The notes under the pieces: generated by a model
Told to the model about the DNA's origin: nothing
Seen by the model: the letters and a program-made list of their open reading frames with translations, nothing else
Database searches by the model: none
Program-made: the position numbers and the translations under genes
DNA from: a virus
Taxonomy: Duplodnaviria; Heunggongvirae; Uroviricota; Caudoviricetes
Length of the DNA: 58,025 nt
Reading direction: 5' to 3' (one strand)
IMG/VR virus record: IMGVR_UViG_2859821903_000003
Span: 1-58,025 of that record
Part shown: positions 1 through 58,025 of the stretch, piece by piece
Layout of the letters: the number at the start of each line of letters is the position of its first letter
Position numbering within the stretch: position 1 is the first letter of the stretch

Positions 1-1461
1 ATGAAAAAATTACTGCGTCTTTTTTTCCCGCTCTCGCTGCGGGTACGTTTTCTGTTGGCAACCGCTGCGGTAGTACTGGTGCTTTCGCTTGCCTACGGAA
101 TGGTCGCGCTGATCGGTTATAGCGTCAGTTTCGATAAAACTACGTTTCGGCTGTTACGTGGCGAGAGCAATCTGTTCTATACCCTTGCGAAGTGGGAAAA
201 CAATAAGTTGCATGTCGAGTTACCCGAAAATATCGACAAGCAAAGCCCCACCATGACGCTAATTTATGATGAGAACGGGCAGCTTTTATGGGCGCAACGT
301 GACGTGCCCTGGCTGATGAAGATGATCCAGCCTGACTGGCTGAAATCGAATGGTTTTCATGAAATTGAAGCGGATGTTAACGATACCAGCCTCTTGCTGA
401 GTGGAGATCATTCGATACAGCAACAGTTGCAGGAAGTGCGGGAAGATGATGACGACGCGGAGATGACCCACTCGGTGGCAGTAAACGTCTACCCGGCAAC
501 ATCGCGGATGCCAAAATTAACCATTGTGGTGGTGGATACCATTCCGGTGGAGCTAAAAAGTTCCTATATGGTCTGGAGCTGGTTTATCTATGTGCTCTCA
601 GCCAATCTGCTGTTAGTGATCCCGCTGCTGTGGGTCGCCGCCTGGTGGAGTTTACGCCCCATCGAAGCCCTGGCAAAAGAAGTCCGCGAACTGGAAGAAC
701 ATAACCGCGAATTGCTCAATCCAGCCACAACGCGAGAACTGACCAGTCTGGTACGAAACCTGAACCGATTGTTAAAAAGTGAACGCGAACGTTACGACAA
801 ATACCGTACGACGCTCACCGACCTGACCCATAGTCTGAAAACGCCACTGGCGGTGCTGCAAAGTACGCTGCGTTCTCTGCGTAGTGAAAAGATGAGCGTC
901 AGTGATGCTGAGCCGGTAATGCTGGAGCAAATCAGCCGCATTTCACAGCAAATTGGCTACTACCTGCATCGTGCCAGTATGCGCGGCGGGACATTGCTCA
1001 GCCGCGAGCTGCATCCGGTCGCCCCACTGCTGGACAATCTCACCTCAGCGCTGAACAAAGTGTATCAACGCAAAGGGGTCAATATCTCTCTCGATATTTC
1101 GCCAGAGATCAGCTTTGTCGGTGAGCAGAACGATTTTGTCGAGGTGATGGGCAACGTGCTGGATAATGCCTGTAAATATTGCCTCGAGTTTGTCGAAATT
1201 TCTGCAAGGCAAACCGACGAGCATCTCTATATTGTGGTCGAGGATGATGGCCCCGGTATTCCATTAAGCAAGCGAGAGGTCATTTTCGACCGTGGTCAAC
1301 GGGTTGATACTTTACGCCCTGGGCAAGGTGTAGGGCTGGCGGTAGCCCGCGAAATCACCGAGCAATATGAGGGTAAAATCGTCGCCGGAGAGAGCATGCT
1401 GGGCGGTGCGCGGATGGAGGTGATTTTTGGTCGCCAGCATTCTGCGCCGAAAGATGAATAA
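1..1461 (+). CDS. phoQ: Sensor histidine kinase PhoQ (complete, 486 aa)
   Basis: Full-length translation matches E. coli PhoQ from memory ([19 protein letters not shown]..., HAMP, histidine kinase and ATPase motifs). Confidence 0.95.
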
Positions 1462-2195
1462 ATATGTCCTTTTATCACCATATCAAGACAAACCATTGAT
1501 TTAATTAAATAATCTGCACTGAAAAAAGTGCCAAAAATCGCAAATTGACTACACCATTAACTACACCGTTCGGTGCACCGTATGAAACAACGTGGAACAA
1601 ATAGACACAAGAAATATACAGGCGGATCATCTTTCCAGGGGAAGCGCACCAATTCATGAGGGGCGTTAATGTCTATATGGGGATCCCCACCTACCGGAAT
1701 TTTTTTCCGGTTAAACGTTAATCAGGCTGGTGGGCTTTACCTGTTCGGTAGGTGTTATGATTATCGTAATACCTTTCCCCAATGGGGTAAAAGCATCAAC
1801 CGTAACGAAAGTCGTTATGGTTGCCACTGATACCCCCAATTTGGGTATCACGAGTAAGCCCCAAAATCTGGGTGTTACTCTTACTACCCAAACTACGGGT
1901 AGTTTCCGTAGTTTCATGGTCGAGTTGCAGATCTGCAACTCCCCCATTAACCACAGGCGAATTTCCGCCTTCGGTCATTCCTTAATCATCTGCGTAATCA
2001 TAATGATTATTCAGCAAGCGCAATTTTGCGCTTTGCTTAAAGTTCAGCGAGTTACCGCGCCGACTTCCTCAAATTGAGGTTTCCGAAAATATCAGCGGGT
2101 TAGCGATTAAGCTGATCATTAATTAAACTGCGAAAATGTCGTAGTTGTGAGGGGTGTAGCCAACCCATTTTTGGGCCGTCGGGAATATCAACCAG

Positions 2196-2477
2196 TTACC
2201 GCCGCAACCGCTCCGGCTTCTTCCAGTGGTACGTTATTTTCTCCTTCTCCCGATACATCTCCACGCGGCGACGGTAGGCCTGCAACTCAAGAACTCTGGT
2301 TCGTATGTTGCGCATATCCACGCCATTAAGTTCTATACCATCACGGCGCATCACCTCAGCAACAACACGCGCATAGTTTTCGGCTGTCACGCTGTCCGGC
2401 TGCGTGGCCTGTTCGTCAGCCTGCTGGCTGATTCCGGCAACGCGGCGGATTAATCCCGTTATTTCGGCTTCTGTCAT
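2196..2477 (-). CDS. Hypothetical protein (93 aa), last gene of packaging operon
   Basis: ORF directly downstream of TerL on the same strand; no recognisable motif. Confidence 0.35.
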   Translation of the reverse strand: MTEAEITGLIRRVAGISQQADEQATQPDSVTAENYARVVAEVMRRDGIELNGVDMRNIRTRVLELQAYRRRVEMYREKEKITYHWKKPERLRR

Positions 2478-2490
2478 GCTGCTGACCTCA

Positions 2491-4152
2491 TTACACCCCG
2501 CTAAATTCTTCCAGTTTCTGGCGGTGGCTGTCGCTTATATCAAAAGCAAAATCCTCATGCTCTGCCTGGAATGTACCAAACGCCATCAGCGCCGCCACGC
2601 TCGGGTCTATCTTGTTCGGTGATTTTTTCTTGTTCGGCTTGATATTGGCGTTCGCGTCACTCTGCATCACGACGTTACTCATCGACCAGGACAACACCGG
2701 ATCGCCACGATGCACAATCACCCTGCGGTTAACAAAAACTTCGAACGATTTCGCCGCCGGACTTAATCTGAGGTAGGTTTGCGGGAACGGCTCCACCTCA
2801 AAACCTGCCCCCTGTAATTGCGTTCTGAGATGCGTGGCGTTCCACGTATCAAAGCCCACCAGCCTGATATTAAATTTCTCCGCGTCCTGCATGATGTCAT
2901 CTCTGATCCGGTCGTAATCAATGCAGTCGCCAGGCGTTGTGCGTATCCAGCCTGCTTTAGCCCACTGACGATAGATGGCGCGGTTTTTATTGGCGGGGTT
3001 CTGTAGCTGGAACTCCGGCAGATAATGACGGGAAACCAGCATAATGGTTTTACCTACCGGAAAGGCATAGCACACGCTGGAAATATCGCTTGTGGATGAT
3101 AAATCCAGCCCCGCGTAACACTCCTAGCCGTGTAAATCTTCCTCCGTGAACGTTCCGGCACACTCAGCCCATGCGCCGTTACCCATCCACGGGGTAGTCC
3201 CCTGACACCAGATATTAAATCGCTTTGTCATCATCTCCACCCACTGCGACGGAATACCCCGCGCTTTCTGGATGGTTGAGGCCAGTTTTTCACGATCCAC
3301 GGAAACATCAATATTAGGGTTCGCCTTTATCCACATCGCCGGATCATCAACCTCGTTTTCGTCGTCCAGTTCGTAAATCAGTACAAAAATTGAATCGTTA
3401 ACCTCTTCGCCGTCCAGGATCTGGCAGCAATAATCATAGTGCTGCTTACAGGCTGAAACGACGTTGCTGCCTGATGTGGTAATGGCAAATAACAGCCCTT
3501 CGGGACGTGCGCCCATCCCCAGCTCAAGCGCGGAATAAACGCCGTTATCGGGGTGCAAGTGGTATTCGTCCACGATGGAAAGGCTGGGGTTTGTTCCCTC
3601 GATGGTTGCCGCTTTTGCTGCCAGCGGCTTTAACAGGCTGTTGCTTTTCGGGTGTATCACCTTATGCGCCTGAATATTCACCCGCCTGCGTAACGGTCGG
3701 GATAAAAGGCACATCTGACGCGCATCATCAAAGACGATCCGCGCCTGGTCACGGCTCACCGCTGCGGTGTAGATATCCTGCTGACCGTTCTCCATAATCA
3801 GAAACCAGTTAGCCAGAATCGCGGCGGTCGTTGATTTCGCATTTTTGCGCGGCACTTCGATAAAGGCGCTCGTATATTTGCGCCGTCCGGTGGCCTTAAC
3901 CTTAAAGCCGAGGATGCACGCAAAGGCGAACTGCTGCCACGGCTCCAGCTCAATGGGTCTGCCACGCATCGGCCCTTTTACGTGCGGGCACACCCTGGAA
4001 AAGGCAATAAACCGATCCACAACCTCACGATCGAACGTGTAAAGGGGGCTTTTAAGGTCTGAAAAGTACCGTTTAACGGCCTGTTTCAGCCGTTTACAGG
4101 CCGGAATTTTGCCCGTTTTTACGTCTTCTGCGTACTTATTCCAGGCGGTCAA
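2491..4152 (-). pseudogene. Terminase large subunit, interrupted by in-frame amber (TAG) at 3124-3126
   Basis: ORF 3124-4152 is the terminase ATPase-like N-terminal part and ORF 2491-3075 the nuclease-like C-terminal part; both are in the same frame, separated only by one TAG. Confidence 0.75.
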
Positions 4153-4492
4153 GCTCGTCCTCTTCTTCTGTTTCCGGTGGATTTTTACGGCGGCTTATCG
4201 GGTCAAAACCGAGCAAGGAGGCCATTTTTATCATCACTCTTTCCGCGTCGGATTTCGCGCTTAATGTGGGGTTTCTGCTCTCTCCGCCCTGACTGTTAAC
4301 AATGCTGAACCCGCGCGCCGCAAGGTCTGCGACGGCTTTCCGGTATATCGAGTAATTGACGCAATACAGTTCCAGATTGCTCCAGTCGGCGGGAGTCAGG
4401 TCACCCCGTTCCGCAAGCTGCCGCGATTTTTCCCGCCACTGCTTCACGGCGATATCATCCAGGTAGGCGGGGGCTTTCGGTGGTCTTGCCAT
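4136..4492 (-). CDS. Terminase small subunit (P27-family-like)
   Basis: 118 aa ORF overlapping the TerL start, located after the HNH gene; typical HNH-TerS-TerL arrangement. Confidence 0.65.
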   Translation of the reverse strand: MARPPKAPAYLDDIAVKQWREKSRQLAERGDLTPADWSNLELYCVNYSIYRKAVADLAARGFSIVNSQGGESRNPTLSAKSDAERVMIKMASLLGFDPISRRKNPPETEEEDELDRLE

Positions 4493-4781
4493 GCTTATTT
4501 TTTCGCCAGATTATTTTTCAAAAAATTCCCGTGCATAAAAATTTGAGGAGGCGGTCGGTGCCCGGCGGGGTCGGGTTTGTCCTGAAAACGCCCCCCACCC
4601 CGTCATACAGCCTCATCAGCGATTGCGGAAACATTCCATAACCTCGCGGTCACGGTCGGTTAATCGCTTCGCTGTGATGCGTTCTGCGCGTCCTGACGCT
4701 TTATCTTTATGCCCTGTTTCCTGTGTCTTCCATGCGTCACGCTGCCTTATAAGTCCACGGATAAGGCGGTTTTGTTCCCGC

Positions 4782-5222
4782 TCATTCATCAGCGTCATAC
4801 ATCCAGTTATTGCGGTTAGCGGCCCGTTCTTCCTCTTCACGAAATCCACCTGCGGCACGCTTACTTTTTGTTGCCGGATCAAGCCATTTCGTTTTCTGGT
4901 TATGGCACGCCTGACACAATGGTTGATGGTTCCATTCGGGCCAGAAGAGAACATCATCACCGCCATTAATCGGGATAATGTGATCCACCACCACGGCGGG
5001 CGTATATATCCCCTTCTCAAGGCATCGCACGCATAACGGGTTTTTACTCAGATACATGGCGCGGTATTTGTCCCACTGTCTGGAGTACCCACGCGCGCGG
5101 CGGTGTCCTCGTCTGGCATCCTCTGCACGCCATGCCGCCCGCCTGTGCTCCTCACACTTGCCGGACTTCACGCGCCTGTTACAGCCTGGTTCTGTGCATC
5201 GTCTTAATGGTTGCCACGGCAT
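4782..5222 (-). CDS. Phage-associated HNH endonuclease
   Basis: Motif DHIIPINGG...NHQPLCQACHNQKT; position next to the terminase genes as in cos-packaging phages. Confidence 0.75.
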   Translation of the reverse strand: MPWQPLRRCTEPGCNRRVKSGKCEEHRRAAWRAEDARRGHRRARGYSRQWDKYRAMYLSKNPLCVRCLEKGIYTPAVVVDHIIPINGGDDVLFWPEWNHQPLCQACHNQKTKWLDPATKSKRAAGGFREEEERAANRNNWMYDADE

Positions 5223-5518
5223 CAGTACACCCCCACATCACGGTAAGCCGTCCAGAGTACACCAATCGTCATGGGTACGCGTGTTTTTGCGTTATCCGCG
5301 ACAATCTGGCGATTTTCATACAGGTGAGCGATAAACATCATGCAGCCAATCTTTATGGCTGGCGTGAACTCCAGCCCGTCATCAAAGCGCCTGCCTATGT
5401 GTATCTGGCACGCCTCAAGCGATGCGGCAATGTATCCGCTGATTAACTGGTCTTCCTCGTCGCCATCGATGCGGCAATGGAGTTTCACTTCTTCCAGGGT
5501 GATAAGTTCTTCTGTCAT
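5222..5518 (-). CDS. Head-tail connector / DNA-packaging protein (gp6-like)
   Basis: 98 aa ORF in conserved position after the head-closure gene; translationally coupled. Confidence 0.45.
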   Translation of the reverse strand: MTEELITLEEVKLHCRIDGDEEDQLISGYIAASLEACQIHIGRRFDDGLEFTPAIKIGCMMFIAHLYENRQIVADNAKTRVPMTIGVLWTAYRDVGVY

Positions 5519-5895
5519 TTTTCCGCGCCCTCACGACAAAGAATTTCAAGGCGTGTCCTGGCGGCATCCGGCAGCGGCTGCCCGATGATATTCAGTACAC
5601 GCCCCGCCAGCGGCCCCGTATTGACCTTTATCCGGCTGGTGGCGTTGATGTCCTTCCTGTAGCGTATCCATACCCTTACCGTTCCAGTCGCCAGTTCTGC
5701 ACCCGATGAAATGGCCTCCTTGCTGCTGATCATGTTCACGCTTGCCCAGAGTGTGTGACCGTCCACCCACGTTTCGAGTATTTCGCCCGTCATGGCTCTG
5801 GTCTGTTTCAGGGTCTGAATCGTTACCCTGTCACGCAGTCGCCCTATGTTCATTCCGGTTTTTCTCCCTCGCTGATTTTTACTTCCTGTTTCCAT
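5515..5895 (-). CDS. Head closure / head-tail adaptor protein
   Basis: 126 aa ORF between portal and connector genes; family assignment by position and size. Confidence 0.45.
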   Translation of the reverse strand: METGSKNQRGRKTGMNIGRLRDRVTIQTLKQTRAMTGEILETWVDGHTLWASVNMISSKEAISSGAELATGTVRVWIRYRKDINATSRIKVNTGPLAGRVLNIIGQPLPDAARTRLEILCREGAEK

Positions 5896-7059
5896 GCCTG
5901 GCTGAACTCATCACCACCATCACGCGGGGACAGCCCTTCACGTTCGCGGGCTTCGTTCGGGCACATAACGCCGGATTTGATGCCGCGTTCATAGGTGGCA
6001 AAGCGTTCGCCAGGTGTGGCCCGTAACAGGTCCGCGCTGTCAAACTCCACCTGATACCGGATACCAGGTACAGGCGAGGCCACCAGCAGGGCGTTTTTTA
6101 TCTGCTTCTCAAAGTTCGCCAGCCACGGGCGCATCGTCATGGTGAGAAATGCGCGGCTTGCCTCGCTGAAATTGCTGTAGGTGCTGTTGCTGTATTCCTG
6201 CAAAAAAATCGGCGAGACGTTGAACATTCGGGCGATGTCTTCAATGGTGAAGCGACGGGAGGCCAGCCATTCAGCATCCTGATTACTCATGCCCAGCTGC
6301 TGATAGCTCATACCCCCTTCAAGGATGGGCGTTTTTCCGGCGTTTCTGGCCCCTTTGTAGCGTTCCAGCGCGGCTAATGCCTGTTTGCCCTTCACGCCGT
6401 CCAGCCATTCGCCTGACGTGATAACCCCTGCCGCCATCATGCCATCACGCATCACGCTCGCGCCGTGGCGTTGTTGGGCCAGCCCAAGCCCCAGCGATTC
6501 GCGGCAGATGGTTACAGGTGAGCGCCCCATAAAACCGTCATCCGTGGAGTAACGAAGGTGGAGAACCTCCCACGGTAAATAGTTGCGGGTGTTTCCGGTG
6601 TAGGCGTCAGTGATGCAGTAGCGCCAGTTATGCTCACCTGTCTGCTCAACGTTCACCGACTGCGGCGGGTAAGGATGCAAAGCGACCGGAAAACCATCAC
6701 GCCCCCACTGAATCACCGCATAAGCATTACCGTTTAACAGGCAGTGGCGGATCATCATTCGCTTAAACTGGTAGGGGGTTTGCCATGCGTTCGGGCGCTC
6801 GTTGAGGATGTGATCGACCGGATGAGAATCAAGCCACTCGCGGGCCTCCTTCCCCTTCTCATTGCGTACCAGGTACAGGTAACACGGCATGGTAGCCACC
6901 GCCTCAGAGATGACCGTCACGGCGTTCATGACGGCGGGCAGTGATTCCGCTGTCCCCGATGATACGTACTCACCCGCCCCGTGTTCGATGTGCCAGCCAG
7001 CGCCATAAACTCATCAAGCGTCATGCTGCGCTGCTCTTTTTTTCTTCTGAAAGGCCACA
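5850..7059 (-). pseudogene. HK97-family portal protein, probable frameshift near the 5' end
   Basis: ATG at 7059 is coupled to the protease stop and reads MWPFRRKKEQRSMTLDEF... for about 44 codons, then stops; the 359 aa portal-like body (6929 down to 5850) continues in another frame. Confidence 0.55.
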
Positions 7060-7061
7060 TA

Positions 7062-7634
7062 TCACACCCCCGCTAAATCCGCCCACCAGCGGCGATTATC
7101 CGCACGCGGCATTTTTTCGGGGTGCTGCTCATACAGGGAACGGCGGGCCAGCTCCACGTCGGAATCAGGGTAAGCCGGTACGGATGTAACGGTAATTTCG
7201 TACAGTTCCGCCACCAGCACGGTGCGCACGCATGGATCTGTTGTGGTATCCCATACATCCTTACGGGAACGAAAGCCAAAGCTCATGCCGGATATATCAC
7301 CTCGTTTAACCAGTTCGATAACGTCGCGCCCTGTACTGGTATCCGGTGGGGTCAGTTCAAAGCGTAACCCTGTTTCGTCCTCTTCCAGTTTCAGCGTGCC
7401 GGAACGGGTGCGCCCCAGTAACATGCTGTGGTCATGCTCATACAGGCCGCGAACGTCATTACCCGCCGCAAGCCATTCAGTAAACGCCCCCCGCTGGAAT
7501 TTTTCGTAAAACTCACCCCATAACAGTTCTGAAAGCTTATCCCAGCGAACAATGTAGCCCGTCAGCGTACCGGCTCCGCTGGTGGTGATTTCCGATGACC
7601 GGATTTCCATACTCTTCATAATTTTTTCACCCAT
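7062..7634 (-). CDS. Prohead maturation protease (HK97 family)
   Basis: 190 aa ORF between capsid and portal genes; size and position typical of S78-type prohead protease. Confidence 0.7.
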   Translation of the reverse strand: MGEKIMKSMEIRSSEITTSGAGTLTGYIVRWDKLSELLWGEFYEKFQRGAFTEWLAAGNDVRGLYEHDHSMLLGRTRSGTLKLEEDETGLRFELTPPDTSTGRDVIELVKRGDISGMSFGFRSRKDVWDTTTDPCVRTVLVAELYEITVTSVPAYPDSDVELARRSLYEQHPEKMPRADNRRWWADLAGV

Positions 7635-7672
7635 AAAACACTAAAGGGGCTTTTAAGCCCTTCTGTATGCTA

Positions 7673-8830
7673 TTAATCGTCGTCCTGTGGCAGTTCCAGA
7701 ATCTTGATCGCGTTCGAATCCACCACGCCACCGCCTAAATATTTCTGCGCGAAAATTTTGATGAAGCCCGGCTCTGTGAGGTTGTCCGGTCTGGTGCGAA
7801 CACCTGTTTCGTGATCAACAATGTAGTAACCGCGTTTGAAGTCACCCAGGGCAATAACGTTATCCGGCATAAACTCCAGATATTCGACCGGAAGGCCCAG
7901 CAACGTATCAGGATCACCCGCCTGTAAACGGTCACGCCAGATGTAATCACCGTTCGCGTTCTTCACCTTCTGGAGTTTTGCCTCCGTCGTGGAGTTAACC
8001 ACCCAGACCGCGTTTTTGCGGTATTTTTTACGTAATGCAAATTTCAGGTCGATCAGCGGGTCCGCAGATGTCCACGCCAGAGATTCGGAAGGTTTAATTA
8101 CCTGCAACGTACCAAAATCACGCTCTTTGTCGTTCTTCTCTGCACGGGGTACGGATAAAAAGCCTTTTGCTTTTTTGTCACCGTCGCCCACAACCAGATC
8201 GCTTTCTTCGGTTTCCGTGAAGGTGTCGCCAATCTCGCCCGTCAGCCATGAAAGGATGTCCACATCGGAAAAATCCACGATTTCCTGCGTGGTGCGCGGG
8301 TACGCATAGACCGGATACAGCTTAATGCTCACCTCGTTAATCTGCGGGGTGCTGGTCTGTTCGCGTGCCTTACCCTCTTCACCGTGGTTAACGGTCGCAC
8401 CGCCAGCGGAAACAAGCTGCTTAAACTCGTTGCTGCTGATTTTCTTCACGGTACAGATGCGGCGCATGGTGGATTCATCCGTCAGCATTCGCATGATTTC
8501 GGTGTTCAGTTCGGGGATAACGGTATAACCACCATCAGCGGGAACGCCTGTACTCAATGCGCGGGTTTCACCTGTCAGAATGTAGTGACGTAGTTCGGCG
8601 GGGTCAGTGGTCTGGCTGTTTTTGCCTGGTTTACTGCGCTCTTCGTCAGCAACGGCCTCAAGGCGGGAGATGTCTTTATCGAGTGATTCAGCTTTAGCGC
8701 GTAATTCGTCAAATTTTGCGCCCTCAGCATCGTTAAGGCTGCGGTTTTCTTTTTCCGCGTTCTCCAGCATGTCGCGCATCTGATTTTTAATGGCGGTTTT
8801 CTGCTGGCGTAATTCGATTATTCTCGGCAT
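7673..8830 (-). CDS. Major capsid protein (HK97 fold family); start probably MPRIIELRQQ
   Basis: About 385 aa with N-terminal coiled-coil delta domain then capsid-like body; first gene of the head operon. Confidence 0.75.
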   Translation of the reverse strand: MPRIIELRQQKTAIKNQMRDMLENAEKENRSLNDAEGAKFDELRAKAESLDKDISRLEAVADEERSKPGKNSQTTDPAELRHYILTGETRALSTGVPADGGYTVIPELNTEIMRMLTDESTMRRICTVKKISSNEFKQLVSAGGATVNHGEEGKAREQTSTPQINEVSIKLYPVYAYPRTTQEIVDFSDVDILSWLTGEIGDTFTETEESDLVVGDGDKKAKGFLSVPRAEKNDKERDFGTLQVIKPSESLAWTSADPLIDLKFALRKKYRKNAVWVVNSTTEAKLQKVKNANGDYIWRDRLQAGDPDTLLGLPVEYLEFMPDNVIALGDFKRGYYIVDHETGVRTRPDNLTEPGFIKIFAQKYLGGGVVDSNAIKILELPQDDD

Positions 8831-9042
8831 AAAAAAAGTCCTGCAGTTAAGTAAGGAACTCCAGGACGCGGCAAACACTCAACCGTTTTTCATAAGGAAA
8901 TCAGCAATCGCACCGATCGTTTTCCCGCCTGGTAATGAATATTGGCGAGCACATTAACAGGCGGGAAAGTGGCCCCAGCGTCCTGGCACCACGGGCGAGA
9001 ATAATCATGATTCAGTTCGGGTAAAATATGCCGATCCGGTCA

Positions 9043-9072
9043 GCGAACAACGTGGAACAACCACGAACAAAT
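9043..9072 (-). promoter_or_regulatory. Array of 10-bp-phased TTGTTC hexamers upstream of the capsid operon
   Basis: Minus-strand reading TTGTTCGTGGTTGTTCCACGTTGTTC; related arrays at 1584-1611, 14425-14478 and 15811-15838. Confidence 0.45.
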
Positions 9073-9117
9073 AATTTACAAAACATGACAAAAAGCCGGA
9101 TTGCTCCGGCTGTGTGA

Positions 9118-9399
9118 TTATCTGTCCTGGTAATTTCGCCATATTTCATCACCAGCACCATCCATACCCATTTCGGCATAAGTGCGATCGACCGCCTTTT
9201 TCAGGTCTCCGTAATTATCCGGCGGCTCCGGTGGCCTCTGTGCCTTCCTGGAACATTCCAGCCGTCGCATCGTGATGTGATGCCGTTCCTTGTCTGTCTC
9301 CACCAGTTGCATGACTTCACCCCATCGCGCCGACGCTCTCCGGTAAAAGCCTTTCGCCTCCAGTTCTTCCGCTATGCGGTCATGTACCATCGTCCCCAC
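9118..9399 (-). CDS. PerC-family-like transcriptional regulator (tentative)
   Basis: 93 aa; segment AEELEAKGFYRRASARWGEVM resembles the PerC/Pch family as I recall it; not verified. Confidence 0.4.
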   Translation of the reverse strand: MGTMVHDRIAEELEAKGFYRRASARWGEVMQLVETDKERHHITMRRLECSRKAQRPPEPPDNYGDLKKAVDRTYAEMGMDGAGDEIWRNYQDR

Positions 9400-9402
9400 C
9401 CC

Positions 9403-9813
9403 TCAGAACGGAATATCATCACCGTAAGGGTCATCGCCTCCCGCTGGTGGCTGATTACCCTGTGTGCCTGTGGTCTTGCGTCGGCTCCCACCAGGACGTG
9501 CCGCACGGGCACTGATTACGCTGTCTGCAATAACCTGATAACCCTGCCGCGTTTCCCCGTTCTGTCCGGTCCACTGGCTGACCTGCATCGTGCCGGATAC
9601 GCTGGCAACGTCGCCTTTTTGATGTTTAGCCAGGAAGTCGGCCTGCTTACCAAATGCGATGACCGATAGCCATAACGTCGCCTGTCCATCCTGAGCCTGG
9701 CTGCATGGCAGCGATACCGCCATACGCGCCAGCGTCATCGGTGTACCCTTGCTGGTCTGTTTTACCTGCGGGTCGTCCACCAGCCGCCCGTAAGCTGCAA
9801 TTTGTGCTGTCAT
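9403..9813 (-). CDS. ssb: Single-stranded DNA-binding protein
   Basis: OB-fold-like N-terminus, Gly/Pro-rich linker and acidic C-terminal tail ending DDIPF. Confidence 0.8.
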   Translation of the reverse strand: MTAQIAAYGRLVDDPQVKQTSKGTPMTLARMAVSLPCSQAQDGQATLWLSVIAFGKQADFLAKHQKGDVASVSGTMQVSQWTGQNGETRQGYQVIADSVISARAARPGGSRRKTTGTQGNQPPAGGDDPYGDDIPF

Positions 9814-9822
9814 ATTGCCACC

Positions 9823-10128
9823 TCAGTGAAGCGATCCGGCGTTGTTCTTTTTCATCTCTTCCATCATTTTTTCAGTGAGCATTACGCACTGAAAACCCAT
9901 GTTTTTGATGTCCACGGGCTTCATGCCTTTATCAGTGGATATCACAGGAAGAATATCCTGATACACATCGCGGTCAGGGTAACTAAGCACACAAAGCGCC
10001 CATGATGCCACGGGTGAGGATCCTTCGTCTGTTTCAACCCACCAGCCTGGTGTAGCTGCGCTTATTTGCTGAATCGTGATCCGTCCGTTGTGCTTGTAAA
10101 GTTTTTCACCAAATTTTGGTTCGCTCAT
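9823..10128 (-). CDS. Hypothetical island protein (101 aa)
   Basis: ORF in the replication-proximal operon; no motif recognised. Confidence 0.35.
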   Translation of the reverse strand: MSEPKFGEKLYKHNGRITIQQISAATPGWWVETDEGSSPVASWALCVLSYPDRDVYQDILPVISTDKGMKPVDIKNMGFQCVMLTEKMMEEMKKNNAGSLH

Positions 10129-10406
10129 GATTCCAACTCTCCGGTTTTAACGTTGATTGTTGTTACCTGTTCCGCTTCGGCAATCTCCCGTTCTGTCAGC
10201 GTGGCAAAGTTTGCCGCCGCCGTGGTCATGAATGCGCTTATCAGGTCGGGATGTTCCTTCGCGTATCCTTCCCGCGTGTGGCGGTCTATCGTTCTGATTG
10301 CCACCTTTAAGGTGTGCTCAGTCATGTCTAACGCTTTATATTTTGGCTCTGTTCTGTCTCTGCGTTTTTGGGTCATTTCTCGCAACCTCTCACTTTTTCG
10401 CCTCAC
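10125..10406 (-). CDS. Hypothetical island protein (start uncertain, possibly the internal Met at 10325)
   Basis: ORF whose 5' portion overlaps the iteron array. Confidence 0.3.
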   Translation of the reverse strand: MRRKSERLREMTQKRRDRTEPKYKALDMTEHTLKVAIRTIDRHTREGYAKEHPDLISAFMTTAAANFATLTEREIAEAEQVTTINVKTGELES

Positions 10407-10578
10407 TTTTTCAAGCGTCTCACTTCGTCGCAGTTGGGATTTTCGGTTTTTCTATGTGTATGTTTCATAAGTATTTTTTTACCCCTCACTTTTGAGGATG
10501 TATACAGGTCGAAAAGTGAGGGGGAGCGGGCTAATTTTGGCCCTCTTTCTATCCCCTCGCTTTTGCTCCTCACTTTTA
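10379..10578. repeat. Iteron array, CTCACTTTT-type repeats (at least 6 copies, one inverted); candidate island origin of replication
   Basis: Copies at 10379, 10393, 10410, 10486, 10570, a CTCGCTTTT variant at 10553 and an inverted copy at 10511-10524, immediately 3' of the replication gene. Confidence 0.5.
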
Positions 10579-11976
10579 TAGCGGCGCTACATCATCCCCA
10601 TCGATACGAATAACCCCATCTTTTTCCAGCTTGTACAGCCAGCGCCGGAAGTTTTTCATTTCATACCCCAGCTTTTTCATGTCATCACGTAACATCTGGA
10701 TCGTGCACTTGTCGCCGTTCTGTGTGCGTGAACGGATGCACCCCCATAGCGCGGTATGGTTTTCCGTCTTGTTCCCTGCCTCCTCGATGCGCTCCAGTTC
10801 AACAGGAGGGCGCGGATCATCCACCACCACCAGCGACGTGATTAATTCACCGTCAGCGTCGGTAAAAAGCTCCACCACGCGTAAGTCATATGCGGCTTCT
10901 TTGAGTTCCTCCGCGTCCTTCATTTTGGTGCATGAGATAACCAGCGCTTCGCTTCCTGCGTCCTCCCTGCGTATCCGGTATTCAGCATCCAGCGAAGCAC
11001 GAAATGCACTGGAACCGCGCGCGCCTTTCGTCTCATCCTTGCCGGAATGGTGAACCACCAGCACCGTGGCCCCTGTGCGTCGTTTCAGTTCGTCACAACC
11101 ACGGATAAACGCCCCCATATCACGGGAATCATTTTCATCATTCCCACCAAAGCAACGCGCCAGCGTATCCAGAATAATCATGCGTACAGGTTTACCCGTT
11201 TCCCGCTCCACCTGACGGGCAGCGATAACCATTTCATCAACATCAAGCGGGGCAGCCGGAAAGATGGGGCGGTTTACCAGATACAGATTTTTCACCTGCT
11301 CATCGTGCACAACCTCCCAGGCTTTTACACGACGCGGAACACCTATACCGCCTTCACCAACCACATAGAGAACCGCACCATGTGCAACCCTGCGGCCTCC
11401 CCACTGGCGACCAGTGGCAACATGGCACGCCCACGATCCGGCAAGGAATGATTTATAGGACCCGCTAGCCCCGTATATGCTGCATAGCGATACCGCCGGA
11501 ATAATCCCCTTAACCACGTAATCCAGTTGCGTGTCGTATCCGGTAGATCCAACGCTCATCGGTAGCGTGGTTTTTCGCTGGTGGTTTTTTTCTTCCGCCG
11601 GCTCTTTCCCGCGCACCCGTTCCAGGTATTCGCGCCAGTTCTCCCGCATATGGCTGTGCATCCCTTCGGGGTAATAATTCGCATCAGTTACACCCGCCGC
11701 CGCCAGCTTGTGCGCAATGGCATTAATATTTGATGGCCTGATGTGGCCTGCCTTGTACAGCCGGACACAATAGCGCCCCTCGTCGATGATTCTCAGGTCT
11801 GCCAGTTCATCCAGTTGATCATCAGCCAGCACAACGGGAGGCACATTATCGCCAGCCAGTCGCCCGTCCTGTTCCTGCCACTGTTTCGCATGTGCCCAGG
11901 CATCACTACCCGCAAAAATAATGGCTTCGGTCATCTTGTCGTAAGGCTGTTTTTTTAAGTTCGGTGCGCTTTTCAT
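10576..11976 (-). CDS. Replication protein, RecA-like/AAA helicase family
   Basis: 466 aa; Walker A GASGSYKS, Walker B-like LVVHHSGKDE; adjacent to iterons. Confidence 0.65.
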   Translation of the reverse strand: MKSAPNLKKQPYDKMTEAIIFAGSDAWAHAKQWQEQDGRLAGDNVPPVVLADDQLDELADLRIIDEGRYCVRLYKAGHIRPSNINAIAHKLAAAGVTDANYYPEGMHSHMRENWREYLERVRGKEPAEEKNHQRKTTLPMSVGSTGYDTQLDYVVKGIIPAVSLCSIYGASGSYKSFLAGSWACHVATGRQWGGRRVAHGAVLYVVGEGGIGVPRRVKAWEVVHDEQVKNLYLVNRPIFPAAPLDVDEMVIAARQVERETGKPVRMIILDTLARCFGGNDENDSRDMGAFIRGCDELKRRTGATVLVVHHSGKDETKGARGSSAFRASLDAEYRIRREDAGSEALVISCTKMKDAEELKEAAYDLRVVELFTDADGELITSLVVVDDPRPPVELERIEEAGNKTENHTALWGCIRSRTQNGDKCTIQMLRDDMKKLGYEMKNFRRWLYKLEKDGVIRIDGDDVAPL

Positions 11977-12272
11977 TTCTTGCCCCTGAATCCGTTAATC
12001 ATGGTTTTCAGCTTCTGGATGTTTGCCCGTGCCCTGGCGTTGCTGGTGGGCACGTTATGCGGCGCGGTCTGTACCAGAGAAAAATCACGCCGGAACTGAT
12101 AAACAGGCATCACGCAATCATATTCGTAACCTTCACGGCGGTAGGTTACGCGCCGTTCTTCCACGCCCTTAATCATTACCGTGCCGCCGTAATGGTCGCG
12201 GTAAATATCACCGCGCGTAAATTTAGGGTGAGTGTTGCCACTGGCAGTTAAGCCAGAATATTTAAGTTTCAT
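11973..12272 (-). CDS. Hypothetical island protein (99 aa)
   Basis: ORF coupled to the replication gene start. Confidence 0.35.
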   Translation of the reverse strand: MKLKYSGLTASGNTHPKFTRGDIYRDHYGGTVMIKGVEERRVTYRREGYEYDCVMPVYQFRRDFSLVQTAPHNVPTSNARARANIQKLKTMINGFRGKK

Positions 12273-12277
12273 TATTT

Positions 12278-12523
12278 TTATTCTCCGGTGTGCTGTTCTT
12301 TATATCCGTCGTGCAATAGATCTATTTCTTGCAGTTCCATTATTACAGGCTCAAGAAGCGTTATTAATGCCGTGGCAATTCTTGATTTTTGTTTGTCGCG
12401 TTCATTGTCGCCAAGTGTTTCAAGCCATATGCGCAATATTTCCAGCATGTTTTCACTGTGAGAAAGTGCAAGAAATGCGCGGTCTATTGTTTCGTGGTAA
12501 ATATCACGCATATTAATCCCCAT
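12278..12523 (-). CDS. Hypothetical island protein (81 aa)
   Basis: ORF in the leftward early operon. Confidence 0.35.
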   Translation of the reverse strand: MGINMRDIYHETIDRAFLALSHSENMLEILRIWLETLGDNERDKQKSRIATALITLLEPVIMELQEIDLLHDGYKEQHTGE

Positions 12524-12725
12524 CCGTCGTTTTTCTTAAAATAACCTCTGTCACGAAATCAGCATAATCGGCGGCGATATTCAGTACATCAAGCCCGTTG
12601 ATTTATATTCTCTCGTGGAAAGTAAGAAAAAAGCCGCTCTAATAAGTTCTGGCATTGACGAAAGCGCATCAGCCGCACCATCAGGAACGCCGGAAAATTC
12701 CTGTTTCAGGGAATTAAAACGATCA

Positions 12726-12989
12726 TCACGCATAACCCCCCCCATTTTCACAATCGGCAACAAGAATATTTTTAGCGTCATTCAGTGACCGCGTTGCGAT
12801 GTATCGGATACATTCCAGGGCGAACTGTGTCCGGTCTTTCTGTTCTTCTCCCTGCGCAAGCTCTGCCGTGCATTCAATATCAATAAGCGCGTGCATCAGC
12901 GTAGTGAGCGCGGCGGCTGCTGCGTCCGGTGTGGTTTTATTGTGCATAGGTTTCTCCCTGGCGGATTTTTGCAGCGAATACAGCAACAC
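12726..12989 (-). CDS. Hypothetical island protein
   Basis: ORF in the leftward early operon; start uncertain. Confidence 0.25.
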   Translation of the reverse strand: MLLYSLQKSAREKPMHNKTTPDAAAAALTTLMHALIDIECTAELAQGEEQKDRTQFALECIRYIATRSLNDAKNILVADCENGGGYA

Positions 12990-13140
12990 AACCGGACGGG
13001 CAACGGCTACGCGCTTCGCGTTCCGTCCAGGCGGTTACGTGGATGATTTGAGATTCTCCGGCACTCAGGGCCAGAAAACGCCACACAAAGGCCGTTTGTG
13101 TGTGTACAAGGTGTGGTATATGATTTACGGCAACCATAAC
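12937..13140 (-). CDS. Hypothetical first gene of leftward operon (start taken as MVAVNH)
   Basis: The longer ORF would overlap the operator palindromes, so the internal start is preferred. Confidence 0.25.
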   Translation of the reverse strand, partial: VMVAVNHIPHLVHTQTAFVWRFLALSAGESQIIHVTAWTEREARSRCPSGCVAVFAAKIRQGETYAQ

Positions 13141-13227
13141 GGCTCCTAGTTTACGTTGTTGGTTAGAAGCCCTGCGAGTGGTAATGACACTTGCGGGGCT
13201 TTGCTTTTTTAAGTGCTCTTGTGTTAA

Positions 13228-13272
13228 GGTGGCCACCTAACAATGGAAAGGCTAATTCAATAGGTGGCCACT
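13228..13272. promoter_or_regulatory. Twin palindromic operators AGGTGGCCAC (13228-13237 and 13263-13272) in a divergent control region
   Basis: Two copies of a 10-bp palindrome with 35 bp centre-to-centre spacing, between the divergent leftward operon and the RHH gene. Confidence 0.5.
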
Positions 13273-13331
13273 TGTCAACAATCAAACGCGATAAAAGCCC
13301 TAAAGGGGACGGGCAATCCCCACAATTCAGA

Positions 13332-13463
13332 ATGCGAATTTCTCCAGAGCTAAAAGAGCAATTCGACAAAGAAGCACAGAGCGACGGCATAAGCCTAGCC
13401 AACTGGCTTAAAGAGTTGGGGCGCACTGAACTAAAGCGGCGCGGCATAGAACCCAAAGGATAA
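13332..13463 (+). CDS. Small ribbon-helix-helix (Arc/CopG-like) DNA-binding protein, candidate island repressor
   Basis: 43 aa from MRISPELKEQFDKEAQSDGISLANWLKELGR; RHH-like pattern; divergent from the replication operon. Confidence 0.4.
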   Translation: MRISPELKEQFDKEAQSDGISLANWLKELGRTELKRRGIEPKG

Positions 13464-13505
13464 AAACTATCAGCGCCGTGGTGTGAGGTATTACGGCGCA
13501 TTGCT

Positions 13506-13694
13506 ATGCAGGACAACACAATGACCGATAAAGAATTGACCAAAACATTATCACCGGCACGGAAAAGACGGCGCAGAAAGATAGAGCATGAATCAGAAAG
13601 ATTCGCGCCATGTGCTTTTGCCCTTGAGCAATTCCTTAAAGAGTATAGGGAAAAGCGCTCATTGCAGGTATGGCAACGAACTGAACCAGACTGA
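13506..13694 (+). CDS. Hypothetical small basic protein
   Basis: 62 aa ORF downstream of the RHH gene on the same strand; terminator follows. Confidence 0.25.
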   Translation: MQDNTMTDKELTKTLSPARKRRRRKIEHESERFAPCAFALEQFLKEYREKRSLQVWQRTEPD

Positions 13695-13789
13695 TTGCAT
13701 TGCCCACCAGCCTGATAGCGGCTATCATCCCCGTGCTTATGTTTGGGATCACATACACATAAGGCGCAGCGGGTTATCTGTTCAGAAAG

Positions 13790-13817
13790 GCGGCTCCATT
13801 TCGGGGCCGCTTTTTTT
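13790..13817 (+). terminator. Rho-independent terminator of the rightward RHH transcript
   Basis: GCGGC stem / 11-nt loop / GCCGC followed by T7. Confidence 0.5.
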
Positions 13818-13963
13818 ATGCCTGAAAAACCCCAATTTTGTGGTTTTCCAGTCTCACCAGGGCGAACAAATCCCCGCCCACGTTCTGGCGTATATTCAAT
13901 CTTCATGGTTATAGCTCTGTGTTCAGATGATTGATGTGTGGCGGCTGCGTGCCGCCAGCGTGA

Positions 13964-14152
13964 TTAATGAACTGCCTTGCAGCTATCCTTCCAGGCCAGA
14001 ACCTCGGATAAAGACCAGCCAACGGAACGACCGCCAAGTTTACGACGTGATGGGAATTGTCCGGCCTTTTCCAGGCGGTAGCGACACGTACGGCTAAGGC
14101 CGGTTAGTTTTTCGCATTCTTTTTCACGTATAAACCGATCAGTGCTTAACAC
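13964..14152 (-). CDS. alpA: AlpA-family phage transcriptional regulator / excisionase-like protein
   Basis: 62 aa; LSRTCRYRLEKAGQFPSRRKLGGRSVGWSLSEVLAW matches the AlpA pattern; next to int. Confidence 0.75.
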   Translation of the reverse strand: MLSTDRFIREKECEKLTGLSRTCRYRLEKAGQFPSRRKLGGRSVGWSLSEVLAWKDSCKAVH

Positions 14153-14424
14153 TATTGCCCCCTTTCGTTTCTTAAAGAGTCATCAGGTGTCTTATTGTGT
14201 CGTATTGTTCCCGCTAGAGTGATGAATGGCAAATACTGAGGATGTATGATTTACAGAAAATGAAAAAGTAAGAATAAAATCTTTTAAATTCATGTTAATA
14301 CAAAGGCATAAAATATTGTTCCATGCCTTTTTTCTCGCTCTTTAAAGAGTGATTCGCTAGTGTATAAAAAACCAGTAACACATTAAAAATCAGCTACTTA
14401 TAAATCCGTACGCTTTTTCGCCTC

Positions 14425-14478
14425 TTGTTCGTAGTTGTTCCACATTGTTGCTCATTGTTGCACGTTGTATCTGTTCGC
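14425..14478 (+). promoter_or_regulatory. Array of five or more 10-bp-phased TTGTTC/TTGTTG hexamers between int and alpA
   Basis: TTGTTCGTAGTTGTTCCACATTGTTGCTCATTGTTGCACGTTGTAT in AT-rich intergenic DNA upstream of alpA. Confidence 0.45.
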
Positions 14479-14516
14479 ATATCCAGTATGCGCATACTGA
14501 AAAAACACGAAAAAAA

Positions 14517-15746
14517 TTATTTTCTTCTGGCTACTGGTAGCGTGGTTACGTTTTCATGTGTTCCCGCCAGTATCCCTAACCGCTCCGTCCACATATCCAG
14601 CGCATTGCGTTTCGCATCCAGATAACGGGAATGATTATAAACTCGCTGCATTCCTGGCATCTGGTGGCCTGTAAGCTGCTCCACGACATGCGGATCAACG
14701 CCTAAATCGTTCAGCATGGTTGTAAAGGTGCGCCGGATGTCATGCAGTGACCAGTGAGGGTGTTTAAGCCTCCTGTGCGCTAATCTGCCGTACTGCGACA
14801 CGCTGGTTTCCTGTTTCACTTCCCCCAGCAATAAGCCCGTGTGCCTGTTCTGCTCCACCAGCTGCGTGACGAACGGCATTATCGCTTCCGGTATGGGCCG
14901 GAATATGGCTACCTTCGTTTTGCTGTGCTCCTTCGGAACAGTCCAGAGCATTTCGGTAAAATCCCACTCGCCGATCTCCGATAACCTAAGTTCGACCGTC
15001 CGGCATCCGAACACAATCAGGAGGCGGATTAGCGCGATGTAGTAGGGGGAGAATATTTTTTTGTCCAGTGCCTGCAATAATTCGCCAAGTTCTTTGTTGC
15101 TTAAGACACGCTCGCTTATATCCGGTTTTTTCCCAACGTCCGCCACACTCATATCATCAAGAACGTTGCTGATTGCATAGCGCCGCTTCCGGCAGAACTT
15201 AAGCGCCTGCTTGCATGTCTGTAGCAGGAACCCGGCGGAAACAGGGGCTTGCTTTGCCACCCGATCAAAACAGGCCAGCCAGTGCCGTAGCTCGCATTTA
15301 TCCAGCGGCATAGGGCCAATGTGCTGTATTACGTGATTATTTAGCCGCTTTTTCAGTGGGTCATAATCCACACGGTTTTCCTTTGCGTACGACTCAAGCC
15401 AGTAGGTGAGCGCATCACCAACCGTTACCGGCTTTAACGCTTCCTGTACGGTGTAATTCATCTCATGACGTGGATTTTTCCCCTCAGCCAGCCATGCGCG
15501 ACACTGGGCGGCTTTTTCCCTGGCTGATTTCAGACTCAGATCAGGATAATTTCCCAGCTTAATGCGTTCCGGTGGTGCCCCCCTTCCCGTTCCGGCCCTG
15601 TAAGTGAAATACCAGGTCAATTTCCCTGATGTTAAATATTTCACGCTCAAGTTTCCGCCATCACTATAAAACGTGTTTTTCTCCGCTGGCTTACCATGAA
15701 GTTTCCTTAGCAAGGTATCGCTCAGTTTGTTCATTGCTCTGCTCAC
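14517..15746 (-). CDS. int: Tyrosine integrase, P4-type
   Basis: 409 aa; N-terminal arm-binding-like domain (KLSDTLLRKL...SDGGNLSVKY), catalytic HDIRRTF and LLGHQ...RVYNHSRY. Confidence 0.85.
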   Translation of the reverse strand: MSRAMNKLSDTLLRKLHGKPAEKNTFYSDGGNLSVKYLTSGKLTWYFTYRAGTGRGAPPERIKLGNYPDLSLKSAREKAAQCRAWLAEGKNPRHEMNYTVQEALKPVTVGDALTYWLESYAKENRVDYDPLKKRLNNHVIQHIGPMPLDKCELRHWLACFDRVAKQAPVSAGFLLQTCKQALKFCRKRRYAISNVLDDMSVADVGKKPDISERVLSNKELGELLQALDKKIFSPYYIALIRLLIVFGCRTVELRLSEIGEWDFTEMLWTVPKEHSKTKVAIFRPIPEAIMPFVTQLVEQNRHTGLLLGEVKQETSVSQYGRLAHRRLKHPHWSLHDIRRTFTTMLNDLGVDPHVVEQLTGHQMPGMQRVYNHSRYLDAKRNALDMWTERLGILAGTHENVTTLPVARRK

Positions 15747-15995
15747 GTTTTACCCCCTCTTTACGAAAAAGTGACTACACCAGTGACTACACCGATCGTT
15801 GCACAAAGGGCTACAACGTGAAACAAGCTGGAACAAGGAAAATCACAAATCTGTTGATAATCAAAAACATAATGCACAACCTGAAACATTATGAAACGGC
15901 AAAAAACACTAATTGATAAAATATGCCCATACTTCACGCATTACGTTAAGCATCCGTTATAATCGGTTGCAGATACCAGCCTGTGGATGCTTAAC

Positions 15996-17117
15996 ATGGA
16001 ATACCAACTCACTCTTAACTGGCCCGATTTTCTTGAACGTCACTGGCAGAAACGCCCGGTGGTGTTAAAACGCGGCTTTAATAATTTTATTGACCCGATC
16101 TCTCCAGACGAGTTGGCGGGTCTGGCGATGGAAAGCGAAGTTGACAGTCGACTGGTCAGTCACCAGGATGGCAAATGGCAGGTCAGCCACGGCCCGTTCG
16201 AAAGCTACGATCATCTCGGTGAAACCAACTGGTCATTACTGGTACAGGCAGTGAACCACTGGCATGAGCCGACCGCCGCGCTGATGCGACCGTTCCGTGA
16301 ACTACCGGACTGGCGTATTGATGATCTGATGATTTCTTTTTCTGTACCTGGCGGCGGCGTCGGCCCGCATCTCGATCAGTACGACGTGTTTATCATTCAG
16401 GGTACCGGACGTCGTCGCTGGCGAGTGGGCGAAAAGCTGCAAATGAAACAGCACTGCCCACATCCGGATCTGTTACAGGTCGATCCGTTCGAAGCCATCA
16501 TCGATGAAGAGCTGGAGCCTGGTGATATTCTTTATATTCCGCCAGGATTCCCGCATGAAGGCTACGCGCTGGAAAATGCGATGAACTATTCCGTGGGCTT
16601 TCGCGCGCCAAATACGCGGGAACTGATTAGTGGATTTGCCGATTATGTGCTGCAACGTGAACTGGGCGGCAACTACTACAGCGATCCTGATGTTCCACCT
16701 CGCGCTCATCCTGCGGATGTTCTGCCTCAAGAGATGGATAAACTGCGTGAGATGATGCTCGAATTGATCAACCAGCCGGAACACTTTAAGCAATGGTTTG
16801 GCGAGTTTATATCCCAGTCACGTCATGAACTGGATATCGCGCCGCCGGAACCGCCTTATCAGCCAGATGAAATCTACGATGCGCTGAAACAAGGTGATGT
16901 GCTGGTGCGCCTGGGTGGTCTGCGCGTATTGCGCATTGGCGACGACGTGTATGCCAATGGTGAGAAGATCGATTCCCCGCACCGTCCGGCACTGGATGCA
17001 CTCGCCAGCAACATTGCGCTGACTGCGGAGAATTTTGGCGATGCGCTGGAAGATCCGTCATTCCTCGCGATGCTCGAGGCGCTGGTCAATAGCGGGTATT
17101 GGTTCTTCGAAGGGTAA
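15996..17117 (+). CDS. roxA: Ribosomal protein uL16 arginine hydroxylase RoxA (YcfD)
   Basis: Translation MEYQLTLNWPDFLERHWQKRPVVLKRGF... matches E. coli YcfD from memory; start taken at the second ATG. Confidence 0.9.
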   Translation: MEYQLTLNWPDFLERHWQKRPVVLKRGFNNFIDPISPDELAGLAMESEVDSRLVSHQDGKWQVSHGPFESYDHLGETNWSLLVQAVNHWHEPTAALMRPFRELPDWRIDDLMISFSVPGGGVGPHLDQYDVFIIQGTGRRRWRVGEKLQMKQHCPHPDLLQVDPFEAIIDEELEPGDILYIPPGFPHEGYALENAMNYSVGFRAPNTRELISGFADYVLQRELGGNYYSDPDVPPRAHPADVLPQEMDKLREMMLELINQPEHFKQWFGEFISQSRHELDIAPPEPPYQPDEIYDALKQGDVLVRLGGLRVLRIGDDVYANGEKIDSPHRPALDALASNIALTAENFGDALEDPSFLAMLEALVNSGYWFFEG

Positions 17118-17165
17118 GTTTGGATTTAAGCCGGATGCGGCATCACATGCCGCATCCCTTTTCGC

Positions 17166-18392
17166 TTACTTCCGTTGCGCCGTTAACTCGGCAATACGGA
17201 CAATCACCTGCACCGCTTTTTCCATACCTTCCAGAGTCACAAACTCATGCTTACCATGATAGTTGTAACCGCCAGTGAACAAGTTCGGGCACGGTAATCC
17301 CATAAACGACAACTGCGCGCCGTCGGTACCGCCGCGGATCGGTTTCAGTTCCGGTTCAATATCGCAGTCACGCATCGCCTGCTGGGCGATATCGAGAATA
17401 TGCGGATGCTCAACCACTTTCTCGCGCATATTGTAGTAACTGTCTTCAATCACCAGTTCAATGTAGCAATCAGGATGTAACCCTTTGCCCACTTTTTTGG
17501 CGATCTCCATCATTTTACGTTTACGCGCTTCAAACTGTTTACGGTCGAAATCACGGATGATGTAGTGCATATCGGCCCGTTCAACGGTGCCTTTCATGCC
17601 CGCCAGGTGATAGAAACCTTCATAGCCTTCTGTCATTTCCGGGCTTTCATCCGCCGGAACTTCCGCATGAATACGTGCCGCCAGCGACAGCGCATTTACC
17701 ATCACTCCTTTCGCCGTGCCCGGATGAACATTGTTACCGACAATTTTGATATTGACCGATGCGGCGTTGAAGTTTTCAAACTCCAGTTCGCCTACGCCAC
17801 CACCGTCAACAGTGTAAGCCCAGCGGGCATCGAAGGCATCAACATCAAAATGTTTCGCCCCTTTGCCCACTTCTTCATCCGGGGTAAAGGCGACGCGAAT
17901 ATCACCATGCGGAATGTTTTTCTGTTGCAATACCGCCAGCGCGGTCATGATTTCTGCAATACCTGCTTTGTCATCGGCACCTAACAAGGTTTTACCATCG
18001 GTGGTAATCAACGTCTGACCCAGTAGCTGATGCAGCACCGGGAACATAACCGGTGATAAAACTTCATCGCCGATACCCAGCGCAATATCGCCACCGCGAT
18101 AGTTTTCAACAATTTGCGGATTAACATTTTTGCCGCTGCAATCCGGTGAGGTATCCACATGAGAAATAAAGCCAATCGCCGGGATATCGCCAGGGACGTT
18201 AGCCGGTAACGTCGCCATCAAAGTGCCCTTCTCACTTAAGGTCACATTGATAAGCCCCATTTCTTCGAGCTGCTCTTTCAGCAGATGCAATAACTTCCAT
18301 TGGCCTTCCGTGCTGGGAACCTGTCTCACCCCTGCTTTTGATTGGGTATCCAGAGACACGTAGTTCAAAAATCGCTCAAGTAGTTTATCCAT
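17166..18392 (-). CDS. pepT: Peptidase T (tripeptide aminopeptidase)
   Basis: Translation from [19 protein letters not shown]... matches E. coli PepT from memory; internal Met preferred over ORF-track start. Confidence 0.9.
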
Positions 18393-18641
18393 GTAGTCAC
18401 CCTCACTTTTTGTGACAACATTATTAAGAAGCAAGAAAAGACAAATATTGCGTCAGGTCACTTTTACCCCTGCAAGCGGGAATATTTATCAGCATTACCT
18501 TAATGAATATAAAGCTAAGCCAGTAATTCACAACAAAGATTGGCGATTCAAGCGGTTTGCCGTAGAATTACCGCCCTCATTAAGAGTCACCAAGGTGGTT
18601 AACCACAAACCCCGCATCGGTAAGCCATCCGTTGCGTTTAC

Positions 18642-19778
18642 ATGGGACAGAGTAAAAAATTGAATAAACAACCGAGTTCGCTTTCACCGCTGGTGCAATT
18701 GGCGGGAATTCGCAAATGCTTTGATGGTAAAGAGGTCATTCCCCAGCTGGATCTGACTATCAACAATGGCGAGTTCCTCACGCTGCTTGGCCCTTCTGGC
18801 TGCGGTAAAACAACCGTTCTTCGCCTGATTGCAGGTCTGGAAACTGTTGATTCCGGACGCATCATGCTGGATAACGAGGACATCACCCACGTTCCGGCGG
18901 AAAACCGCTATGTGAACACTGTTTTCCAAAGCTACGCACTTTTCCCCCACATGACCGTGTTCGAAAATGTGGCCTTTGGGTTGCGCATGCAAAAAACCCC
19001 CGCTGCTGAAATTACGCCCCGCGTGATGGAAGCCCTGCGGATGGTGCAACTGGAAACCTTCGCTCAACGTAAACCGCATCAGCTCTCTGGTGGTCAACAG
19101 CAACGCGTCGCCATTGCTCGCGCGGTGGTTAACAAGCCTCGTCTGTTGTTGCTGGATGAGTCGCTCTCAGCGCTGGATTACAAACTGCGTAAGCAAATGC
19201 AGAACGAGCTGAAAGCGTTACAGCGTAAGCTTGGCATTACATTCGTCTTCGTGACTCACGACCAGGAAGAAGCACTCACCATGTCAGACAGGATTGTGGT
19301 GATGCGCGAGGGTCGCATTGAGCAAGACGGCACGCCGCGTGAAATCTACGAAGAGCCGAAAAACCTGTTTGTTGCCGGCTTCATTGGCGAAATTAATATG
19401 TTTAACGCCACGGTGATCGAGCGACTCGACGAGCAGCGCGTACGCGCCAACGTTGAAGGCCGCGAATGTAATATCTACGTTAACTTCGCCGTTGAACCGG
19501 GGCAAAAACTGCATGTTCTGCTGCGCCCGGAAGACTTACGTGTTGAAGAGATTAACGACGACAACCACGCTGAAGGGCTGATTGGTTACGTTCGTGAGCG
19601 TAACTACAAAGGCATGACGCTGGAGTCGGTTGTTGAACTGGAAAATGGCAAGATGGTGATGGTCAGCGAATTCTTCAATGAAGACGATCCTGACTTTGAC
19701 CACTCTCTCGACCAAAAAATGGCCATTAATTGGGTAGAAAGCTGGGAGGTCGTACTGGCTGATGAAGAACACAAGTAA
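18642..19778 (+). CDS. potA: Spermidine/putrescine ABC transporter ATP-binding protein PotA
   Basis: 378 aa with Walker [13 protein letters not shown] signature [14 protein letters not shown]. Confidence 0.95.
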
Positions 19779-20625
19779 GTTCCAGAATGTAGTGATTGTC
19801 ACTATTGTCGGTTGGCTTGTGTTGTTTGTCTTTCTGCCCAACCTGATGATCATTGGCACCAGCTTTTTGACCCGCGACGACGCCAGTTTCGTCAAAATGG
19901 TCTTTACGCTGGATAACTACACGCGTCTGCTCGATCCGCTCTATTTTGAAGTGCTATTGCACTCGCTGAATATGGCGCTGATCGCCACCCTCGCCTGCCT
20001 GATGCTGGGCTATCCATTTGCCTGGTTTCTGGCGAAGCTGCCACACAAGGTGCGTCCGCTGCTGCTGTTTCTGCTGATTGTTCCGTTCTGGACCAACTCA
20101 TTGATTCGTATCTACGGGCTGAAAATTTTCCTCAGCACCAAAGGCTATCTCAACGAGTTTTTGCTCTGGCTGGGCGTTATCGACACACCAATCCGTATCA
20201 TGTTCACGCCCAGTGCGGTGATTATCGGTCTGGTTTACATTCTGCTGCCGTTTATGGTGATGCCGCTGTACTCCAGTATCGAAAAACTGGATAAGCCGTT
20301 GCTTGAGGCGGCGCGCGATCTCGGTGCCAGCAAGTTACAGACTTTTATCCGCATCATTATTCCACTGACGATGCCGGGGATTATTGCCGGATGTCTGCTG
20401 GTGATGCTGCCAGCGATGGGCCTGTTCTATGTGTCCGACCTGATGGGCGGTGCGAAAAACCTGCTGATCGGTAACGTCATCAAGGTACAGTTCCTCAATA
20501 TTCGTGACTGGCCGTTTGGTGCAGCCACCAGCATTACGCTGACTATCGTAATGGGCCTGATGTTGCTGGTTTACTGGCGCGCTTCTCGTTTGCTGAATAA
20601 GAAGGTGAGCGAATTAGATGATTAA
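19762..20625 (+). CDS. potB: Spermidine/putrescine ABC transporter permease PotB
   Basis: Multi-span permease overlapping the potA stop; the last few codons may be affected by the prophage junction. Confidence 0.9.
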
Positions 20626-20856
20626 TCATTTATATTCAATGCATTAAGTTTGTTTTTGAGTGGTTTTGCCGTTTAAGGTAACGGCGTTATAGATCCTATC
20701 AAAATCAATCAATTCCATTCTGGTTTTGGAGAAAGATTTTTCGAGAGCTTCGGTCTTTAACTAAAACTGATTGCGTATAACCCCAATACCCCTCCCCGAC
20801 TATCTGAATGGTCGGGGAGGCACTTCACGCACAAAATATCATCCCTGCGCCGTTGA

Positions 20857-21438
20857 TTACTCTGCAGGTGAAGTCGGCCACTCAATATCAGGTGCAGTTG
20901 ATGTATCAACACGGTTCAGCAACACCCGATACTTTTTCCAGGCTTCCAGCAATGAGGTTTCTTCCTCCGTTGCAATTTCCAGATCTGCAGCATCCTGAAG
21001 CGGCGCAATATGCTCACTGGCTACCTGCATCAGGTTGTTTTTTGTTTCTTCCGCCTCCCGGATCCGGAACAGTTTTTCTGCTTCCGTATCCTTCACCCAG
21101 GCTGTGCCGTTCCACTTCTGAAACTCCCCTTCCGGCGATAACCAGGTAACATTTTCCGGTAACGGACCGAGTTCAGAAATAAATAACGCGTCGCCGGAAG
21201 CCACGTCATAAACCGTTTTACCCCGATGGTCTTCAAAGAGATGCCACGATGACTCATCACTGTTGAAAACAGCCACGAAGCCTGCCGGAATATCTAACGG
21301 TGCAATATCGGTACTGTTTGCAGGCAGACCTGTATGAGGCGGAATATATGCGTCACCTTCACCAATAAATTCATTAGTTCCGGCCAGCAGATTATAAATT
21401 TTTATGGTCCGTGGTTGTTCACTCATTCTGAATGCCAT
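20857..21438 (-). CDS. tfa: Tail fiber assembly protein
   Basis: 193 aa ORF immediately after the side tail fiber gene, conserved position. Confidence 0.75.
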
Positions 21439-23729
21439 TATGCAAGCCTCACAATATAGTTAAATGCGATGTTTTTGACGGTGTTTTCCGCGTTACCAGC
21501 AGCGTTAACGGTGATGGTGTGTCCATGTGAACCAATCGCAACAGAGTGCGTATGAGCGCCAATACCAACTGTATGTGCATGCGCCCCTGCACTTGCAGCA
21601 GTGCCTGATACTGAGTGGGTGTGTGCACCAGAAGAAGGCACTGTTCCATTCCCCACGATCGTGCCCCTTGATGAACCATCAAGCCAGTCGAAATTCATAC
21701 CGCCACTGTTTTGTCTCCTTAATGGAACGGTATGAGTATGTGCGCCAGCACTATTTGCAGTACCAGATACATTGTGGGTATGTGCACCAGTGTTATTCGT
21801 GGATTTAGTGCCGTAATCAAACGACGATGTGGTTTTCGTCCCCAAATCCGTACTGGATGCGCTGGCGCTGTGGGTGTGCGATTTAATGCCGTCCTGTTCC
21901 TGAGACAATACGGCCCGACCACTGGCAGGTTTGCCCTTAATCGTCCAGCCACGCATATCGGGGAGTACACCAGAGGGATAAGCTGCTGCAAGCAGGGGAT
22001 AGGTTGTTTTATCAAAAGTCTGCCCCTGCATAACGGCATAGCCTGTAGGCACTGAATCAGAAGGCCACAGAATCGCCGCACCTACAGGAAATGAATCCTG
22101 CGGCGTCCATGCTGTCCAGTCACCCGTTGAGTACTGGCTGCGGGTATAGCTTCTGGATGTGTTATACACATAGTAAATCTGTGTTATCCCGGCATTTTTA
22201 AGCACAACCAGTGTACCGGCAAGATTCTCTGGGTATTTCAGCGCTGCACTTGTATAGGCATTCAGGGGTTGATGGTACAGCCCCGGCGTTTTGTAATTAT
22301 CCAGATTCTGGTTTGCACCAATATTAATACTCTGACCGTTAAAAATATCCTGTGATGTAACATTGACATCATTGGTCAGTGGTTTGCCATTAACCTTACG
22401 TCCAGAGGGCACACGCCCGTTTGCATTGTCATTAGCAGCTTTAACCGCTTTCGGGGTCGCGGCAAGCGTTTCAGACGTGCTGTTGGTTGCACTACTGAGC
22501 TGGACAAGACCTTTTCGCGCTGTGGTAGCGTCCTGTGCGGTATATTTCCCGTTAGCAAGGTCATAGGCTGCCTTTACCGACTTTGGCGTTGCCGCCAGCA
22601 TTTCAGATGTGCTGTTGGTCGCGTTGCTAAGCTGTACTATCCCCTTTTTCGTCGTACTTGCATCCTCAAGCGCCACGGCGGATGCAATATCCTCTGCCCG
22701 TTTTGCCGCTGTCTCGGCGCGCGTTGCCGCGGATTCCGCCGTACTTTTGCTCTGTGCTGCCGCCGTCGCACTGCCAGCTGCCTCTGTCGCCTTCGTGGAT
22801 GCTGTCGTGGCGCTGCCCTTCGCTGCTGACGCCTGTCTGGTCGCCTCATCTTTTGAAGCTGACGCCGATGATGCCGATGACGCTGCCGAACTGGCGGACG
22901 ATGCGGCAGCCGTTTTTGAGGATTCTGCGCTGGTTTCCGACGCTTTCGCGTTCGTCTCGGATGTCTTCGCTGCGGAAGCAGACCTCGCTGCTGCACTGGC
23001 CTGTTCAGTGGCTTCGCCAGCCTTCGTTGTGGCTGTTGAAGCAGACGATGCGGCGCTTTCTGCCGATTTTTCAGCGGCGGTAACGCTGGCTGCCGCATTC
23101 GTTTCTGACGTTTTCGCTGCACCGGCACTGGTGGCCGCCGCGCTTTTTGAGGACTCTGCAGCAGCACTTTTCGATGCCTCAGAGGCTTTTGCTGATGCCG
23201 TTCCTGCGCTGGAAAAAGCCTCCTGAGCCGACGTCGCGGCCTGTCCGGCTGACGTGTTGGCTGCACGTGCTGAATCTGCAGCATCAGTCGCACGGGTTGC
23301 CGCCTCACGGGCTGATGTGCCGGCATCGCTGGCTGACTTCTTCGCGGCTGCCATGTTCTGTGCTACTGCGGACGCGTTACGCGCCACCTCTTCCACCATC
23401 AGTTCAAAACGACGCAGTGCCTCCGGACGGGCATCATCCTCCGTCATGGCACCGAGAAAATCATTCAGCGTACCGGGTTGAGAATCTTCATACACGGTGA
23501 TGGTCCCGGCATGTGACGGCGGGAACCCTTCCACCAACAGAATAACGCTGTACTGACCGTACTCAACGTCCATGCTGTAACGCCCGGCTTCATCCGGATT
23601 TTCAGATGCCAGCGTGTTCACCACCACCGTGGTGCTGTTACGTTTTGCTTTCAGCTGGATTGTGCAGTTCTGTACCGGTTTTCCTGTGCCGTCTTTCAGT
23701 ACACCTGAAATCTTTACTGTCATATTCAC
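21438..23729 (-). CDS. stf: Side tail fiber protein
   Basis: 763 aa with long Ala/Ser/Thr-rich repeat shaft and His-rich C-terminal tip ([21 protein letters not shown]). Confidence 0.8.
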
Positions 23730-23793
23730 CCCACAAAAAAGCCCGCCCGAACCGGCGGGCTGTCATGACACTGTGTTACCTGGCTAATCAGAA

Positions 23794-24385
23794 CTTATAA
23801 CCGACACCCACGATGAAACCGTCAGTGCGCCAGTCGCCACTGCCGGAACCTTCATAAGCAATATCAATGGCCACGGATTCGGTCGGGTTAAACTGCACGC
23901 CAGCCCCCACGCCAGAGACGTGTTGCTGTGGCGACCGTCATCACTTCCGGTCAGCACGTCGTGCGTTTTCCCCTTGTTGTCAGTTACGCGGAGATAATCC
24001 CCGGAGAAAGTCGACACACGGCTGTAAGCCACACCCGCCATCGCATACGCGCTGAACCATTCATTCACGCGCACAGACGGCCCCGCCATTACGCTGAACC
24101 AGCGGTTACGAACGGAATATTCATGCCAGCGGGTATCGCTGTAGTGCGTTTTTTCTCATCTTCAGCATTGGCATAACTGAAGGACGTAATCAGCCCCAGC
24201 GCGTCCGTAAACTCATAACGGTATTTCACGTTAATCCCGTTCAGATTATCGCTGCCGGGAGCGTTCGTACGGGCATGAAGATACCCCGCGCTCAGTGTGG
24301 ACTGATGTTCAGACGCCCATGCAGGCGCACCGGATACGGACAGACAGATGGCTGCGGACAAAATGGCTGCACAAACTTTACGCAT
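23794..24385 (-). pseudogene. lom: Lom/Ail-family outer membrane protein, frameshifted
   Basis: Signal peptide and N-terminal body in ORF 24089-24385; conserved C-terminus ...GFIVGVGYKF ends at 23794 in another frame. Confidence 0.7.
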
Positions 24386-24452
24386 AATTACCTCTCGCTT
24401 TTCTGCAATAAAAAAGGCGCCATTTCTGGCGCCCGTATATGGGTTATAAAAT

Positions 24453-27400
24453 TCAGCTGATACTGATGCCTGCGGTGGCTTTCTTCATCACCACAACCAG
24501 CAAATCGCTGATACTTGCTGTGGGATACCAGTTATTCACCAGCCATGCTGATACCGAAAACTCCAGCGTCATGTGACCGTGACCGGCAGGCATATCAATA
24601 ACGCCACTGTAAATCAGCGTATTATCCAGCGCGGTACGGTTATAAATTTCAGCACCGTTTTTCCGCACTATCAGACGGCATGAGGAGTAAATATCAGTAT
24701 GCTCTCTCATGCTTAGCGCCGCTGAATGCCACCGCCGGAATAACAATTTGCCGGTCAAAAGGCTGATCGTCATAAATCCTGACGGTAACGGTCCCTGATG
24801 GCCACCGCTCCGGTGCCCGGGAGTCCCGCGGAAAAGCCTTACCCACTGTTTTAACGAGATCGCCTTCAATCTGGTTCGCGGACAGTTTTCCCAGAACCCG
24901 GCAGTTCTCGTTAATCGTGACGTTGTTGAGCGTCCCGGAGTTCGCATTCACGTTACCGCTGATATCAGCATTTCTTGCGGTCAGCCTGCCCTCCGGCGTC
25001 AGGGAAAACGTCGGGGGATTGCCGGACGAGGTGATACTCACCGCAAACAGCCGCTTCAGGAACACATCGTTCATGAACAACTGATTCCCCTGCGCCACAA
25101 ATAACGGCGTGGTGTTGCCGTCCTCCGGGTTAATCATCGCAATACGGTCAGCCAGCAGCAGTATGTTGCTCAGGGGCTGGCCATCAGTATCCTCAATCCC
25201 CGCTCCAATACCGGCAACATAGGGTATGCCATTTTTTGTTTTCTGTACCTTCAGCATGTAAAGTGCAGCAAGGTCATCATTTGTGTCCTTCTGCACGCGC
25301 TGTATCTGCTGTATGGTGGCGCTCTGGTCCTCCAGCGTTTTACTGACCGTCTGTGTGATTTCATTGCGGGTTTCGGTGATGGTGGTCTTCATCTCCGCCA
25401 TCTCATCCGCAAGCTGGCTGTTGTCTATCAGCTCCCACAGCCCCTGAGCCAGATGCAGTTTTCCTATTTTTTCCCGAAACAACCCCAGATACCCTTCTGC
25501 ATCATTGCTGGCCCGTCCACTGGCCTCCACAAAAGCAGATTTCCCCACCAGGTTGACGCTGCGCACGTAAAACCAGAAATCCTTCCCGGGCTTAATGTGC
25601 GGGCCGGATACACTCCACTGACTGCCGGTCCCCAGATAACGGGCAGAGGTTTCCACCTGAGATGTGTCTGCGATTTTTGCCTCCGAAAACCAGAACTCAA
25701 ACTGTACCGTCGGGTCATACACCGCAAGACGCGGTACCGCTGTTATCTGAAAATACCCCGGCGTCAGTTCAATGGTGGCGGGTTTTGCTGGCGCGTTAAT
25801 CCGGAAGGTGGTGGTGGCCGGTTCGCCCTGCTGGCCATAACTGTTAATTGCCCTGACTGTCAGGGTGTATTCCCCGAGCGGCAGACCACTGAAACGATGC
25901 TCTGTATCCGCAGTGATAGCGGTGGTCACCAGACGGCTGTCTTCTCCGCTTCCGCTGGTCAGTCGCAGACTGAAGCGCACCCCCTTCACCACCCGCGGCG
26001 TGTCCCATTTCGCCTGTGCCAGATACTGGCCGTCAGCTGCGCTCACCTCCACCGTCAGGTGCTGCACTGCCGGTGGGATGACGCTGTTCAGGGAGCCTGA
26101 CTGCGGCTCAAAGCGGGCACCGTTATCCACGATGGCTTCTTTTTCCGGTACGTGCTGCACCGCCGTGATGGCAAAGGTGCCGTCCGTGTTTTCCCGGACG
26201 GAGACACAGCGGAACAGGCGACGGCGCAGTGACGGCAGGGAGAGTCCCCACACCCCGTATGTCTCCACACCATCAGGCAGGGTACTGACCTGTATCCGGT
26301 CCGGCGCGGGGTGTGCGGTGATGTCCACACTCACCGGCTTACCGCTGCCGTTAATCAGGTTCACCGCCGATGTACCTGTCTCCGGCAGGGTAACCTCACG
26401 GTCCAGCGTCAGGGTGCGGGTGGCAGCATCAATGGACAGGACACGTCCGCCGGTCATAGTCCCGGCATAGTCGTTATCACAGATTTCAATAATGTCACCC
26501 GGTGTGTGACGCAGCCCCTGTGACCCGAGCGTGAAGTCCACCGTCTGCGTTTCCAGCAGTCCGGTCTTTATCACCCACAGACCTGCACGGTGAGCCTGAC
26601 CGCGGCAGGTACAGCCAAACGCATCCATCTTCAGCAGGTTGCGTCCGTAGCACAGTATGGCTTCCGGGTCTTCCACCAGTTCCGTGGAGGTCTGCCAGCC
26701 GTTCTGCGGGTCGGTGTAATTCACCTCCACCGCCGTGTGCCGGTCCTTCAGGGCACTGAAGCTGTAGCGGAATCCCACGCCGTTATCATCCACCACCACA
26801 TCGCTGTTGGTGTACGGCCACACCACATCCGACGGGCGGTCCTGAACGAACGTCAGCGTCTGACCGTTCCATACCGGCATACAGCGCATCGCAGAGCAGA
26901 AATCACTGAGAACGTCCCACGCCTTACGCTGTTGTGCCAGGTACGCATTAAAGGTCATCCGCGGCTCGGTCCCCCCGAAACCATCCGGGACCGTCTGGTC
27001 GCAGTACTGCCCGATGGCATACAGCGCCCACTTGTCCACATCCGCCGCCCCCAGACGTTTTCCCATGCCGTAGCGCGGGTGAGTCAGCATGTCCCACAGG
27101 CACCAGGCCGGGTTGTTGCTGTATGCCGGTTTCAGACTGCCGTCCCAGATACCACTGTACGTGCGTTTTTCCGGGTCATAGTTTGACGGCACCTGGATGA
27201 TGCGACCGCGGATATGGTAGTTCACCGTCATCTGCTGACCACCAAACTGCTCCGCATCCACCTGCATCCCCACAATGGCCGTGTTCGGGTAGCACTGTTT
27301 CACATCGATGATTTCGGTGTATGACGACCACAGCGTTCTGTTCTGCAGCTGGTCCGTGGTGCTGTCCGCCGTCTCCCTGACCATCCGGATGTTAAAGGGG

Positions 27401-27924
27401 CGGGGAGGCAGATTATCCAGAATCACCGACGCAAGGAACTGTGAGGTGGTCTTGCCGTTAATGGTGACATCCTTTTCCGTCACCCAGTTACCGTTACGCT
27501 GTAACTGAATCAGCAGACGGACAGAGGACGGATTACGGTCACCCTTTGACGTGGTCTCCACCAGTGACTGCACCCCGAAGGTCACCCGCAGGCGGTCAAT
27601 GTTCGCTGACGTAATGGTGCGTGTTACCGGTTTTGCCCTGGTCACTTCGACACCCAGTACAGTTTCAGAGCCGGAGGACTCAAAGCCTTCCGGTGGTGTC
27701 TGCTCCTGCTCCCCGGCACGCCAGACCGCGGTCACACCGTGTATCACGGGATTACCGTCCGTGTCCGTCAGCGGGGTTTTGTTCACCAGAATACTCTGCA
27801 GGCCTTTCACCGGGCCTTCTATCGGTCCCTCACCAATCGCATCAATCACGCTCATCATCTGCGTGGATTTGAGATTGTCTTTCGCCTCACGCGGTGTGTG
27901 CGCCCTGCCGCCACCTTTGCCCAT
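24453..27924 (-). pseudogene. J: Tail tip / host specificity protein J with frameshift near the 3' end
   Basis: 1076 aa ORF colinear with lambda J; the C-terminal receptor-binding segment is read in a different frame (ORF 24453-24947). Confidence 0.85.
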
Positions 27925-28164
27925 TACATCACCTCTTACCGTGATAATTGTTCACTCACAAAAACAACAGGCACCTCACCGGGTGCCTGCGTCATGACGG
28001 AATAAAATTTCTGAATATCTTCACATTTTCACACACTGACTGTGGCGCTTATAATTTCGCTGCGTTAGTGTTTTTTTGCCCGAGTAACAAAAACAACTCC
28101 TTCACATTGATCTTCATTTGTCTGTCCCCGCAGCTCCGCGATCACTGCGGGATTTTTTTATGTT

Positions 28165-28845
28165 TTATCCCTGTCGCCCGATAACCACGACCTTTCCGCC
28201 CCCGCCTTCATCACGGGTGCTGATGTCCTGGGATATACGGCGGGAGCCAACCAGCATTTCCCCGTAAGGCACCGGCATCGGGTTCCCCTGGGCAATCATG
28301 TTATCCAGCGAGGAAAAGTACGTGTTCTGTCTGCCGTTATCCGTTGCGCGGTAATCCGGTGTTTTTGCCTTCGGGGCCAGCATCTGGGCCACACCGCCCA
28401 GAATCATGCTGGCTCCAAGTGAAAACAGCATCGTGGTGGCAGAAAAACCACCGGCTGCCAGGGCTGAACCCCATAACGCCATTGATGCCCCGGCAGTGAA
28501 GAAAGAGCCCACGATGGCTGCCGCCCCCAACACAATCTGCAGTCCACCCTTTCCGGCCCCGGCCAGTCGCGGCACAATGTGGATGACCGTTCCCTCACCC
28601 AGCTGTTCGTGAAGACGGGCATACACCGCCTCCGGTGCCGTGTCATCACCGGCAATACGTATCTGGTACCAGCCTTCGTTCATCTGACGGCGAAAGCCCG
28701 GCATCTGCATCGACAGGGCGCGAATGGCTTCCGCTGCCGTGTTCACATACAGGCTGAGGCGGCGGCCAAATCGTTGCAAATCCCCGTGAAGGCAGATGCG
28801 TGCCAGTGGCGGTGACGCCAGACAGAATGCGTTCGTCGTTGCCAT
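28165..28845 (-). CDS. I: Tail assembly protein I
   Basis: 226 aa, colinear with lambda I (…ARICLHGDLQRFGRR…YFSSLDNM…). Confidence 0.85.
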   Translation of the reverse strand: MATTNAFCLASPPLARICLHGDLQRFGRRLSLYVNTAAEAIRALSMQMPGFRRQMNEGWYQIRIAGDDTAPEAVYARLHEQLGEGTVIHIVPRLAGAGKGGLQIVLGAAAIVGSFFTAGASMALWGSALAAGGFSATTMLFSLGASMILGGVAQMLAPKAKTPDYRATDNGRQNTYFSSLDNMIAQGNPMPVPYGEMLVGSRRISQDISTRDEGGGGKVVVIGRQG

Positions 28846-29485
28846 TTTTCGGAATACCTCTCCCGTTTACTCAGTTGTTCAGGCAGATGGTGAAGCAGCT
28901 CACCGTTGCCGCAGTAAATGGTGGCATGGTTCGGTACCGAAGCACCAAAGCAGCACAGCAGAATATCGCCCGGCTGTGCAGAGGACAGGGGCACCCGGTA
29001 AAAGCCGGTGACCGCCATATTGTCCAGGTACAGGTTCTGGCCGTTGCGCCACCAGTCATCCTCGCGATGAAAATCCGGCATATCAATTCCCGCCAGATGG
29101 TATGCATCCCGGAACAGCGTGTAACAGTCCGTCACCCCGTGCTCAAAGCGCCGTCCTGTCAGATGTGGCACACAGCGGAATTTATGAATTTCCCCCGGCA
29201 GACCAGCCACCAGGGCAGTGCGCTTTTTATCTGCAGCCGCCGGTCAGCCTCGCTCAGCCAGGGCAGCTCACCGGGATGACTGTGGACCAGTGCCACAATC
29301 TCCCCCTGCATCTCTGCCCGCAGCCAGTCTTCCGGTGCGATACGAAAATACGCCTCCGGCTCTGCAGAAATATTCACACAAGGGATATACCGCTCCCCCT
29401 CCGGCGTGCTTATCACGAAGCCGCACGACTCCGCAGGCGCACACCGCCGGGCATGCGCCAGAATCGCTGATTCAGTCTGTGTCAT
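28743..29485 (-). pseudogene. K: Tail assembly protein K (NlpC/P60-like), frameshifted
   Basis: N-terminal part (MTQTESAILAHARRCAPAESCGF…) and C-terminal part (IHKFRCVPHLTGRRFEHG…) lie in different overlapping frames around 29160-29210. Confidence 0.75.
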
Positions 29486-29495
29486 AAACCGGGAT

Positions 29496-30194
29496 TTACT
29501 GCGAAAGTTTATTAATGGAAAGGAAACCGCCAAAATTGCCGACATTCCTGCGCAGTTCACACCCGCGCATGCACTTGCTGCATCTGTCCTTACGGATATC
29601 CGTGGTGGGTTTATCGAACTCATCCGCCACAGCCCCGCCCGTGTAACCACACTCATCAGAGCGGTAGGTCCACATACAGGTGTTCGCCAGCATGATACGA
29701 CCGGGAAACAGCGCCCCGTCCGTCTCGGTCGGTGTAGCCAGCACAAACGAGGCCGTCATGGCTGTCAGCTGCGACATCTGCTCCACCACCCAGCGGTCAC
29801 TCAGCTCCTGCTCCGGGTCCGCCTCCGGATTGCCCGCAACGAAATTCACCGCATCCAGAAAACGGGCATACACCCGGCGGCGGACCACCGTGGCCCCCAC
29901 CAGACTCTGCAGGTCTTCCGCCATCCCGGTGACCAGACCGAACAGATTGGACACCGTCAGCGACGGTCTGGCACTGCTGCCCCGGCCGTTCATCTCAAAG
30001 CCGCTGCCGTCAATCGGGTATGCCTCATACTTACGCCCCTGCCAGGTGACCGGCTCCCCTTTTTCATTCAGCTCATTACAGAAAAAATACCGCTCACCAC
30101 CCTGCACCGTCAGGTCAATTTCCCAGAGTACCACCCGCGGTGACTGCTCTGATTTAACCGACTCGCTCAGACTTTCTTCGTGAATATCCTGCAT
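29496..30194 (-). CDS. L: Minor tail protein L
   Basis: 232 aa, near-colinear with lambda L including …GNFGGFLSINKLSQ. Confidence 0.9.
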   Translation of the reverse strand: MQDIHEESLSESVKSEQSPRVVLWEIDLTVQGGERYFFCNELNEKGEPVTWQGRKYEAYPIDGSGFEMNGRGSSARPSLTVSNLFGLVTGMAEDLQSLVGATVVRRRVYARFLDAVNFVAGNPEADPEQELSDRWVVEQMSQLTAMTASFVLATPTETDGALFPGRIMLANTCMWTYRSDECGYTGGAVADEFDKPTTDIRKDRCSKCMRGCELRRNVGNFGGFLSINKLSQ

Positions 30195-30523
30195 CAGTTC
30201 ACCACCTGCTTAAACTCCGCGCTGAACTCAACGCGCAACATCCCGACCCGCGCAGACCACCCGGCACAGGTCACCTTTATCTGCCGGTATGCATAAGGCG
30301 GTGTCCACAGAAACGCCTTCCAGCCACCGTGCTCTGCCAGGAATTCCTCCAGATGCCGGGCTTCCTCCCGGGTCACGGAAAGCGTCACCCGGTATGTTTT
30401 CAGGTCAGCACTCAGCCCTGCCGCCATACGCTGCGAATAGCCGTCACCAAAACGCACTTCACGCACCGATGGCCGCGAGTTCACCTCCATATCCGGTTTC
30501 ACTTTCCAGCGAAAGGTTTTCAT
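30194..30523 (-). CDS. M: Minor tail protein M
   Basis: 109 aa ORF between H and L, lambda M-like. Confidence 0.85.
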   Translation of the reverse strand: MKTFRWKVKPDMEVNSRPSVREVRFGDGYSQRMAAGLSADLKTYRVTLSVTREEARHLEEFLAEHGGWKAFLWTPPYAYRQIKVTCAGWSARVGMLRVEFSAEFKQVVN

Positions 30524-33141
30524 CGCCCGCTCCCCGATAACAGACCGCCATCACGCAACTGCAGCCGGAGCTCATCCTGCGCACCTTTACGGGCCATCTC
30601 ATACACCGCTTTCATCAGCTGCGGCCCTGCCTGCCCGTTGGGGCCGTCGTTCTGAATCACCACGTGATTGTTCTGATTAAAATTAATGCCTTCGGCCCGC
30701 CGCATCTGCGCCGGACTTCCGGCACCGCCGACATAACCACCTTCCGCATACCCGCGCATCAGACGATACAGGTTGCCGACACCAATCCGGCTGGTCGCCT
30801 CCTTCGTGAAGACAAACTCCCCGCGATGGACAATCCCCGCAGGCTCATATTTGCCGCCCGTCCCCGTAAATCCTCCGGTCGCGAAATGGAAGTTCGCCGC
30901 CGCAGCCTGAATGGCCGTCCCCGTGGAAGCGGATGCGCCACCACCGAAAGCACCACCAATGGCGCTGCCGATACGCCCGACAATCCCCACCATCGCCTGC
31001 TTCAGAAAAATCTCTGTCAGCATGGAGAGCACGGAACGGGTGAAACCACGCCAGTTCTGTTCGCTGCCGGTCAGCATCGCCGCCATATTCTGTGCAATAC
31101 CGTCAAAGGTCTGCGTGGCCACACTTTTTACCTGCGAAAAACTGTCCGTCGCACTTTCCGCCCACTCGCCCCAGCCGGACTTCATCCCGGCCATCCAGCT
31201 TCCACGAAGCTGCTCCTCCGCAGACCAGGTGTTCTTCAGTGCAGATGTGGCCTTCGCCAGCGCATCCGGATTATCACCGTACACCTCACGAAGGCGCTGC
31301 TCTTCCGACTCCCGCTGCGCCTGACGGTCGGTGAGTCCGCGGGCTTTTGCGCTGATTGCCGCCTGCTTCGCGCTCTGCTGCTGTTCAAACCGCGCCGCCT
31401 GCTGTGCCAGCTTATTCAGCCGTTTCTGGTGTTCAACCTTGTCGCCCAGGTCAGCCAGCTGGCGTTTGTACTCCAGCGTCTCTTTCTCATGGGCCAGCAG
31501 GGATTTTTCCTGCCAGGATAACTGCCGTTTCGTGGCAGCCTCTTTCAGGACCGCATACTGACTTTCCGCCTTCCATAAATCACGGCGCTGCCGGCTGATT
31601 TTCTCATTCGCACCGCTGTGTTTTTCCAGCGTCCTGAGCTCAGCTTCAAGGGCAAGCAGAGCCTCTCTTGCCTGCTCCTCTTCCCTCTCCCCGGCAGAGC
31701 GCGTTTTCGGTGATGTATGCTTTTTACCTGTCAGCTCTTCAGCCAGACGGCTGACGGCTTCCTGCTGCCCAGGACCTTTGCTGACGCCTGTTGCACGCGA
31801 GCGGTTGATGTACCCCATTTCCCCCTGGCGTATACGCGCATCCCGTTCCGCAATGGATTTTCTCAGCGCCAGTTCATCGCGTTTTGTTTTCTCAATAAAT
31901 ACGCGGTTCTCTTCTGCCAGTTCACCAAACAACGCACCAACGCCGGGCACATTCTTTGTCGTTTCCCAGGCTGACTGAATAAATTCAGCCAGCGCCAGAT
32001 CCCCCTGCACAAGCAGCAGCTTCACCTGTTCAACGGTTCCGGCCACCACGTCAGTGATCAGACTGAGTGCCCCCAGTGAATGATCACCTATCCATGCCCA
32101 TGCGTCAGAAGTCCAGGTTTTAACATCGTCCCAGATTTTTTCCACCGGCGTGGCCGCTTTATCAAGTTGCTCCAGACGTGCATTCATGACATCCGCAAAC
32201 AGGGACTTCGCCTCCGTCACCGCAGCCTGTTTACCTTTCGTGCGCTCAAGCTCATCAATATGGCGTAACTGGGAAACGCTCAGGAAGTTATACTGCTGAT
32301 TCAGGGAGGCCTGCGCCTTCACCGGATCTGCTGCAATCCCTTCAAAGGCTTTTTCCACCTTCCCGGCATCGTCCCCCACCGTCTGCAGCCATCTCTGAGA
32401 GGTTTCCCCCATGATCCGTAGCTGCCCGGCGGTATATTTCCCGCTTTCTGCCAGACGGGCCAGATTTTCTGCCGCCTGTCTGATACCACCACCGGCTTCA
32501 TCGCTGATCACCCCGGCCATTTTCCACAATTCTGCCGTTGTGGTGGCAGCCGCCCCTCCGGTCAGGATCAGTGAACGCAATAAGGCCCGGTCAGCCTGCT
32601 CTGCCTGCTCTGCCTGCCAGGCGGCGGCAGCAAGCGCGGCCAGTACGGCAACCCCGCCACCTGCCGCCACACGGACCACCGACATAAATCATCCCAGCTC
32701 ACCGGCATTCCGGGCATTTTCAGCCAGTGCATTTGCCGTATCTGACAGCGACTCCTCTGATGATTCAGAGGCATCCCTGATCCCGAGAAGTTCCTCCTTC
32801 AGCAGGGTAAGCAGGCTGAGCGGTCCACCGAATGAATCGCTGATCTGCCCCCCCTGCTGCAGCATGATAAGGAAGGGATTCTGACCACCGGCAAGCTGAG
32901 TGACAATATCCGTGAACTGTGCGGGCAGTGTGCGCATGGCAGCCTTATACTGTCCGACTGATATCCCGGCTTTTTGTGCAGCCAGCGCCTGTCGGCTCAG
33001 CCCCTGTTCAACAGTACTGGCGGTTTTTCTGGCATCCGCCTCCAGACTGGAAAAATGACGGCGTACCCGGGCCATCTGTTCATCAAACCGGGCCGCATCC
33101 AGACTCAAATCAATAACCAGATCACCCGCTGGCTGGGACAT
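30520..33141 (-). pseudogene. H: Tail tape measure protein H with in-frame TGA at 32689-32691
   Basis: N-terminal 150 aa (MSQPAGDLVIDLSLDAARFDEQMARVRRHF…) and the 721 aa remainder are in the same frame, separated by one TGA. Confidence 0.85.
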
Positions 33142-33205
33142 ATCTCACACCTCCGGAAATCCCCGCTGAAGCCATCATTAATGCAACATCATCCTCGCTG
33201 ACATC

Positions 33206-46521: not shown

Positions 46522-46881
46522 GAAAATAGCACAGAGTGTAGCATCAGAGCAGGGCTATCGGGAATATATGTCTAAATCTGGTAATATCTGGTTTTGACGC
46601 AAAGCGGACAACCACGCTGGCTCTACCCTGCGCCATGAAAATGTCAATTCACATCTGAACTAATGCTCTTTAATCTAGTAACGTCTAAAATACCTAACAT
46701 TTCCTTGATAAAATGCCAGTACACGCTGCATAGCTTCGCTCTTCCGGCACTCGCGACAGATTATGTTCATACGCCTGTCGTAGCGGCGTATTTCTCCGTC
46801 GGGTAATGTCCAGATAAGGCCCGGATCAACCACAACAGGTTTCTTTACCTTTGCCCTTGAGAGTTTTTTGCGAGCATTTTG

Positions 46882-47115
46882 CTAGTCCTTACGCGCCTGT
46901 TCAGACGGGAATAACCCGTAACCAGAGTCGTATACATCGCCACTGGCAACCAGCTCTCTGGCAAGAACGCTCATCAGATATCTTGTCGCACCTGTCTTGG
47001 CTTCCAGTTGCCGTAACGTCTCGCGCCCACTCCGGCGTACTAGCTCAACAACCTGCCCTTTAATTTTTTCCCGCTCTTCTTGTGTAAATACTTTTGCCAT
47101 AAGCGCCTCCGGCAA
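46882..47115 (-). CDS. Hypothetical small protein (77 aa)
   Basis: ORF coupled to the upstream 256 aa gene. Confidence 0.3.
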   Translation of the reverse strand: MPEALMAKVFTQEEREKIKGQVVELVRRSGRETLRQLEAKTGATRYLMSVLARELVASGDVYDSGYGLFPSEQARKD

Positions 47116-47886
47116 TCACTTTTCCGATACAACACGGCGGGAAGAATCAGTAATCTGTCGAACAATATCCCGGTGCTTGTTCAGCTCCCGCAGCGCGGCG
47201 CAGACTCGCTCCCACTTCTGAACATCACTTTTCGCCCTGCGCAGCGCCAGGTTTGCCCTGCGCAGGGACGGAAAAATCAGCTCATCTGCTTGCGTTTCGG
47301 TAAACGATGGCAACGACTGCACAATGTCCGCCACAGTTTCTGTTTTAATTTCTTCCTGTGTTGCGGCTTCCCGGCCTGGTAACGCAGCACCTGCTGGCTG
47401 AGGAAAGGCCTTACCATCACTTTCCGTTACCAGCGCGGCTTTCGGCTCTGCTGGTAAATTATCGCCCGGCATGCAGTAACGAAATTTACCGTTCTGATTA
47501 ACGCGTGCCAGCCGCCCCGTTGCGGTTACCACCGCCAGCGTGGAAGCAACCTTGCGAGTACTGACACCGAACTTACCCGCCAGTTCCTCACACGTTTTAG
47601 CCCCATCCTGACCGATAAACTCAATCATCATGTCTGCGGTAACTTTTTGTTCGACCTCCCCGGTCAGCATATCCTGTGCTTCAGATTTTACTGGCCGCTC
47701 TTCGGTTACCCGGGATTCACCTTCGCCAGCCAGAAACCAGGTGTGACCAGTTTTATCAACGACGCCATTTCTTTTGAGTTCCCACAGCTCGTTGACAGCC
47801 TCTTCACGACTGATTCCAAGGCGAGCTGCCACCACATGTGAAGAGGCTTTTTTCAGTGCTTTCAGTGCGTCAGATACGGTTTCCAT
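47116..47886 (-). CDS. Hypothetical phage protein with N-terminal HTH-like segment (256 aa)
   Basis: N-terminal LKKASSHVVAARLGISREEAVNELWELKR; lies downstream of the DnaC-like gene. Confidence 0.35.
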   Translation of the reverse strand: METVSDALKALKKASSHVVAARLGISREEAVNELWELKRNGVVDKTGHTWFLAGEGESRVTEERPVKSEAQDMLTGEVEQKVTADMMIEFIGQDGAKTCEELAGKFGVSTRKVASTLAVVTATGRLARVNQNGKFRYCMPGDNLPAEPKAALVTESDGKAFPQPAGAALPGREAATQEEIKTETVADIVQSLPSFTETQADELIFPSLRRANLALRRAKSDVQKWERVCAALRELNKHRDIVRQITDSSRRVVSEK

Positions 47887-47907
47887 TAAAATTTCCTCCG
47901 GACAAAA

Positions 47908-48498
47908 TTACTTCACAACCCTCATATTGCTGACATTTGGACGCCAGCTATCCCAGTTAAACGTCACCCATCGACCACCGTTCATGGTCATGCGGTCCAT
48001 AATCCTCTCACCAAGAAGCGTACTCATTGCGGCATGATTCAGGTTTGTTAACATCCCGACACTGCACAGTGATGCTGTCCGGCGATCAATTATCTGGTGC
48101 AATACCACCTGCTCGTTTTTCGTCTCCCGCTGAACGCCTATTTCATCCAGGACCAGCAAATCAACCCCGCAAAGCTCCTGTAAAAATTTTTCCCCGGATT
48201 TGCCGTTGTCGTAGCTGTCATGCAACACGCTCATGACGTCAGACACGGTGACGATAATCACGCTGCGCCCCTTCACCATCAGCCGGTTGCCCATCGCCGC
48301 TGCAAGGTGATTTTTCCCGGTGCCGGTTTTACCGCTGAACACAAAATTCGTGCACCCGGTCATCAGTTCGTCAGCTATGGATTTGGCCTGGCTCAGCGCG
48401 TATTTTTGCCCGTCGTTCTGCACCTGATAATTTGCAAACGAGCATTTGCTGTGCAGAGGCTGGATGCCCGAACGATTCAGGATTTTTTCCACCCGCAA
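47908..48498 (-). pseudogene. DnaC-like replication protein, N-terminally truncated next to IS629
   Basis: 196 aa aligning with the C-terminal ~200 residues of DnaC (Walker A GKTGTGKNHLAAA, LLVLDEIG); about 50 N-terminal residues missing. Confidence 0.75.
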
Positions 48499-48570
48499 CT
48501 GGCGATTCTGGCGGTTTGAACCGCCCCGGGAATCCTGGAGACTAAACTTCCTGAGAAAGAGGTAAACAGG

Positions 48571-48897
48571 ATGACTAAAAATACTCGTTTTTCCCCCGAA
48601 GTCCGTCAGAGGGCGATTCGTATGGTTCTGGAAAGTCAGGGCGAATATGACTCACAGTGGGCGGCAATTTGTTCCATTGCCCCAAAGATTGGCTGTACAC
48701 CGGAGACTCTGCGTGTCTGGGTACGCCAGCATGAGCGGGATACCGGAGGCGGTGATGGAGGGCTCACCACCGCTGAACGTCAGCGTCTGAAAGAGCTGGA
48801 GCGTGAAAATCGTGAACTGCGCCGCAGTAACGATATCCTTCGCCAGGCTTCCGCTTATTTTGCGAAGGCGGAGTTCGACCGCCTCTGGAAAAAATGA
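48571..48897 (+). CDS. IS629 OrfA
   Basis: 108 aa [31 protein letters not shown]…. Confidence 0.9.
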
Positions 48898-49784
48898 TGC
48901 CACTGCTGGATAAGCTGCGTGAGCAGTACGGGGTCGGACCGCTATGCAGCGAACTGCATATTGCCCCGTCAACGTATTACCACTGTCAGCAACAGCGACA
49001 TCATCCGGATAAACGCAGTGCCCGTGCGCAGCGCGATGACTGGCTGAAGAAAGAGATACTGCGCGTATACGATGGGAATCATCAGGTATACGGTGTGCGT
49101 AAAGTCTGGCGTCAGTTGTTACGGGAAGGTATCAGAGTGGCCAGATGCACTGTGGCACGTCTCATGGCGGTTATGGGACTTGCCGGTGTTCTCCGGGGTA
49201 AAAAGGTCCGTACGACCATCAGCCGGACAGCCGTTGCCGCAGGCGACCGCGTAAACCGTCAGTTCGTGGCAGAACGACCTGACCAGCTGTGGGTGGCTGA
49301 TTTTACTTACGTCAGCACATGGCAGGGCTTCGTCTATGTGGCGTTTATCATTGATGTGTTTGCCGGATACATTGTGGGGTGGCGGGTCTCATCGTCCATG
49401 GAGACGACATTCGTGCTGGATGCACTGGAGCAGGCGTTATGGGCCCGTCGACCGTCCGGCACGGTCCATCACAGTGATAAAGGTTCTCAGTATGTATCGC
49501 TGGCCTACACACAGCGGCTTAAGGAAGCCGGATTACTGGCATCAACAGGAAGTACAGGCGACTCGTATGACAACGCGATGGCGGAGAGCATCAATGGTCT
49601 TTACAAAGCGGAGGTAATACACCGTAAGAGCTGGAAAAACCGTGCAGAAGTGGAACTGGCCACACTCACGTGGGTGGACTGGTATAACAATCGACGATTG
49701 CTGGAAAGGCTGGGCCATACTCCTCCGGCAGAAGCAGAAAAAGCTTATTATGCTTCCATCGGAAACGATGATCTGGCAGCCTGA
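48894..49784 (+). CDS. IS629 OrfB transposase (DDE)
   Basis: 296 aa ORF overlapping orfA; IS3-family arrangement. Confidence 0.9.
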
Positions 49785-50045
49785 GTTCACAGATAAAACA
49801 CTCTCCAGGAAACCCGGGGCGGTTCATCCAGTTCCATTGCACGAAGTTTGGGAATAACTGCTTTCCACCGCACAACAGCCACATGTGAAATTCCAAGAGC
49901 CTCAGCTACTAGTCGCTTTTTTTTGAAATAGCGCAGAACATCATCTTTGAACATAAAACTCTCCTGTTATTTCGAGCAGAAGGGTAACAATAGTTACACA
50001 ACAATGTCAACCATAGCAACATCACTTGGTAGTAACATTGGTTAC

Positions 50046-50720
50046 ATGAAAAACACTATCAGCGAACGTATTCGGAATCGTCGAAAAGACGTTGGATTAA
50101 CCCAACAGCAGGTTGCGAAAGCAATCGGCATATCTCGTGTATCCGTAACAAAATGGGAAAATGGCTCTTCAAAACCTGACGGTGAGAATTTGTATCTACT
50201 GTCAAAATTGCTTTCCAAATCTCCTGAATGGATTCTTTATGGAAAGGACAGTCACGATAAAACCGATGATCTGCGTCTGAATCAGTACCCTTACATTAGT
50301 GACAACATCGCCCGGTTGCCCGTTTTAACGTGGGAACAGGCTGGTTATTGGGATATGAGTTGTCCAGTAACCAAGATTCCTGGTATTAATAACTGGGTTG
50401 ATGTCATGACAAAAACCGCTGAAAACTCTTTTTTATTGCATGTTGAGGGAGATGCGATGACAAACTCTAACGGCCTCCCAACCATCCCCGACGGATCTAC
50501 CGTGCTGATCACACCATGCTCAAGTAACATTAGAGAACTGGTGGGAAAAATAATCTTAATCCAATTGGAAGGAACGCCAAACGTAACACTAAAAAAAGTT
50601 GCGATTGACGGACCAAACATCTATCTGTTGTCACTGAATCCGCTTTACAAACCCATCGAACTGAATGGTGGTTACACCATTAAAGGTAAAGTTTCACAAA
50701 TACATCAATACTTAGACTGA
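50046..50720 (+). CDS. CI-like prophage repressor (HTH + S24 LexA-like peptidase domain)
   Basis: HTH LTQQQVAKAIGISRVSVTKWENG; C-terminal autocleavage-like domain; start taken at MKNTISERIRNRRK. Confidence 0.75.
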   Translation: MKNTISERIRNRRKDVGLTQQQVAKAIGISRVSVTKWENGSSKPDGENLYLLSKLLSKSPEWILYGKDSHDKTDDLRLNQYPYISDNIARLPVLTWEQAGYWDMSCPVTKIPGINNWVDVMTKTAENSFLLHVEGDAMTNSNGLPTIPDGSTVLITPCSSNIRELVGKIILIQLEGTPNVTLKKVAIDGPNIYLLSLNPLYKPIELNGGYTIKGKVSQIHQYLD

Positions 50721-50725
50721 GTCAG

Positions 50726-50750
50726 AACCCGCATTCATTGCGGGTTTTTT
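50726..50750 (+). terminator. Rho-independent terminator after the repressor gene
   Basis: AACCCGCA-TTCAT-TGCGGGTT followed by a T-run. Confidence 0.6.
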
Positions 50751-50991
50751 ATGCCCTCAAATGTACCTTTTACAACATTGTATTGACTCGAAAGGTAACT
50801 CCTATCACCTTAACAACATACCAACCCACCCCGCCCACAGAACGCAGGGAAATACTTCGAGTTACCCGGCAGTGGTCAGGGGTTAAGTAGCCAGCCCGAG
50901 GCGTAAGAACATGACGGCAGGGTTCAACTTTAATAACTATGCAGCAGGTTTTTGTTCCGCTACCCCGGCGTTAAGGGGAAATGAGGTCAGC

Positions 50992-51147
50992 ATGGATACT
51001 ATCGATCTTGGCAACAGCGAATCTCTGGTATGTGGCGTGTTCCCCAACCAGGACGGTACGTTCACCGCGATGACGTATACCAAAAGCAAAACGTTTAAAA
51101 CCGAAAATGGTGCCCGTCGCTGGCTGGAAAGAAACTCAGGTGAGTGA
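50992..51147 (+). CDS. Small prophage protein, YdaF-like (tentative)
   Basis: 51 aa MDTIDLGNSESLVCGVFPNQDGTFTAMTYTKSK…; resembles Rac YdaF from memory. Confidence 0.4.
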   Translation: MDTIDLGNSESLVCGVFPNQDGTFTAMTYTKSKTFKTENGARRWLERNSGE

Positions 51148-51148
51148 T

Positions 51149-51277
51149 ATGGATTTCGACACAATCATGGAAAAGGCTTACGAAGAATACTTCGAAGGTC
51201 TTGCCGAAGGCGAAGAAGCTCTCAGCTTCAACGAATTTAAACAGGCGCTTTCCAGTTCGGCAAAATCTAACGGCTGA
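51149..51277 (+). CDS. Small acidic prophage protein, YdaG-like (tentative)
   Basis: 42 aa ORF (MDFDTIMEKAYEEYFEGLAEGEE…) read directly from the DNA; below the ORF-track cutoff. Confidence 0.35.
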   Translation: MDFDTIMEKAYEEYFEGLAEGEEALSFNEFKQALSSSAKSNG

Positions 51278-51306
51278 TAAGCGAAACAGCACCGCGAGGA
51301 ATCAGT

Positions 51307-51525
51307 ATGCAGAAACGAGAACCCGTCATCATCGCGCCAGACTATACCGATGATGAACTTTATGAGTGGATGCACCAGAAAATTAATGCAGCGCAGGATC
51401 TGAAATGGGCCAATGAAGCCAGGGCTAAGCAGGCTGAAAATCTGTCCGCTCTGGAGCAGGATATCACTAATCTGGAAAAAGCAGCGGCATTAAGCATTGC
51501 CAGAATGATTACATACCCGCGTTAA
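51307..51525 (+). CDS. Hypothetical early-left protein (72 aa)
   Basis: ORF only. Confidence 0.3.
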   Translation: MQKREPVIIAPDYTDDELYEWMHQKINAAQDLKWANEARAKQAENLSALEQDITNLEKAAALSIARMITYPR

Positions 51526-51547
51526 TAGCTAACCAACGAGGCTAATA

Positions 51548-51922
51548 ATGGAATTTAAAGATTTACCAATGCAATTCCAGGAAATGGCAGCGAATATAGT
51601 TCGTTCCCAACTGGCGACTCTTGACCTGAGTACCGTAGAAAAAGAAACCATCGATACTATATCCGGTAACGTGCGTCGTGCCTTTATCGGTCTGTGCGAA
51701 GAGAAGCAGCTCTCTGATAACCAGGATTTACATGAAAAATACTTCCTGGAATTAATGGACATCATTAATAAAGGATTTGGCTTGTTAATGAAAAAGAAAG
51801 GGATTCGAATAGCTCCCCTTGAAAATCATTTTACAGCAAGCAGTATTAATTCCTGTGATTTAAAGCATCACACATCCGATGGGAAAGTTGAATCAAACAA
51901 CAAAAGATCAATTAATCATTAA
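51548..51922 (+). CDS. Hypothetical early-left protein (124 aa)
   Basis: ORF only. Confidence 0.35.
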   Translation: MEFKDLPMQFQEMAANIVRSQLATLDLSTVEKETIDTISGNVRRAFIGLCEEKQLSDNQDLHEKYFLELMDIINKGFGLLMKKKGIRIAPLENHFTASSINSCDLKHHTSDGKVESNNKRSINH

Positions 51923-51929
51923 TTTATTC

Positions 51930-52265
51930 ACAGGTGAGGTAGAGTGCGTGCGCCGGACACGGATAAGAATCCGGCACTGACAGTTTACTGAAAAGGATAT
52001 ATCCCTGAAAAGTCAGGGCATAACGCGAAAGCGCACGGCGAAGTTCGTCTCTCTGTAGGTAGTCGTTAAATTTAATTCGACCGTGCGCTTCCGGTTGTGG
52101 CAATCCGCGAAATGGCGCGGCGGTAAGTATGGCGGGGTTATTCCTTCCCCGCTGAGGACACTGGGTTGTCAGGTTGACCATACGCTTAAGTGACAACCCC
52201 GCTGCAACGCCCTCTGTTATCACTTTTCTGGTGATTCGGCGGAAACGGATATCCGCCCTTTTTAA
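51930..52265 (+). other. About 340 bp structured non-coding region ending in a terminator-like hairpin; candidate ncRNA or degraded locus
   Basis: Several local hairpins (51953-51974, 52001-52017, 52038-52101, 52163-52198) and GGCGGAAACGGATATCCGCC + CTTTTT at 52237-52262. Confidence 0.3.
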
Positions 52266-52572
52266 AGTGAATTTTGTGATGCGGTGAATGCGGCTATGCG
52301 CACGCGGAACAGTTAAAGCAGTAAGGCGGTATTTTACGGGCGTAACGAGCATCAACTAATCCGGCGTTAATTGTTAACTGGTTAACGTCACCTGGAGGCA
52401 CAAGGCACTGCATCACAAAATTCATTGTTGAGGACGCGATAATGGAAACGTTATTACCAAACGTTAATACGTCTGAAGGTTGTTTTGAAATTGGTGTCAC
52501 TATCAGTAACCCTGTATTTACTGAAGATGCCATTAACAAGAGAAAACACGAACGGGAGTTATTAAATAAAAT

Positions 52573-52761
52573 ATGCATTCTTTCAATGCTGGCCCGTTTA
52601 CGTCCGATACAAAAAGGATGCTGGCAATGAATACAGCATTTGCACTTATTCTGACATTTTTTCTTGTTTCCGGAGAGCCAGTTGATATTGCAGTCAGTGT
52701 TCACAGGACAATGCAGGAGTGTGTGACTGCAGCAACCGAACAGAAAATTCCCGGTAACTGA
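52573..52761 (+). pseudogene. Small hydrophobic-N-terminus protein gene truncated by IS600
   Basis: The ORF stop is supplied by the IS600 end; reading across the 3-bp AAC duplication continues …KIPGNCYPVDKVIHQDNN. Confidence 0.35.
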
Positions 52762-54022
52762 GGTGTACTGGCAATAGCGGACACTACCATTTGTTCTTTT
52801 TTTAAGCAGCCATCTGATGATATTTTTCCCTGAAGGCTGCCGGGGAGATATTCCCCAGACGAGAGTGACGACGCTGACGATTGTAGAAAATCTCAATGTA
52901 TTCCCGTATTACTGAGATGGCTTCATCCCGGTTATTAAAACGATAGTGGCTCAGGCTCTCATTTTTCAGCGTTCCCCAGAAGCTTTCCATCGGAGCGTTG
53001 TCGTAACAGTGACCTTTACGCGACATTGATGTTTTCAGACCAGACTGCTCCTGTATGACCCGGTAATCGTATGCGCAGTACTGTGAACCTCGATCAGAGT
53101 GGTGGATTAGCCCGGCAGGTGGGCGCTGGCTCCTGAGCGCCATAAACAGGACTTTACCTGTCAGCTCTTTTGTCATGCGCTCTCCCATGGCGTAGCCGAC
53201 AATTTCGCACGTATAAACATCTTTGATGCCAGCGAGGTACAACCATCCCTCCTGTGTGGCAACATACGTCAGGTCCGCCACCCAGACCTGATTTGGTGCT
53301 GTAGGAGCGAACGTCTGGTTCAGCAGATTTGGCGCAACTGGCAGATTGTGGTTCGGGTTCGTAGTCGCTCTGAACTTGCGTTTCTGCTTACAGCGTAGCC
53401 TTAGCTCCTTACGAAGACGTGCCAGTCTGTCACGACCAACGATGATGCCATTCTCTGCCAGCTCCGTCTGGAGCCGCCGGGTTCCATATGTTTCGCGAGT
53501 GCGGATATGTGCCACCTTAATCTCCAGTTTTAGCCGCTCATCACTTTGTTTTCTGTCTGAGGGTTCATGCTGTACCCAGTTGTAATAACCGCTCCTGGAT
53601 ACACCAAATACCTGACACATCGCTTCAATGGGAAATTGTTGTCGCCATTGTTCGATTAACGCGTATTTTTCAGCGACTCCTGTGCAAAATACGCTGTTGC
53701 TTTTTTTAATATATTTCGCTCAAGGCGAGCTTCATTTAACGCCTTACGCAGTTGCAGAATTTCAGATTCCAGTTCAGCCACCGTGCGGGAACCAGGAGTA
53801 CCGAGCCCTTTTCTGGCGGCGGTAACCCATTGTCCTAAAGTGCCTTCAGGAAGGGATAATCGGGAAGCGCCTTCACTGATCGAAAGTTGATTTTCAAGAA
53901 CCGTTCTGACAGCTTCGGCTTTGAACTCTTTAGAGTAACGTTGGTTTTTTCTGCTCATTATTAGCTCCTTCTGATGCCATTCTATTTCAGAAAGGAGTGT
54001 CCGTTAAACTCAGGCTACCTCA
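52759..54022 (-). mobile_element. IS600 copy 2 (1264 bp), intact, 3-bp AAC target duplication
   Basis: Complete ends; orfA 53656-53958 and orfB 52802-53620 (272 aa) on the minus strand. Confidence 0.9.
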
Positions 54023-54177
54023 AACTGTTACCCGGTCGATAAAGTTATTCACCAGGATAATAACTAAATCCCGGCAGGTCTTTAAAACAGTTCCGTAATA
54101 AACATCCGATTTCATTCTTATATGCCAGAAATGGCAGGGATTTGTTCACCCTTAAATCTGTAATGAGGTAAAACAAA

Positions 54178-54600
54178 ATGAGTAAAGTCTTTATTTGCGC
54201 CGCCATTCCGGACGAACAGGCAATAAAGGAAGAAGGTGCAGTCGCTGTAGCCACTGCCATTGAAGCCGGTGATGAACGTCGCGCCCGCGCAAAATTTCAC
54301 TGGCAATTCCTGGAACATTATCCGGCTGCTCAGGACTGCGCTTATAAATTTATTGTCTGTGAGGATAAACCCGGCATACCCCGCCCTGCCCTCGATTCCT
54401 GGGATGCTGAATATATGCAGGAAAACCGCTGGGATGAGGCGTCTGCTTCCTTTGTCCCGGTTGAGACTGAATCAGATCCGATGAACGTCACTTTTGACAA
54501 GCTGGCCCTGAAGCACAGAACGCTGATATGGTTATTAGCGCACAGGAATTGTTGCAGGAAGACATGGCAACATTCGACGGACATATCGTTGAAGCGTTGA
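54178..54600 (+). CDS. Hypothetical early-left protein; 3' end overlaps the next ORF in another frame
   Basis: 140 aa ORF; the last ~25 codons look out of frame. Confidence 0.3.
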   Translation: MSKVFICAAIPDEQAIKEEGAVAVATAIEAGDERRARAKFHWQFLEHYPAAQDCAYKFIVCEDKPGIPRPALDSWDAEYMQENRWDEASASFVPVETESDPMNVTFDKLALKHRTLIWLLAHRNCCRKTWQHSTDISLKR

Positions 54601-55661
54601 TGAAAATGCCAGAAGTTAACGCCATGTATCCGGAGCTTAAGCTGCATGCCATCGGGTGGGTTAAGCATAAATGTAAGCCTAGTGCCAAATGGCCCGAAAT
54701 TCAGGCAGAGATGCGCATCTGGAAAAAACGTCGCGAAGGTGAACGCAAGGAAACCGGAAAATACACATCTGTTGTTGATCTCGCCCGCGCCAGAACCAAT
54801 CAACAGCACAGTGAAAATTCAACAGGAAAAATCAGCCCGGTCATTGCTGCCATTCATCGCGAATACAAGCAGACATGGAAAACACTGGATGACGAACTGG
54901 CCTACGCTCTCTGGCCTGGTGATGTGGATGCCGGAAACATTGACGGCAGCATCCATCGCTGGGCAAAAAATGAAGTTATCGACAACGACCGCGAAGACTG
55001 GAAGCGTATCTCGGCATCAATGCGCAAACAGCCTGATGCCCTTCGCTACGACCGCCAGACTATTTTTGGCCTTGTCCGTGAACGTCCGATCGACATTCAC
55101 AAAGACCCTGTGGCACTGAACAAATACATTACTGAATACCTGACTACAAAGGGCGTGTTTGAAGATGAAGGAAGAAATCAGAGCGCAACTGATACTCTCT
55201 CGTCGCCAGTACCAGAAACTGATGCAGTGGAAACGGCAATTCCGGACAACGAAAAAACCGAATGCAAAGTGGAAGTCGAACCATCTGTAGAGCGTGAGGG
55301 GCCGTTCTACTTCCTCTTCACCGACAAGGATGGCGAAAAATACGGTCGCGCAAACAAACTTTCTGGTCTGGAAAAAGCACTAGCCTTGGGAGCTACGGAA
55401 ATCACAAAAGAGGAATACTTCGCACGTAAAAACGGCACGTACTCAGGTTCACAACAAAATATTGGTGCATCTGACACGACCGCACAACCAGAGCCGGTAA
55501 AAGTTACCGCTGACGAAGTAAACAAAATTATGCAGGCAGCCAATATCAGCCAGCCTGACGCCGATAAGTTGCTTGCTGCCTCTCGCGGAGAATTTGTTGC
55601 AGGGATTAGCGACCCGAATGATCCGAAATGGGTTAAGGGATCCAGACCCGCGATTCTGTAA
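54528..55661 (+). CDS. Hypothetical acidic early-left protein (377 aa)
   Basis: Long ORF with plausible codon usage; no motif recognised. Confidence 0.4.
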
Positions 55662-55759
55662 ACCAGAACCAGCATGAATCGGAACGGAACTACCAAAAAG
55701 CAGAACAAAACAGCCCAAATGCGTTACAAAACGAGCCAGAAACGAAACAGCCTGAACCA

Positions 55760-55984
55760 GTGGCGCAACAGGAAGTGGAAAAAGTCTGCACCGCCTGCGG
55801 TCAGACCGGCGGCGGCAACTGCCCTGATTGTGGCGCGGTGATGGGCGACGCAACATACCAGGAAACATTCGATGAAGAGTATCAGGTTGAAGTTCAGGAA
55901 GATGATCCGGAGGAAATGGAAGGCGCTGAACATCCACACAAGGAGAACACTGGCGGCAATCAGCATCACGATAGCGATAATTAA
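55760..55984 (+). CDS. Small zinc-ribbon-like protein with acidic tail
   Basis: [16 protein letters not shown] pattern followed by an acidic C-terminus. Confidence 0.35.
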
Positions 55985-56014
55985 ACTGGCGAGACGGCAG
56001 ATCACTCAATTAAG

Positions 56015-56607
56015 GTGAATGGTCATCAAGAAATCACATCCACCAGCAGGACGTGTGACCATCTAATGATCGACCTTGAAACCATGGGAAAAAATCCTGA
56101 TGCCCCGATCATCTCAATAGGTGCAATATTTTTCGATCCGCAAACCGGAGATATGGGACCGGAATTTAGTAAGACTATCGTTCTGGAAACTGCTGGCGGG
56201 GTCATTGATCGGGACACCATTAAATGGTGGCTTAAGCAATCACGCGAAGCGCAATCTGCCATTATGACCGATGAAATCCCGTTAGATGATGCACTGTTAC
56301 AATTGCGGGAATTTATCGACGAAAACTCCGGTGAATTTTTTGTTCAGGTCTGGGGAAATGGAGCCAACTTCGACAACACGATTTTGCGCCGTTCATACGA
56401 ACGGCAGGGATCCCCTGCCCGTGGCGTTACTACAACGATCGCGATGTACGCACAATCGTTGAGCTGGGGAAAGCCATAGACTTCGATGCCAGAACTGCTA
56501 TCCCATTCGAAGGTGAGCGCCATAATGCACTTGATGACGCCCGTTACCAGGCAAAATACGTTTCAGTTATCTGGCAAAAACTGATCCCGAGTCAGGCTGA
56601 TTTTTAA
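56015..56607 (+). pseudogene. DEDDh-family 3'-5' exonuclease, frameshifted near 56405
   Basis: Exo I-like motif MIDLETMG in ORF 56015-56479; conserved HNALDDARYQAKY continues in the +1 frame to the stop at 56605-56607. Confidence 0.6.
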
Positions 56608-56659
56608 TGTTCAACCGTCGCCAGTTATCGTTGATATTCTGCAACTGGCGCGTTCCGGA

Positions 56660-56938
56660 GTGATAGCCATGAGCGAACAGTACCTGATAACGCTCGACGA
56701 GTGGAAACCAAAACGGTTCAGTCTCCCAATAACAAACACTACCCTGGTGAAATACGGAAAACTAGGATACATCGTTCCAAGACCACAAAAAATTCGTGGG
56801 CGTTGGCTGATAGATCGCCGAGCAGTATTTGTTGGGCCTGGTGAAACAGGAATTGCGCCGGAAATTCATACTGCCGATGATGATGCACTGAAGGAGATTT
56901 TAACTCATGTCACCGAGGCCACGAAAAAACAGCACTGA
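56660..56938 (+). CDS. xis: Excisionase-like protein
   Basis: 92 aa ORF immediately upstream of and overlapping int. Confidence 0.5.
   Translation: MIAMSEQYLITLDEWKPKRFSLPITNTTLVKYGKLGYIVPRPQKIRGRWLIDRRAVFVGPGETGIAPEIHTADDDALKEILTHVTEATKKQH

Positions 56939-58025: not shown

Follow-up and report, generated by a model that had tools for sequence, protein, structure and literature searches.

Boundaries and gene content of the island

The stretch of DNA analysed here (58,025 nucleotides, referred to as the window) contains an island located between phoQ and roxA. Alignment to K-12, in which the phoQ|roxA junction is empty, shows the whole unit as one single insertion: the K-12 alignment stops at position 1466 and restarts at 15919 with an overlap of 7 bp, placing the junctions at 1466|1467 and 15925|15926. 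The island thus spans positions 1467-15925 (minus strand; 14,459 bp with the right core copy counted in), is flanked on both sides by the 7-bp repeat AAATATG, and ends at att junctions that lie directly past int and directly past the gene after TerL. A preliminary description, made from the sequence alone, had recognised a satellite island at this locus, which the alignment bears out; the ends that it gave, 1546 and 15840, are ~80 bp inside the true junctions and coincide with internal 76-nt repeats, where no att site is present. The G+C content of the island is 51.2%, compared with 50.9% in the flanking core genes.

All of the named genes, from int through TerL, are encoded on the minus strand (Table 1). 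The leftward series of int, alpA, helicase, SSB, capsid, protease, portal, connector, HNH, TerS and TerL read in the preliminary description was recovered in full by Pfam searches, including the HK97 capsid, S78 protease, portal and P27-type TerS families that it had proposed for profile searching; a PerC-family gene, a head-closure gene and a homologue of gene 1792 were missing from its list. The iterons that it had placed with the helicase are also present, as a 206-bp segment immediately following the helicase gene on its 3' side holds seven of the 13 AAGYGAG matches in the whole window (P about 4e-16). The divergent RHH regulator of that description corresponds to one of the short plus-strand ORFs (about 13332-13463) of the ambiguous stretch downstream of alpA, and its assignment is hinted at by an Arc-like PHROG match (E=1.4e-6) and by a Pfam HicB score of 19.6 bits, below the 21-bit cutoff.

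Table 1. Features of the island and their positions in the window.
Feature	Position	Strand	Basis and remarks
Left AAATATG core copy (attL crossover region)	1460..1466		K-12 alignment; directly 3' of phoQ stop codon (1459-1461)
Left near-terminal 76-nt imperfect direct repeat	1542-1617	plus	GACTACACC doublet and AACGTGGAACAA; partner 15768-15843
Final packaging-block gene, 93 aa, phrog_1561	2196..2477	minus	86% identical to EcCIEDL933 counterpart
TerL, ATPase and nuclease domains	2491-4152	minus	Pfam; broken at codon 343
TerS, P27/Terminase_4 family	4136-4492	minus	Pfam
60-aa ORF between HNH and TerS	4616..4798	minus	100% identical to EcCIEDL933 ORF
HNH endonuclease of HNH-TerS-TerL packaging system	4782-5222	minus	Pfam
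gp6-like head-tail connector	5222-5518	minus	Pfam
Head closure (head-completion) protein	5515-5853	minus	Pfam
Portal	5850-7060	minus	Pfam
Prohead serine protease (Peptidase_S78)	7062-7634	minus	Pfam
HK97-fold major capsid protein, 385 aa	7673-8830	minus	Pfam
PerC-capsid intergenic region	9044..9111	minus	Terminator-like hairpin (9094-9111), then 10-bp-phased repeats with AACGTGGAACAA (9044-9090)
PerC-family transcriptional activator homologue	9118..9390	minus	Pfam; annotated in sibling islands too
SSB (single-stranded DNA-binding protein)	9403-9813	minus	Pfam
phrog_27268 small gene	9823-10128	minus	PHROGs
phrog_1231 small gene	10125-10376	minus	PHROGs
Putative replication origin	10386..10577		Seven AAGYGAG (6 direct, 1 inverted) around a 57-bp stretch, 65% A+T; directly 3' of helicase gene
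RepA-family (AAA_25) replicative helicase, 466 aa	10576-11976	minus	Pfam
DUF4222 protein	11973..12272	minus	Pfam
Small accessory gene block as a whole	12278..13134	minus	
phrog_2196 small accessory gene	12278-12523	minus	PHROGs
phrog_2512 gene, split in two around variable poly-C tract	12581-12781 and 12726-12989	minus	
Icd-like protein	about 12937-13134	minus	
Ambiguous stretch downstream of alpA	13163..13906		Minus-strand 247-aa ORF (annotated in EDL933) or short plus-strand ORFs
AlpA regulator, 62 aa	13964-14152	minus	Pfam
int-alpA intergenic 10-bp-phased repeats, upstream of alpA	14435..14468		TTGTTGCACA, 3.4 copies, holding two AACGTGRAACAA-like sites
P4-type tyrosine integrase	14517-15746	minus	Pfam Arm-DNA-bind_3, Phage_int_M, Phage_integrase
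Right near-terminal 76-nt imperfect repeat	15768-15843	plus	Partner 1542-1617
Right AAATATG core copy (attR)	15919..15925		K-12 homology restarts there

As the preliminary description had noted, tail, lysis and tail-fibre genes are absent: searches of the island ORFs against Pfam, PHROGs and NCBIfam gave no match to tail, fibre, holin or lysin families. The closest tail genes begin at about 20.86 kb, past roxA, pepT, potA and potB, and are part of a separate prophage.

Assignment to the capsid-forming PICIs

Descriptions of capsid-forming PICIs (cf-PICIs) date from 2022-23, a solved capsid structure is available, and the SatelliteFinder tally stands at 969 cf-PICIs, in about 13% of Enterobacteriaceae genomes. 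Possession of their own capsid, protease, portal, connector, head closure and TerL genes sets them apart from PICIs in SatelliteFinder (PMC10085698). Every sequence-level characteristic published for the class (10.1101/2025.02.11.637232; PMC10085698) was found in the island. Its length between the K-12-defined junctions lies within the range of about 10-18 kb; a terminal integrase is combined with an AlpA regulation module and a replication module with a putative iteron origin; none of the 11 core genes is missing; and the head and packaging genes (8 of 8) score above Pfam cutoffs in canonical order, TerL being there in TAG-interrupted form. The cf-PICI papers name two proteins that join head and tail, adaptor and connector, and we equate the head closure protein with one of them. 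Similarity to genuine phages is distant, as in other cf-PICIs: only four phage records match the island DNA, all at no more than 78% identity and 14% coverage, the top phage-database matches are 15-16.5-kb entities at 58-66% amino-acid identity, and the capsid protein reaches at most about 40% identity to those of full-size phages.

The element type and locus are already known, matching EcCIEDL933, the prototype cf-PICI of E. coli O157:H7 EDL933 (Alqurainy et al., 10.1101/2022.09.08.507074; He et al., 10.1101/2025.02.11.637232), which occupies the same phoQ|roxA site in the EDL933 chromosome with the same gene order and orientation. Identity to its proteins is 100% for AlpA, 93% for Int, 98.5% for SSB, 98.4% for the capsid protein, 99.2% for the portal, 99% for the connector, 94.6% for head closure, 99.3% for HNH, 99.2% for TerS, 98% for TerL and 100% for the homologue of gene 1792, and packaging identity (94.6-100%) compares with 50-90% within the family. 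The capsid protein differs by 6 residues from PDB 9GYI, deposited by its authors as the EcCIEDL933 capsid, and keeps the published SxGxxAD N-terminal motif as STGVPAD; its next-best solved match is the RcGTA capsid (E about 2e-46). By gene order, the 60-aa ORF between HNH and TerS is the homologue of EcCIEDL933 gene 1792. The two islands differ in the replication protein, which is of the RepA/AAA_25 type with 466 aa here and of the DUF927 type with 710 aa in EcCIEDL933, only the N-terminal 122 aa being alignable (66%). Between alpA and DUF4222, the small genes likewise differ or are only weakly similar, the island is smaller (14.46 kb vs about 15.5 kb), and, unlike EcCIEDL933, it has an amber codon in TerL.

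Several other elements share parts of this organization. The phoQ|roxA island of FORC_042 (NZ_CP025318.1) is 99.2% identical in DNA over window positions 1-12785 and shares the RepA-type replication module and origin, but its TerL and portal are intact and its accessory region at 12.8-13.8 kb is different. Islands at the tqsA site in O157 and O26 carry a nearly identical packaging module, but their replication gene is of another kind, a primase type. Classical Gram-negative PICIs (EcCICFT073, EcCIED1a) share the int-alpA-rep left half, with AlpA-dependent induction according to the literature, but have no capsid, portal, connector or TerL genes and are packaged into helper-made capsids. HK97-type phages and the Rhodobacter capsulatus GTA share the HK97-fold capsid protein, S78 protease, HK97-type portal and HNH-assisted terminase, and the phages differ from the island in having tail and lysis modules and T=7 heads.

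We therefore consider it highly probable that the island is a cf-PICI, an allelic variant of EcCIEDL933 that its P4-type integrase has inserted at the phoQ 3' end, with a genuine TerL amber and a portal frameshift that is likely an artefact. This agrees with the class named in the preliminary description. The island itself adds little that is new, its type and locus being those of the prototype, and it serves as a clean positive control in that a cf-PICI was recognisable to a reader of the sequence only.

Other satellite types share the P4-type integrase, AlpA and the Icd-like gene, which are common to P4-like satellites and classical PICIs. Such elements remodel helper capsids without building their own, whereas this island has genes of its own for the capsid protein, protease, portal, connector, head closure protein and TerL. 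A classical PICI of the EcCICFT073 type is rejected, as portal, connector, head closure and TerL are 'forbidden' in the SatelliteFinder PICI model. We likewise reject a P4-like satellite, given the island's own capsid and terminase genes and the absence of P4 Sid-, Psu- or Delta-type matches and of alpha primase families among its ORFs in profile searches; an origin of either kind has almost no probability left. A complete or defective HK97-like prophage is rejected because no tail or lysis genes lie inside the att junctions. The head and packaging genes might instead be left over from a prophage and stand beside an unrelated int/alpA/rep island. The packaging module is indeed modular, as the tqsA-site copies in O157 and O26 with another replication gene illustrate. 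However, comparison with K-12 shows the unit from int to TerL as one insertion with a single junction pair, 160 complete E. coli genomes carry it intact, no phage record exceeds 78% DNA similarity or 14% coverage of the island, and in EDL933 the same architecture has been shown experimentally to act as one satellite. We thus regard a stray prophage fragment, an objection foreseen in the preliminary description together with that of tail or lysis genes belonging to the element, as very improbable.

The TerL amber codon and the portal frameshift

The preliminary description had reported a TerL amber codon and a portal frameshift and suggested that this copy may be immobile. Both are present in the window as given. 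The amber is a TAG at 3124-3126 (codon 343, inside the nuclease domain), where intact copies have CAG. The same 342-aa TerL fragment is found in independent assemblies from other sequencing runs, namely L009 (99.94% identity) and L010 (a contig detected in 8 samples). Since it recurs in this way, the amber is real and not an assembly error. The portal lesion, a 1-bp deletion (C5 -> C4, about 6977-6980), disrupts the first 44 codons. The window and L009, in which the portal is intact, differ at eight positions, seven of them 1-bp G/C-homopolymer deletions in the window, and contig CP026839.1 is the only one in the searched protein collection to have the truncated portal; for these reasons the frameshift is very probably a long-read homopolymer error, although it could be a true mutation private to the source strain. 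Pseudogene calls that rest on G/C homopolymers in the source assembly, CP026839.1, are not to be relied on.

The suggestion of immobility therefore stands with respect to TerL and most likely falls with respect to the portal. When each of the packaging-module genes of EcCIEDL933 was mutated singly, transfer was abolished for all except gene 1792, the mutation of which severely reduced it, and replication was unaffected (10.1101/2022.09.08.507074). On the basis of these results the TerL amber should abolish packaging, although the island could stay mobile if the amber were read through at a low level or if another cf-PICI complemented the defect. A fully decayed, immobile remnant, in which the amber, the frameshift and the other small deletions were all real products of reductive decay in an IS-rich host, would fit both lesions and the heavily decayed surroundings, with their nested IS elements, split tape-measure gene and truncated J protein. 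We consider it quite unlikely, as the 99.94% identical assembly has an intact portal, the truncated form is confined to one contig, and seven indels against one substitution, nearly all of them 1-bp deletions in G/C runs, are the signature of long-read homopolymer error. With TerL as the site of its single genuine lesion, this cf-PICI would be a naturally occurring TerL-null form of the EcCIEDL933 type that should make capsids without packaging DNA, and it could be used as a natural control in transfer experiments.

Proposed life cycle

AlpA-dependent induction by a helper, small T=4 capsids made by the island and the use of helper tails only have been shown experimentally for EcCIEDL933 and a few other islands only; the EcCIEDL933 capsid is T=4, measures 47.5 nm and is joined to HK106 tails (10.1101/2025.02.11.637232). 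From this work we infer, by homology, the induction, helper identity, capsid size, cos site and life-cycle steps of the present copy. A helper siphophage would switch on alpA, upon which the island would excise and replicate from the iteron origin by means of its own RepA-type helicase and SSB. Expression of capsid protein, protease, portal, head closure and connector would then yield small T=4 heads, into which HNH, TerS and TerL would package island DNA, and helper-made tails would be joined to the filled heads. With TerL cut at codon 343, excision, replication and procapsid building should persist in this copy, while DNA packaging and transfer would not be expected unless TerL were supplied in trans or the amber suppressed.

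Repeats and a shared 12-nt motif

The near-terminal 76-nt repeats may contain recombinase or excisionase binding sites. Every related island examined carries the 12-nt motif AACGTGRAACAA at four conserved sites, two of them ~120 bp in from either end and the others upstream of alpA and of the capsid gene. The motif may be the operator for a single protein of the island, with AlpA and the Int arm-binding domain as the candidates. In that case, excision, alpA auto-activation and transcription of the capsid operon would be coupled, and the motif would offer a concrete DNA target for the cf-PICI induction circuit. A weaker possibility concerns the amber, a change from CCAGG to CTAGG at a Dcm methylation hotspot that is found in two island variants ~1% apart. 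Because of the hotspot and the presence of the amber in both variants, TerL could have been inactivated repeatedly, or the inactive form retained for a long time, in lineages to which the island is of use for something other than transfer, e.g. the PerC-type regulator. Taken jointly, the common operator and this second proposal are tentative and rather doubtful.

No obvious helper phage candidate lies nearby. The adjacent prophage is a degraded remnant in which a stop codon splits the tape-measure gene and the J protein is truncated, and nested IS elements surround the island.

Island boundaries and gene content

Alignment to Escherichia coli K-12 MG1655, in which phoQ and roxA are adjacent, gives gapless matches to positions 1-1466 and 15919-20607 of the window, and the sequence at 1467-15925 (14,459 bp) is a single insertion relative to K-12. 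The two K-12 blocks share a 7-bp overlap, AAATATG, found in the window at 1460-1466 and 15919-15925. The preliminary description had correctly placed an island between phoQ and roxA, and alignment to the empty K-12 junction recovers it as one insertion with this 7-bp junction repeat; the ends proposed there (1546 and 15840) lie about 80 bp short of the true junctions and coincide with imperfect 76-nt direct repeats (1542-1617 and 15768-15843, 74% identical). We rejected these repeats as att sites because both lie within the island according to the K-12 alignment, and the repeat at the junctions is only 7 bp long.

Profile searches place every credible gene of the island on the minus strand, and they agree with the earlier view of a head and packaging module that lacks tail and lysis genes, as no match to tail, fibre, holin or endolysin families was obtained among the island ORFs. 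Scanning the accessory ORFs with PADLOC gave no hits to defence systems, and Rfam families were not matched anywhere within the island. Seven of the 13 AAGYGAG matches in the window fall within 206 bp directly 3' of the helicase gene (P ~4e-16), where they flank a stretch of 65% A+T and form a putative iteron-type origin.

Features of the phoQ/roxA island and insertion sequences in the adjacent remnant. Island genes were assigned by profile search and are listed in their order from the integrase; identities are to the corresponding EcCIEDL933 proteins.
Feature	Position	Strand	Identity	Remarks
phoQ	1-1461			start of the window
P4-type tyrosine integrase (Int)		-	93%	Arm-DNA-bind_3 and Phage_integrase
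AlpA		-	100%
Small or ambiguous ORFs				include an Icd-like protein
DUF4222		-
AAA_25/RepA-family helicase		-		466 aa
Two small genes		-		no assigned function
SSB		-	98.5%
PerC-family regulator	9118-9390	-	88%
Major capsid protein		-	98.4%	HK97 fold
Prohead protease		-	96.8%	S78
Portal		-	99.2%
Head closure protein		-	94.6%
Connector		-	99%	gp6-like
HNH		-	99.3%
60-aa ORF		-	100%
TerS		-	99.2%	Terminase_4 (P27-type)
TerL		-	98%	ATPase and nuclease
93-aa gene		-		no assigned function
AACGTGRAACAA	1589			near the TerL-side end
AACGTGRAACAA	9049			upstream of the capsid gene, just after a terminator-like hairpin
AACGTGRAACAA (two)	14435, 14455			upstream of alpA; opposite orientation, 10-bp phased
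AACGTGRAACAA	15815			near the int-side end
Nested/repeated IS elements	33206-35781
Nested/repeated IS elements	43205-45766
Nested/repeated IS elements	48517-49826
Nested/repeated IS elements	52759-54022

The ORFs at 13163-13906, downstream of alpA, overlap on both strands: a Cys/Ser-rich minus-strand candidate of 247 aa is annotated in EDL933, and the plus-strand candidates are short. A divergent RHH regulator had been proposed for the island; one plus-strand ORF is indeed weakly Arc/HicB-like (RHH-like), but its HicB match lies below the Pfam cutoff and no NCBIfam family matches the ORFs of this region. Substitutions relative to EDL933 cannot discriminate between the strands by codon position, as third positions coincide on both. 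YlcI/YnfO, annotated divergently in sibling islands, has no BLASTP similarity to the candidates. Within a hypothetical gene assigned to phrog_2512, a poly-C tract (12730-12737) is variable in its own right, reading C7, C8 or C9 among islands; C7 gives one gene of 154 aa, and C8 or C9 splits it in two.

The 12-nt motif AACGTGRAACAA, allowing up to one mismatch, has five matches in the 58-kb window, all of them inside the island. The comparison covered islands L001, L002, L005-L007, L011, L012 and L014: the same four positions recur in all six other phoQ/roxA islands examined, EcCIEDL933 included, and the two TerL-side positions are present in the partial sequences of two islands inserted at tqsA. 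The motif may be bound as an operator by AlpA or by the arm-binding domain of Int, and its distribution is a small new observation. Conservation of the PerC-family gene extends to all these cf-PICIs, where it immediately precedes the terminator-like hairpin and the capsid operon; in EHEC, PerC/Pch homologues control LEE and adhesion.

Relationship to EcCIEDL933 and to phages

A megablast search of 5,426 complete E. coli genomes recovered the entire phoQ-island-roxA arrangement in 160 of them, the closest being FORC_042 (99.2% identity over window positions 1-12785). In five sibling islands PGAP predicts the same gene set, with TerL and portal intact in every one. The capsid protein of the window differs at 6 of 385 residues from PDB entry 9GYI, deposited by He et al. 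as the EcCIEDL933 capsid (10.1101/2025.02.11.637232). In EDL933 itself (chromosome NZ_CP008957.1), exactly this roxA/phoQ site is occupied by an island of about 15.5 kb. We identify it as EcCIEDL933 because its capsid protein shares the RefSeq accession WP_001137345.1 with that of L011, a tqsA-site island whose capsid is identical to 9GYI.

The proposal that the island is a cf-PICI is thereby upheld: at the level of sequence it has all the features by which this class is defined in the literature, and its packaging proteins are 94.6-100% identical to those of EcCIEDL933 at the same locus. It is therefore an element of an already described kind, from the prototype's own locus and lineage. Replication is the sole modular difference, EcCIEDL933 having a 710-aa DUF927 protein that can be aligned with the helicase of the window only over its first 122 residues (66% identity).

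In O157:H7 PV15-279 (L011) and O26:H11 11368 (L012), the tqsA site holds a second cf-PICI, nearly identical in its packaging module. Its capsid protein is 100% identical to 9GYI; these islands share the packaging module with the window but have another, primase-type replication gene. They show that modules are shuffled between cf-PICIs integrated at different att sites, which fits the module exchange between satellites already published (PMC10085698).

Derivation of the head genes from a stray prophage fragment was considered as a rival explanation. The phage collection contains only four records that match at the DNA level, none above 78% identity or 14% coverage, and the capsid protein is matched best by "phages" of 15-16.5 kb that are themselves cf-PICI-like, with full-size phages at most about 40% identical. 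We rejected this origin since the island has the defining features of cf-PICIs and its phage matches are only distant. The adjacent prophage was considered as helper or tail donor. From the potB/potC junction (20608) to the end of the window (58025) lies a defective lambdoid remnant, a distinct element with roxA, pepT, potA and potB between it and the island; it retains genes for tail fibres, J, K/I/L/M-type proteins and the tape measure. An in-frame TGA (32689-32691) interrupts the tape-measure gene, J is truncated in its C-terminal receptor-binding domain, and the head, terminase and lysis genes of the reference prophage L008 have no match in the remnant, nested IS3-family elements occupying that position. 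On these grounds the remnant is unlikely to serve as helper, and we rejected it in that role.

LR881103.1 (vB_KppS-Ant), OR544139.1 (Pasteurella Pmp8) and PQ793804.1 (Salmonella As1), three of the best matches to the island capsid in the phage database, have 65.5%, 58.4% and 33.7% amino-acid identity to it, respectively. At 15-16.5 kb they are of cf-PICI size, and they may have been deposited as phages although they are satellites.

A real TerL amber and a probably artefactual portal frameshift

The main gain of this analysis is that the two lesions previously noted in the island can be told apart. TerL codon 343 is TAG (3124-3126), CAG in FORC_042, and the break falls within the nuclease domain. 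The coding-strand change, CCAGG to CTAGG, is a C-to-T transition at the inner cytosine of a Dcm site, a classic hotspot of 5-methylcytosine deamination yielding CAG-to-TAG ambers. At least 6-7 contigs encode a 342-aa N-terminal fragment identical to that of the window. They include Logan assemblies of other sequencing runs: L009, an independent assembly that matches the window at 99.94% identity over 14.1 kb, and L010, which diverges by about 1% and whose contig is seen in eight samples. Because the fragment recurs in assemblies of other runs, the amber is real. The 201-bp segment around it does not occur in identical form in any complete RefSeq E. coli genome.

The portal frameshift, in which a C5 run reads C4 at about 6977 and breaks the first 44 codons, is found in no complete genome. 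Of the eight differences between the window and L009, one is a substitution and seven are single-base deletions in the window, each within a G/C homopolymer (1638, 1777, 6977, 7658, 10553, 12594 and 12736); at six of the seven, every reference island aligned there (2-5 of five) sides with L009. Such a ratio is characteristic of unpolished long-read assemblies and not of mutation. In the protein collection searched, the truncated 359-aa portal occurs on a single contig, CP026839.1, evidently the source of the window. Given the seven homopolymer deletions against one substitution, and the restriction of the truncated portal to that contig, the frameshift is probably an assembly artefact and the portal intact in the organism. 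The core-gene flanks have no indels relative to K-12 in 6.15 kb, with only 18 G/C runs of at least four there versus 77 in the island. The seven deletions suggest systematic homopolymer errors in CP026839.1, and other frameshifts in the window may also be artefacts.

Predicted mobilization and phenotype

By analogy with EcCIEDL933, for which HK106 or HK446 was the helper in experiments, a helper siphophage would turn on alpA, and the island would excise and replicate. Its capsid protein, protease and portal would build heads like those of the prototype (T=4, 47.5 nm; 10.1101/2025.02.11.637232), HNH, TerS and TerL would package island DNA, and filled heads would join helper tails. Tail specificity is set by the adaptor and connector proteins of the island (10.1101/2025.02.11.637232); since the window and EcCIEDL933 share 99% identity in the connector and 94.6% in the head closure protein, tails of the HK106 type are the predicted partners.

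When each packaging-module gene of EcCIEDL933 was mutated singly, every mutation abolished transfer except that of gene 1792, to which the 60-aa ORF corresponds by gene numbering, and replication was unaffected (10.1101/2022.09.08.507074). Because these mutants lose transfer and keep replication, the amber allele should replicate and make procapsids, and should not be transferred without complementation or suppression; with a supE-type suppressor, TerL codon 343 would again be read as the wild-type glutamine.

Insertion sequences in the prophage remnant

Rfam matches in 20608-58025 comprise a tRNA cluster (37641-37890), STnc100, sok and IS009 RNAs. A 1,310-bp IS3-family element with ALIL frameshift pseudoknots is present in three copies, one inside another IS and one itself split. 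Such an IS load is typical of Shigella-like genomes; together with the 4.27-Mb chromosome, it suggests a lineage of this kind.

What the first reader, a model, noticed from the sequence alone, without database searches (positions are those of the whole stretch)
1546..1612. Imperfect ~70 bp direct repeats define the probable island ends
TGACTACACCA plus a second ACTACACCG copy followed by the TTGTTC-type array occurs at 1546-1612 and again at 15772-15840, in the same orientation, just after phoQ and just before roxA. These probably contain the att core and integrase arm sites.
Basis: partly seen in the sequence, partly recalled or inferred. Interest (0 to 1): 0.45.

Follow-up and report, generated by a model that had tools for sequence, protein, structure and literature searches.

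The report
Arm repeats of a satellite attachment site
The two ~76-bp direct repeats are real, but they lie about 80 bp inside each end of a 14.5-kb phage-satellite island and are most likely where its integrase and a helper protein bind; the crossover point lies outside them, and the design is the ordinary phage-P4 type.

Summary
The repeat is confirmed: 1542-1617 and 15768-15843 match at 56 of 76 positions in direct orientation (chance expectation about 1e-9).

The repeats do not mark the island ends or hold the core. An empty K-12 site puts the junctions at a 7-bp overlap, 1463-1469 (TATGTCC) and 15922-15928 (TATGCCC). That is 82 bp outside the left repeat motif and 132 bp outside the right one.

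The island is a 14,459-bp capsid-forming PICI at the phoQ/roxA site used by EcCICFT073. In the excised circle the two repeats flank the core; a circular metagenome contig shows this attP.

Each repeat has two parts:
- **Doubled 12-bp motif** (TGACTACACCnn twice). Its sequence follows the integrase N-terminal arm-binding domain, not AlpA. It keeps the same 82/132 spacing at four attB sites. Phage P4's annotated attP arm repeats and the HE-PICI doubled motif have the same layout. I read these as integrase arm-type sites.
- **GAACAA array at 10-bp spacing.** It recurs next to alpA and upstream of the capsid operon. I read it as operators for the AlpA excisionase/activator, but this is unproven and some evidence conflicts.

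Verdict: ordinary, a new member of a known kind.

The parts
1455..1477 (+). attL core: host half-site B TGAATAAA (1455-1462, overlapping the phoQ stop at 1459-1461), 7-bp overlap TATGTCC (1463-1469), island half-site C' TTTTATCA (1470-1477). The left junction of the island lies here.
   Evidence: Empty-site alignment with K-12 BW25113. C' is a perfect inverted repeat of C (TGATAAAA) at the other end. In three islands with the same arms at other attB sites, the attL/attR identity block starts at or overlaps the end of C and covers the 7-bp overlap that follows C. Coordinates.
1489..1513 (-). IHF-like site in the P' arm: AATCAATGGTTTG (matches WATCAANNNNTTR) on the minus strand, with an adjoining A/T tract. 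It lies +23 to +47 from the overlap centre.
   Evidence: Read directly from the sequence. The ATTGAT...TTAATTAA block is conserved in the phoQ/roxA, tqsA and allC/allE islands and is more divergent in the cspD/clpS and rcnR/thiM islands. It is a consensus match only; binding is inferred.
1542..1617 (+). P' arm copy of the 76-nt module. Doubled 12-bp motif TGACTACACCAT|TAACTACACCGT (1546-1569), a degenerate third unit TCGGTGCACCGT (1570-1581), then the array AAACAAcgtgGAACAAatagACACAA at 10-bp spacing (1585-1612).
   Evidence: The doubled motif starts 82 bp from the overlap centre in all five islands measured, which use four attB sites. The conserved columns are shown.
9045..9091 (+). Internal GAACAA array of 3-5 units at 10-bp spacing. 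It lies just after the perC terminator and about 170-190 bp upstream of the major capsid gene (7673..8878, minus strand).
   Evidence: It is present in the cf-PICIs L002, L003, L004 and L048, and partly in L313. It was not detected at the >=3-unit threshold in five of the six ~11-kb non-capsid PICIs scanned whole; L057 was not covered over the late region.
13964..14152 (-). alpA: a 62-aa AlpA-family winged-helix protein, the candidate recombination directionality factor and activator.
   Evidence: Pfam PF05930, E = 5e-17. The DNA is 88% identical to EcCICFT073 alpA, which is required for induction and activates its own promoter.
14195..14210 (-). Two ACAA-type units (GAACAATACGACACAA) overlapping the -10 of the best sigma-70-like match upstream of alpA.
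   Evidence: This is a weak feature: two units only, and the promoter match is no better than shuffled sequence gives.
14425..14468 (-). Array of 5-6 GAACAA-type units at 10-bp spacing, immediately 3' of int and about 270-320 bp upstream of alpA. It is inverted relative to the arm arrays.
   Evidence: (I1, I2, I8). It is conserved in islands with the same AlpA type. Islands with a 68%-identical AlpA have a RAATATC array at this position instead.
14517..15746 (-). int: a tyrosine integrase with an N-terminal arm-binding domain. It reads away from the right junction.
   Evidence: Pfam Arm-DNA-bind_3 (residues 8-95, E = 7e-18), Phage_int_M, Phage_integrase. Residues 8-95 match PDB 3jtz/3rmp, a CP4-like integrase N-domain. 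Residues 119-200 differ according to the attB used.
15768..15843 (+). P arm copy of the 76-nt module, starting 22 bp upstream of the int start codon. Doubled motif TGACTACACCAG|TGACTACACCGA (15772-15795), degenerate third unit TCGTTGCACAAA (15796-15807), then the array ACAAcgtgAAACAAgctgGAACAA (15809-15840).
   Evidence: The near end of the doubled motif is 131-132 bp from the overlap centre in five islands.
15864..15913 (+). Core-proximal part of the P arm. AAACA-type units in 10-bp phase (15866; 15885, 15895, 15905) and an IHF-like sequence with one mismatch (TTGATAATCAAAAACATA, from about 15852).
   Evidence: The corresponding stretch in other islands carries GAACAC or GAACAA units in 10-bp phase. 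This is a weak feature.
15914..15936 (+). attR core: island half-site C TGATAAAA (15914-15921), overlap TATGCCC (15922-15928), host half-site B' ATACTTCA (15929-15936). The right junction of the island lies here.
   Evidence: FORC_042 and CFT073 have TATGTCC at both junctions, while this window keeps the host C at position 5 of attR. That is the pattern expected if exchange spans this 7-bp overlap.

Best explanation
The two 76-nt direct repeats are the P' arm (left) and P arm (right) protein-binding modules of the attachment site of a 14,459-bp capsid-forming PICI. The island is integrated between phoQ and roxA by a P4-type heterobivalent tyrosine integrase.

Strand exchange happens about 80-130 bp outside the repeats, in a 7-bp overlap (TATGYCC) flanked by the core half-sites TGATAAAA and TTTTATCA. 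After excision the two modules sit 233 bp apart start to start, on either side of the core. The order is: int start, doubled motif, GAACAA array, IHF-like site, core, IHF-like site, doubled motif, GAACAA array.

Each module has two parts.
1. A doubled 12-bp unit (TGACTACACCnn twice, with a weak third copy). I take these four strong half-sites to be the arm-type sites bound by the N-terminal domains of the integrase tetramer. The catalytic and core-binding domains hold the core, so the arms are bridged to the core. The P-arm copy lies between the int start codon and any possible int promoter, so its occupancy should also lower int expression.
2. Three or four GAACAA units one helical turn apart. 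I take these to be operators for a cooperatively binding, DNA-bending accessory protein, most probably the island's AlpA. The same kind of array lies 3' of int, upstream of alpA, at the alpA -10, and upstream of the capsid operon. One protein could therefore couple excision to activation of the island.

Shown here: the repeats, the junctions, the attP arrangement, the fixed geometry, and the covariation of the doubled motif with the integrase N-domain. Inferred: every protein-DNA contact. The assignment of the array to AlpA is the weakest step; taken alone I put it at about 0.4.
For: **Junctions.**
- The empty K-12 site gives them directly.
- The same arms are joined to three other host sites (tqsA, allC/allE, cspD/clpS), with the attL/attR identity block starting at or overlapping the end of the conserved TGATAAA(A) and covering the 7 bp that follow it.
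- A circular 10,979-bp metagenome contig (L016, 119-bp terminal overlap) carries exactly the attP predicted by joining attR and attL.
- EcCICFT073 has the same attB, Int, AlpA and arms. It excises and circularises, and its int-attP segment alone integrates (PMC6092414).

**Integrase.** It has an arm-binding domain. Differences between islands at different attB sites cluster in residues 119-200, the core-binding region.

**Geometry.** The doubled motif is 82 bp from the centre on the P' side and 131-132 bp on the P side in 5 of 5 islands at 4 sites.

**Covariation of the doubled motif.**
- L314 and L312/L313 have near-identical AlpA (72 of 74 residues) but different Int N-domains (hairpin NLSVRHSTNGL vs GLEIKHSKGGK). 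Their doubled motifs differ, ACTACACC vs ACCACACA, in both arms.
- The window and L190 differ in AlpA (68% identity) but share the Int hairpin type and the ACTACACC motif.
- Within the clade, hairpin KYLTSGK goes with GTGAC flanks (P arm 8/8, P' arm 7/8). Hairpin RHSTSGL goes with TTAAC (P arm 11/11, plus one RHSTNGL island with TTAAC/TTGAC; second half-site of the P' arm 10/10).
- HE-PICIs (Int 41-45% identical) have GCAATACA twice at 81-82 and 135 bp. The published values are 81+-2 and 132+-2 (PMC10111431).
- The phage P4 record annotates 'attP arm sequence repeat' as co-oriented tandem 12-bp pairs on both sides of the core. One pair is 16 bp upstream of int.

**Arrays.**
- They are island-specific and statistically enriched.
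- They keep roughly one-turn register with the doubled motif. The L190 P' arm lacks exactly the 12-bp third unit.
- RDF operators are typically direct repeats one helical turn apart, found both at att and at promoters; Apl has 5 at attP and 7 at pR-pL (PMC7498355).
- P4 Vis, an AlpA homologue, binds the P4 attP region (PMC2603039).
- HE-PICIs have a different AlpA recognition helix and no GAACAA arrays.
Against: - No binding data exist for any of these sites.
- Int and the P arm are physically adjacent, and the P' arm is 230 bp away in the circular form. The within-clade covariation of hairpin and flank could therefore be linkage or shared descent rather than co-adaptation. The window itself is the exception: a type-1 Int with a type-2 P' arm.
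- The covariation across clades rests on few independent lineages.
- Against AlpA as the array binder:
  - Islands with AlpA types B and C keep GAACAA arrays in both arms, although the array 3' of int there is RAATATC.
  - The arrays are equally constant across two Int N-domain types, so they track neither protein.
  - In EcCICFT073, AlpA had no effect on a Pint fusion (PMC6092414), although the P-arm array lies where an int promoter must be.
  - RDF sites on both arms are unusual. In lambda and P4 they are on the int-proximal arm only (from my own knowledge).
- The promoter scans are no better than shuffled sequence. The IHF sites are consensus matches only.
Confidence: 0.72

Rival explanations
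1. One reading: the ~70-bp repeats are the duplicated att sequence itself. They would mark the island ends and contain the crossover core.
For: They are direct repeats near both ends of an integrase-bearing insertion. That is what an att duplication usually looks like.
Against: The empty site shows that island DNA extends 82 bp to the left of the left motif and 132 bp to the right of the right motif. The true shared block is AAATATG. The same repeats flank cores of unrelated sequence at three other attB sites. The circular contig has both copies in one attP, with the core between them.
Confidence: 0.02
2. The doubled ACTACACC motif is bound by AlpA or another island protein rather than by the integrase arm domain. 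The authors who described the HE-PICI doubled motif left this alternative open.
For: PMC10111431 names AlpA or an unknown protein as possible binders. int and alpA are always adjacent, so most comparisons cannot separate them.
Against: With AlpA held almost constant (72 of 74 residues), the motif changes together with the Int N-domain. With AlpA changed to 68% identity, the motif stays the same. The motif is not found at the alpA promoter or any other internal regulatory place. Four strong half-sites fit one per protomer of an integrase tetramer. P4 has the same layout, annotated as attP arm repeats.
Confidence: 0.1
3. The GAACAA arrays in the arms are not AlpA operators. They could be bound by a host protein (for example a response regulator that reads 10-bp direct repeats, or a nucleoid protein), or serve as extra integrase arm sites, or act as phased bendable DNA. 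The internal arrays would then be a separate matter.
For: The arm arrays stay the same across two AlpA types and two Int N-domain types in one host species. In AlpA-B/C islands the array 3' of int changes to RAATATC while the arm arrays do not. AlpA did not affect Pint in EcCICFT073.
Against: In the window's family the arm arrays share a 14-mer (ACAACGTGGAACAA) with the arrays next to alpA and the capsid operon, exactly in the P' arm and with one mismatch in the P arm. RDFs have relaxed specificity, and AlpA types A and B share the RTxRY...LGGRSVGW residues. HE-PICIs live in the same host with a different AlpA helix and lack the arrays. If Int bound the arrays, they should have changed along with the doubled motif in L312/L313.
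Confidence: 0.4
4. The repeats are iterons of the island's replication origin, or packaging (cos) signals.
For: Short phased direct repeats resemble iterons; the P4 ori and crr use TGTTCACC-type octamers. The left copy lies next to a long conserved non-coding stretch before the terminase genes.
Against: Identical arms and arrays occur with two unrelated replicases, the RepA-type helicase in the window and the primase type in E118, AST240 and CFT073. They also occur with three different packaging modules. The PICI ori is reported downstream of pri. The position of the repeats is fixed relative to the crossover, not relative to rep or ter genes.
Confidence: 0.03
5. The repeats are the terminal repeats of a transposon (Tn7-like ends with multiple transposase sites).
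For: There are arrays of short repeats near both ends of an insertion.
Against: The copies are direct, not inverted. There is no transposase, only a tyrosine integrase. The target shows no duplication, only a shared 7-bp overlap. The repeats are 80-130 bp from the ends. A circular attP form exists.
Confidence: 0.01

Closest known systems
Phage P4 attP ('attP arm sequence repeats', annotated in NC_001609; Pierson & Kahn 1987 from my own knowledge)
   Same: The integrase has an Arm-DNA-bind_3 N-domain and reads away from att. Tandem pairs of 12-bp units, co-oriented, lie on both sides of the core, and the int-proximal pair is just upstream of the int start (16 bp in P4, 26 bp here). An AlpA-family protein (Vis) binds the attP region.
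   Different: The unit sequence differs: (A/G)TGCCCCC in P4, ACTACACC here. Distances to the core are about 64 and 122 bp in P4, against 82 and 132 here. P4 integrates in a tRNA-Leu gene (from my own knowledge), whereas this element integrates in an intergenic site at the phoQ stop codon. In P4 I saw no second array distal to the P' pair.
HE-PICI 'doubled motif' tgTGTATTGCantgTGTATTGCa (Mageeney et al. 2023, PMC10111431)
   Same: Two co-oriented copies of an 8-mer doubled at a 12-bp period. One lies 81+-2 bp and the other 132+-2 bp from the attP centre; here the distances are 82 and 131-132. The element type is the same (a Gram-negative PICI with int-alpA).
   Different: The 8-mer is different. 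Int is only 41-45% identical and AlpA 52-58%. The HE-PICI arms have no GAACAA arrays. The authors reported their motif as unique to HE-PICIs and left the binder open.
EcCICFT073, the prototype Gram-negative PICI (Fillol-Salom et al. 2018, PMC6092414)
   Same: It has the same attB (roxA/phoQ), the same overlap TATGTCC, a closely related Int (409 aa, N-terminal domain of the second allele type) and AlpA (DNA 88% identical), and the same arm modules and array 3' of int. Integration, excision, and AlpA-dependent induction were shown experimentally.
   Different: The cargo differs. EcCICFT073 carries a capsid/decoration/Rpp-type late region and a primase. This island carries a full HK97-like head and terminase module and a RepA-type helicase. 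No paper I could read describes the arm motifs.
Lambda attP (P1, P2, P'1-3 arm sites; Xis X1-X1.5-X2; IHF H1, H2, H')
   Same: The logic is the same heterobivalent one. Arm sites differ from core sites and lie on both sides of a 7-bp overlap. An IHF-like site sits at about +25 to +45. Phased direct repeats lie between the distal P-arm site and the core (established knowledge; PMC7498355).
   Different: The lambda Int N-domain belongs to a different Pfam family. The number and orientation of the arm sites differ. Lambda has Xis sites on the P arm only, whereas here the array is duplicated on both arms.
Dual-purpose RDF regulators: 186 Apl, P2 Cox, P4 Vis
   Same: Their operators are 3-7 direct repeats spaced one helical turn apart. 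They are found both at att and at promoters, with cooperative binding, bending, and relaxed specificity. This matches the distribution of GAACAA arrays at the arms, at alpA and at the capsid operon.
   Different: Binding of AlpA to these arrays has not been tested. AlpA here is reported as an activator, whereas Apl and Cox are mainly repressors. Arrays on both arms are not the known pattern.

Membership tests
attP of a heterobivalent (arm-binding) tyrosine integrase, lambda/P4 type | The integrase carries a separate N-terminal arm-type DNA-binding domain in addition to the core-binding and catalytic domains. | tested here: met
   Pfam Arm-DNA-bind_3 at residues 8-95 (E = 7e-18), Phage_int_M at 129-199, Phage_integrase at 214-375. 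Residues 8-95 match PDB 3jtz/3rmp.
attP of a heterobivalent (arm-binding) tyrosine integrase, lambda/P4 type | A consistent attB / attP / attL / attR set shares a short identity block in which exchange occurs. | tested here: met
   attB comes from K-12. attL and attR are in the window. attP is seen in the circular contig L016 for the sister tqsA type. There are four attB types, and in each the identity block covers the 7-bp overlap following the same conserved half-site.
attP of a heterobivalent (arm-binding) tyrosine integrase, lambda/P4 type | Inverted core-type half-sites flank a 6-8-bp overlap. | tested here: met
   TGATAAAA - TATGTCC - TTTTATCA is a perfect 8-bp inverted repeat around 7 bp in the reconstructed attP. 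C' is less symmetric in the tqsA and allC types.
attP of a heterobivalent (arm-binding) tyrosine integrase, lambda/P4 type | Repeated arm-type sequences, unlike the core sites, lie on both sides of the core at fixed distances. | tested here: met
   The doubled ACTACACC motif is at +82 and -132 in 5 of 5 islands at 4 attB sites.
attP of a heterobivalent (arm-binding) tyrosine integrase, lambda/P4 type | The integrase N-domain physically binds the arm repeats, and they are needed for recombination. | not testable with these tools
   The only evidence is covariation of the motif with the N-domain type while AlpA is held constant.
attP of a heterobivalent (arm-binding) tyrosine integrase, lambda/P4 type | Binding sites for a host bending protein (IHF) lie between the core and the arm sites. 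| tested here: inconclusive
   A WATCAANNNNTTR match with an A/T tract is at 1489-1513, and a one-mismatch match is in the P arm. These are consensus matches only.
P4-type attP arm repeats | Tandem pairs of 12-bp units, co-oriented, lie on both arms, with one pair directly upstream of int. | tested here: met
   The P4 record has pairs at 3942-3965 and 4151-4174 around the core at 4078-4097, with the int start at 3926. The window has pairs at 15772-15795 and 1546-1569, with the int start at 15746.
HE-PICI doubled motif (PMC10111431) | The motif sequence is TGTATTGC, doubled. | tested here: not met
   The 8-mer here is ACTACACC, so this is not a member of that motif family.
HE-PICI doubled motif (PMC10111431) | Two co-oriented copies lie 81+-2 and 132+-2 bp from the attP centre. 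| tested here: met
   The distances here are 82 and 131-132 bp. The same measurement on two HE-PICI loci gives 81-82 and 135 bp.
Gram-negative PICI / capsid-forming PICI | A 10-15-kb island with int, alpA and a replication module, no tail or lysis genes, at a site not used by prophages. For a cf-PICI, its own capsid, portal, protease, HNH, TerS and TerL genes as well. | tested here: met
   14,459 bp. The gene set follows from homology to the annotated FORC_042 island and from Pfam. The attB is the same as that of EcCICFT073. TerL and the portal gene carry disabling mutations in this copy.
RDF (excisionase) operator array | Three or more direct repeats are spaced one helical turn apart within an att arm. 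| tested here: met
   3-4 GAACAA-type units at 10-bp spacing in each arm. The criterion is taken from PMC7498355.
RDF (excisionase) operator array | The array is bound by the element's own RDF, and its sequence follows the RDF's specificity. | tested here: inconclusive
   The array 3' of int changes with the AlpA type, but the arm arrays do not.
Replication-origin iterons | The repeat sequence follows the initiator protein and lies next to the rep gene. | tested here: not met
   The same arrays occur with the RepA-type helicase and with primase-type replicases, and they lie at the island ends.
Transposon terminal repeats | The ends are inverted in orientation, and a transposase is present. | tested here: not met
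   The copies are direct, and no transposase gene is present.

The most novel reading that the evidence does not exclude
The GAACAA arrays are all operators of one protein, AlpA. AlpA would then bind both att arms (unusual for an excisionase), the region upstream of its own gene, and the capsid-operon control region. A single helper-phage-induced protein would physically couple excision, its own amplification, and capsid expression in cf-PICIs. More broadly, the paired '12-bp doubled motif at +82/-132' would be a rule for the attP of the PICI/P4-type integrases examined here, one that predicts integrase arm specificity from sequence.
Probability: 0.3. Interest if true: 0.5.

Novelty: new member of a known kind. 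Interest (0 to 1): 0.3.

Why it matters
The finding matters mainly as a correction. Direct repeats near the ends of an island are not necessarily the att duplication. Here they are internal arm modules, and the true core is a 7-bp overlap at the phoQ stop codon.

It also adds modestly to what is known. The 'doubled motif' reported as unique to helper-embedded PICIs turns out to be one instance of a general P4-type layout: 12-bp units, doubled, co-oriented, at about +82 and -132. A second PICI integrase clade uses the same layout with its own 8-mers, ACTACACC or ACCACACA.

This gives a simple way to find attP arms and to predict integrase arm specificity in satellite islands. It also nominates candidate AlpA operators, which no paper I could read has defined. 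None of this would surprise a specialist in site-specific recombination.

Tried and rejected
2. **Separating Int from AlpA using the 65 IMG/VR relatives of the integrase.** int and alpA are always linked there, and most contigs are cut at the int start, so the P arm is missing. The pairs that did separate them came from E. coli genomes chosen by alpA-only matches.
3. **Replication-iteron idea for the GAACAA arrays.** Rejected because the arrays are identical with two unrelated replicases.
4. **Promoter and terminator scans.** The counts are no better than shuffles. Only the perC terminator at 9094-9111 and a weak alpA promoter match were of any use.
5. **Rfam and tRNA scans of 1-17000.** Nothing was found. 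The attB is not a tRNA gene.
6. **Possible lambda-like cos site.** By eye, 1620-1730 resembled one, but blastn of 1612-1800 against 50,697 phage records found nothing. I make no claim.
7. **O157:H7 island at phoQ/roxA.** I first assumed it would be EcCIEDL933. The copy I fetched (L311) is a different, non-capsid-forming PICI with an IS3 next to int, so I do not equate them.
8. **Host response regulator (for example PhoP or TorR boxes) as reader of the arrays.** There is no evidence beyond the direct-repeat format. The same arms occur at sites far from phoPQ. I keep it only inside the 'other binder' rival.
Full report
**Observation.**
The pair 1542-1617 / 15768-15843 is the longest direct repeat in the first 20 kb: 76 nt without gaps, 56 matches. 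Over all position pairs of the window, the chance expectation of such a pair is about 1.5e-9. Identity drops to background immediately outside the 76 nt.

**What surrounds it.**
The 15.6-kb stretch matches E. coli chromosomes in two ways. Most genomes carry only the phoQ and roxA flanks joined directly. 172 of the 5,426 genomes carry an island like this one.

In strain FORC_042 the island is annotated with TerL, a P27-family TerS, an HNH endonuclease, head-tail connector, head closure protein, portal, HK97-type protease, major capsid protein, PerC, SSB, a RepA-type helicase, a small helix-turn-helix protein, and a tyrosine integrase. This is the gene set of a capsid-forming PICI (10.1101/2022.09.08.507074).

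Pfam assigns the 62-aa protein (13964..14152, minus strand) to Phage_AlpA. It assigns the integrase (14517..15746, minus strand) to Arm-DNA-bind_3 + Phage_int_M + Phage_integrase. Integrase residues 8-95 match the solved N-domain of a CP4-like integrase, 3jtz/3rmp.

**Where the ends really are.**
The uninterrupted K-12 site reads GATGAATAAATATGCCCATACTTCACGC. Aligned with the window:
- The left junction is ...TGAATAAA TATGTCC TTTTATCA... (1455-1477).
- The right junction is ...TGATAAAA TATGCCC ATACTTCA... (15914-15936).
- The block shared by the two junctions is AAATATG (1460-1466 and 15919-15925).

In the reconstructed attP, TGATAAAA and TTTTATCA form a perfect inverted repeat around 7 bp. 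This is the usual core-overlap-core form. FORC_042 and CFT073 have TATGTCC at both junctions. This window keeps the host C at the fifth overlap position of attR. That is what segregation of a heteroduplex formed across this overlap would leave.

The island is 14,459 bp. Both 76-nt repeats are inside it.

**Independent confirmation.**
Closely related islands with the same arm sequences sit at other host sites:
- inside tqsA (E118),
- between allC and allE (AST240),
- between cspD/yljB and clpS (APEC E18006, strain 9000, SCU-106)

. In each, host sequence is joined to the island within the 7 bp that follow the conserved TGATAAA(A). The overlaps are unrelated in sequence: TGCTGTT, GGGATAT, TAACTAT.

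The integrases of islands at different sites are 88-95% identical. Their differences cluster in residues 119-200, the core-binding region.

A metagenome viral contig (L016) has a 119-bp terminal overlap, so it is a 10,979-bp circle. It carries the tqsA-type attP exactly as predicted: both repeat modules are in one stretch, 233 bp apart start to start, with the core between them.

The experimentally studied PICI EcCICFT073 lies at the same roxA/phoQ site, with the same overlap, the same arm modules, and closely related Int and AlpA. Its spontaneous excision and circularisation, and the sufficiency of its int-attP segment for integration, are published (PMC6092414).

**Anatomy of the module.**
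Each copy holds two different elements.

1. The first is a 12-bp unit repeated in tandem. On the left it is TGACTACACCAT|TAACTACACCGT, and on the right TGACTACACCAG|TGACTACACCGA. A degenerate third unit follows.
2. The second, after a conserved gap, is three or four GAACAA-type units at 10-bp spacing.

The doubled motif starts 82 bp from the overlap centre on the P' side. Its near end is 131-132 bp from the centre on the P side. This holds in all five islands measured, at four attB sites.

Between the core and the P' motif lies a match to the IHF consensus with an A/T tract (1489-1513). The P arm has a one-mismatch match, plus further AAACA-type units in 10-bp phase next to the core. An alignment of 20 distinct P' arms and 13 P arms shows which parts are conserved: the doubled motif, the GAACAA units, and the core-adjacent ACACTAAnTGAnAA.

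**Who reads the doubled motif.**
Two natural swaps separate the integrase from AlpA.
- Strain 9000 (cspD/clpS site) and strains Z1323CEC0013 and SMS-3-5 (rcnR/thiM site) have AlpA proteins that are nearly identical (72 of 74 residues between strain 9000 and Z1323CEC0013). Their integrase N-domains differ: the beta-hairpin is NLSVRHSTNGL in the first and GLEIKHSKGGK in the others. The doubled motif is ACTACACC in the first and ACCACACA in the others, changed in both arms.
- Conversely, the window and APEC E18006 differ in AlpA (68% identity) but share the hairpin type and the ACTACACC motif.

Within the clade, the two hairpin alleles go with the flank of the unit.
- KYLTSGK goes with GTGAC: P arm 8/8, P' arm 7/8.
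- RHSTSGL goes with TTAAC: P arm 11/11, plus one RHSTNGL island with TTAAC/TTGAC; second half-site of the P' arm 10/10.

The single exception is this window, which looks like a recombinant. This within-clade association could be linkage, so I give it little weight.

More distant clades show the same layout with other 8-mers.
- HE-PICIs (Int 41-45% identical) have GCAATACA doubled at 81-82 and 135 bp. The published figures are 81+-2 and 132+-2 (PMC10111431).
- The phage P4 record annotates 'attP arm sequence repeat' as co-oriented tandem 12-bp pairs ((A/G)TGCCCCC) on both sides of the core. One pair is 16 bp upstream of int.

The doubled motif is therefore the P4-type arm repeat. The integrase N-domain is its most likely reader, with four half-sites for four protomers. 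Because the P-arm copy sits between the int start codon and any upstream promoter, its occupancy should also reduce int expression. Negative regulation of int by both Int and Vis is reported for P4 (title cited in PMC2603039).

**Who reads the GAACAA arrays.**
In the 58-kb window, chains of three or more ACAA units at 9-11-bp spacing occur only at four places, all in the island:
- the two arms,
- 14425-14468, inverted and just 3' of int,
- 9045-9091, after the perC terminator and upstream of the capsid operon.

A two-unit copy overlaps the putative alpA -10. The arrays share the 14-mer ACAACGTGGAACAA exactly (P' arm and 9045-9091) or with one mismatch (P arm and 14425-14468).

Direct repeats one helical turn apart, present both at att and at promoters, are the signature of dual-purpose excisionase-regulators such as Apl, Cox and Vis (PMC7498355; PMC2603039). 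AlpA of EcCICFT073 activates its own promoter and triggers excision. HE-PICIs have a different AlpA recognition helix and lack such arrays. I therefore favour AlpA.

The evidence is mixed, however.
- Islands with AlpA types B and C keep GAACAA arrays in their arms, while their array 3' of int reads RAATATC.
- The arm arrays are also unchanged when the integrase N-domain changes.
- AlpA did not alter a Pint fusion in EcCICFT073.
- Excisionase sites on both arms are not the usual pattern.

A host factor or another island protein remains a serious alternative. Replication iterons are excluded, because the arrays are identical with RepA-type and primase-type replicases.

**Comparison with what is known, and novelty.**
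The island type, its attB, and its integrase are known: EcCICFT073 for the site, cf-PICIs for the cargo. The layout of the arms is that of phage P4 and of the HE-PICI 'doubled motif'.

Three things here are not in the papers I could read:
- this integrase clade has its own doubled 8-mers at the same +82/-132 geometry,
- a second, phased GAACAA element is duplicated with the doubled motif and recurs at internal control regions.

This is a new member of a known kind. It is of modest interest to people who map island ends or study PICI induction, and it would not surprise specialists.

The module is common. It occurs in 945 of 5,426 complete E. coli genomes, typically twice per genome, and is never annotated.

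**Limits.**
All protein-DNA contacts are inferred. The cross-clade covariation rests on few independent lineages. The IHF and promoter assignments are consensus matches that do no better than shuffled sequence.

Noticed in passing
window 3124-3126 and about 6977-6981: This copy of the island has two disabling changes in packaging genes relative to the 99%-identical FORC_042 island. One is an in-frame stop in TerL (...EDLHG*ECYAG...). The other is a 1-nt deletion in a G-run (GGGG vs GGGGG) that shifts the portal reading frame after codon 28. The element is probably unable to package itself, unless these are sequencing errors.
   Followed up: partly
window 1546-1569 vs 15772-15795, and int residues 33-44: The window's island looks mosaic. 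Its integrase N-terminus and P arm are of the type found in tqsA-site islands (hairpin KYLTSGK, GTGAC flanks). Its P' arm (TTGAC/TTAAC) is the type found in FORC_042 and CFT073. It is the only mismatch among 18 islands tabulated.
   Followed up: partly
window 1467 vs 15926: The fifth base of the 7-bp overlap differs between the two junctions: T at attL and C at attR, with C in K-12 attB. FORC_042 and CFT073 have T at both. This fits segregation of a heteroduplex formed across the overlap during integration.
   Followed up: partly
L190 17289-17320 and L316 (3' of int): Islands with a diverged AlpA (68% identity) carry a different 10-bp-phased array, RAATATC repeated 3-4 times. It sits at the place where this window has GAACAA units, just downstream of int, while their att arms keep GAACAA arrays. 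No explanation so far accounts for both facts.
   Followed up: partly
L311 11786-12999 (E. coli O157:H7 YB14-1, phoQ/roxA site): In O157:H7 a different, non-capsid-forming PICI occupies the same attB. An IS3-family element is inserted immediately 5' of int, between int and its P arm. This should cut int off from its arm sites and promoter and immobilise the island.
   Followed up: no
window 1618-2195: A non-coding stretch of about 570 bp lies between the P' module and the first island ORF. Parts of it are conserved among PICIs with different cargo, for example GGGGCGTTAATGTC-ATATGGGGATCCCC and TTTTTCCGGTTAAA-GTTAATCAGGCTGGTGG. By eye it recalled a cos region. blastn against 50,697 phage records found nothing, and Rfam found nothing.
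   Followed up: partly
window 1721-1738, 2851-2868, 13702-13717: The sequence ATCAGGCTGGTGGGC occurs three times in the island: an 18-bp perfect inverted pair 1.1 kb apart, plus a third 16-bp copy near the other end (I16, D12). Related CTGGTGG strings appear in the same region of other PICIs. Their function is unknown.
   Followed up: no
L312/L313/L314 (between int and alpA): Some relatives carry an extra 257-284-aa ORF (DUF6387 in SMS-3-5) that overlaps the int stop codon. It takes the place of the long int-alpA intergenic region and its array.
   Followed up: no
L054/L056 ends: At least one further attB type, with unidentified host flanks and an overlap near ATCAC, uses the same arm modules. 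The cf-PICI paper likewise reports six attB sites for E. coli cf-PICIs.
   Followed up: no

What the first reader, a model, noticed from the sequence alone, without database searches (positions are those of the whole stretch)
1680..2100. Repeat-rich, highly symmetric non-coding segment at the distal end of the island
The segment contains a perfect 20-bp palindrome GAGTTGCAGATCTGCAACTC (1922-1941), four spaced mini-hairpins of the form CCCCAA-n-GGGT (1776-1900), GGGGATCCCC and a tandem GTAGTTTC repeat. ORFs predicted here look like repeat artefacts. It occupies the accessory position after TerL and could be a structured RNA, a packaging site or a protein-binding array.
Basis: seen in the sequence. 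Interest (0 to 1): 0.5.

Follow-up and report, generated by a model that had tools for sequence, protein, structure and literature searches.

The report
Hairpin-and-IHF-site array ending a phage satellite
The segment is a real, non-coding run of about a dozen short DNA palindromes, IHF-type binding motifs and a Chi site at the far end of a capsid-forming phage satellite, and its function has not been described or tested.

Summary
Window 1680-2100 (really ~1610-2202) folds far better than shuffles on both strands (z about -10). In the 58-kb window only a hok/sok locus folds better.

It is the non-coding, integrase-distal end of a capsid-forming PICI (EcCIEDL933/CP-933C family) inserted between phoQ and roxA. 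It lies after TerL and a 93-aa ORF and before the attachment site.

It matches no Rfam family and shows no coding signal. It is not the cos site (upstream of terS), not the origin (~10.4-10.6 kb) and not the att core or arm (1460-1567).

It is a mosaic of three things:
- Three decaying tandem units of an IHF-consensus motif beside a short hairpin. The motif abuts the operon's last stop codon, and in Xenorhabdus and Providencia relatives it abuts the TerL stop.
- A 123-bp four-hairpin module (1824-1946) found with the same borders in about 40 island contexts and as conserved as TerL DNA.
- Further hairpins and an invariant Chi site.

Stems change with compensation, but no strand bias separates RNA from DNA function.

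My best reading, at modest confidence, is a REP/BIME(RIP)-like insulator at the 3' flank of the packaging operon. Function is untested.

The parts
1460..1466 (.). Attachment-site core (AAATATG), left junction of the island. The second copy is at 15919-15925, in front of roxA.
   Evidence: K-12 reads ...GAATAAATATGCCCATAC... with nothing between phoQ and roxA. The window has the island between the two copies.
1489..1501 (-). Perfect IHF consensus (AATCAATGGTTTG) between the att core and the arm repeats. Probably part of attP.
   Evidence: The O157 and Shigella islands have a perfect consensus site on the same strand at the matching offset from phoQ.
1544..1567 (+). Arm-type direct repeats (ATTAACTACACC x2). 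They are matched by GTGACTACACC x2 at 15772-15795, next to int.
1678..1711 (.). GGGGATCCCC (a truncated longer palindrome) and the hairpin ACCGGAATTTTTTTCCGGT.
1726..1733 (+). Chi site GCTGGTGG inside an invariant stretch (GTTAATCAGGCTGGTGGG).
1750..1823 (.). Three hairpins: 1750-1775, 1777-1787 (CCCCAATGGGG) and 1797-1823 (CAACCGTAACGAAAGTCGTTATGGTTG).
   Evidence: The O157 variant of the third hairpin keeps pairing through G.T.
1824..1946 (.). 123-bp four-hairpin module. It comprises GATACCC-N7-GGGTATC, AGTAAGCCCC-N5-TGGGTGTTACT, CTACCC-N7-GGGTAG (alternative hairpin 1890-1914), and the 20-bp palindrome with an outer TGG/CCA stem. Positions 1831-1901 are also one long imperfect palindrome.
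   Evidence: The same borders occur in 42 distinct flank contexts at 87-95% identity. The consensus structure has 35 pairs, 2 of them with compensatory changes. It is as conserved as TerL DNA. Self-reverse-complement match by nhmmer.
1955..2012 (.). Hairpin GGCGAATTTCCGCC, and the unit TTAATCATCTGCGT + TAATCATAATGATTA + TTCAG.
   Evidence: Compensated variant TGGTCATCATGACCA in L089.
2016..2058 (.). Unit 3: hairpin AAGCGCAATTTTGCGCTT plus a decayed motif copy (AAGTTCAGCGAGTTACCGC).
   Evidence: (D2, D3). Compensated variant AGCTCAATTTTGAGCT.
2062..2106 (.). Unit 2: hairpin CCTCAAATTGAGG plus the motif AATATCAGCGGGTTAGCGA.
   Evidence: Compensated variants CCTGCATTGCAGG and CCCCCAATGGGGG.
2163..2202 (.). 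Unit 1: hairpin ACCCATTTTTGGGC plus a perfect IHF consensus, TATCAACCAGTTA (2186-2198). On the - strand it reads TAACTGGTTGATA, and its TAA is the stop codon of the 93-aa ORF.
2196..2477 (-). Last ORF of the packaging operon (93 aa, PHROG 1561, unknown function). The array starts at its stop codon.

Best explanation
The segment is the non-coding 3' flank of the late (capsid/terminase) operon of a capsid-forming PICI. It works like an island-specific REP/BIME (RIP-type) array.

Shown:
- It is a mosaic of short palindromic modules.
- One module type is a unit made of an IHF-consensus motif next to a short hairpin. The stem sequence of that hairpin varies freely but stays paired.
- The first unit begins at the stop codon of the last ORF.
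- Units are tandemly duplicated and decaying.
- A 123-bp four-hairpin module and a Chi site are conserved across islands whose flanks are otherwise unrelated.

Inferred:
- The operon's transcript (the minus strand of the window) runs through the array and folds into a string of stem-loops.
- These stem-loops would protect the mRNA 3' end and damp read-through. Read-through would otherwise run into attP and int in the excised or concatemeric form, and run antisense into phoQ in the integrated form.
- On the DNA, IHF would bind and bend the motif copies.
- The conserved modules, together with Chi, would provide homology for swapping the accessory genes that sit between TerL and the array.
For: Context:
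- The island lies between phoQ and roxA.
- The gene order matches annotated relatives.
- The O157 island at the same site matches the published location and description of CP-933C/OI-51, a 14.93-kb cryptic prophage beside phoQ (PMC3378721).

Hairpin excess.

The motif:
- GCGGTAACTNGNTGATATT occurs 3 times in 2040-2202, against 0.08 expected.
- The O157 island has 4 perfect WATCAANNNNTTR sites in one orientation within 400 bp.
- Across 80 TerL-related loci from many genera, the perfect consensus occurs at 1.0 per kb in the first 500 bp after TerL, against 0.09 per kb upstream.
- In 15 of the 80 loci (14 Xenorhabdus, 1 Providencia), TAAC/T-N3-TTGAT abuts the TerL stop codon. In many of them a hairpin follows, then an inverted second copy about 48 bp on.
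- The four N positions vary while ATCA and TTA are kept.

Hairpin maintenance: compensated stem changes appear in at least five hairpins.

Module conservation: 87-93% identity, against 89-91% for TerL DNA and 79-84% for the 93-aa ORF, with unalignable flanks.

Topology: in a virion-derived relative the order is TerL, accessory genes, att region, int, all on one strand.

Other points:
- No canonical terminator lies inside the array. The only terminator-like site on the operon strand beyond the ORF is at 1516-1531.
- Wobble-compatible mismatches lean to the operon's sense strand, 36 against 21.
- Chi is present in this non-coding end in most islands.
Against: - There are no transcript data, so the 3'-UTR reading is an inference.
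- The wobble bias is weak, and most mismatches (82 of 139) are not wobble on either strand. Selection on RNA pairing is therefore not demonstrated, and a DNA-level role fits equally well.
- None of the hairpins matches the REP consensus.
- The elements are not dispersed in the chromosome: there are 1-6 places per genome, and those looked at lie at ends of cf-PICI-like islands.
- Some relatives lack the features. L002 has no IHF consensus in this region. The Klebsiella island L152 ends in ordinary intrinsic terminators. The O157 island lacks the 123-bp module. No single element is therefore indispensable to the family.
- IHF binding rests on a consensus match only.
- Apparent compensation in short palindromes can also arise without selection, by template-switch correction of quasi-palindromes.
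Confidence: 0.35

Rival explanations
1. A purely DNA-level nucleoprotein array. IHF, and possibly a structure-recognising partner acting on the AT-centred palindromes, would assemble a bent complex at this end of the island. That complex would serve excision or integration, replication or concatemer handling, rather than the RNA.
For: - The IHF consensus is conserved in position across genera.
- The palindromes are near-perfect, with A(n)T(m) centres.
- There is no strand bias.
- Chi is conserved in the same stretch.
- A second IHF site and the arm repeats of attP lie only 100-600 bp away.
Against: - The motif copies lie 570-730 bp from the att core, which is far for an intasome.
- The origin and cos are elsewhere.
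- The stems have no common sequence for a specific binder.
- The number and order of units differ widely between functional relatives.
Confidence: 0.22
2. Largely neutral debris. The hairpins and motif copies would be left-over 3' ends (stop codon plus stem-loop) of accessory genes that were gained and lost at this hotspot, multiplied by slippage and kept palindromic by template-switch repair.
For: - The tandem copies decay: perfect CGACCTCCTCAAATTGAGGAGGTCG in O157 against imperfect copies here.
- Copy number and module order vary.
- GGGGATCCCC is a deletion remnant.
- Accessory genes after TerL differ between islands.
- Some islands have none of it.
Against: - The 123-bp module is as conserved as TerL coding DNA, with changes concentrated in loops.
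- The motif keeps its position at the last stop codon from E. coli to Xenorhabdus, although the surrounding DNA is unalignable.
- The Chi-containing stretch is invariant.
Confidence: 0.2
3. A discrete structured non-coding RNA (the 123-bp module, or a longer transcript on either strand) with a trans or cis regulatory role in the satellite's life cycle.
For: - Folding is as strong as in hok/sok.
- The module has sharp, constant borders and four conserved hairpins with variable loops.
- It occurs as an independent unit, sometimes twice per island.
Against: - There is no Rfam match even at E = 10 or below.
- No promoter-like or terminator-like signal flanks the module, and its flanks differ between contexts.
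- Only 2 of 35 pairs covary, and the sequences are too similar to test further.
- The module is absent from the O157 island at the same phoQ site.
- nhmmer finds it in no other genus.
Confidence: 0.13
4. Miniature mobile palindromic elements (MITE-, Correia- or REPIN-like) that insert in non-coding DNA of these islands.
For: - The Xenorhabdus units look like inverted terminal motifs (TAAC-N3-TTGAT ... ATCAA-N3-GTTA) around a hairpin, in tandem.
- Similar AT-centred hairpins sit at a different place, between cos and terS, in Pasteurellaceae islands.
- The 123-bp module has sharp borders and can be duplicated around a foreign ori-like cassette.
- A 25-nt identity to the palindrome lies inside an unrelated KilA-N gene.
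Against: - No consistent target-site duplication or terminal inverted repeats bound the 123-bp module.
- There are only 1-6 places per E. coli genome, and those looked at lie at ends of cf-PICI-like islands.
- No transposase is associated.
Confidence: 0.1

Closest known systems
REP/BIME clusters of E. coli, especially BIME-1/RIP (repetitive IHF-binding palindromic) elements
   Same: Both are extragenic clusters of short imperfect palindromes placed just 3' of genes, with an IHF consensus between palindromes. Both are arranged in tandem or mosaic arrays, and both are compatible with RNA-level (3'-end protection) and DNA-level (IHF) roles.
   Different: - No REP consensus (GCCKGATG...CATCMGGC) is present.
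- The stems here have no common sequence, whereas REP stems are conserved.
- The copies seen are confined to one type of mobile island, at 1-6 places per genome, instead of hundreds dispersed.
- No RAYT transposase link is known.
IHF sites of lambda-type attP and cosB
   Same: Both have a WATCAANNNNTTR consensus on a temperate mobile element near its recombination and packaging functions. This island also has a conventional att-arm IHF site (1489-1501).
   Different: The array copies are 570-730 bp from the att core and about 2.3 kb from cos. They are tandemly repeated, each is paired with a hairpin, and the first overlaps a stop codon.
Correia/NEMIS and ERIC miniature elements
   Same: Both are short palindromic elements. 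Correia elements carry an IHF site, are co-transcribed with neighbouring genes, and fold into processed RNA hairpins that modulate mRNA stability.
   Different: No terminal inverted repeats or target duplication were found for the 123-bp module, and there is no genome-wide dispersal.
Integron attC arrays
   Same: In both, imperfect palindromes of variable sequence begin at or over the stop codon of exchangeable accessory genes and can stack in arrays. The Vibrio repeats are of similar length, about 123 bp (from memory).
   Different: There is no IntI integrase. The RYYYAAC/GTTRRRY core sites are not consistently present, as judged by eye on the copies. There are no cassette ORFs between most copies.
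Stem-loop stabilisers and retroregulators at phage operon ends (e.g. lambda sib)
   Same: Both are hairpins beyond the last gene and next to the attachment site, so what lies downstream of them differs between the integrated and excised states.
   Different: sib is one RNase III hairpin downstream of int. Here there are a dozen hairpins that lie upstream of int in the excised form and always stay attached to the late operon.

Membership tests
REP/BIME (RIP) elements | Palindromic units with the REP consensus (GCCKGATG...CATCMGGC, foot GTAG/CTAC) | tested here: not met
   No match to six REP consensus fragments in 1400-2300.
REP/BIME (RIP) elements | Extragenic clusters of imperfect palindromes 3' of genes, with an IHF consensus between palindromes (RIP type) | tested here: met
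   Hairpin clusters. IHF consensus next to hairpins. The array starts at an ORF stop codon.
REP/BIME (RIP) elements | High copy number dispersed around the chromosome | tested here: not met
   1-6 places per E. coli genome. Those looked at lie at ends of cf-PICI-like islands.
cos packaging site of the island | Adjacent to terS, conserved wherever the terminase is conserved, and corresponding to virion DNA ends | tested here: not met
   That description fits window ~4500-4600 instead. A virion-derived relative's record starts 22 nt before terS. The finding region shares no DNA with other genera, and its module is missing from the O157 island.
Replication origin (iteron type) | Clustered iterons flanking an AT-rich stretch next to the rep/helicase gene | tested here: not met
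   The AAGTGAGG iterons cluster at 10387-10575. Only one similar 8-mer lies in the region, at 2147.
attP of a tyrosine integrase | Core shared with attB, arm-type direct repeats on both sides, and an IHF site between core and arm | tested here: met
   Met for 1460-1567 only: core AAATATG, IHF consensus 1489-1501, arm repeats 1544-1567 and 15772-15795. The finding's 1680-2100 lies outside this.
Any curated RNA family (Rfam 15) | Covariance-model score at or near the gathering threshold | tested here: not met
   Best hits are 12-17 bits, against thresholds of 33-56. Nothing in the region in the whole-window gathering scan.
Intrinsic terminators | GC-rich stem followed by a T run | tested here: not met
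   Two terminator-like sites in 1300-2700, no more than in shuffles, and neither inside 1680-2100.
Protein-coding gene or type I toxin | An ORF kept across relatives with synonymous-biased change, or a family match | tested here: not met
   - No Pfam hit for four ORFs.
- A 7-nt and an 11-nt indel, and a 1-nt deletion, break the frames in relatives.
- Changes in the module are mostly non-synonymous in both open frames.
IHF-binding site | Sequence consensus WATCAANNNNTTR, with variable N positions | tested here: met
IHF-binding site | Actual binding and bending by IHF | not testable with these tools
   Needs EMSA, footprinting or ChIP.
MITE-like element | Terminal inverted repeats, target-site duplication, and copies at unrelated loci | tested here: inconclusive
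   The Xenorhabdus units are bounded by inverted motifs. The 123-bp module has no TIR or TSD. Genome-wide counts in Xenorhabdus were not possible.

The most novel reading that the evidence does not exclude
The 'IHF motif + free-stem hairpin' unit at the last stop codon, together with the 123-bp four-hairpin module, could be a dedicated cis-acting element of capsid-forming PICIs and not a REP-like by-product. One possibility is an IHF-organised nucleoprotein or RNA structure that sets the end of the packaging operon and separates it from int in the excised form. Another is a defined recombination cassette border through which these satellites exchange accessory (defence) genes.
Probability: 0.15. 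Interest if true: 0.7.

Novelty: new variant of a known kind. Interest (0 to 1): 0.45.

Why it matters
Capsid-forming PICIs are a recently recognised and much-studied class of phage satellites that spread between species. The cf-PICI papers I searched say nothing about this non-coding end.

If the array controls the end of the packaging operon or organises IHF, it would be a cis element that must be kept when engineering or delivering these islands. It would also be a case of REP/RIP-like architecture evolving privately on a mobile element.

If instead it marks the border of the accessory-gene hotspot, it would help explain how satellites swap cargo. It would also give a sequence handle (the 123-bp module, or the stop-codon motif) for finding island ends in genomes.

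If it is debris, the finding is only a useful landmark.

Tried and rejected
- Rfam, permissive and gathering scans: nothing.
- tRNA/tmRNA scan: none in the region.
- Phage database, DNA level: no match.
- cos site: rejected. The conserved cos block is upstream of terS.
- Origin or P4-crr-like second iteron cluster: rejected.
- Operator for an island regulator: the palindrome and GATACCC-N7-GGGTATC each occur once in the window.
- Coding or type I toxin: rejected. RefSeq's occasional 52-aa 'hypothetical protein' over the module is most likely a palindrome artefact.
- REP consensus: absent.
- Integron attC, Xer/dif, Fur box, Ter/Tus, lambda boxB and CRISPR-repeat (RNA anti-CRISPR) resemblances were considered by eye. 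All were dropped, because the similarity was limited to a few bases or was not kept across copies.
- Strand assignment from G.T versus A.C mismatches: inconclusive.
- Distant homologues of the 123-bp module in other genera by nhmmer: none. Deep covariation could therefore not be tested.
- Literature: no paper found on this region. Searches and reads for cf-PICI, EcCIEDL933, CP-933C and BIME/IHF were.

Full report
**Where it is.**
- Window 1-1461 is phoQ, and roxA starts at 15987.
- In K-12 the two genes are separated by about 75 bp. Here about 14.45 kb is inserted between two copies of AAATATG, at 1460-1466 and 15919-15925.
- Read on the minus strand, the insert carries int (14517-15746), a RepA-type helicase, major capsid (7673-8878), protease, portal (5850-6929), HNH (4782-5222), TerS (4136-4492, Pfam Terminase_4), TerL (2491-4152) and a 93-aa ORF (2196-2477).
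- The window's TerL is split by a stop near 3075-3124.
- Annotated relatives have the same gene order.
- This is the layout of capsid-forming PICIs, whose prototype is EcCIEDL933.
- The O157 island at this site (L003) matches the published location and description of CP-933C/OI-51/Sp7, a 14.93-kb cryptic prophage beside phoQ (PMC3378721).
- The finding is therefore the non-coding stretch between the last ORF of the packaging operon and the attachment site.

- All named elements are at the stated coordinates.
- The stretch 1670-2110 folds with z = -10.6 on the + strand and -10.1 on the - strand against dinucleotide shuffles.
- Perfect hairpins are at least three times denser than in any other 500-bp bin of the first 16 kb.
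- Of 524 GC-corrected windows, only one region folds better, and it is a hok/sok locus recognised by Rfam.
- The two strands fold equally well, so the signal is one of DNA palindromes rather than of a single RNA strand.

**What it is not.**
- It matches no Rfam family and contains no tRNA.
- It has no excess of sigma-70 promoters or intrinsic terminators.
- It is not coding. Four ORFs have no Pfam match, relatives carry frame-breaking indels, and the differences are mostly non-synonymous.
- It is not cos.
  - A block upstream of terS is conserved from Escherichia to Pasteurellaceae: GGGGTGGGGG..GTTTTCAGGAC ... CCCCCTCAAATTTTTACGCACGG.GATTTTTTTGAAAATAA. In the window it lies at ~4500-4600.
  - A Klebsiella cf-PICI sequenced from induced particles is deposited as a linear record that starts 22 nt before terS and ends in that block.
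- It is not the origin. The iterons (AAGTGAGG) cluster at 10387-10575, next to the helicase gene.
- The att apparatus occupies only 1460-1567: the core, a perfect IHF consensus at 1489-1501, and arm repeats at 1544-1567 that are mirrored at 15772-15795.

**Anatomy: the repeated unit.** The region is a mosaic of modules with sharp borders.
- Between 2016 and 2202 there are three tandem, decaying copies of a unit. Each has a short hairpin followed, on the + strand, by AATATCARCNNGTTAVC.
- The best copy, TATCAACCAGTTA at 2186-2198, is a perfect IHF consensus (WATCAANNNNTTR).
- On the operon strand that copy reads TAACTGGTTGATA, and its TAA is the stop codon of the 93-aa ORF.
- The motif occurs 3 times here, against 0.08 expected in the whole window.
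- The O157 island has four perfect and two near-perfect copies, all in one orientation, within 400 bp.

**Anatomy: the 123-bp module.**
- Window 1824-1946 recurs with the same borders in 42 distinct flank contexts among 67 viral-contig loci and E. coli genomes, sometimes twice per island.
- It folds into four hairpins, and its most variable part is the 7-nt loop of the first one.
- Its identity to divergent islands (87-93%) equals that of TerL DNA (89-91%) and exceeds that of the 93-aa ORF (79-84%). The DNA on either side is unalignable.

**Anatomy: the remaining elements.**
- The rest consists of other hairpins and a Chi site at 1726-1733, inside an invariant stretch.

**Conservation beyond E. 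coli.**
- Eighty loci encoding TerL relatives (68-99% identity) from Enterobacterales and Pasteurellales were fetched. Only Shigella shares DNA with this region, and nhmmer finds the 123-bp module nowhere else.
- The motif nevertheless persists.
  - The perfect IHF consensus is about ten times denser in the first 500 bp after TerL than upstream.
  - In 15 loci (14 Xenorhabdus, 1 Providencia), TAAC/T-N3-TTGAT abuts the TerL stop codon.
  - In many of them a hairpin of unrelated sequence follows, then an inverted second copy about 48 bp on, sometimes as two tandem units.
- Hairpin density after TerL is raised in many genera.
- In Pasteurellaceae islands, AT-centred hairpins of the same type sit between cos and terS instead. 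One, ACGCAAAATTGCGT, is the reverse complement of a hairpin found in E. coli islands, and another is CCTCAAATTTGAGG.
- Not all relatives have the features. A Klebsiella island ends in ordinary terminators, and L002 has no IHF consensus here.

**Are the hairpins maintained?** Homologous hairpins differ by paired changes:

| Form here | Compensated variant |
|---|---|
| AGCGCAATTTTGCGCT | AGCTCAATTTTGAGCT |
| TAATCATAATGATTA | TGGTCATCATGACCA |
| CCTCAAATTGAGG | CCTGCATTGCAGG or CCCCCAATGGGGG |
| TGATACCC..GGGTATCA | CGATACCC..GGGTATCG |
| GATACCC..GGGTATC | GATCCCC..GGGGATC (uncompensated intermediates exist) |

- Pairing, not sequence, is therefore what is kept.
- Mismatches do not reveal a strand. 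In 91 distinct imperfect hairpins, 21 are G.T on the + strand, 36 are A.C (which is wobble on the operon strand), and 82 are neither.
- Template-switch repair of quasi-palindromes could mimic compensation without selection.

**Mechanism.**
- In the excised or packaged form the order is TerL, accessory genes, this array, attP, int, all on one strand. In the integrated form the array faces the 3' end of phoQ.
- No canonical terminator lies between the ORF stop and a weak one at 1516-1531.
- I therefore read the array as the structured 3' flank of the packaging operon.
  - Its stem-loops would protect the mRNA end and damp read-through.
  - IHF would be bound to the motif copies on the DNA.
  - The conserved module plus Chi would offer homology for exchanging the variable genes between TerL and the array.
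- This is how REP/BIME, and in particular RIP, elements are thought to work. Membership in that family nevertheless fails on the REP consensus and on copy number.
- What is shown is the anatomy, the conservation and the exclusions. Transcription, IHF binding and any effect on expression or transfer are inferred.
- The rivals cannot be excluded with sequence alone: a DNA-only nucleoprotein array, neutral debris of a gene-turnover hotspot, a discrete ncRNA, and miniature mobile elements.

**Novelty and score.**
- Neither cf-PICI preprint read with term searches mentions non-coding, intergenic or sRNA features, and the CP-933C paper likewise does not mention this region.
- The architecture resembles known extragenic palindrome and IHF arrays, so I rate it a new variant of a known kind.
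- I give it moderate interest. It is real, conserved, and sits on a topical element, but it has no demonstrated function.

Noticed in passing
window 1475-15925 (Chi at + 1726, 5635, 7578, 9443, 11577, 12042; - 2856, 6080, 7083, 7211, 9777, 10039, 10827, 11055, 13704, 14855): Chi (GCTGGTGG) is the single most frequent 8-mer of the island. There are 16 copies in 14.45 kb, against 0.4 expected (Markov-1) and 12 in the other 43.6 kb of the window. The next most frequent 8-mer has 8 copies. This suggests selection for RecBCD protection or recombination of this cos-packaged satellite. In other island types a Chi also abuts the 123-bp module.
   Followed up: partly
window 2491-4152 (-): The island's TerL is split into two ORFs (2491-3075 and 3124-4152) by a stop, whereas relatives have one 553-aa ORF. 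This copy may be packaging-defective.
   Followed up: no
L100 1066-1378 (island next to hpt): An ori-like cassette lies between two copies of the 123-bp module. It has three direct GCGGGTTA iterons, an AT-rich stretch and three inverted copies. These iterons differ from the AAGTGAGG type at this window's own origin.
   Followed up: partly
L094 5503-5527: The 20-bp palindrome plus flanking bases (25-nt identity, CGAGTTGCAGATCTGCAACTCGCC) lies inside the coding sequence of a KilA-N domain protein (...TELQICNSPEE...) on an unrelated 50-kb viral contig. Similarity does not extend beyond the palindrome. Unexplained.
   Followed up: partly
window ~4500-4600 (-): A non-coding block upstream of terS is conserved from Escherichia to Pasteurellaceae cf-PICIs: GGGGTGGGGG..GTTTTCAGGAC...CCCCCTCAAATTTTTACGCACGG.GATTTTTTTGAAAATAA. 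It is presumably the cos site.
   Followed up: partly
window 1582-1600, ~9040-9070, ~14430-14470, 15810-15835: A motif, GAAACAA..TGGAACAA (or GTTGTTCCAC on the other strand), recurs at both island ends, upstream of the capsid operon and downstream of int. It may be a regulator (AlpA/Xis-type) site.
   Followed up: no
window 43030-43205 (-); 34196-34312, 43540-43656, 48852-48968 (+); 20897-21095 (-); 37374-37564 (-); 37641-37890 (-): Rfam and ARAGORN hits elsewhere in the window: a sok antitoxin RNA (hok/sok), three ALIL pseudoknots (an IS3-type frameshift signal), IS009, STnc100, and a tRNA-Met/Arg/Arg cluster. Together these point to a second prophage and IS copies downstream of the island.
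   Followed up: no
L153 1558-1716 (NZ_CP027371.1): RefSeq annotates a 52-aa 'hypothetical protein' (WP_001364204.1) directly over the 123-bp module. It is most likely a spurious ORF created by the palindromes.
   Followed up: partly

Follow-up and report, generated by a model that had tools for sequence, protein, structure and literature searches.

The window, a stretch of 58,025 nucleotides, carries between phoQ and roxA an island with a gene for the large subunit of terminase (TerL). The coordinates of the features discussed below are collected in Table 1. The TTG start of this gene is the one used for its orthologues in the RefSeq annotation. Translation of the minus strand from 4152 to 2491 gives, around the interruption, the peptide FTEEDLHG followed by the stop and by ECYAGLDLSS, and the plus strand reads CTA at 3124-3126, the reverse complement of TAG. 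This translation bears out the claim of an earlier note, peptide included, that the ATPase and nuclease parts of TerL share one reading frame with a single TAG between them; the note leaves out that the strand is the minus one. No frameshift is present in the gene, whose frame is collinear with, and free of gaps against, the intact orthologues of 553 aa.

Table 1. Features of the island and its borders (positions in the window)
Feature	Position	Strand	Details
phoQ	1-1461		Flanking gene
Direct repeat, copy 1	1542..1617	+	Imperfect, 76 nt; 74% identity, spacing 14226; probable att-containing end, phoQ side
TerL (large terminase) pseudogene	2491..4152	-	553 codons; TTG start 4152, TAA stop 2491-2493, one internal amber
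Untranslated remnant of TerL	2494..3123	-	RNase-H-like nuclease fold: D350 (3103-3105), D435 (2848-2850), D516 (2605-2607)
F463L	2764	-	TTC to TTA; behind the stop, only in the TAG lineage of the window and L005
Former Dcm site	3123..3127	.	Ancestral CCAGG, now CTAGG (coding strand); change at the inner, methylated cytosine
Amber codon TAG	3124..3126	-	Codon 343, from CAG (Gln); coding-strand C to T, plus-strand G3126 to A
Predicted truncated TerL product	3127..4152	-	342 aa; ATPase domain, lid and linker, without the nuclease catalytic residues
TerS	4136..4492	-	P27 family (Terminase_4), intact; overlaps the TerL start by 17 nt
HNH endonuclease	4782..5222	-	Packaging module, intact
Head-tail connector and head completion/closure protein	5222..5853	-	Phage_connect_1 (gp6-like) and Phage_HCP, intact
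Portal	5850..7060	-	1-nt gap at ~6976 (GGGGG to GGGG), frame shifted after codon 28
Prohead protease	7062-7634	-	Peptidase_S78, intact
Major capsid protein	7673-8830	-	HK97 fold, intact
Replication module	9118..11976	-	PerC-family regulator, SSB, two small ORFs, RepA-family helicase (10576-11976)
AlpA regulator and tyrosine integrase	13964..15746	-	AlpA 13964-14152, integrase 14517-15746
Direct repeat, copy 2	15768..15843	+	Imperfect, 76 nt; probable att-containing end, roxA side
roxA	15996-17114		Flanking gene

The locus was tested as a member of the HK97/P27-like class of large terminases (PF03354 and PF20441). The Pfam profile TerL_ATPase matches aa 71-242 (E = 5e-26), and the TerL_nuclease profile spans the stop, with profile positions 4-83 aligned before it and 95-284 after it. 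The N-terminal packaging ATPase domain is present with its Walker motifs; the Walker A-like segment PRKNAKST (aa 101-108, window 3829-3852) aligns with the RKNGKT Walker A region of HK97. The TerL of HK97 (6Z6D) was the sole solved relative found by sequence, matching aa 46-540 with E = 6e-42. It possesses an RNase-H-like nuclease with the catalytic residues D302, D388 and D471 (Fung et al. 2022, PMC9410871). When the residue mapping is corrected for the 10-residue tag on the crystallised chain, these three positions align to D350 (GLDLS), D435 (GFDTW) and D516 (NKIDPS) of the window protein. All three are located downstream of the stop, and D350, where the RNase-H-like fold starts, follows it by 7 residues. 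The wording of the earlier note, which spoke of an ATPase half and a nuclease half, is structurally fair, as the HK97 alignment puts the RNase-H-like fold after the stop. The catalytic acidic residues of the nuclease are encoded beyond the in-frame TAG and are not found on the same polypeptide as the ATPase, which makes the locus a TerL pseudogene and not an intact member of the class. The earliest in-frame restart codons past the stop are a GTG at 3075 and an ATG at 3042, and a fragment of 183 aa starting at this ATG is predicted by gene callers. Since both codons lie beyond D350, no functional enzyme made of two chains appears plausible from the sequence.

The remaining content of the island places it among known satellites. 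The integrase (Phage_integrase with an Arm-DNA-binding domain), the AlpA regulator (Phage_AlpA) and a replication module with a RepA-family helicase (AAA_25) and an SSB are present, the Pfam families of the replication module having been read on L005, a related assembly described below. All 8 components of the packaging module are recognized by Pfam, TerL being amber-interrupted and the portal carrying a frameshift that is judged to be an assembly error. The distance of ~14.3 kb between the 76-nt repeats falls within the range of ~10-18 kb given for capsid-forming PICIs (cf-PICIs; 10.1101/2025.02.11.637232). No tail, holin or endolysin gene was found among the 23 annotated genes of the island of FORC_042, all of which map onto the window, and the island is devoid of lysis genes and of a complete tail module. 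The lambda-like tail genes encountered from ~24.7 kb belong to a separate prophage located beyond roxA-pepT-potAB. The chromosomal flanks align with many E. coli at 96-97% identity over stretches that include prophage, an uninformative result. On its gene content and size, the island conforms to the published operational definition of a capsid-forming PICI, of the EcCIEDL933 type (10.1101/2025.02.11.637232; PMC10085698). Helper-phage induction, with transfer in small capsids that the island makes and that receive helper tails, has been demonstrated for EcCIEDL933 and a few other islands only (10.1101/2025.02.11.637232; 10.1101/2022.09.08.507074). A defence function was considered for the island ORFs of unassigned role and was discarded, as none of them gave a PADLOC match; one of these ORFs, of 247 aa, has no Pfam match.

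The comparison with TerL orthologues proposed in the earlier note identifies TAG as the derived state, the intact relatives having CAG (Gln). CAG is found at codon 343 in all three intact orthologues read at the nucleotide level, including those of SHP24 and of FORC_042, whose island is the closest syntenic one. Escherichia coli SHP24 is the closest complete genome, its TerL gene differing from that of the window at 3 of 1662 nt (99.8% identity): codon 343 has gone from CAG to TAG, TTC has become TTA (F463L), and the third difference is synonymous. Chance is not at issue here, because one base separates the stop from the codon of intact genes that are otherwise 99.8% identical. Eight other members of the protein cluster were read and all have GQECYAGLDLS, with Q at 343. 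TerL matches were obtained in 534 genomes and are full-length and annotated as one terminase gene in 530 of these, so that the possibility raised earlier, two separate genes as the normal state, does not hold; the usual arrangement is a single gene that has Gln at 343. A query of 81 bp centred on the stop did not recover the TAG version at 100% in any of the 360 complete E. coli genomes that carry this stretch. Neither the TAG nor the CAG 39-mer was found in species-representative genomes, the TAG 39-mer was not found in JGI metagenome contigs, and a DNA search of a phage database gave matches of only ~78-79% identity.

The TAG allele is nevertheless not confined to the window. Exact-sequence look-up retrieved the 342-aa fragment as called on at least 7 contigs, and the carriers include a 28.9-kb Logan assembly (L005, ERR5984630), a 6.8-kb Logan contig (L006, SRR17988779; 8 samples yield this contig) and, at NCBI, a contig of 4.27 Mb. 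The allele is rare: it occurs on ~10 contigs, whereas its intact parent of the SHP24 type occurs on 1000 or more. Its sampling in several isolates is expected of an allele that is neutral to the host and is no proof of neutrality.

The nature of the change points to its probable origin. The alignment opposes GGC-CAG-GAG in the relatives to GGC-TAG-GAG in the window, and the ancestral sequence is a CCWGG site in which the inner cytosine has been replaced by T. Eight CCWGG sites lie in the TerL gene. Its intact form can acquire a stop by 199 different single-base changes, 50 of which are G:C-to-A:T transitions, and only five, at codons 4, 136, 343, 489 and 529, fall on a 5-methylcytosine position of a Dcm site; the chance of landing on such a position is hence 2.5% for all nonsense changes (5/199) and 10% for the transitions (5/50). 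The second C of CCAGG is an amber hotspot of lacI (Coulondre et al. 1978), and deamination of 5-methylcytosine to thymine is the event behind the lacI amber hotspots, both as stated in a review (PMC12606429). Given this sequence context, the TAG very probably arose by the hotspot mechanism: the Dcm-methylated 5-methylcytosine would have undergone spontaneous deamination to thymine and escaped very-short-patch repair. As a caveat on this mechanism, a C-to-T transition is also possible without methylation; the dcm and vsr genes of the host are located beyond the window. The likeness to the lacI hotspots described by Coulondre, Miller, Farabaugh and Gilbert (1978) extends to the change itself, where the second C of CCAGG becomes T and a Gln codon CAG becomes TAG; these were recurrent spontaneous mutations in laboratory K-12, whereas the TAG of the window is a natural allele. 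TerL variants of 492 aa, starting at Met62, were also examined as possible products of a Dcm stop at codon 4. This was rejected, as L008 (GCA_012159805.1) displays a deletion, at the same site, of HNH, TerS and TerL codons 1-61.

Two haplotypes carry the TAG. The haplotype shared by the window and L005 corresponds to the SHP24 allele with the TAG, one synonymous change and F463L; the one of L006 corresponds to the SHP24 allele with the TAG and one third-position change. The two TAG-bearing islands differ by ~1.1% elsewhere. The relatives have F at position 463, and an intact protein combining Q343 with L463 was not found in a collection of ~15 billion proteins, in which the intact protein of the SHP24 type is encoded on at least 1000 contigs. 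As it is seen only behind the stop, F463L fits a relaxed constraint, on the basis of this one change only. The other packaging genes are all intact in L005 and L006 and the lesion thus appears recent. Because the SHP24-type allele, a very common one, is the source of both TAG haplotypes, one origin of the TAG on this allele is the simplest reading of the sequences. The presence of the TAG in two island backgrounds may reflect recombination after such an origin or, possibly, recurrence at the hotspot. Independent recurrence was considered and is the less favoured reading, both haplotypes coming from the common allele and no intact parent of the window haplotype having been found.

Several other explanations of the TAG had to be weighed. 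A sequencing error, mentioned in the earlier note as a way in which its observation could fail, does not account for it, since the identical TAG is present in the independent assemblies L005 and L006, where coding position 1027 is T in both. The question deserved attention given the quality of the window itself. Aligned with L005 across 14,154 bp, the window shows one substitution and seven gaps of a single base, each gap being a C or G missing from a homopolymer. None of them occurs in L005, and the two that fall within the range of L006 are absent there as well. Such a pattern is a long-read-type error profile. The portal frameshift at ~6976 is one of these seven gaps; the portal gene is intact in L005, L006, FORC_042 and SHP24, and the missing base is probably a homopolymer assembly error. 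A second lesion or wider decay of the island was accordingly rejected as its cause, the gap being seen only in the window and absent from these four relatives. Homopolymer under-calls of this kind mimic frameshifts, and indel-type "pseudogenes" elsewhere in this genome therefore need short-read checking. Nanopore data contain systematic miscalls at Dcm motifs, and the TAG is located exactly at such a motif, in a window where seven homopolymers within 14 kb are each one C or G too short; a long-read-type consensus miscall, possibly via Dcm methylation, could in principle have produced it. Such an artefact is hardly credible, however, as the window and L005 agree at the 40 other CCWGG sites (40/40), L005 and L006 show the same T without the relevant homopolymer gaps, L006 represents a different haplotype recovered in 8 samples, and C-terminal fragments of the L006-type allele have been independently deposited at NCBI as E. 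coli proteins, e.g. WP_252500583.1.

A real TAG could also be a functional one. The earlier note left the choice between a nonsense mutation and a suppressor-dependent gene; the former is upheld by the CAG of the orthologues, and the latter finds no support in a stop that is not conserved among orthologues and in a 58-kb window devoid of suppressor tRNA. Under suppressor or read-through dependence, the TAG would be decoded by a glnV (supE-type) allele, by a phage-borne suppressor tRNA or by context-dependent read-through, and the island would be conditionally mobile. A Gln-inserting suppressor would indeed restore the exact wild-type protein from a CAG-to-TAG change, the remaining packaging genes of L005 and L006 are undamaged, and the allele is present in several isolates. 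Dependence of this kind is nonetheless very unlikely: a selected recoding site would be shared, while the stop occurs in none of the 360 complete genomes with the stretch and in no relative read; the tRNA genes of the window are limited to Arg(tct), Arg(tcg) and Met(cat); the sole missense change lies past the stop and never in an intact protein, which fits an untranslated tail; and a known mutational hotspot accounts for the stop without calling for a function. Equally improbable is a truncated or split gene kept for its function, the 342-aa ATPase fragment acting alone or with a C-terminal piece, e.g. as a dominant-negative product or a two-chain terminase. The position of the stop near a domain boundary, which could allow the N-terminal part to fold into a whole ATPase domain, and the occurrence of the allele on two island backgrounds speak in its favour. 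Against it, no start codon exists between the stop and D350, so that products of the restarts at GTG 3075 and ATG 3042 omit the first catalytic Asp; 530 of the 534 genomes have a single gene; the ~10 contigs of the allele, compared to at least 1000 for its parent, give no sign of spread or selection; and other decay variants, such as the L008 deletion, fit neutral erosion. More generally, an amber allele representing a conditionally silent or neofunctional state, and not mere decay, is given very little credence. Such a state might ground the island in ordinary hosts, wild-type TerL being regained with a Gln-inserting suppressor; it might free a 342-aa ATPase domain that interferes with helper or rival terminases; or, in a related version, the Dcm site of codon 343 might act as a recurrent natural off-switch of cf-PICI mobility, with two independent hits.

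The preferred and highly probable explanation is a recent, derived nonsense allele of TerL in a cf-PICI of the EcCIEDL933 type, generated by deamination at a Dcm site and accompanied by the loss of packaging. In a suppressor-free host, translation would end after residue 342 and release an ATPase-plus-linker fragment without the RNase-H-like fold. Because this product is without the whole nuclease fold (D350, D435 and D516), the terminase would be unable to cut the cos DNA of the island or to complete packaging. When the packaging-module genes of EcCIEDL933 were mutated one by one, transfer was abolished, except for the gene 1792 mutant in which it was only severely reduced; replication was unaffected in these mutants and the presence of a wild-type helper phage did not rescue them (10.1101/2022.09.08.507074). 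By analogy with these mutants, we infer that packaging and transfer are lost in the island of the window, which would still excise and replicate upon helper induction with no transfer in its own capsids. Low-level natural read-through of UAG often inserts Gln. Natural read-through that restores wild-type TerL could consequently leave a slight activity. The satellite is otherwise intact, and its TerL is a pseudogene at an early stage and an ordinary recent one, both the process and the satellite type being already known. The finding bears mainly on annotation: the locus should carry the label of a TerL pseudogene, inside a cf-PICI of the EcCIEDL933 type, and this copy of the island is predicted not to spread in capsids of its own. 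The locus also provides a natural example of a textbook process, in which deamination of a Dcm-methylated C converts CAG to an amber codon and inactivates a mobile element by one base.

Among known systems, the closest counterpart is the prototype cf-PICI EcCIEDL933 of E. coli O157:H7 (Alqurainy et al., 10.1101/2022.09.08.507074), which has the same gene set in the same order (int, alpA, replication, capsid, protease, portal, two connectors, HNH, TerS, TerL), is likewise without tail and lysis genes, and belongs to the same size class (published 15.4 kb vs ~14.3 kb in the window). The two differ by the amber codon at position 343 of the window TerL and by the accessory region comprised between alpA and the replication module. 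O157:H7 genomes carry a syntenic island of ~15.4 kb at the phoQ-roxA site, with a TerL of ~95.7% DNA identity; from its size and content, we infer that this island is EcCIEDL933 itself. The HK97 terminase (gp2, 6Z6D) resembles the window TerL by its combination of an ATPase with an RNase-H-like nuclease, by the conserved motifs GLDLS, FD(T/R)W and (K/R)ID and by its HNH-dependent cos packaging system; it differs in being a distant homologue, intact, and encoded by a phage and not by a satellite. Decayed cf-PICIs of other E. coli, such as L008 and NZ_OZ510750.1, the latter with a partial TerL, share with the island of the window the loss of packaging, the family and the chromosomal site. Their decay consists of multi-gene deletions, whereas in the window island a single base has changed and the rest is intact.

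The portal gene of the window (5850-7060, minus strand) lacks one G in the GGGGG run at 6976, which shifts the frame past codon 28. Since the gene is unbroken in the Logan assembly ERR5984630 and in the SRR17988779 contig, both of which carry the same TerL amber codon as the window, as well as in the E. coli genomes FORC_042 and SHP24, where TerL is intact, this break is probably an assembly error and not a second pseudogene. Besides the portal gap, six single-base gaps are found in the window relative to ERR5984630, each of them within a C/G homopolymer run (listed in the table), and homopolymers appear to be under-called in the window assembly at a rate of roughly 1 per 2 kb.

Features of the lambda-like prophage and single-base gaps of the window relative to ERR5984630
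Feature	Position	Location or run	Effect
Tail tip protein J	24694-27924	Lambda-like prophage	
Tape measure protein	30520-32685	Lambda-like prophage	
tRNA array Arg(tct), Arg(tcg), Met(cat)	37641-37890	Lambda-like prophage	
Adenine-methyltransferase-like gene	37931-38989	Lambda-like prophage	
Single-base gap	12735	C8	Breaks small ORF intact in ERR5984630
Single-base gap	12593	C3	Breaks small ORF intact in ERR5984630
Single-base gap	10552	C4	
Single-base gap	7657	C3	
Single-base gap	1776	C4	
Single-base gap	1637	G4	

Four substitutions private to the lineage of the window and ERR5984630 (2281, 2764, 4060 and 4267) are clustered within 2 kb around TerL and TerS; at each of these positions the alternative base is common to SHP24, FORC_042 and the SRR17988779 contig. 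The cluster could reflect drift after inactivation or could be a small recombination patch. Elsewhere, the island is close to FORC_042. Direct comparison of the TerL genes of the window and FORC_042 shows that eleven of their differences are packed into a block of about 290 bp (3010-3298), while the two islands are otherwise approximately 99.2% identical. This block looks like a short recombination patch inside TerL.

Packaging loss has been reached by a different route in GCA_012159805.1 (AARUKU010000029.1), where a copy of the same island occupies the phoQ site. In this locus (1182-2979 in locus coordinates) a deletion has removed HNH, TerS and TerL codons 1-61, and the leftover TerL ORF of 492 aa adjoins the head-tail connector gene.

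Between alpA and the Icd-like and replication genes, the island has an accessory slot whose content varies. In the window it holds an ORF of 247 aa (13163-13906, minus strand) which is without match in both Pfam and PADLOC and shares only some 37% identity with the FORC_042 gene in the same position.

A lambda-like prophage (about 20800-58025) follows potB. Of the 1163 positions in its profile, the J ORF matches no more than 1-1074, and a 164-aa ORF (24453-24947) overlaps it; for these reasons the J ORF may be another case of a homopolymer frameshift. Two IS3-family insertion sequences are also present in this prophage. The element at 48571-49784 has a complete ORF pair (108 aa and 296 aa); the second ORF of the element at 33915-34960 is only 240 aa long and is therefore truncated or frameshifted.

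Follow-up and report, generated by a model that had tools for sequence, protein, structure and literature searches.

The closest described relatives of the protein considered here belong to the PerC/Pch family. The family itself, the five Pch genes in three groups, the phenotypes of PchE, the capsid-forming PICI (cf-PICI) EcCIEDL933 and the PerC alleles carried by PICIs are already published (for the PICI alleles, PMC6092414 and PMC11773190). When PchE is overexpressed, csgD, curli, biofilm and adhesion to HEp-2 cells are strongly repressed without a need for ler, and flagellar expression goes up; these phenotypes come mainly from plasmid overexpression, and the effects of deletion are small (PMC6265319, PMC7369912). 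Both PchE and PchD have little effect on LEE (PMC6265319, PMC7369912). PchE is described as not activating LEE1 (Iyoda and Watanabe 2004, as cited in PMC6265319), and the group 3 branch, which comprises PchE, is described as lacking the LEE1/ler activation that is seen for PerC and PchA/B/C (Porter 2005, as cited in PMC11773190). The homologues from EcCIEDL933 and EcCICFT073 are also without effect on LEE1 fusions (PMC11773190). In O157 strain PA20, RACE places pchE on a transcript with ECs1586 and ECs1587 (SSB) that starts just 5' of ECs1586 (PMC7369912), and pchE expression drops upon SOS induction (PMC6265319). PchA relieves silencing by H-NS/StpA/Hha and lowers H-NS occupancy in vivo and in vitro, and it has no homology to DNA-binding proteins (PMC4764244).

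The window, by which we mean the whole 58,025-nucleotide stretch of DNA that was analyzed, contains a single PerC-family gene as judged by tblastn. Our main reading, to which we assign a probability of roughly 0.75, is that this gene encodes a PchE-type regulator that ends the early operon of a cf-PICI-like island and would act in trans.

The PerC-family gene: identity, selection and predicted fold

The gene and its candidate ribosome-binding site are as follows.

9118 to 9390, minus strand: coding sequence of the PerC-family/PchE-type regulator, 90 residues plus stop (Pfam, RefSeq, identity to PchE, pN/pS)
9399 to 9404, minus strand: GAGGGG, a Shine-Dalgarno-like run 8 nt 5' of the ATG at 9390 (read from the sequence)

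The sequence-only reading described a 93-residue ORF with a AEELEAKGFYRRASARWGEVM segment. This ORF is present on the minus strand at 9118 to 9399, with a GTG start and with AEELEAKGFYRRASARWGEVM as residues 10-30 (ORF list). Its frame is retained and its start is revised, the ATG at 9390 (90 residues) being favored over the GTG at 9399 (93 residues). The Pfam profile begins at residue 4 of the longer ORF, the RefSeq gene for the identical protein is 273 nt long (WP_000233312.1, “PerC family transcriptional regulator”, found in FORC_042 and AR_0013), and the GAGGGG run is spaced for the ATG; the coding sequence is therefore taken as 9118 to 9390, and the GTG is ruled out on the same three grounds. 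The sequence preceding the GTG has no run comparable to GAGGGG, and the first three residues of the 93-residue ORF are probably not translated. The run overlaps the end of the SSB gene, whose stop codon, TGA, lies at 9403-9405. Two plus-strand ORFs, at 9114-9275 and 9277-9669, were likewise not accepted as genes, because they have no family support and run antisense to two annotated, conserved genes.

The proposed resemblance to the PerC/Pch family is borne out. An HMM search against the PerC family had been named as the check, with the absence of a significant hit as the refutation; the search returned a significant, end-to-end match to PF06069 (E=3e-43; 146.5 bits, the gathering cut-off being 22.6; residues 4-92 spanning positions 1-89 of the 90-position profile), so the refutation fails. 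PHROGs places the protein in phrog_994, a family of unknown function, with 156.6 bits. Both the size of 90 residues and the N-terminal core, K-G-(F/L)-Y-R-R-A-A-x-R-W, are those of the PerC family, and the core is also present in EPEC PerC and in the PchA/B/C type. Residues G14, Y16, R17, R18, A19, A21, R22 and W23 are invariant across 20 relatives.

The nearest named relative is PchE (ECs1588) of O157 Sakai, which is 88% identical to the window protein; of 89 aligned residues, 11 are substituted, the majority of them in the C-terminal half. EPEC PerC, encoded directly 3' of perB on an IncF plasmid, is 41% identical over 88 of 90 residues (pairwise E=4e-25), and a 104-residue protein of the PchA/B/C type, whose gene adjoins the lysis genes in a lambdoid prophage of EDL933, is 43% identical over 88 residues. 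The window gene and pchE also have in common the order SSB-PerC-capsid and the phoQ-roxA site. Because of this slot, this site and an identity of 88% as against 43% and 41%, the window gene is assigned as the orthologue of the group 3 PerC homologue PchE. We consider both the family membership and the PchE orthology of the ORF to be practically certain.

In addition to PF06069, the NCBIfam model ANR_neg_reg (NF033650) matches residues 9-55 over 47 of its 54 positions (E=9e-4). The score of 19 bits lies below the curated cut-off of 32, and the protein is not placed in the ANR family. Five other PerC-family proteins (EPEC PerC, the PchA/B/C type, PchE, a Pantoea homologue and a Buttiauxella homologue) match the same model in the same register with 13.6-24.2 bits, all below threshold. 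The likeness is probably a real but weak remote similarity that runs through the whole family and does not set this protein apart. An ANR-like similarity of PerC-like proteins was also remarked upon by the authors of the EcCIMP1 study (PMC11773190).

Across 42 distinct alleles, pN/pS is 0.33, which shows the gene to be under purifying selection; residues 1-52 give 0.23 and residues 53-90 give 0.40. Invariant residues are concentrated in G14-W23, with a second cluster at R69-G75. An AlphaFold2 model based on a 20-sequence alignment has a mean pLDDT of 82.7 and comprises five predicted helices, at residues 5-13, 16-27, 33-50, 60-74 and 79-84. Residues 1-50 are modeled with pLDDT above 90 and are followed by a proline-rich linker. 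A Foldseek search of the model against the PDB and BFVD returned nothing at E<=0.001, and no helix-turn-helix or other DNA-binding fold was found among the structures of these two databases; the best viral match is an 80-residue “transcriptional regulator” of a Klebsiella phage (E=0.077). A sequence search of the PDB found no solved structure of any relative and returned only chance matches to helical and coiled-coil proteins, the best being the F-BAR domain of PACSIN (E=0.006). The model thus depicts a small protein that is predicted to be all-helical and without a canonical DNA-binding fold.

The island, the presumed operon and their distribution

The gene lies within an island of the following composition.

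1470 to 15918, no strand: the island in full, 14,449 bp (aligned with the unoccupied site in K-12)
2491 to 4152, minus strand: large terminase gene, with an in-frame TAG at 3124-3126 (CAG to TAG, Q to stop, relative to FORC_042)
5850 to 7060, minus strand: portal gene, in which a C-run at 6976 lacks 1 nt, shortening the ORF to 359 residues
7673 to 8830, minus strand: HK97-type major capsid gene, ATG at 8830, the first head/packaging gene 3' of PerC
10386 to 10578, no strand: origin-like region, an AT-rich stretch surrounded by seven AAAAGTGAGG iterons of either orientation
10576 to 11976, minus strand: RepA-family helicase, the island replication initiator (FORC_042 annotation, ORF list)
13964 to 14152, minus strand: AlpA-like helix-turn-helix regulator (ORF list; FORC_042 and AR_0013 annotation)
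14517 to 15746, minus strand: tyrosine integrase (ORF list, annotation)

The island is inserted exactly at the stop codon of phoQ, in the phoQ-roxA interval, with a 10-bp overlap relative to K-12, and is flanked by 10-bp AAATATG(T/C)CC repeats at 1460-1469 and 15919-15928. The same site is occupied in FORC_042, AR_0013 and Sakai, where its occupant is annotated “prophage Sp7; untypable”. Over 12.8 kb, the island is 99.2% identical to that of FORC_042, whose annotated genes encode, in order, an integrase, an AlpA-like HTH protein, Icd-like proteins, a DUF4222 protein and the RepA-family helicase. These are followed by two small ORFs, SSB, PerC, an HK97-type major capsid protein, a prohead protease and a portal protein, and then by head closure, head-tail connector, HNH endonuclease, small terminase (P27 family) and large terminase genes. 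No tail or lysis genes are annotated in the island. The window copy has int, alpA and rep together with its own head/packaging genes, a dedicated attachment site and a length of 14,449 bp, where about 10-15 kb is expected of a cf-PICI. Judged by this gene content, the island is of the cf-PICI type, with EcCIEDL933 as the prototype. Separately from the island, a lambdoid prophage that has integrated at the 3' end of potB takes up the window from about 20.6 kb.

The iterons lie directly 3' of the RepA helicase gene (repeat search), a position that agrees with the published layout of PICI origins (PMC6092414), and we infer that 10386-10578 functions as an origin. Scans of the island with Rfam and for tRNAs found nothing. 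The G+C content of the island, about 0.47-0.59, is host-like. All single-base indels relative to FORC_042 fall in C or G homopolymers and may be sequencing errors; the portal deletion at 6976 may likewise be either a frameshift or a homopolymer sequencing error. The window copy of the island is probably packaging-defective.

The immediate surroundings of the PerC gene consist of these features.

9046 to 9075, plus strand: three GAACAA repeats phased by 10 bp, in the spacer from PerC to capsid, about 215 nt 5' of the capsid ATG
9086 to 9111, minus strand: terminator-like hairpin AGCCGGAGCAATCCGGCT plus a T-run, beginning 7 nt past the PerC stop (terminator scan)
9403 to 9813, minus strand: SSB gene, directly 5' of PerC (annotation of the 99%-identical FORC_042 island)
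9823 to 10376, minus strand: two small ORFs 5' of SSB, at 9823-10128 and 10125-10376 (ORF list, FORC_042 annotation)

Only 12 nt separate the SSB stop from the PerC ATG. The second small ORF, 10125-10376, is a homologue of ECs1586, and the DNA from 10125 to 10378 is a 92% match to Sakai ECs1586; the two small ORFs are presumed to be the first genes of an operon that ends in PerC. A scan of 8600-10700 found no sigma-70-like promoter sites, and the sequence 5' of the ECs1586 homologue differs from the region of the promoter mapped in Sakai. Because the upstream sequence is unlike that of Sakai and no consensus sigma-70 promoter was found, co-transcription in the window strain is proposed by analogy with the O157 transcript: SSB and PerC are probably carried on one transcript.

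The AGCCGGAGCAATCCGGCT hairpin has a fold energy of -14.9 kcal/mol (z=-4.3 relative to shuffles). In a sample of 80 IMG/VR loci, whose PerC proteins are 76-100% identical, the hairpin follows PerC in all 78 loci with enough sequence, whatever comes downstream, and SSB is the upstream neighbor in 72 of the 77 loci with room for it. Homology between island variants breaks just past the hairpin, the matches stopping at window position 9090. A head module lies 3' of SSB-PerC-terminator in 76 of 76 IMG/VR loci with at least 2 kb downstream, a share that is biased upward by the selection of IMG/VR for viral hallmark genes. These head modules are of three unrelated kinds: 33 loci have the HK97 type, 40 have a capsid gene paired with a decoration gene of the lambda gpE/gpD type, accompanied in some by a Nu1-like small terminase, and 3 have a ClpP-capsid fusion. 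On the other side, the replication module is swapped, a RepA helicase being present in the window and FORC_042 islands and a primase in those of Sakai and AR_0013, with identical or near-identical PerC proteins. Since exchangeable modules lie on both sides, SSB-PerC-terminator can be viewed as a cassette that closes the replication/early module.

The spacer beyond this cassette contains the GAACAA repeats. The repeat seed has six matches in 58 kb, against 0.24 expected, and all lie within the island: at both island ends, in the int-alpA interval and in the PerC-capsid spacer. The positions of these repeats are kept in three island variants. Besides 9046-9075, stretches with the repeats lie at 14425-14470 and 15812-15840.

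Of 5,426 complete E. coli genomes, 767 carry a close DNA relative of the gene, and a match spanning at least 80% of the SSB-PerC-spacer-capsid stretch is present in 355 genomes. All E. coli relatives among the matches listed are annotated as PerC family regulators. A word-indexed protein search yielded 46 relatives, all close and from E. coli, and is thus no census of the family. Homologues are also present in 91 plasmid records, most at less than 60% identity. A tblastn search of 50,697 deposited phage genome records gave one match, in a 1.6-kb record; at the sensitivity of that search, deposited phage genomes practically lack the family. Six distant loci, in two species of Pantoea and in Chimaeribacter, Lonsdalea, Erwinia and Buttiauxella, carry homologues of 40-46% identity and have no head module related to that of the window island; because the scan of genome contigs that found them needed exact peptide patterns, the six are examples and not a census. 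Two of these loci were examined with Pfam, one from Pantoea and the one from Buttiauxella. In both, the homologue lies 3' of a primase-helicase, with SSB between the two genes in Buttiauxella, and is followed by uncharacterized proteins of 108 and 858-993 residues, which are not capsids. Neither PADLOC nor Pfam gave matches for the genes 3' of PerC in these two loci.

Proposed function and competing explanations

According to the main reading, PerC would be the last gene of an early/replication operon composed of the two small ORFs, SSB and PerC, the transcript of which most likely ends at the conserved intrinsic terminator 7 nt past the PerC stop. Because this terminator follows PerC, the gene would be expressed apart from the downstream capsid operon. 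The protein most likely acts in trans on transcription, probably without a classical DNA-binding domain. Two routes can be envisaged: it may bind AT-rich, H-NS-coated DNA and remodel the H-NS/StpA/Hha complex, as shown for PchA, or it may bind partner regulators, as ANR proteins do. The outputs expected from PchE would be repression of csgD/curli and of adhesion and stimulation of flagellar genes, with LEE1 not activated. The odds are about even that the mechanism, proposed from homology with PchA (43%), and the host targets, taken from the 88%-identical PchE, apply to the window protein; the H-NS mechanism is demonstrated for PchA only, a paralogue of 43% identity that affects adhesion in the opposite way. 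Neither direction nor targets can be predicted from the family, because the PerC-like protein EcCIMP1_025 of a PICI represses LEE1 (PMC11773190).

Published overexpression work on the orthologue PchE supports the idea, raised from the sequence, of an island that could influence gene expression in its host (PMC6265319, PMC7369912). The accompanying statement that PerC/Pch proteins cross-regulate virulence loci needs a qualification: PchE controls csgD/curli, adhesion and flagella, and published tests on group 3 saw no LEE1 activation. As the group 3 branch did not activate LEE1, cross-regulation of virulence loci is not to be equated with activation of LEE. The strain thus carries a PchE-type regulator on a phage satellite, an observation that is useful for annotation and not new. 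In O157, curli, adhesion and motility are tuned by the orthologue, so the island could have a modest effect on the behavior of its host despite its damaged-looking packaging genes.

An alternative that overlaps partly with the main reading is that the protein is an ANR-type anti-activator, repressor-like in its action, whose N-terminal three-helix domain neutralizes an AraC/XylS-family activator and/or H-NS. The same-register match over residues 9-55 (19 bits, with 13.6-24.2 bits in relatives) is consistent with this idea, as is the location of the conserved core, G14-W23, inside the confidently modeled helical N terminus. The outputs of PchE are mostly repressive, and EcCIMP1_025, for which the authors noted ANR hits, represses LEE1 (PMC11773190). 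The match is nevertheless below the curated 32-bit cut-off, and it does not discriminate between behaviors, since the activators EPEC PerC and the PchA/B/C type match the model equally weakly. Furthermore, a conserved 40-residue C-terminal extension continues past the end of the profile, and no AraC-family partner gene adjoins PerC in the island. We consider this alternative doubtful.

A second alternative assigns the gene to the life cycle of the satellite, at its early/late junction, and not primarily to host virulence: PerC would help to switch on the head/packaging operon, or would manipulate helper or host transcription at induction, and the curli, flagellar and LEE effects would be side effects of overexpression. 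The placement of a head module 3' of SSB-PerC-terminator in 76 of 76 IMG/VR loci, with three unrelated modules, points in this direction, although the share is biased by the enrichment of IMG/VR for capsid-gene contigs, and although any gene that ends a PICI replication module would precede the packaging module. The same PerC protein is retained across the swap of RepA helicase and primase, and homologues occur in satellite-like elements of Pantoea, Lonsdalea, Erwinia, Chimaeribacter and Buttiauxella. To our knowledge, these genera are not known for LEE. The lack of a LEE1 effect of the EcCIEDL933 homologue (PMC11773190) fits as well. A conserved terminator and a recombination breakpoint, on the other hand, divide PerC from the head module, and the distant loci carry uncharacterized proteins, not capsids, downstream of the homologue. 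The GAACAA repeats, which the upstream region of the capsid gene has in common with the int and alpA regions, point to another DNA-binding protein, AlpA or Int, as the common regulator. The G+C content of the island is host-like (about 0.47-0.59), so that self anti-silencing is not obviously needed, and expression of pchE falls on SOS induction in PA20 (PMC6265319). A role for PerC as a dedicated activator of the capsid operon is not supported, given the terminator, the breakpoint, the repeats and the distant loci, and this second alternative as a whole is improbable.

We regard it as similarly improbable that PerC-like proteins are not optional virulence cargo and belong to the conserved backbone of Enterobacterales phage satellites, with a function at their early/late junction. 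This view draws on the joining of one SSB-PerC-terminator cassette to three unrelated head modules and two unrelated replication modules, and on homologues that follow the primase in satellites of plant-associated genera not known for LEE. If it holds, the protein would serve the satellite cycle, for instance by remodeling nucleoid-protein complexes or by neutralizing a host or helper regulator on induction, and would influence LEE, curli and flagella only as a by-product. The question of wider interest is why satellites consistently keep PerC beside SSB at the boundary between replication and packaging.

Finally, the notion of a decaying or meaningless reading frame in a defective island, which could draw on the terL nonsense codon, the portal frameshift and the lack of a consensus promoter nearby (8600-10700), is effectively refuted by a frame that is intact and of full length relative to the Pfam profile, by the identical protein in other genomes, by the pN/pS of 0.33 over 42 alleles, by a good Shine-Dalgarno run and a terminator, and by transcription of the orthologue in O157 (PMC7369912).

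Comparison with known systems

None of the papers in the collection searched uses “pchE” and “PICI” together. That pchE is the PerC gene of cf-PICIs of the Sp7/EcCIEDL933 type may be under-appreciated, yet this follows directly from existing annotation.

The ANR family and the PerC protein are alike in being small and helical and in the register of N-terminal residues 9-55; the PerC protein differs in having an extra conserved C-terminal region of 40 residues beyond the 54-position profile. EPEC PerC resembles the window protein in its PF06069 domain, its length (89-90 residues) and its KGFYRRAA-RW core. It differs in being encoded on the EAF plasmid within the perABC operon and in being described as an activator of LEE1/ler (cited in PMC11773190 and PMC6265319). 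PchA, PchB and PchC of EHEC (group 1) are likewise PerC-family proteins and are the only members with a demonstrated mechanism, H-NS anti-silencing (PMC4764244). The main differences between these proteins and the window protein are their length of 104 residues, their C-terminal tail and the location of their genes, which adjoin the lysis region of lambdoid prophages. They are also SOS-induced and, contrary to PchE, act as activators of LEE and of adhesion (PMC6265319, PMC7369912).

Similar to the window gene, EcCIMP1_025 is a PerC-family gene on an E. coli PICI (PMC11773190). Its product is about 40% identical to the EcCIEDL933 homologue and silences LEE1 in C. rodentium, and EcCIMP1 itself is a classical PICI without structural genes (PMC11773190). 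PICIs of the EcCIEDL933 type correspond to the window island in carrying int, alpA, rep, capsid, protease, portal, head-closure, connector, HNH, TerS and TerL genes, a comparison for which the window was aligned to Sakai Sp7 and EcCIEDL933 was taken from its published description (bioRxiv 10.1101/2022.09.08.507074). The window island differs from them in its mosaic replication module, and its copy is probably defective in packaging.

PchE and its island, Sp7, are the closest match. The two systems have in common a protein of 90 residues, SSB upstream, an HK97-type capsid gene downstream, the phoQ-roxA site and the type of island. The Sakai island contains a primase in place of the RepA-family helicase of the window and has an insert of about 350 bp (ECs1589) between pchE and the capsid gene, ECs1590, that is absent from the window. 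The window island, for its part, has an extra ORF of 101 residues before SSB, and its terL and portal genes are damaged.

Exchange of modules on both sides of the PerC cassette

The PchE-type regulator gene of the island (PerC) lies between the SSB gene and the capsid genes and is the last gene of its presumed operon. Upstream of PerC are an origin-like array and a short ORF:
10386-10578, seven AAAAGTGAGG copies in both orientations around an AT-rich stretch, immediately 3' of the RepA helicase gene
9823-10128, minus strand, 101-aa ORF separating the ECs1586 homologue from SSB, a hypothetical protein in the FORC_042 annotation

A PICI replication origin would be expected to show such an arrangement of iterons and AT-rich DNA, and the array is a putative origin. 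Its coordinates overlap the region where the promoter of the operon ending in PerC presumably lies. Comparison of positions 10576-11976 of the window with two loci that contain a primase (L002, 38601-40733, and L011, 17291-19039) indicates that the replication module is mosaic: a RepA-family helicase is present in the window and in the island of strain FORC_042, and a DNA primase is present in Sakai Sp7 and in the island of strain AR_0013, both of which are missing the 101-aa ORF. SSB, PerC, and the packaging genes remain ~94-97% identical between islands.

In the IMG/VR loci that carry a 76-100% identical PerC (L012-L091), most of which place the gene at about 5001-5270, the SSB-PerC-terminator cassette adjoins three unrelated head modules: an HK97-type module in 33 loci, a lambda gpE/gpD module, which may include a Nu1-like TerS, in 40, and a ClpP-capsid fusion of 629 aa in 3. 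Recombination has its breakpoint immediately 3' of the terminator hairpin.

Repeats at the island ends and beside the capsid genes

Two kinds of repeat were identified in the island, the first by a seed search:
1586-1615; 9046-9075; 14425-14470 (minus strand); 15812-15840, 10-bp-phased (G/A)AACAA tandem repeats
1545-1585 and 15771-15811, a doubled GACTACACC motif at each island end (TGACTACACCAtTaACTACACCGtTCGgTGCAC versus TGACTACACCAgTgACTACACCGaTCGtTGCAC)

The seed of the tandem repeats, AACAACGTGGAACAA, yields six matches with two or fewer mismatches against 0.24 expected, every one within the island. The repeats occupy the two island ends, the interval that separates int from the alpA-like gene, and the PerC-capsid spacer, positions that are kept in FORC_042, Sakai Sp7, and AR_0013; they were not found in the distant PerC loci. 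AlpA/Xis may bind these repeats, or they may serve Int as arm-type sites; in that case the capsid operon would share regulation with int and alpA. The doubled GACTACACC motifs, which lie just internal to the 10-bp att repeat and adjoin the GAACAA repeats, are probably recombination arm sites.

Damaged packaging genes and a neighboring prophage

Comparison with FORC_042 reveals two lesions in the packaging genes, and a second element is present nearby:
3124-3126, minus strand, terL nonsense codon, an in-frame TAG in place of the CAG (Gln) codon of FORC_042
6976, minus strand, 1-nt deletion within a C-run of the portal gene, cutting the ORF to 359 aa
about 20607-58025, lambdoid prophage inserted at the potB 3' end, encoding gpJ, tail fiber, tape measure, large terminase, and a SASA esterase

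The window copy of the island has probably lost self-packaging. Single-base indels relative to FORC_042 occur at 1637, 1776, 6976, 7657, 10552, 12593, and 12736. Every one falls in a homopolymer of C or G, so sequencing error may account for some of them. The lambdoid prophage is ~4.7 kb from the island. For a 25-kb sample of this prophage, no complete E. coli genome reaches at least 80% coverage. Tails for a capsid-forming PICI could come from this type of element, a resident tailed prophage.

PerC homologues in other elements

In satellite-like elements of Pantoea and Buttiauxella, a distant PerC homologue is followed on its 3' side by two ORFs of 108 aa and 858-993 aa:
L003 7390-10303, Pantoea
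L008 7493-10802, Buttiauxella

Neither ORF has a match in Pfam or PADLOC; they could be uncharacterized cargo, possibly defense genes. With the window PerC as query, homologues are near-absent from deposited phage genomes (one match in 50,697, in a 1.6-kb record). Despite this near-absence, PHROGs includes several "transcriptional activator" families related to PerC. In chromosomal islands and plasmids, by contrast, PerC-family homologues are common.

Follow-up and report, generated by a model that had tools for sequence, protein, structure and literature searches.

According to PMC9371898, the replication origin (ori) of the SaPIs lies directly 3' of rep and consists of 6-12 short iterons, divided by an AT-rich centre on whose two flanks they point opposite ways. 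The SaPI Rep is described there as initiator and helicase in one: it recognises the iterons by its C-terminal winged helix and, with the melting of the AT-rich centre, loads itself onto the DNA. Rep and iteron specificity are matched in SaPI1, SaPIbov1 and SaPI5 (Ubeda et al., via Qiao et al. 2022, PMC9371898). [quoted passage not shown] 2018) is the only Gram-negative PICI origin that has been tested for function. Fig 2a of that paper is a drawing of iterons from 'several E. coli PICIs'; iteron sequences are absent from its text and supplements. Iterons and ori are unmentioned in the papers on capsid-forming PICIs (cf-PICIs) that we searched (bioRxiv 10.1101/2025.02.11.637232; bioRxiv 10.1101/2022.09.08.507074), and no text describing the origin of an island of the EcCIEDL933 type, the cf-PICI prototype (bioRxiv 10.1101/2022.09.08.507074), was found in the literature searched.

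Here we analyse a gap of 199 bp at positions 10377-10575 of a window of 58,025 nucleotides, the whole stretch of DNA under study. With a probability of roughly 85%, and judging from the sequence, we take this gap to be the replication origin of a capsid-forming PICI. It separates rep (10576..11976, minus strand), which encodes an initiator-helicase of 466 amino acids, from the next gene, which starts at 10376.

From its gene content the island is a cf-PICI of the EcCIEDL933 kind at the phoQ/roxA site. The features that define cf-PICIs (bioRxiv 10.1101/2025.02.11.637232) are found in the annotation of E. coli FORC_042 and in the Pfam matches to capsid, SSB and integrase in the window. FORC_042 carries a 99.7%-identical locus between roxA/pepT and phoQ, with the gene order integrase, HTH regulator, Icd-like, small ORFs, DUF4222, helicase RepA family protein, two small ORFs, SSB, PerC, major capsid, prohead protease, portal, head closure, connector, HNH, terS and terL. 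Past the integrase end of the island, the FORC_042 chromosome holds the type III effector genes espK and nleB. In the window, the origin is followed directly by a small conserved gene of 83 amino acids that matches no family (10125..10376, minus strand), a 101-aa ORF (9823-10128) and the island SSB gene (9403-9813, Pfam SSB). The order rep, gap, small ORF and SSB recurs in eight further loci (L002-L009), and DUF4222 and the two small ORFs always accompany rep in the loci compared. Far outside the island, three adjacent tRNA genes (Arg-tct, Arg-tcg, Met-cat) lie at 37641-37890 on the minus strand; our guess is that they may belong to a neighbouring prophage.

An earlier note on this DNA had described at least six copies of a short repeat, one inverted and one variant, within the 200 bp adjoining the 3' end of a helicase gene, and had read them as the origin of an island. 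The repeats are present as described. On the plus strand CTCACTTTT occurs exactly at 10389-10397, 10402-10410, 10485-10493 and 10569-10577, and on the minus strand at 10512-10520, the inverted copy. To these five exact copies are added the variant CTCGCTTTT (10556-10564) and a seventh, partial copy, CTCACTTCG (10419-10427). The TAA stop codon of rep (10576-10578) is overlapped by the first iteron, and the span given in the note, 10379-10578, corresponds to the intergenic gap plus this codon. Only the wording of the repeat unit needs correction: because the genes lie on the minus strand, the iteron is better given as AAAAGTGAG, its form on the coding strand.

Read along the coding strand from the rep stop, the gap opens with two direct iterons (10577-10556), followed by a spacer, the inverted iteron (10520-10512), a centre with the sequence CCTGTATAC, a direct iteron (10493-10485), a stretch of 22.5% GC (10440-10479) and three further direct iterons (10427-10389). 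The rep-adjacent set (10556..10577, minus strand) thus comprises CTCGCTTTT and the CTCACTTTT copy that overlaps the stop codon, and the rep-distal set (10389..10427, minus strand) comprises two CTCACTTTT copies and the partial CTCACTTCG. Between them lies an inverted pair (10485..10520), whose arms of 12 nt, CCCCTCACTTTT and AAAAGTGAGGGG, are 100% complementary. The centre reads GTATACAGG on the plus strand at 10500-10508 and is invariant in an alignment of ten E. coli sequences. The GC content of 10440-10479 is the lowest of the region, and the AT-rich stretch around it (10439..10481) is presumably the DNA-unwinding element. The seven iterons surround this stretch, three on the far side (10389-10427) and four on the rep side. 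All have the same orientation, the far set being oriented as the near set, except for the copy at 10512-10520, whose partner in the inverted pair is 10485-10493; both lie between rep and the AT-rich stretch.

A chance origin of the cluster can be rejected. In the whole 58-kb window CTCACTTTT occurs six times exactly, compared with 0.61 +/- 0.78 expected from 100 dinucleotide-preserving shuffles of the window, and none of the 100 shuffles reached six. Five of the six copies fall within 190 bp; by simple scaling of the shuffle result, about 0.002 copies would be expected in a stretch of that length. The sole exact copy elsewhere (18402-18410) stands singly, with no partners, at the upstream end of an unrelated ORF (17166-18434, minus strand) and is taken to be a chance occurrence. 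We also considered helical phasing, as three of the copies in the window are spaced by 83/84 bp, but dropped it, as the spacings vary in other iteron classes.

Repeats between two genes could also be operator sites, at which a regulator, possibly Rep itself, controls transcription passing from rep to the genes for SSB, PerC and packaging, with no origin in the gap. The genes are all co-oriented, so transcription must cross the gap, the rep-distal iteron set stops only 13 nt ahead of the start codon of the next gene, and the GAGG of the iteron resembles a ribosome-binding site. However, neither a sigma-70-like promoter nor a coding-strand terminator was found in 10377-10575. An operator array would also leave the AT-rich core unexplained, and repeat sets on both sides of such a core, immediately downstream of an initiator-helicase gene, make up the layout of an origin. 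The co-variation of the iterons with the winged helix of the helicase itself, described below, also fits an initiator. We therefore regard a purely regulatory array as very improbable; a secondary regulatory role of the repeats, besides that of an origin, is possible.

The protein encoded by rep has three parts: an N-terminal domain of about 125 amino acids, a RecA-fold helicase core of the RSF1010 RepA type (Pfam AAA_25, E=2.4e-43) and a C-terminal winged helix. The sequence match to RSF1010 RepA in the PDB (1g8y) is weak, E=0.005, and RefSeq labels a homologue 'helicase RepA family protein'. Above threshold, no Pfam or NCBIfam family matched the N-terminal 149 amino acids, the C-terminal 71 amino acids or the two small ORFs downstream; this search gave a single hint, a sub-threshold match to MCM5_C, itself a winged helix.

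An AlphaFold2 model of Rep was built from an alignment of 29 database proteins. The model is mediocre overall, with a mean pLDDT of 64, but residues 400-466 (10579..10779, minus strand) are confident, with pLDDT 74-90. They are predicted to form three helices and then a beta hairpin (H405-419, H426-435, H443-452, E456-459, E462-465). Residue N442, whose codon is at 10651-10653, immediately precedes the third helix (443-452). Modelled alone, the C-terminal domain reaches a pLDDT of 77, and its confident fold matches are all winged helices: the MCM8 WH, the linker histone GH5, IdeR/DtxR and SelB. For these matches the TM-scores are 0.54-0.65, the rmsd 2.2-2.7 A and the probabilities 0.96-0.99, with weak E-values of 0.05-0.4, as expected for a domain of only 60 residues. 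The full-length model matched RecA, Rad51 and T7 gp4 cores only. We propose that the predicted winged helix is the iteron reader.

The N-terminal 125 amino acids (11602-11976, minus strand) are modelled as an alternating strand-helix fold with pLDDT 70-90. They share 62% identity with the start of the otherwise unrelated EcCICFT073 Pri-Rep (L093, 7242-7616), which is of the D5/SF3 type, and the same module thus sits on two different helicase classes, RepA-type and D5/SF3. No primase domain was recognisable in the window Rep or nearby.

Compared with the described PICI and SaPI origins (PMC6092414, PMC9371898), the gap in the window is likewise directly 3' of rep, with iteron sets flanking an AT-rich stretch, and the window Rep, like the SaPI Reps, is predicted to end in a winged helix. 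There are also differences. The motors of the SaPI Reps are of the SF3 or MCM-like AAA+ kind; the core of the window Rep is a RecA-fold AAA_25 domain similar to RSF1010 RepA and T7 gp4. All but one of the window iterons point the same way, which seems to depart from the SaPI description, and the inverted pair around the invariant CCTGTATA is an added fixed feature. No sequence homology between the SaPI rep-ori and that of the window is detectable.

The classical PICI EcCICFT073 shares with the window island the phoQ/roxA attachment site and the order DUF4222, rep, gap, small ORF, SSB and PerC, and its gap downstream of rep likewise holds iteron sets. Its Rep, however, shares only the first ~125 amino acids with the window Rep; it is a protein of 584 amino acids with D5_N/DUF5906/Pox_D5 domains (SF3), and its iterons are TCTACC/GGTAGA. 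Judged by these differences, the window origin is a different allele of the replication module. Since both helicase and iterons differ, the functional proof obtained for EcCICFT073 does not carry over to the window origin. The window allele may already be among those pictured in Fig 2a of PMC6092414.

The helicase core invites comparison with two other groups, the T7 gp4-like primase-helicases and RSF1010 RepA, which share the AAA_25 RecA-fold core with the window Rep but lack a winged helix that reads an origin. Distant members of the Rep family, for example one from Serratia (L055, 678 aa), have a Zn-ribbon primase and a Toprim domain ahead of the helicase, as in gp4; in the window Rep, the 125-aa domain, which matches no family, takes the place of this primase part. 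In the IncQ plasmids the RepA helicase acts together with a RepB primase, ssi sites and a separate initiator protein, RepC, which binds the iterons. These iterons are 20 bp long, whereas the window iterons are 9 nt and track the C-terminal domain of the helicase itself. With the IncQ (RSF1010) oriV the locus has the helicase core alone in common, and the annotation of the island at the FORC_042 locus lists no RepC- or RepB-like gene.

Ten diverged E. coli loci with 78-87% DNA identity over the query keep the fixed parts of the layout base for base, and they split into two iteron classes, CTCAC and CCCAC, in which essentially all copies of a locus switch together; there are two stray off-type copies, one in L005 and one in L007. 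In an alignment of twelve Reps exactly one column separates the classes, with Asn in the CTCAC class (N442 in the window) and His in the CCCAC class. The C-terminal 71-residue domains of L008 (His) and L010 (Asn) are identical except for this residue, and L007 and L008 are 99.5% identical over the Rep outside the C-terminal domain. One locus, L011 (E. coli O145 RM8843-C1, locus 245-1500), carries an IS3-family element inside the origin, between the inverted iterons at the equivalent of about 10498 in the window. The element cuts off the iterons beside rep from the far set and from the AT-rich stretch, and this island is therefore probably replication-dead.

A scan of one genome per species gave 80 further Rep loci with 52-72% protein identity, from Xenorhabdus, Photorhabdus, Pectobacterium, Serratia, Morganella, Pantoea, Kosakonia, Kluyvera, Yersinia and others. 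We compared the layout in the 300 nt downstream of each rep stop. Among the 81 Enterobacterales Rep loci the layout is constant, and is seen in 78, but the iteron core varies. Counted from the rep stop, two to three direct iterons lie at +4 to +30 in nearly all 81 loci, the inverted copy at +45 to +62, a TATAYAC-like centre at +60 to +77 (in most loci and in all iteron classes) and the direct copy that pairs with the inverted one at +75 to +92. The GC minimum, measured over 40-mers, lies at +92 to +105 in most loci of E. coli and Xenorhabdus and in many of the K class; across the family, three to five direct iterons follow at +136 to +198.

The iteron core tracks the Rep residue ahead of F-x-R-W-L, which is N442 in the window. 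Helices with the motif KN go with the core GTGAG (27 of 28 loci fit), KH with GTGGG(G) (11 of 12), KS with GTGCGGC (all seven) and KK with GTGGGGG (33 of 34). The residue class thus predicts the variable base in 78 of the 81 loci, as A for Asn, G for His, C for Ser and G for Lys. The three misfits (L041, L086, L088) are the three loci in which no clear array was found. A further class found later, with the motif RKG (RKGF, Enterobacter cloacae), keeps the layout but uses an iteron of its own, (A/G)TGCGC. The pairing of Asn with adenine and of His or Lys with guanine would correspond to the usual contact preferences between protein and DNA. On a neighbour-joining tree of the helicase core, from which the C-terminal domain was left out, parsimony counts at least 10 changes of the residue and at least 9 of the base, and the match between residue and iteron is therefore not a single inherited event.

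Among these loci, that of Xenorhabdus beddingii (L013, NZ_MUBK01000002.1, locus 2584-3010) has two complete origin units, one behind the other, downstream of rep. GTGAGG iterons make up the first unit and match the Asn-type Rep of the locus; the second unit has an identical layout but is built of GTGGGG iterons, and the locus contains no His-type Rep. The second unit could be a relic of recombination or could serve another type of Rep as an origin. We considered that co-resident islands might need different specificities and dropped the idea, as there are Xenorhabdus and Pectobacterium genomes with two islands of the same class.

These patterns bear on the possibility that the gap is an origin but that a protein other than Rep recognises its iterons, be it a host factor, the product of one of the small ORFs or DUF4222, and that Rep is only the helicase, as is RSF1010 RepA beside RepC. 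The RepA-like core of Rep speaks for such a division of labour, as does the constant presence of DUF4222 and the two small ORFs with rep. Yet the single Rep column that tracks the iterons sits in the winged helix of Rep itself, it is the only difference between the winged-helix domains of L008 and L010, and the association holds across at least nine independent switches. As the co-varying column is in Rep itself, we give very little credence to a separate iteron-binding protein. The co-variation of the iteron core with residue 442 instead argues strongly that Rep binds these iterons.

The ori and the 3' end of rep match 1071 of 5426 complete E. coli genomes, about a fifth, with 368 of the 1071 at 99% identity or above, many of them O157:H7. 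A megablast of the rep-ori region against a phage collection gave no match, and tblastn gave only relatives of the helicase core with less than 60% identity, none of which covered the C-terminal domain except for one Salmonella genome record. The rep-ori is therefore not a known phage module. It is found together with an HK97-type capsid, a ClpP-capsid fusion, a lambda-type capsid with decoration protein, or terS only. The block of DUF4222, rep, ori and small ORF thus occurs in PICIs with different morphogenesis modules, which indicates that the replication module has been swapped between island families.

This distribution also weighs on the idea that the repeats are a cos or pac site, recognised by the terminase of the island. 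The island packages its own DNA with terS, terL and HNH (bioRxiv 10.1101/2022.09.08.507074), and hence a specific site must exist. The array is, however, about 6 kb away from terS and HNH, and the same array with rep is found in islands with unrelated packaging modules. Because the rep-ori is shared by islands with four capsid/packaging modules, and the iteron class follows Rep and not the packaging module, we consider a packaging site extremely improbable, and we keep to the interpretation of the gap as an origin.

One complete island with the module has been deposited in circular form. CP018459.1 (L098, K. pneumoniae pKp_Goe_795-4) is deposited as a circular 'plasmid' of 16,971 bp and consists of a whole capsid-forming PICI, with int, regulator, Rep and iteron ori, capsid, adaptor, terS and terL. 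Its Rep has an S-class helix, its iterons are ATGCGGC/GTGCGGC, and the rep-ori is its only evident replication module. The record is circumstantial support for an episomal life of islands with this module. It also carries a 3.4-kb gene annotated as tail tape measure protein, unusual for cf-PICIs.

Taken together, the observation and the interpretation of the earlier note are both supported by comparison at the sequence level: the repeats adjoin a RepA-type helicase in a PICI, follow the layout of PICI and SaPI origins, and co-vary with a residue of Rep. The most likely mechanism, by analogy, is that of the SaPI model. Upon induction of the island, Rep would be produced, and its C-terminal winged helix would bind the AAAAGTGAG iterons, with N442, at the N-terminal end of helix 3, reading the fourth base of GTGAG. 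Several Rep protomers would assemble on both direct-repeat sets and on the inverted pair, flanking the stretch of 22% GC. This stretch, at 10440-10480, would then melt, and the RecA-fold helicase part of Rep would load itself on the single strands as a ring, followed by priming. The island SSB would coat the opened DNA, and the copying would be left to host enzymes.

A broader reading, for which we see even chances, joins these points: a single residue of the recognition helix would set the specificity of the origin, with N reading A, H or K reading G, and S or G going with C-containing cores, and islands would re-target their origins by one amino-acid change together with a concerted change of the iterons. 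The RecA-fold (SF4-like) helicase would then have converged on the design of the SF3/MCM-type SaPI Reps, with a helicase, a C-terminal winged helix and 3' iterons, and L013 would be replicable by two Rep types. If this code is true, an N442H exchange should shift the preference of Rep from iterons with GTGAG to those with GTGGG.

The gap at the 3' end of rep is just where a specialist would look for an origin, and the view of how these islands replicate is unchanged, as the locus fits the SaPI/PICI model. What is added here is the class of the helicase, RecA-fold AAA_25 instead of SF3 or MCM, and the pattern of specificity of one residue and one base. If our reading is correct, the finding locates the origin of the capsid-forming islands of the EcCIEDL933 type, which are present in about one fifth of complete E. 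coli genomes.

Follow-up and report, generated by a model that had tools for sequence, protein, structure and literature searches.

Two palindromes located between alpA and the replication operon of an Escherichia coli phage satellite are very probably the operators of the adjacent Arc-like ribbon-helix-helix (RHH) protein, and it is highly likely that this protein binds both of them. As an earlier proposal, the first-pass annotation of this DNA had named the RHH protein as candidate repressor acting on these sites. In line with this assumption, sequence comparison reveals that both copies of the palindrome covary with protein residues that align to the base contacts of the phage P22 repressor Arc.

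The palindromes and the island that carries them

The window, i.e., the whole stretch of 58,025 nucleotides that was analysed, contains an island of ~14-15 kb that holds the palindromes and is bracketed by phoQ (1-1461) and roxA/pepT (15987-18434). The element is a capsid-forming PICI (cf-PICI) of E. coli at the phoQ/roxA site and resembles EcCIEDL933, the prototype of the capsid-forming PICI type (10.1101/2022.09.08.507074). Within ~15 kb we found the genes by which a cf-PICI is recognized, namely int, alpA, a replication gene, capsid, protease, portal, connectors, HNH, TerS and TerL, and no tail genes were found among the island genes of the window. On the minus strand, the order from right to left is integrase, alpA, the icd-like gene, small ORFs, DUF4222, the AAA_25 RepA helicase, SSB and PerC, followed by major capsid, protease, portal, head closure, adaptor, HNH, TerS and TerL. 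The leftward operon thus proceeds from the icd-like gene through orf73, orf81, DUF4222, RepA helicase, SSB and PerC to the capsid genes. Site and gene order are the same in the island of E. coli O157:H7. The island terL contains an in-frame stop in this window. The 850-bp region around the palindromes is present in 1379 of 5426 complete E. coli genomes. A Pfam survey of the left flank identified primase/helicase domains in 24-25 of 65 loci; in the remainder the flank is truncated or the domains are more than 3 kb away. The coordinates of all features are compiled in Table 1. The terminator closing the rightward unit folds with -25.5 kcal/mol (z -4.3) into a stem followed by U7, and its terminator-like Rfam matches are sub-threshold.

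Table 1. Features in and around the cassette (positions of the window; operators, promoters and antisense RNA are predictions)
Feature	Position	Strand	Remarks
RepA-type (AAA_25) replicative helicase, leftward operon	10576..11976	-	Pfam AAA_25 E=2e-43; phrog_2850
icd-like gene, heads leftward operon	12937..13137	-	NCBIfam phage_ICD_like E=1e-17; PHROG matches; annotated by PGAP in relatives
Antisense RNA, ~80 nt (predicted)	13131..13210	+	-10 TATGAT 13119-13124; two hairpins; U-run
Exchangeable cassette (putative immunity type)	13168..13441	.	terminator hairpin, both promoters, both operators, RHH codons 1-57
Rightward promoter P_R of the RHH gene (predicted)	13201..13230	+	-35 TTGCTT 13201-13206; TG 13222-13223; TAAGGT 13225-13230; TSS ~13237
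Distal operator (putative) AGGTGGCCACCT	13227..13238	.	perfect palindrome, 12/12 self-complementary
Leftward promoter P_L (predicted)	13249..13278	-	-35 TTGACA 13278-13273; 18-bp spacer; -10 TAGCCT 13254-13249; TSS ~13242
Proximal operator (putative) AGGTGGCCACTT	13262..13273	.	11/12 identity to distal copy
Arc-like RHH gene, 63 aa, MSTIKRDKSPKGDGQSPQFRMRISPELKEQFDKEAQSDGISLANWLKELGRTELKRRGIEPKG	13272..13463	+	TTG start inside second palindrome
orf62, variable cargo gene	13506..13694	+	same orientation as RHH gene; phrog_21027 E=1.6e-15
Intrinsic terminator closing the RHH-orf62 unit	13784..13817	+	between the unit and convergent alpA
alpA (Phage_AlpA HTH)	13964..14152	-	Pfam PF05930 E=5e-17; transcribed toward RHH cassette
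Integrase, tyrosine type	14517..15746	-	right end of island, beside roxA/pepT

The first-pass annotation had described two copies of a 10-bp palindrome, 35 bp apart and beginning at position 13228, upstream of the RHH gene. Both the repeat and the start-to-start distance of 35 bp hold. However, the exact 10-mer AGGTGGCCAC, which occurs in the 58-kb window only at 13227-13236 and 13262-13271, starts one base further left and is itself not palindromic; the symmetric units are 12-mers. Nor do both palindromes lie upstream of the gene, as the second one overlaps an AGG located 7 nucleotides 5' of the start codon, a possible Shine-Dalgarno (SD) sequence, as well as the TT of the TTG start codon. 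The distal palindrome overlaps the predicted rightward -10 element and would fall at ~+5 to +16 relative to the predicted leftward start. Further copies of the operator site were not found elsewhere in the island. Since 35 bp correspond to ~3.3 helical turns, the two sites do not lie on one face of the DNA.

Bare 10-bp repeats within 50 bp are not rare, since by our own estimate about two are expected per 58 kb, and a reading of the repeat as a product of chance could invoke this number. In first-order Markov simulations of the window, however, only 3 of 300 runs produced a perfect 12-bp palindrome that was accompanied within 60 bp by another copy of at least 11/12 identity; the window itself holds two such pairs, 13227/13262 and the unrelated 47235/47256. 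Chance can be dismissed because related loci across genera keep two matched sites at the same place and at nearly the same distance, as detailed below. Thus, the palindrome pair is real and non-random, and the probability that it arose by chance is negligible.

The Arc-like protein and its covariation with the palindromes

The comparison drew on six diverged loci of E. coli, on 80 loci in other genomes and on one Pasteurella element; counts given for 85 loci refer to Enterobacterales plus one Advenella assembly, the Pasteurella element being read separately. These loci correct the extent of the small gene. The ORF of 43 amino acids beginning at ATG 13332, which had been taken for the gene in the first-pass annotation, represents only the C-terminal two thirds of a 63 amino acid gene that starts at TTG 13272. 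At the equivalent position the start codon is ATG in 71, TTG in 12, CTG in one and GTG in one of the 85 loci, and the reading frame is unbroken in all of them. Most database homologues, which stem from Providencia, Erwinia, Xenorhabdus, Morganella, Proteus, Dickeya, Pantoea, Edwardsiella, Sodalis, Pectobacterium and other genera, comprise 63-64 amino acids and align over their full length, including the conserved N-terminus MSTIKRDKSPKG-G-SP, and Met21, the first residue of the 43 amino acid version, is replaced by Ile or Val in most relatives. Moreover, codons 2-20 display the same excess of third-position changes as the rest of the gene, an excess that is absent in the non-coding spacer between the palindromes.

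The RHH gene is covered on the opposite strand by an ORF of 247 amino acids (13163-13906), which is annotated by PGAP in several genomes. The third-position test cannot distinguish between the two, because third positions coincide in both frames, and the conservation of stop codons was used instead. Stops interrupt the antisense ORF in 42 of the 85 loci, and no family match was found for its product; this ORF is spurious. In the annotation of O157:H7, the RHH gene is hidden beneath it, and many E. coli genomes in RefSeq carry the spurious ORF over the RHH gene.

That the small protein belongs to the RHH fold, as had been proposed, is supported, with Arc of phage P22 as the closest relative. 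When the family profile was compared with the PDB, Arc was retrieved with E=0.0021, followed by Mnt at 0.38. The AF2 model (pLDDT 82) consists of an extended N-terminus and two helices (residues 25-37 and 42-56), and Arc structures take the first seven places among its Foldseek matches (probability 0.96-1.00, TM-score to target up to 0.88); these are followed mostly by other RHH proteins, e.g., NikA, AmrZ, CopG and RHH antitoxins. The monomer is modelled without the beta-strand, which is expected only in the dimer. The protein likewise matches the PHROG 'Arc-like repressor' (E=3e-4), while in Pfam the Arc family gave no match and two families scored below their curated cut-offs, HicB with 17.7 bits (cut-off 21; E=0.0035, profile positions 23-49 of 51 only) and RHH_5 with 12.4 bits (cut-off 26). 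The name 'HicB family antitoxin' given to relatives by NCBI reflects the RHH part alone. In the alignment, P17-Q18-F19-R20-M21-R22 is placed over P8-Q9-F10-N11-L12-R13 of Arc. In the structure of Arc bound to its operator (1PAR), Gln9, Asn11 and Arg13 are the base-contacting side chains.

Two matched palindromes of 10-12 bp, 31-35 bp apart and with the proximal one abutting the start codon, were found in 76 of the 85 loci; in ~9 loci the distal site is unclear or the spacing is different. The Pasteurella element exhibits the same palindrome-gene architecture. All operator sites have GGT...ACC in common, and their centres vary by class, following the beta-strand of the RHH protein: QF[RK]MRI is found with AGGTGRYCACCT, PFHMRI with AGGTGTACACCT, TFQIRI with GGTACGTACC, MFNVRI or LFNVRL with GGTATAGACC, IFSVRL with GGTCCATAC, AFQIRM with AGGTRTGTACCT and PYQMRL with TGGTAATTACCA. 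Base 5 of the half-site is G in 59 of 60 half-sites when residue 20 is R, K or H, and A in 136 of 153 when it is Q; base 6 is a purine with Gln at residue 18 (45/45), C with Thr (126/138), and T with Pro, Met or Leu. Arg22 and the GGT are near-invariant across the family. The covarying residues 18 and 20 align to the base-contacting Gln9 and Asn11 of Arc, and the changes are chemically sensible.

Linkage of an adjacent operator and gene would by itself give some covariation. The covariation observed here exceeds linkage, because the copies change together, the changes hit the predicted contact residues, and the PYQMRL class recurs in Pasteurella. The two operator copies always vary in concert, with the 21 bp between them being unconstrained. 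Besides, the PYQMRL class has the same operator type, GGTA(AT/TA)TACC, in an E. coli locus (L007) and in the Pasteurella element (L088), which otherwise consist of very different DNA.

A natural cassette swap further links the palindromes to the protein. The window and the locus of strain MS 21-1 (L001) are 100% identical to the locus of strain 2015C-4944 (L007) up to position 13167 and again from ~13442, while inside 13168-13441 the identity drops to only ~45%. The cassette of strain 2015C-4944 contains TGGTAATTACCA twice together with the PYQMRL beta-strand. The integrase accession is identical in L001 and L007, and their HTH regulators are nearly so, yet the two loci differ in the operators and in RHH codons 1-57. 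The palindromes therefore follow the RHH protein, not AlpA or Int. Taken together, these comparisons indicate that the repressor-operator cassette is conserved and exchanged between islands across many bacteria.

Predicted promoters and a predicted antisense RNA

The proximal operator fills the 18-bp spacer of the predicted leftward promoter P_L. Its -35 hexamer (TGTCAA on the plus strand) is kept in 82 of the 85 loci and is encoded by the Met-Ser codons of the RHH gene. Because the Ser2 codon is TCA in 82 of 82 loci, while other conserved serines employ mixed codons, we conclude that TTGACA is under constraint at the DNA level. The spacer measures 18 bp in 58 of the 85 loci, and a -10 of the type TAnnnT is found in 61. 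A promoter scan called the P_L homologue at 10/12 in three relatives (L004, L007 and L062), whereas P_L itself was not called in the scan of the window, where the -10 TAGCCT is weak (3/6, 18-bp spacer). The extended -10 element of the predicted rightward promoter P_R, TGnTAnnGT, ends inside the distal operator and is likewise conserved (T 72, G 65, T 65, A 68 and T 71 of 76 loci), and the scan called a P_R homologue, TTGATT-16-TACAAT, in L007. The genes are divergent, as the first-pass annotation had stated; however, the predicted promoters are arranged face-to-face and overlap rather than lying back-to-back. These elements suggest that P_L and P_R face each other with their starts a few bases apart and with one operator over each.

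In addition, the comparison points to a second layer of control over the ribosome-binding site of the icd-like gene, which the first-pass annotation had overlooked: a small RNA predicted from the plus strand, antisense to the leader of this gene. In 49 of 62 loci, its -10 element, TAnnnT, keeps a constant offset. The CUCC loop of hairpin 1 is complementary to the SD sequence of the icd-like gene, hairpin 2 is a strong terminator hairpin (13166-13202) followed by a U-run and called as a plus-strand terminator, and between hairpin 1 and the terminator hairpin lies the conserved single-stranded GUUGGUUAG. The region folds with -35.5 kcal/mol (z -5.3) on the plus strand, as compared to -21.5 kcal/mol (z -2.3) on the minus strand. 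In all 60 loci compared, hairpin 2 is stabler when formed from the plus strand, which has 122 G-U pairs versus 23 on the minus strand. RNAalifold was run on 20 length-matched sequences, given that an alignment of 50 sequences by MAFFT, with hairpin 2 misaligned, yielded no structure. Compensatory changes occur in 14 of 21 pairs, 91.9% of the cells are paired as opposed to 38-50% in slid controls, and none of 500 shuffles equalled the observed values.

The canonical U-tail is present in ~40% of the loci; where it is absent, the antisense RNA may read on into the RHH gene. Rfam searches returned no family at gathering score in the window, nor at E≤10 within 12700-14300, and C4 and isrK are absent. 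A terminator-like hairpin within the icd-like ORF (13102-13082, minus strand) was considered as an attenuator and rejected: its T-run encodes a conserved W-R-F motif.

Proposed function and comparison with known systems

From the sites, the gene, its fold family, the covariation, the swap, the promoter-like elements and the RNA structure, all obtained by comparing sequences, we infer binding and repression by an immunity-type repressor/operator cassette that acts together with the antisense RNA, and we consider this whole mechanism, including repression of the leftward operon, to be fairly probable. At each 12-bp site, the two-stranded beta-sheet of an RHH dimer (residues ~17-23, PQFRMRI) would enter the major groove, where the invariant Arg22 would read the invariant GGT/ACC and residues 20 and 18 the variable operator centre. 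Binding to the proximal site, between the -35 and -10 elements of P_L, would shut off the icd-like/replication/packaging operon. The distal site, covering the extended -10 and the start of P_R just downstream of the leftward start, could serve autoregulation of the repressor and reinforce leftward repression. As the promoters are predicted to overlap face-to-face, RNA polymerase bound at one would exclude the other. Leftward transcripts that escape could be caught by the ~80-nt antisense RNA, which is supposed to be constitutive and would pair with the leader, the SD sequence and the start codon of the icd-like gene. Judging solely by the geometry of operators and promoters, the likeliest function of the RHH protein would be to repress the leftward operon.

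AlpA is an activator that is switched on by the helper phage; alpA is essential for EcCICFT073 and EcCIEDL933, and over-expression of AlpA alone induces EcCICFT073 (PMC6092414; 10.1101/2022.09.08.507074). Therefore, any repression by the RHH protein must be bypassable. Helper-induced AlpA might override it either by activating the leftward promoter or because transcription from the alpA promoter continues through the convergent cassette. The notion of the first-pass annotation that the cassette is the master switch of the island is thus a hypothesis to be reconciled with the role of AlpA.

Which other functions could account for the data? The RHH protein might autoregulate its own small rightward unit only, consisting of itself and variable cargo, and leave the replication operon alone, like a prophage 'moron' or an orphan antitoxin-type autorepressor. 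The distal site over the predicted rightward -10, the proximal site over SD and start codon, the cargo genes downstream in many loci and the fact that P_L is a prediction and weak in the window would fit this view. However, the spacer occupied by the proximal site is precisely that of a leftward promoter with a consensus TTGACA that is kept at the DNA level, the P_L homologue is called in three relatives, and the cassette always adjoins the icd-like/replication operon, which renders restriction to autoregulation unlikely. For a toxin-antitoxin pair, in which the RHH protein would be the antitoxin of a type II system and the palindromes the operator, one may cite the NCBI name of the relatives, the Pfam HicB match below cut-off and the RHH antitoxins among the fold matches. 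This identity is highly improbable and was rejected, as there is no conserved partner gene: the protein comprises the RHH part only within its 63 amino acids, and both the N-terminal domain of HicB and a HicA partner are missing. Moreover, ~30 loci have no gene at the downstream position and others an unrelated one, and orf62 has no toxin family match. Whereas orf62 follows the RHH gene here, a SWIM zinc-finger protein or proteins of 176, 128 or 663 amino acids are encoded elsewhere, and the position 3' of the RHH gene seems to behave as a cargo slot expressed together with the repressor.

The palindromes could also act without protein recognition, as RNA, if the two copies paired in a read-through transcript and thereby hid SD and start codon. 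The arms 13229-13239 and 13261-13271 are indeed 100% complementary with 21 nucleotides between them, and the N/S classes have two non-palindromic copies in mutual inverted orientation; yet copies of one and the same palindrome are necessarily complementary. The AGGTGRYCACC class has non-palindromic centres in both inverted and direct orientation, and the latter (L003, L008-L010, L012, L013 and L084) would break the stem. An RNA hairpin would moreover leave the covariation with the beta-strand residues unexplained, and transcription is predicted to start within the copies or between them. We consider such a function very unlikely. Finally, the sites might serve another factor, such as AlpA, integrase/excisionase arm binding, iterons or a host protein, with the RHH gene as an unrelated neighbour. 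AlpA-type proteins and integrases do bind repeats near island ends, and repeats are found in PICI origins (PMC6092414). Yet the palindromes differ between two loci that share the integrase accession and a near-identical HTH regulator, and the palindrome class tracks the RHH beta-strand across families. Besides, the PICI ori maps to the region following the primase gene (PMC10111431, PMC6092414). The cassette swap led us to reject AlpA, Int or ori sites, and we regard the involvement of another factor as having very little probability.

Returning to the reading of the palindromes as operators of a repressor, Gram-positive PICIs are governed by the master repressor Stl/Rpr; a repressor was thought to be missing from Gram-negative satellites, and the cassette could supply it. 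In fact, no repressor has been identified by the field for Gram-negative PICIs (PMC6092414), and neither an RHH protein nor operators are mentioned in the study reporting CI/C4-type immunity RNAs in some of them (PMC10111431). Likewise, a full-text literature search for ribbon-helix-helix together with PICI yielded nothing relevant, and the RHH/operator cassette appears to be undescribed in the literature. We tentatively propose that in Gram-negative PICIs and cf-PICIs it fills the vacant role of maintenance repressor and also determines immunity, being overridden by AlpA. On this proposal, a family of Arc-like proteins that distinguishes at least seven kinds of operator and is passed between islands as one unit might silence the replication/packaging operon together with the antisense RNA, and AlpA might override it, e.g., when transcription reads through the convergent repressor gene or is antiterminated there. 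Under the same proposal, the gene would have been overlooked in EcCIEDL933, where the spurious 247 amino acid ORF is annotated on the opposite strand. Being situated exactly between alpA and the replication operon, the cassette is a testable candidate for island silence and the gating of induction, including islands of the EcCIEDL933 type. Furthermore, the matched classes of protein and operator (R/K/H-G, Q-A, T-C) provide a natural series for DNA recognition by a beta-sheet, and they predict 'heteroimmune' types of islands.

Among known systems, the immI region of phage P22, in which opposed promoters overlap, is among the closest. Arc is the nearest relative in sequence as well as in fold, and the P-Q-F-x-x-R motif of the beta-strand is common to both proteins. 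Both loci combine a small RHH repressor, which regulates its own transcription unit from an operator within or over promoter elements, with a small antisense RNA over the RBS of a regulated gene, promoters and RNA being predicted here. The differences are nevertheless clear. Arc has a single 21-bp operator that is bound by a tetramer, whereas two separate 12-bp palindromes 35 bp apart are found here, and the present family has a conserved basic N-terminal arm of 16 residues. In P22, the two RHH repressors Arc and Mnt and the sar antisense RNA control ant (PMC2629481). Here, there is one RHH gene instead of two, and the operon predicted to be regulated contains the icd-like gene and satellite replication and capsid genes instead of an antirepressor; a scan of leftward ORFs revealed no Ant-type family.

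HicB antitoxins show weak sequence similarity to the RHH part through their C-terminal RHH domain; in contrast to them, the protein described here has no N-terminal domain, HicA partner or conserved neighbour. Stl/Rpr proteins are larger and, to our knowledge, not known as ribbon-helix-helix proteins, and homology of the RHH protein to them was not found. Like Stl/Rpr of SaPIs and Gram-positive PICIs, the RHH gene marks the junction of the integration and replication modules, runs against the latter in its direction of transcription and is a candidate for keeping the island quiescent (PMC6092414). In contrast, Stl/Rpr are co-directional with int, whereas the RHH gene is opposed to int and alpA, and Stl is induced by binding of a helper protein, whereas the known trigger here is helper-induced AlpA. 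A Stl-type repressor identity was thus ruled out by the RHH fold and by the orientation opposed to int. With CI of P4 and C4 of P1, the locus has in common an RNA immunity layer, predicted here, on the leader of an operon headed by an icd-like gene. However, these RNAs are located on the strand of the operon, while the RNA proposed here is encoded on the opposite strand with its own predicted promoter and terminator; an RNA of the P4/P1 CI/C4 type was ruled out, as there is no match to Rfam C4 (RF01695) or isrK and the strand is wrong.

On plasmid pMV158, the RHH protein CopG together with RNAII, and on R1 CopB together with CopA, jointly limit replication genes by means of a repressor and a countertranscript RNA. 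The present locus resembles pMV158 in combining an RHH repressor with a predicted RNA of the countertranscript type, and CopG is among the fold matches. Unlike CopG, which heads the operon it represses, the candidate repressor gene is opposed to the operon it is predicted to regulate, and it resides on an integrated phage satellite, not on a plasmid. Taken together, the class of mechanism is well known from P22 immI and from CopG/RNAII of pMV158, whereas its context is new.

Predicted antisense RNA at the icd-like gene

The conserved, structured RNA of approximately 80 nucleotides predicted between the replication operon and the RHH gene (Table) runs antisense to the icd-like gene and covers its leader, SD sequence and start codon. 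Searches of Rfam revealed no family matching this RNA. Moreover, a terminator-like hairpin is located approximately 35 nucleotides inside the icd-like reading frame. A role of this hairpin as an attenuator is doubtful, since its T-run encodes W-R-F, a conserved motif of the icd-like ORF.

Table. Coordinates of features in the window and in compared loci
Feature	Locus	Position	Strand	Remarks
Structured RNA, ~80 nt, conserved	window	13119-13210	+	own -10 and own terminator; predicted
Terminator-like hairpin	window	13082-13102	-	with GCGTTTTCTG
Annotated antisense ORF	window	13163-13906	-	RefSeq/PGAP
Annotated antisense ORF	L089 (O157:H7)	13193-13936		RefSeq/PGAP
Annotated antisense ORF	L001 (strain MS 21-1)	14264-14929		RefSeq/PGAP
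terL of the island	window	2491-4152	-	in-frame stop at 3124-3126
Same module as in the window	L088 (Pasteurella)	4860-5183		sRNA-like hairpins, sites GGTAATTACC and GGTATATACC, PYQMRL-class RHH gene

The RHH gene and its surroundings

In islands with the AGGTG..CACC operator the RHH gene starts with TTG (position 13272 in the window), and the Pantoea locus of this class (L013) uses CTG at 3001; an ATG start is the rule in most other operator classes. From these sequences, the start codon seems to be constrained by the operator half-site CAC(C/T)T.

A 'hypothetical protein' of 221-247 amino acids is annotated in several genomes, O157:H7 among them, on the strand opposite orf62 and the RHH gene. 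Its frame is broken in 42 of the 85 relatives, and a family search with the protein yielded no match; this ORF is therefore probably spurious, masking the real genes.

Directly 3′ of the RHH gene we found a variable cargo slot (13464-13820 in the window, equivalent position in loci L002-L087), which contains orf62 (phrog_21027) in the window, a SWIM zinc-finger protein or proteins of 128, 176, 267, 299, 331 or 663 amino acids in other loci, and is vacant in approximately 30 loci. The right flanks of the loci harbor defence-like proteins, e.g. a TIR-like sequence.

Island genes, downstream DNA and a Pasteurella relative

As terL carries an in-frame stop, this island copy may be packaging-defective; tblastn gives one single-frame match for it, which shares 97.8% identity with TerL of O157:H7 strain 3384, where the protein is intact at 553 aa. 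At the same chromosomal site, the window's island encodes an AAA_25 RepA helicase (10576-11976) in the place of a DUF927 primase of the O157:H7 island (L089 9935-12067), and other relatives carry Toprim/Zn-ribbon or D5-type primases. The replication module of these islands is mosaic.

Outside the island, Rfam matches scored at gathering level (20897-21095, 34196-48968, 37374-37890 and 43030-43205) comprise IS009, three ALIL pseudoknots (frameshift sites of the IS3 type), STnc100, which adjoins an Arg-Arg-Met tRNA cluster, and the sok antitoxin RNA. These matches point to downstream DNA rich in prophage and IS sequences. A second paired 12-bp palindrome (47235-47267; CCCTGCGCAGCG at 47235, CCCTGCGCAGGG at 47256) is the only such pair in the window besides the probable RHH operators.

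The module of the window likewise occurs in Pasteurella multocida, in an element of 15 kb whose database entry calls it a phage (Pasteurella 'phage' Pmp8, OR544139); there the module is flanked by an alpA-like gene on one side and an icd-like/primase operon on the other.
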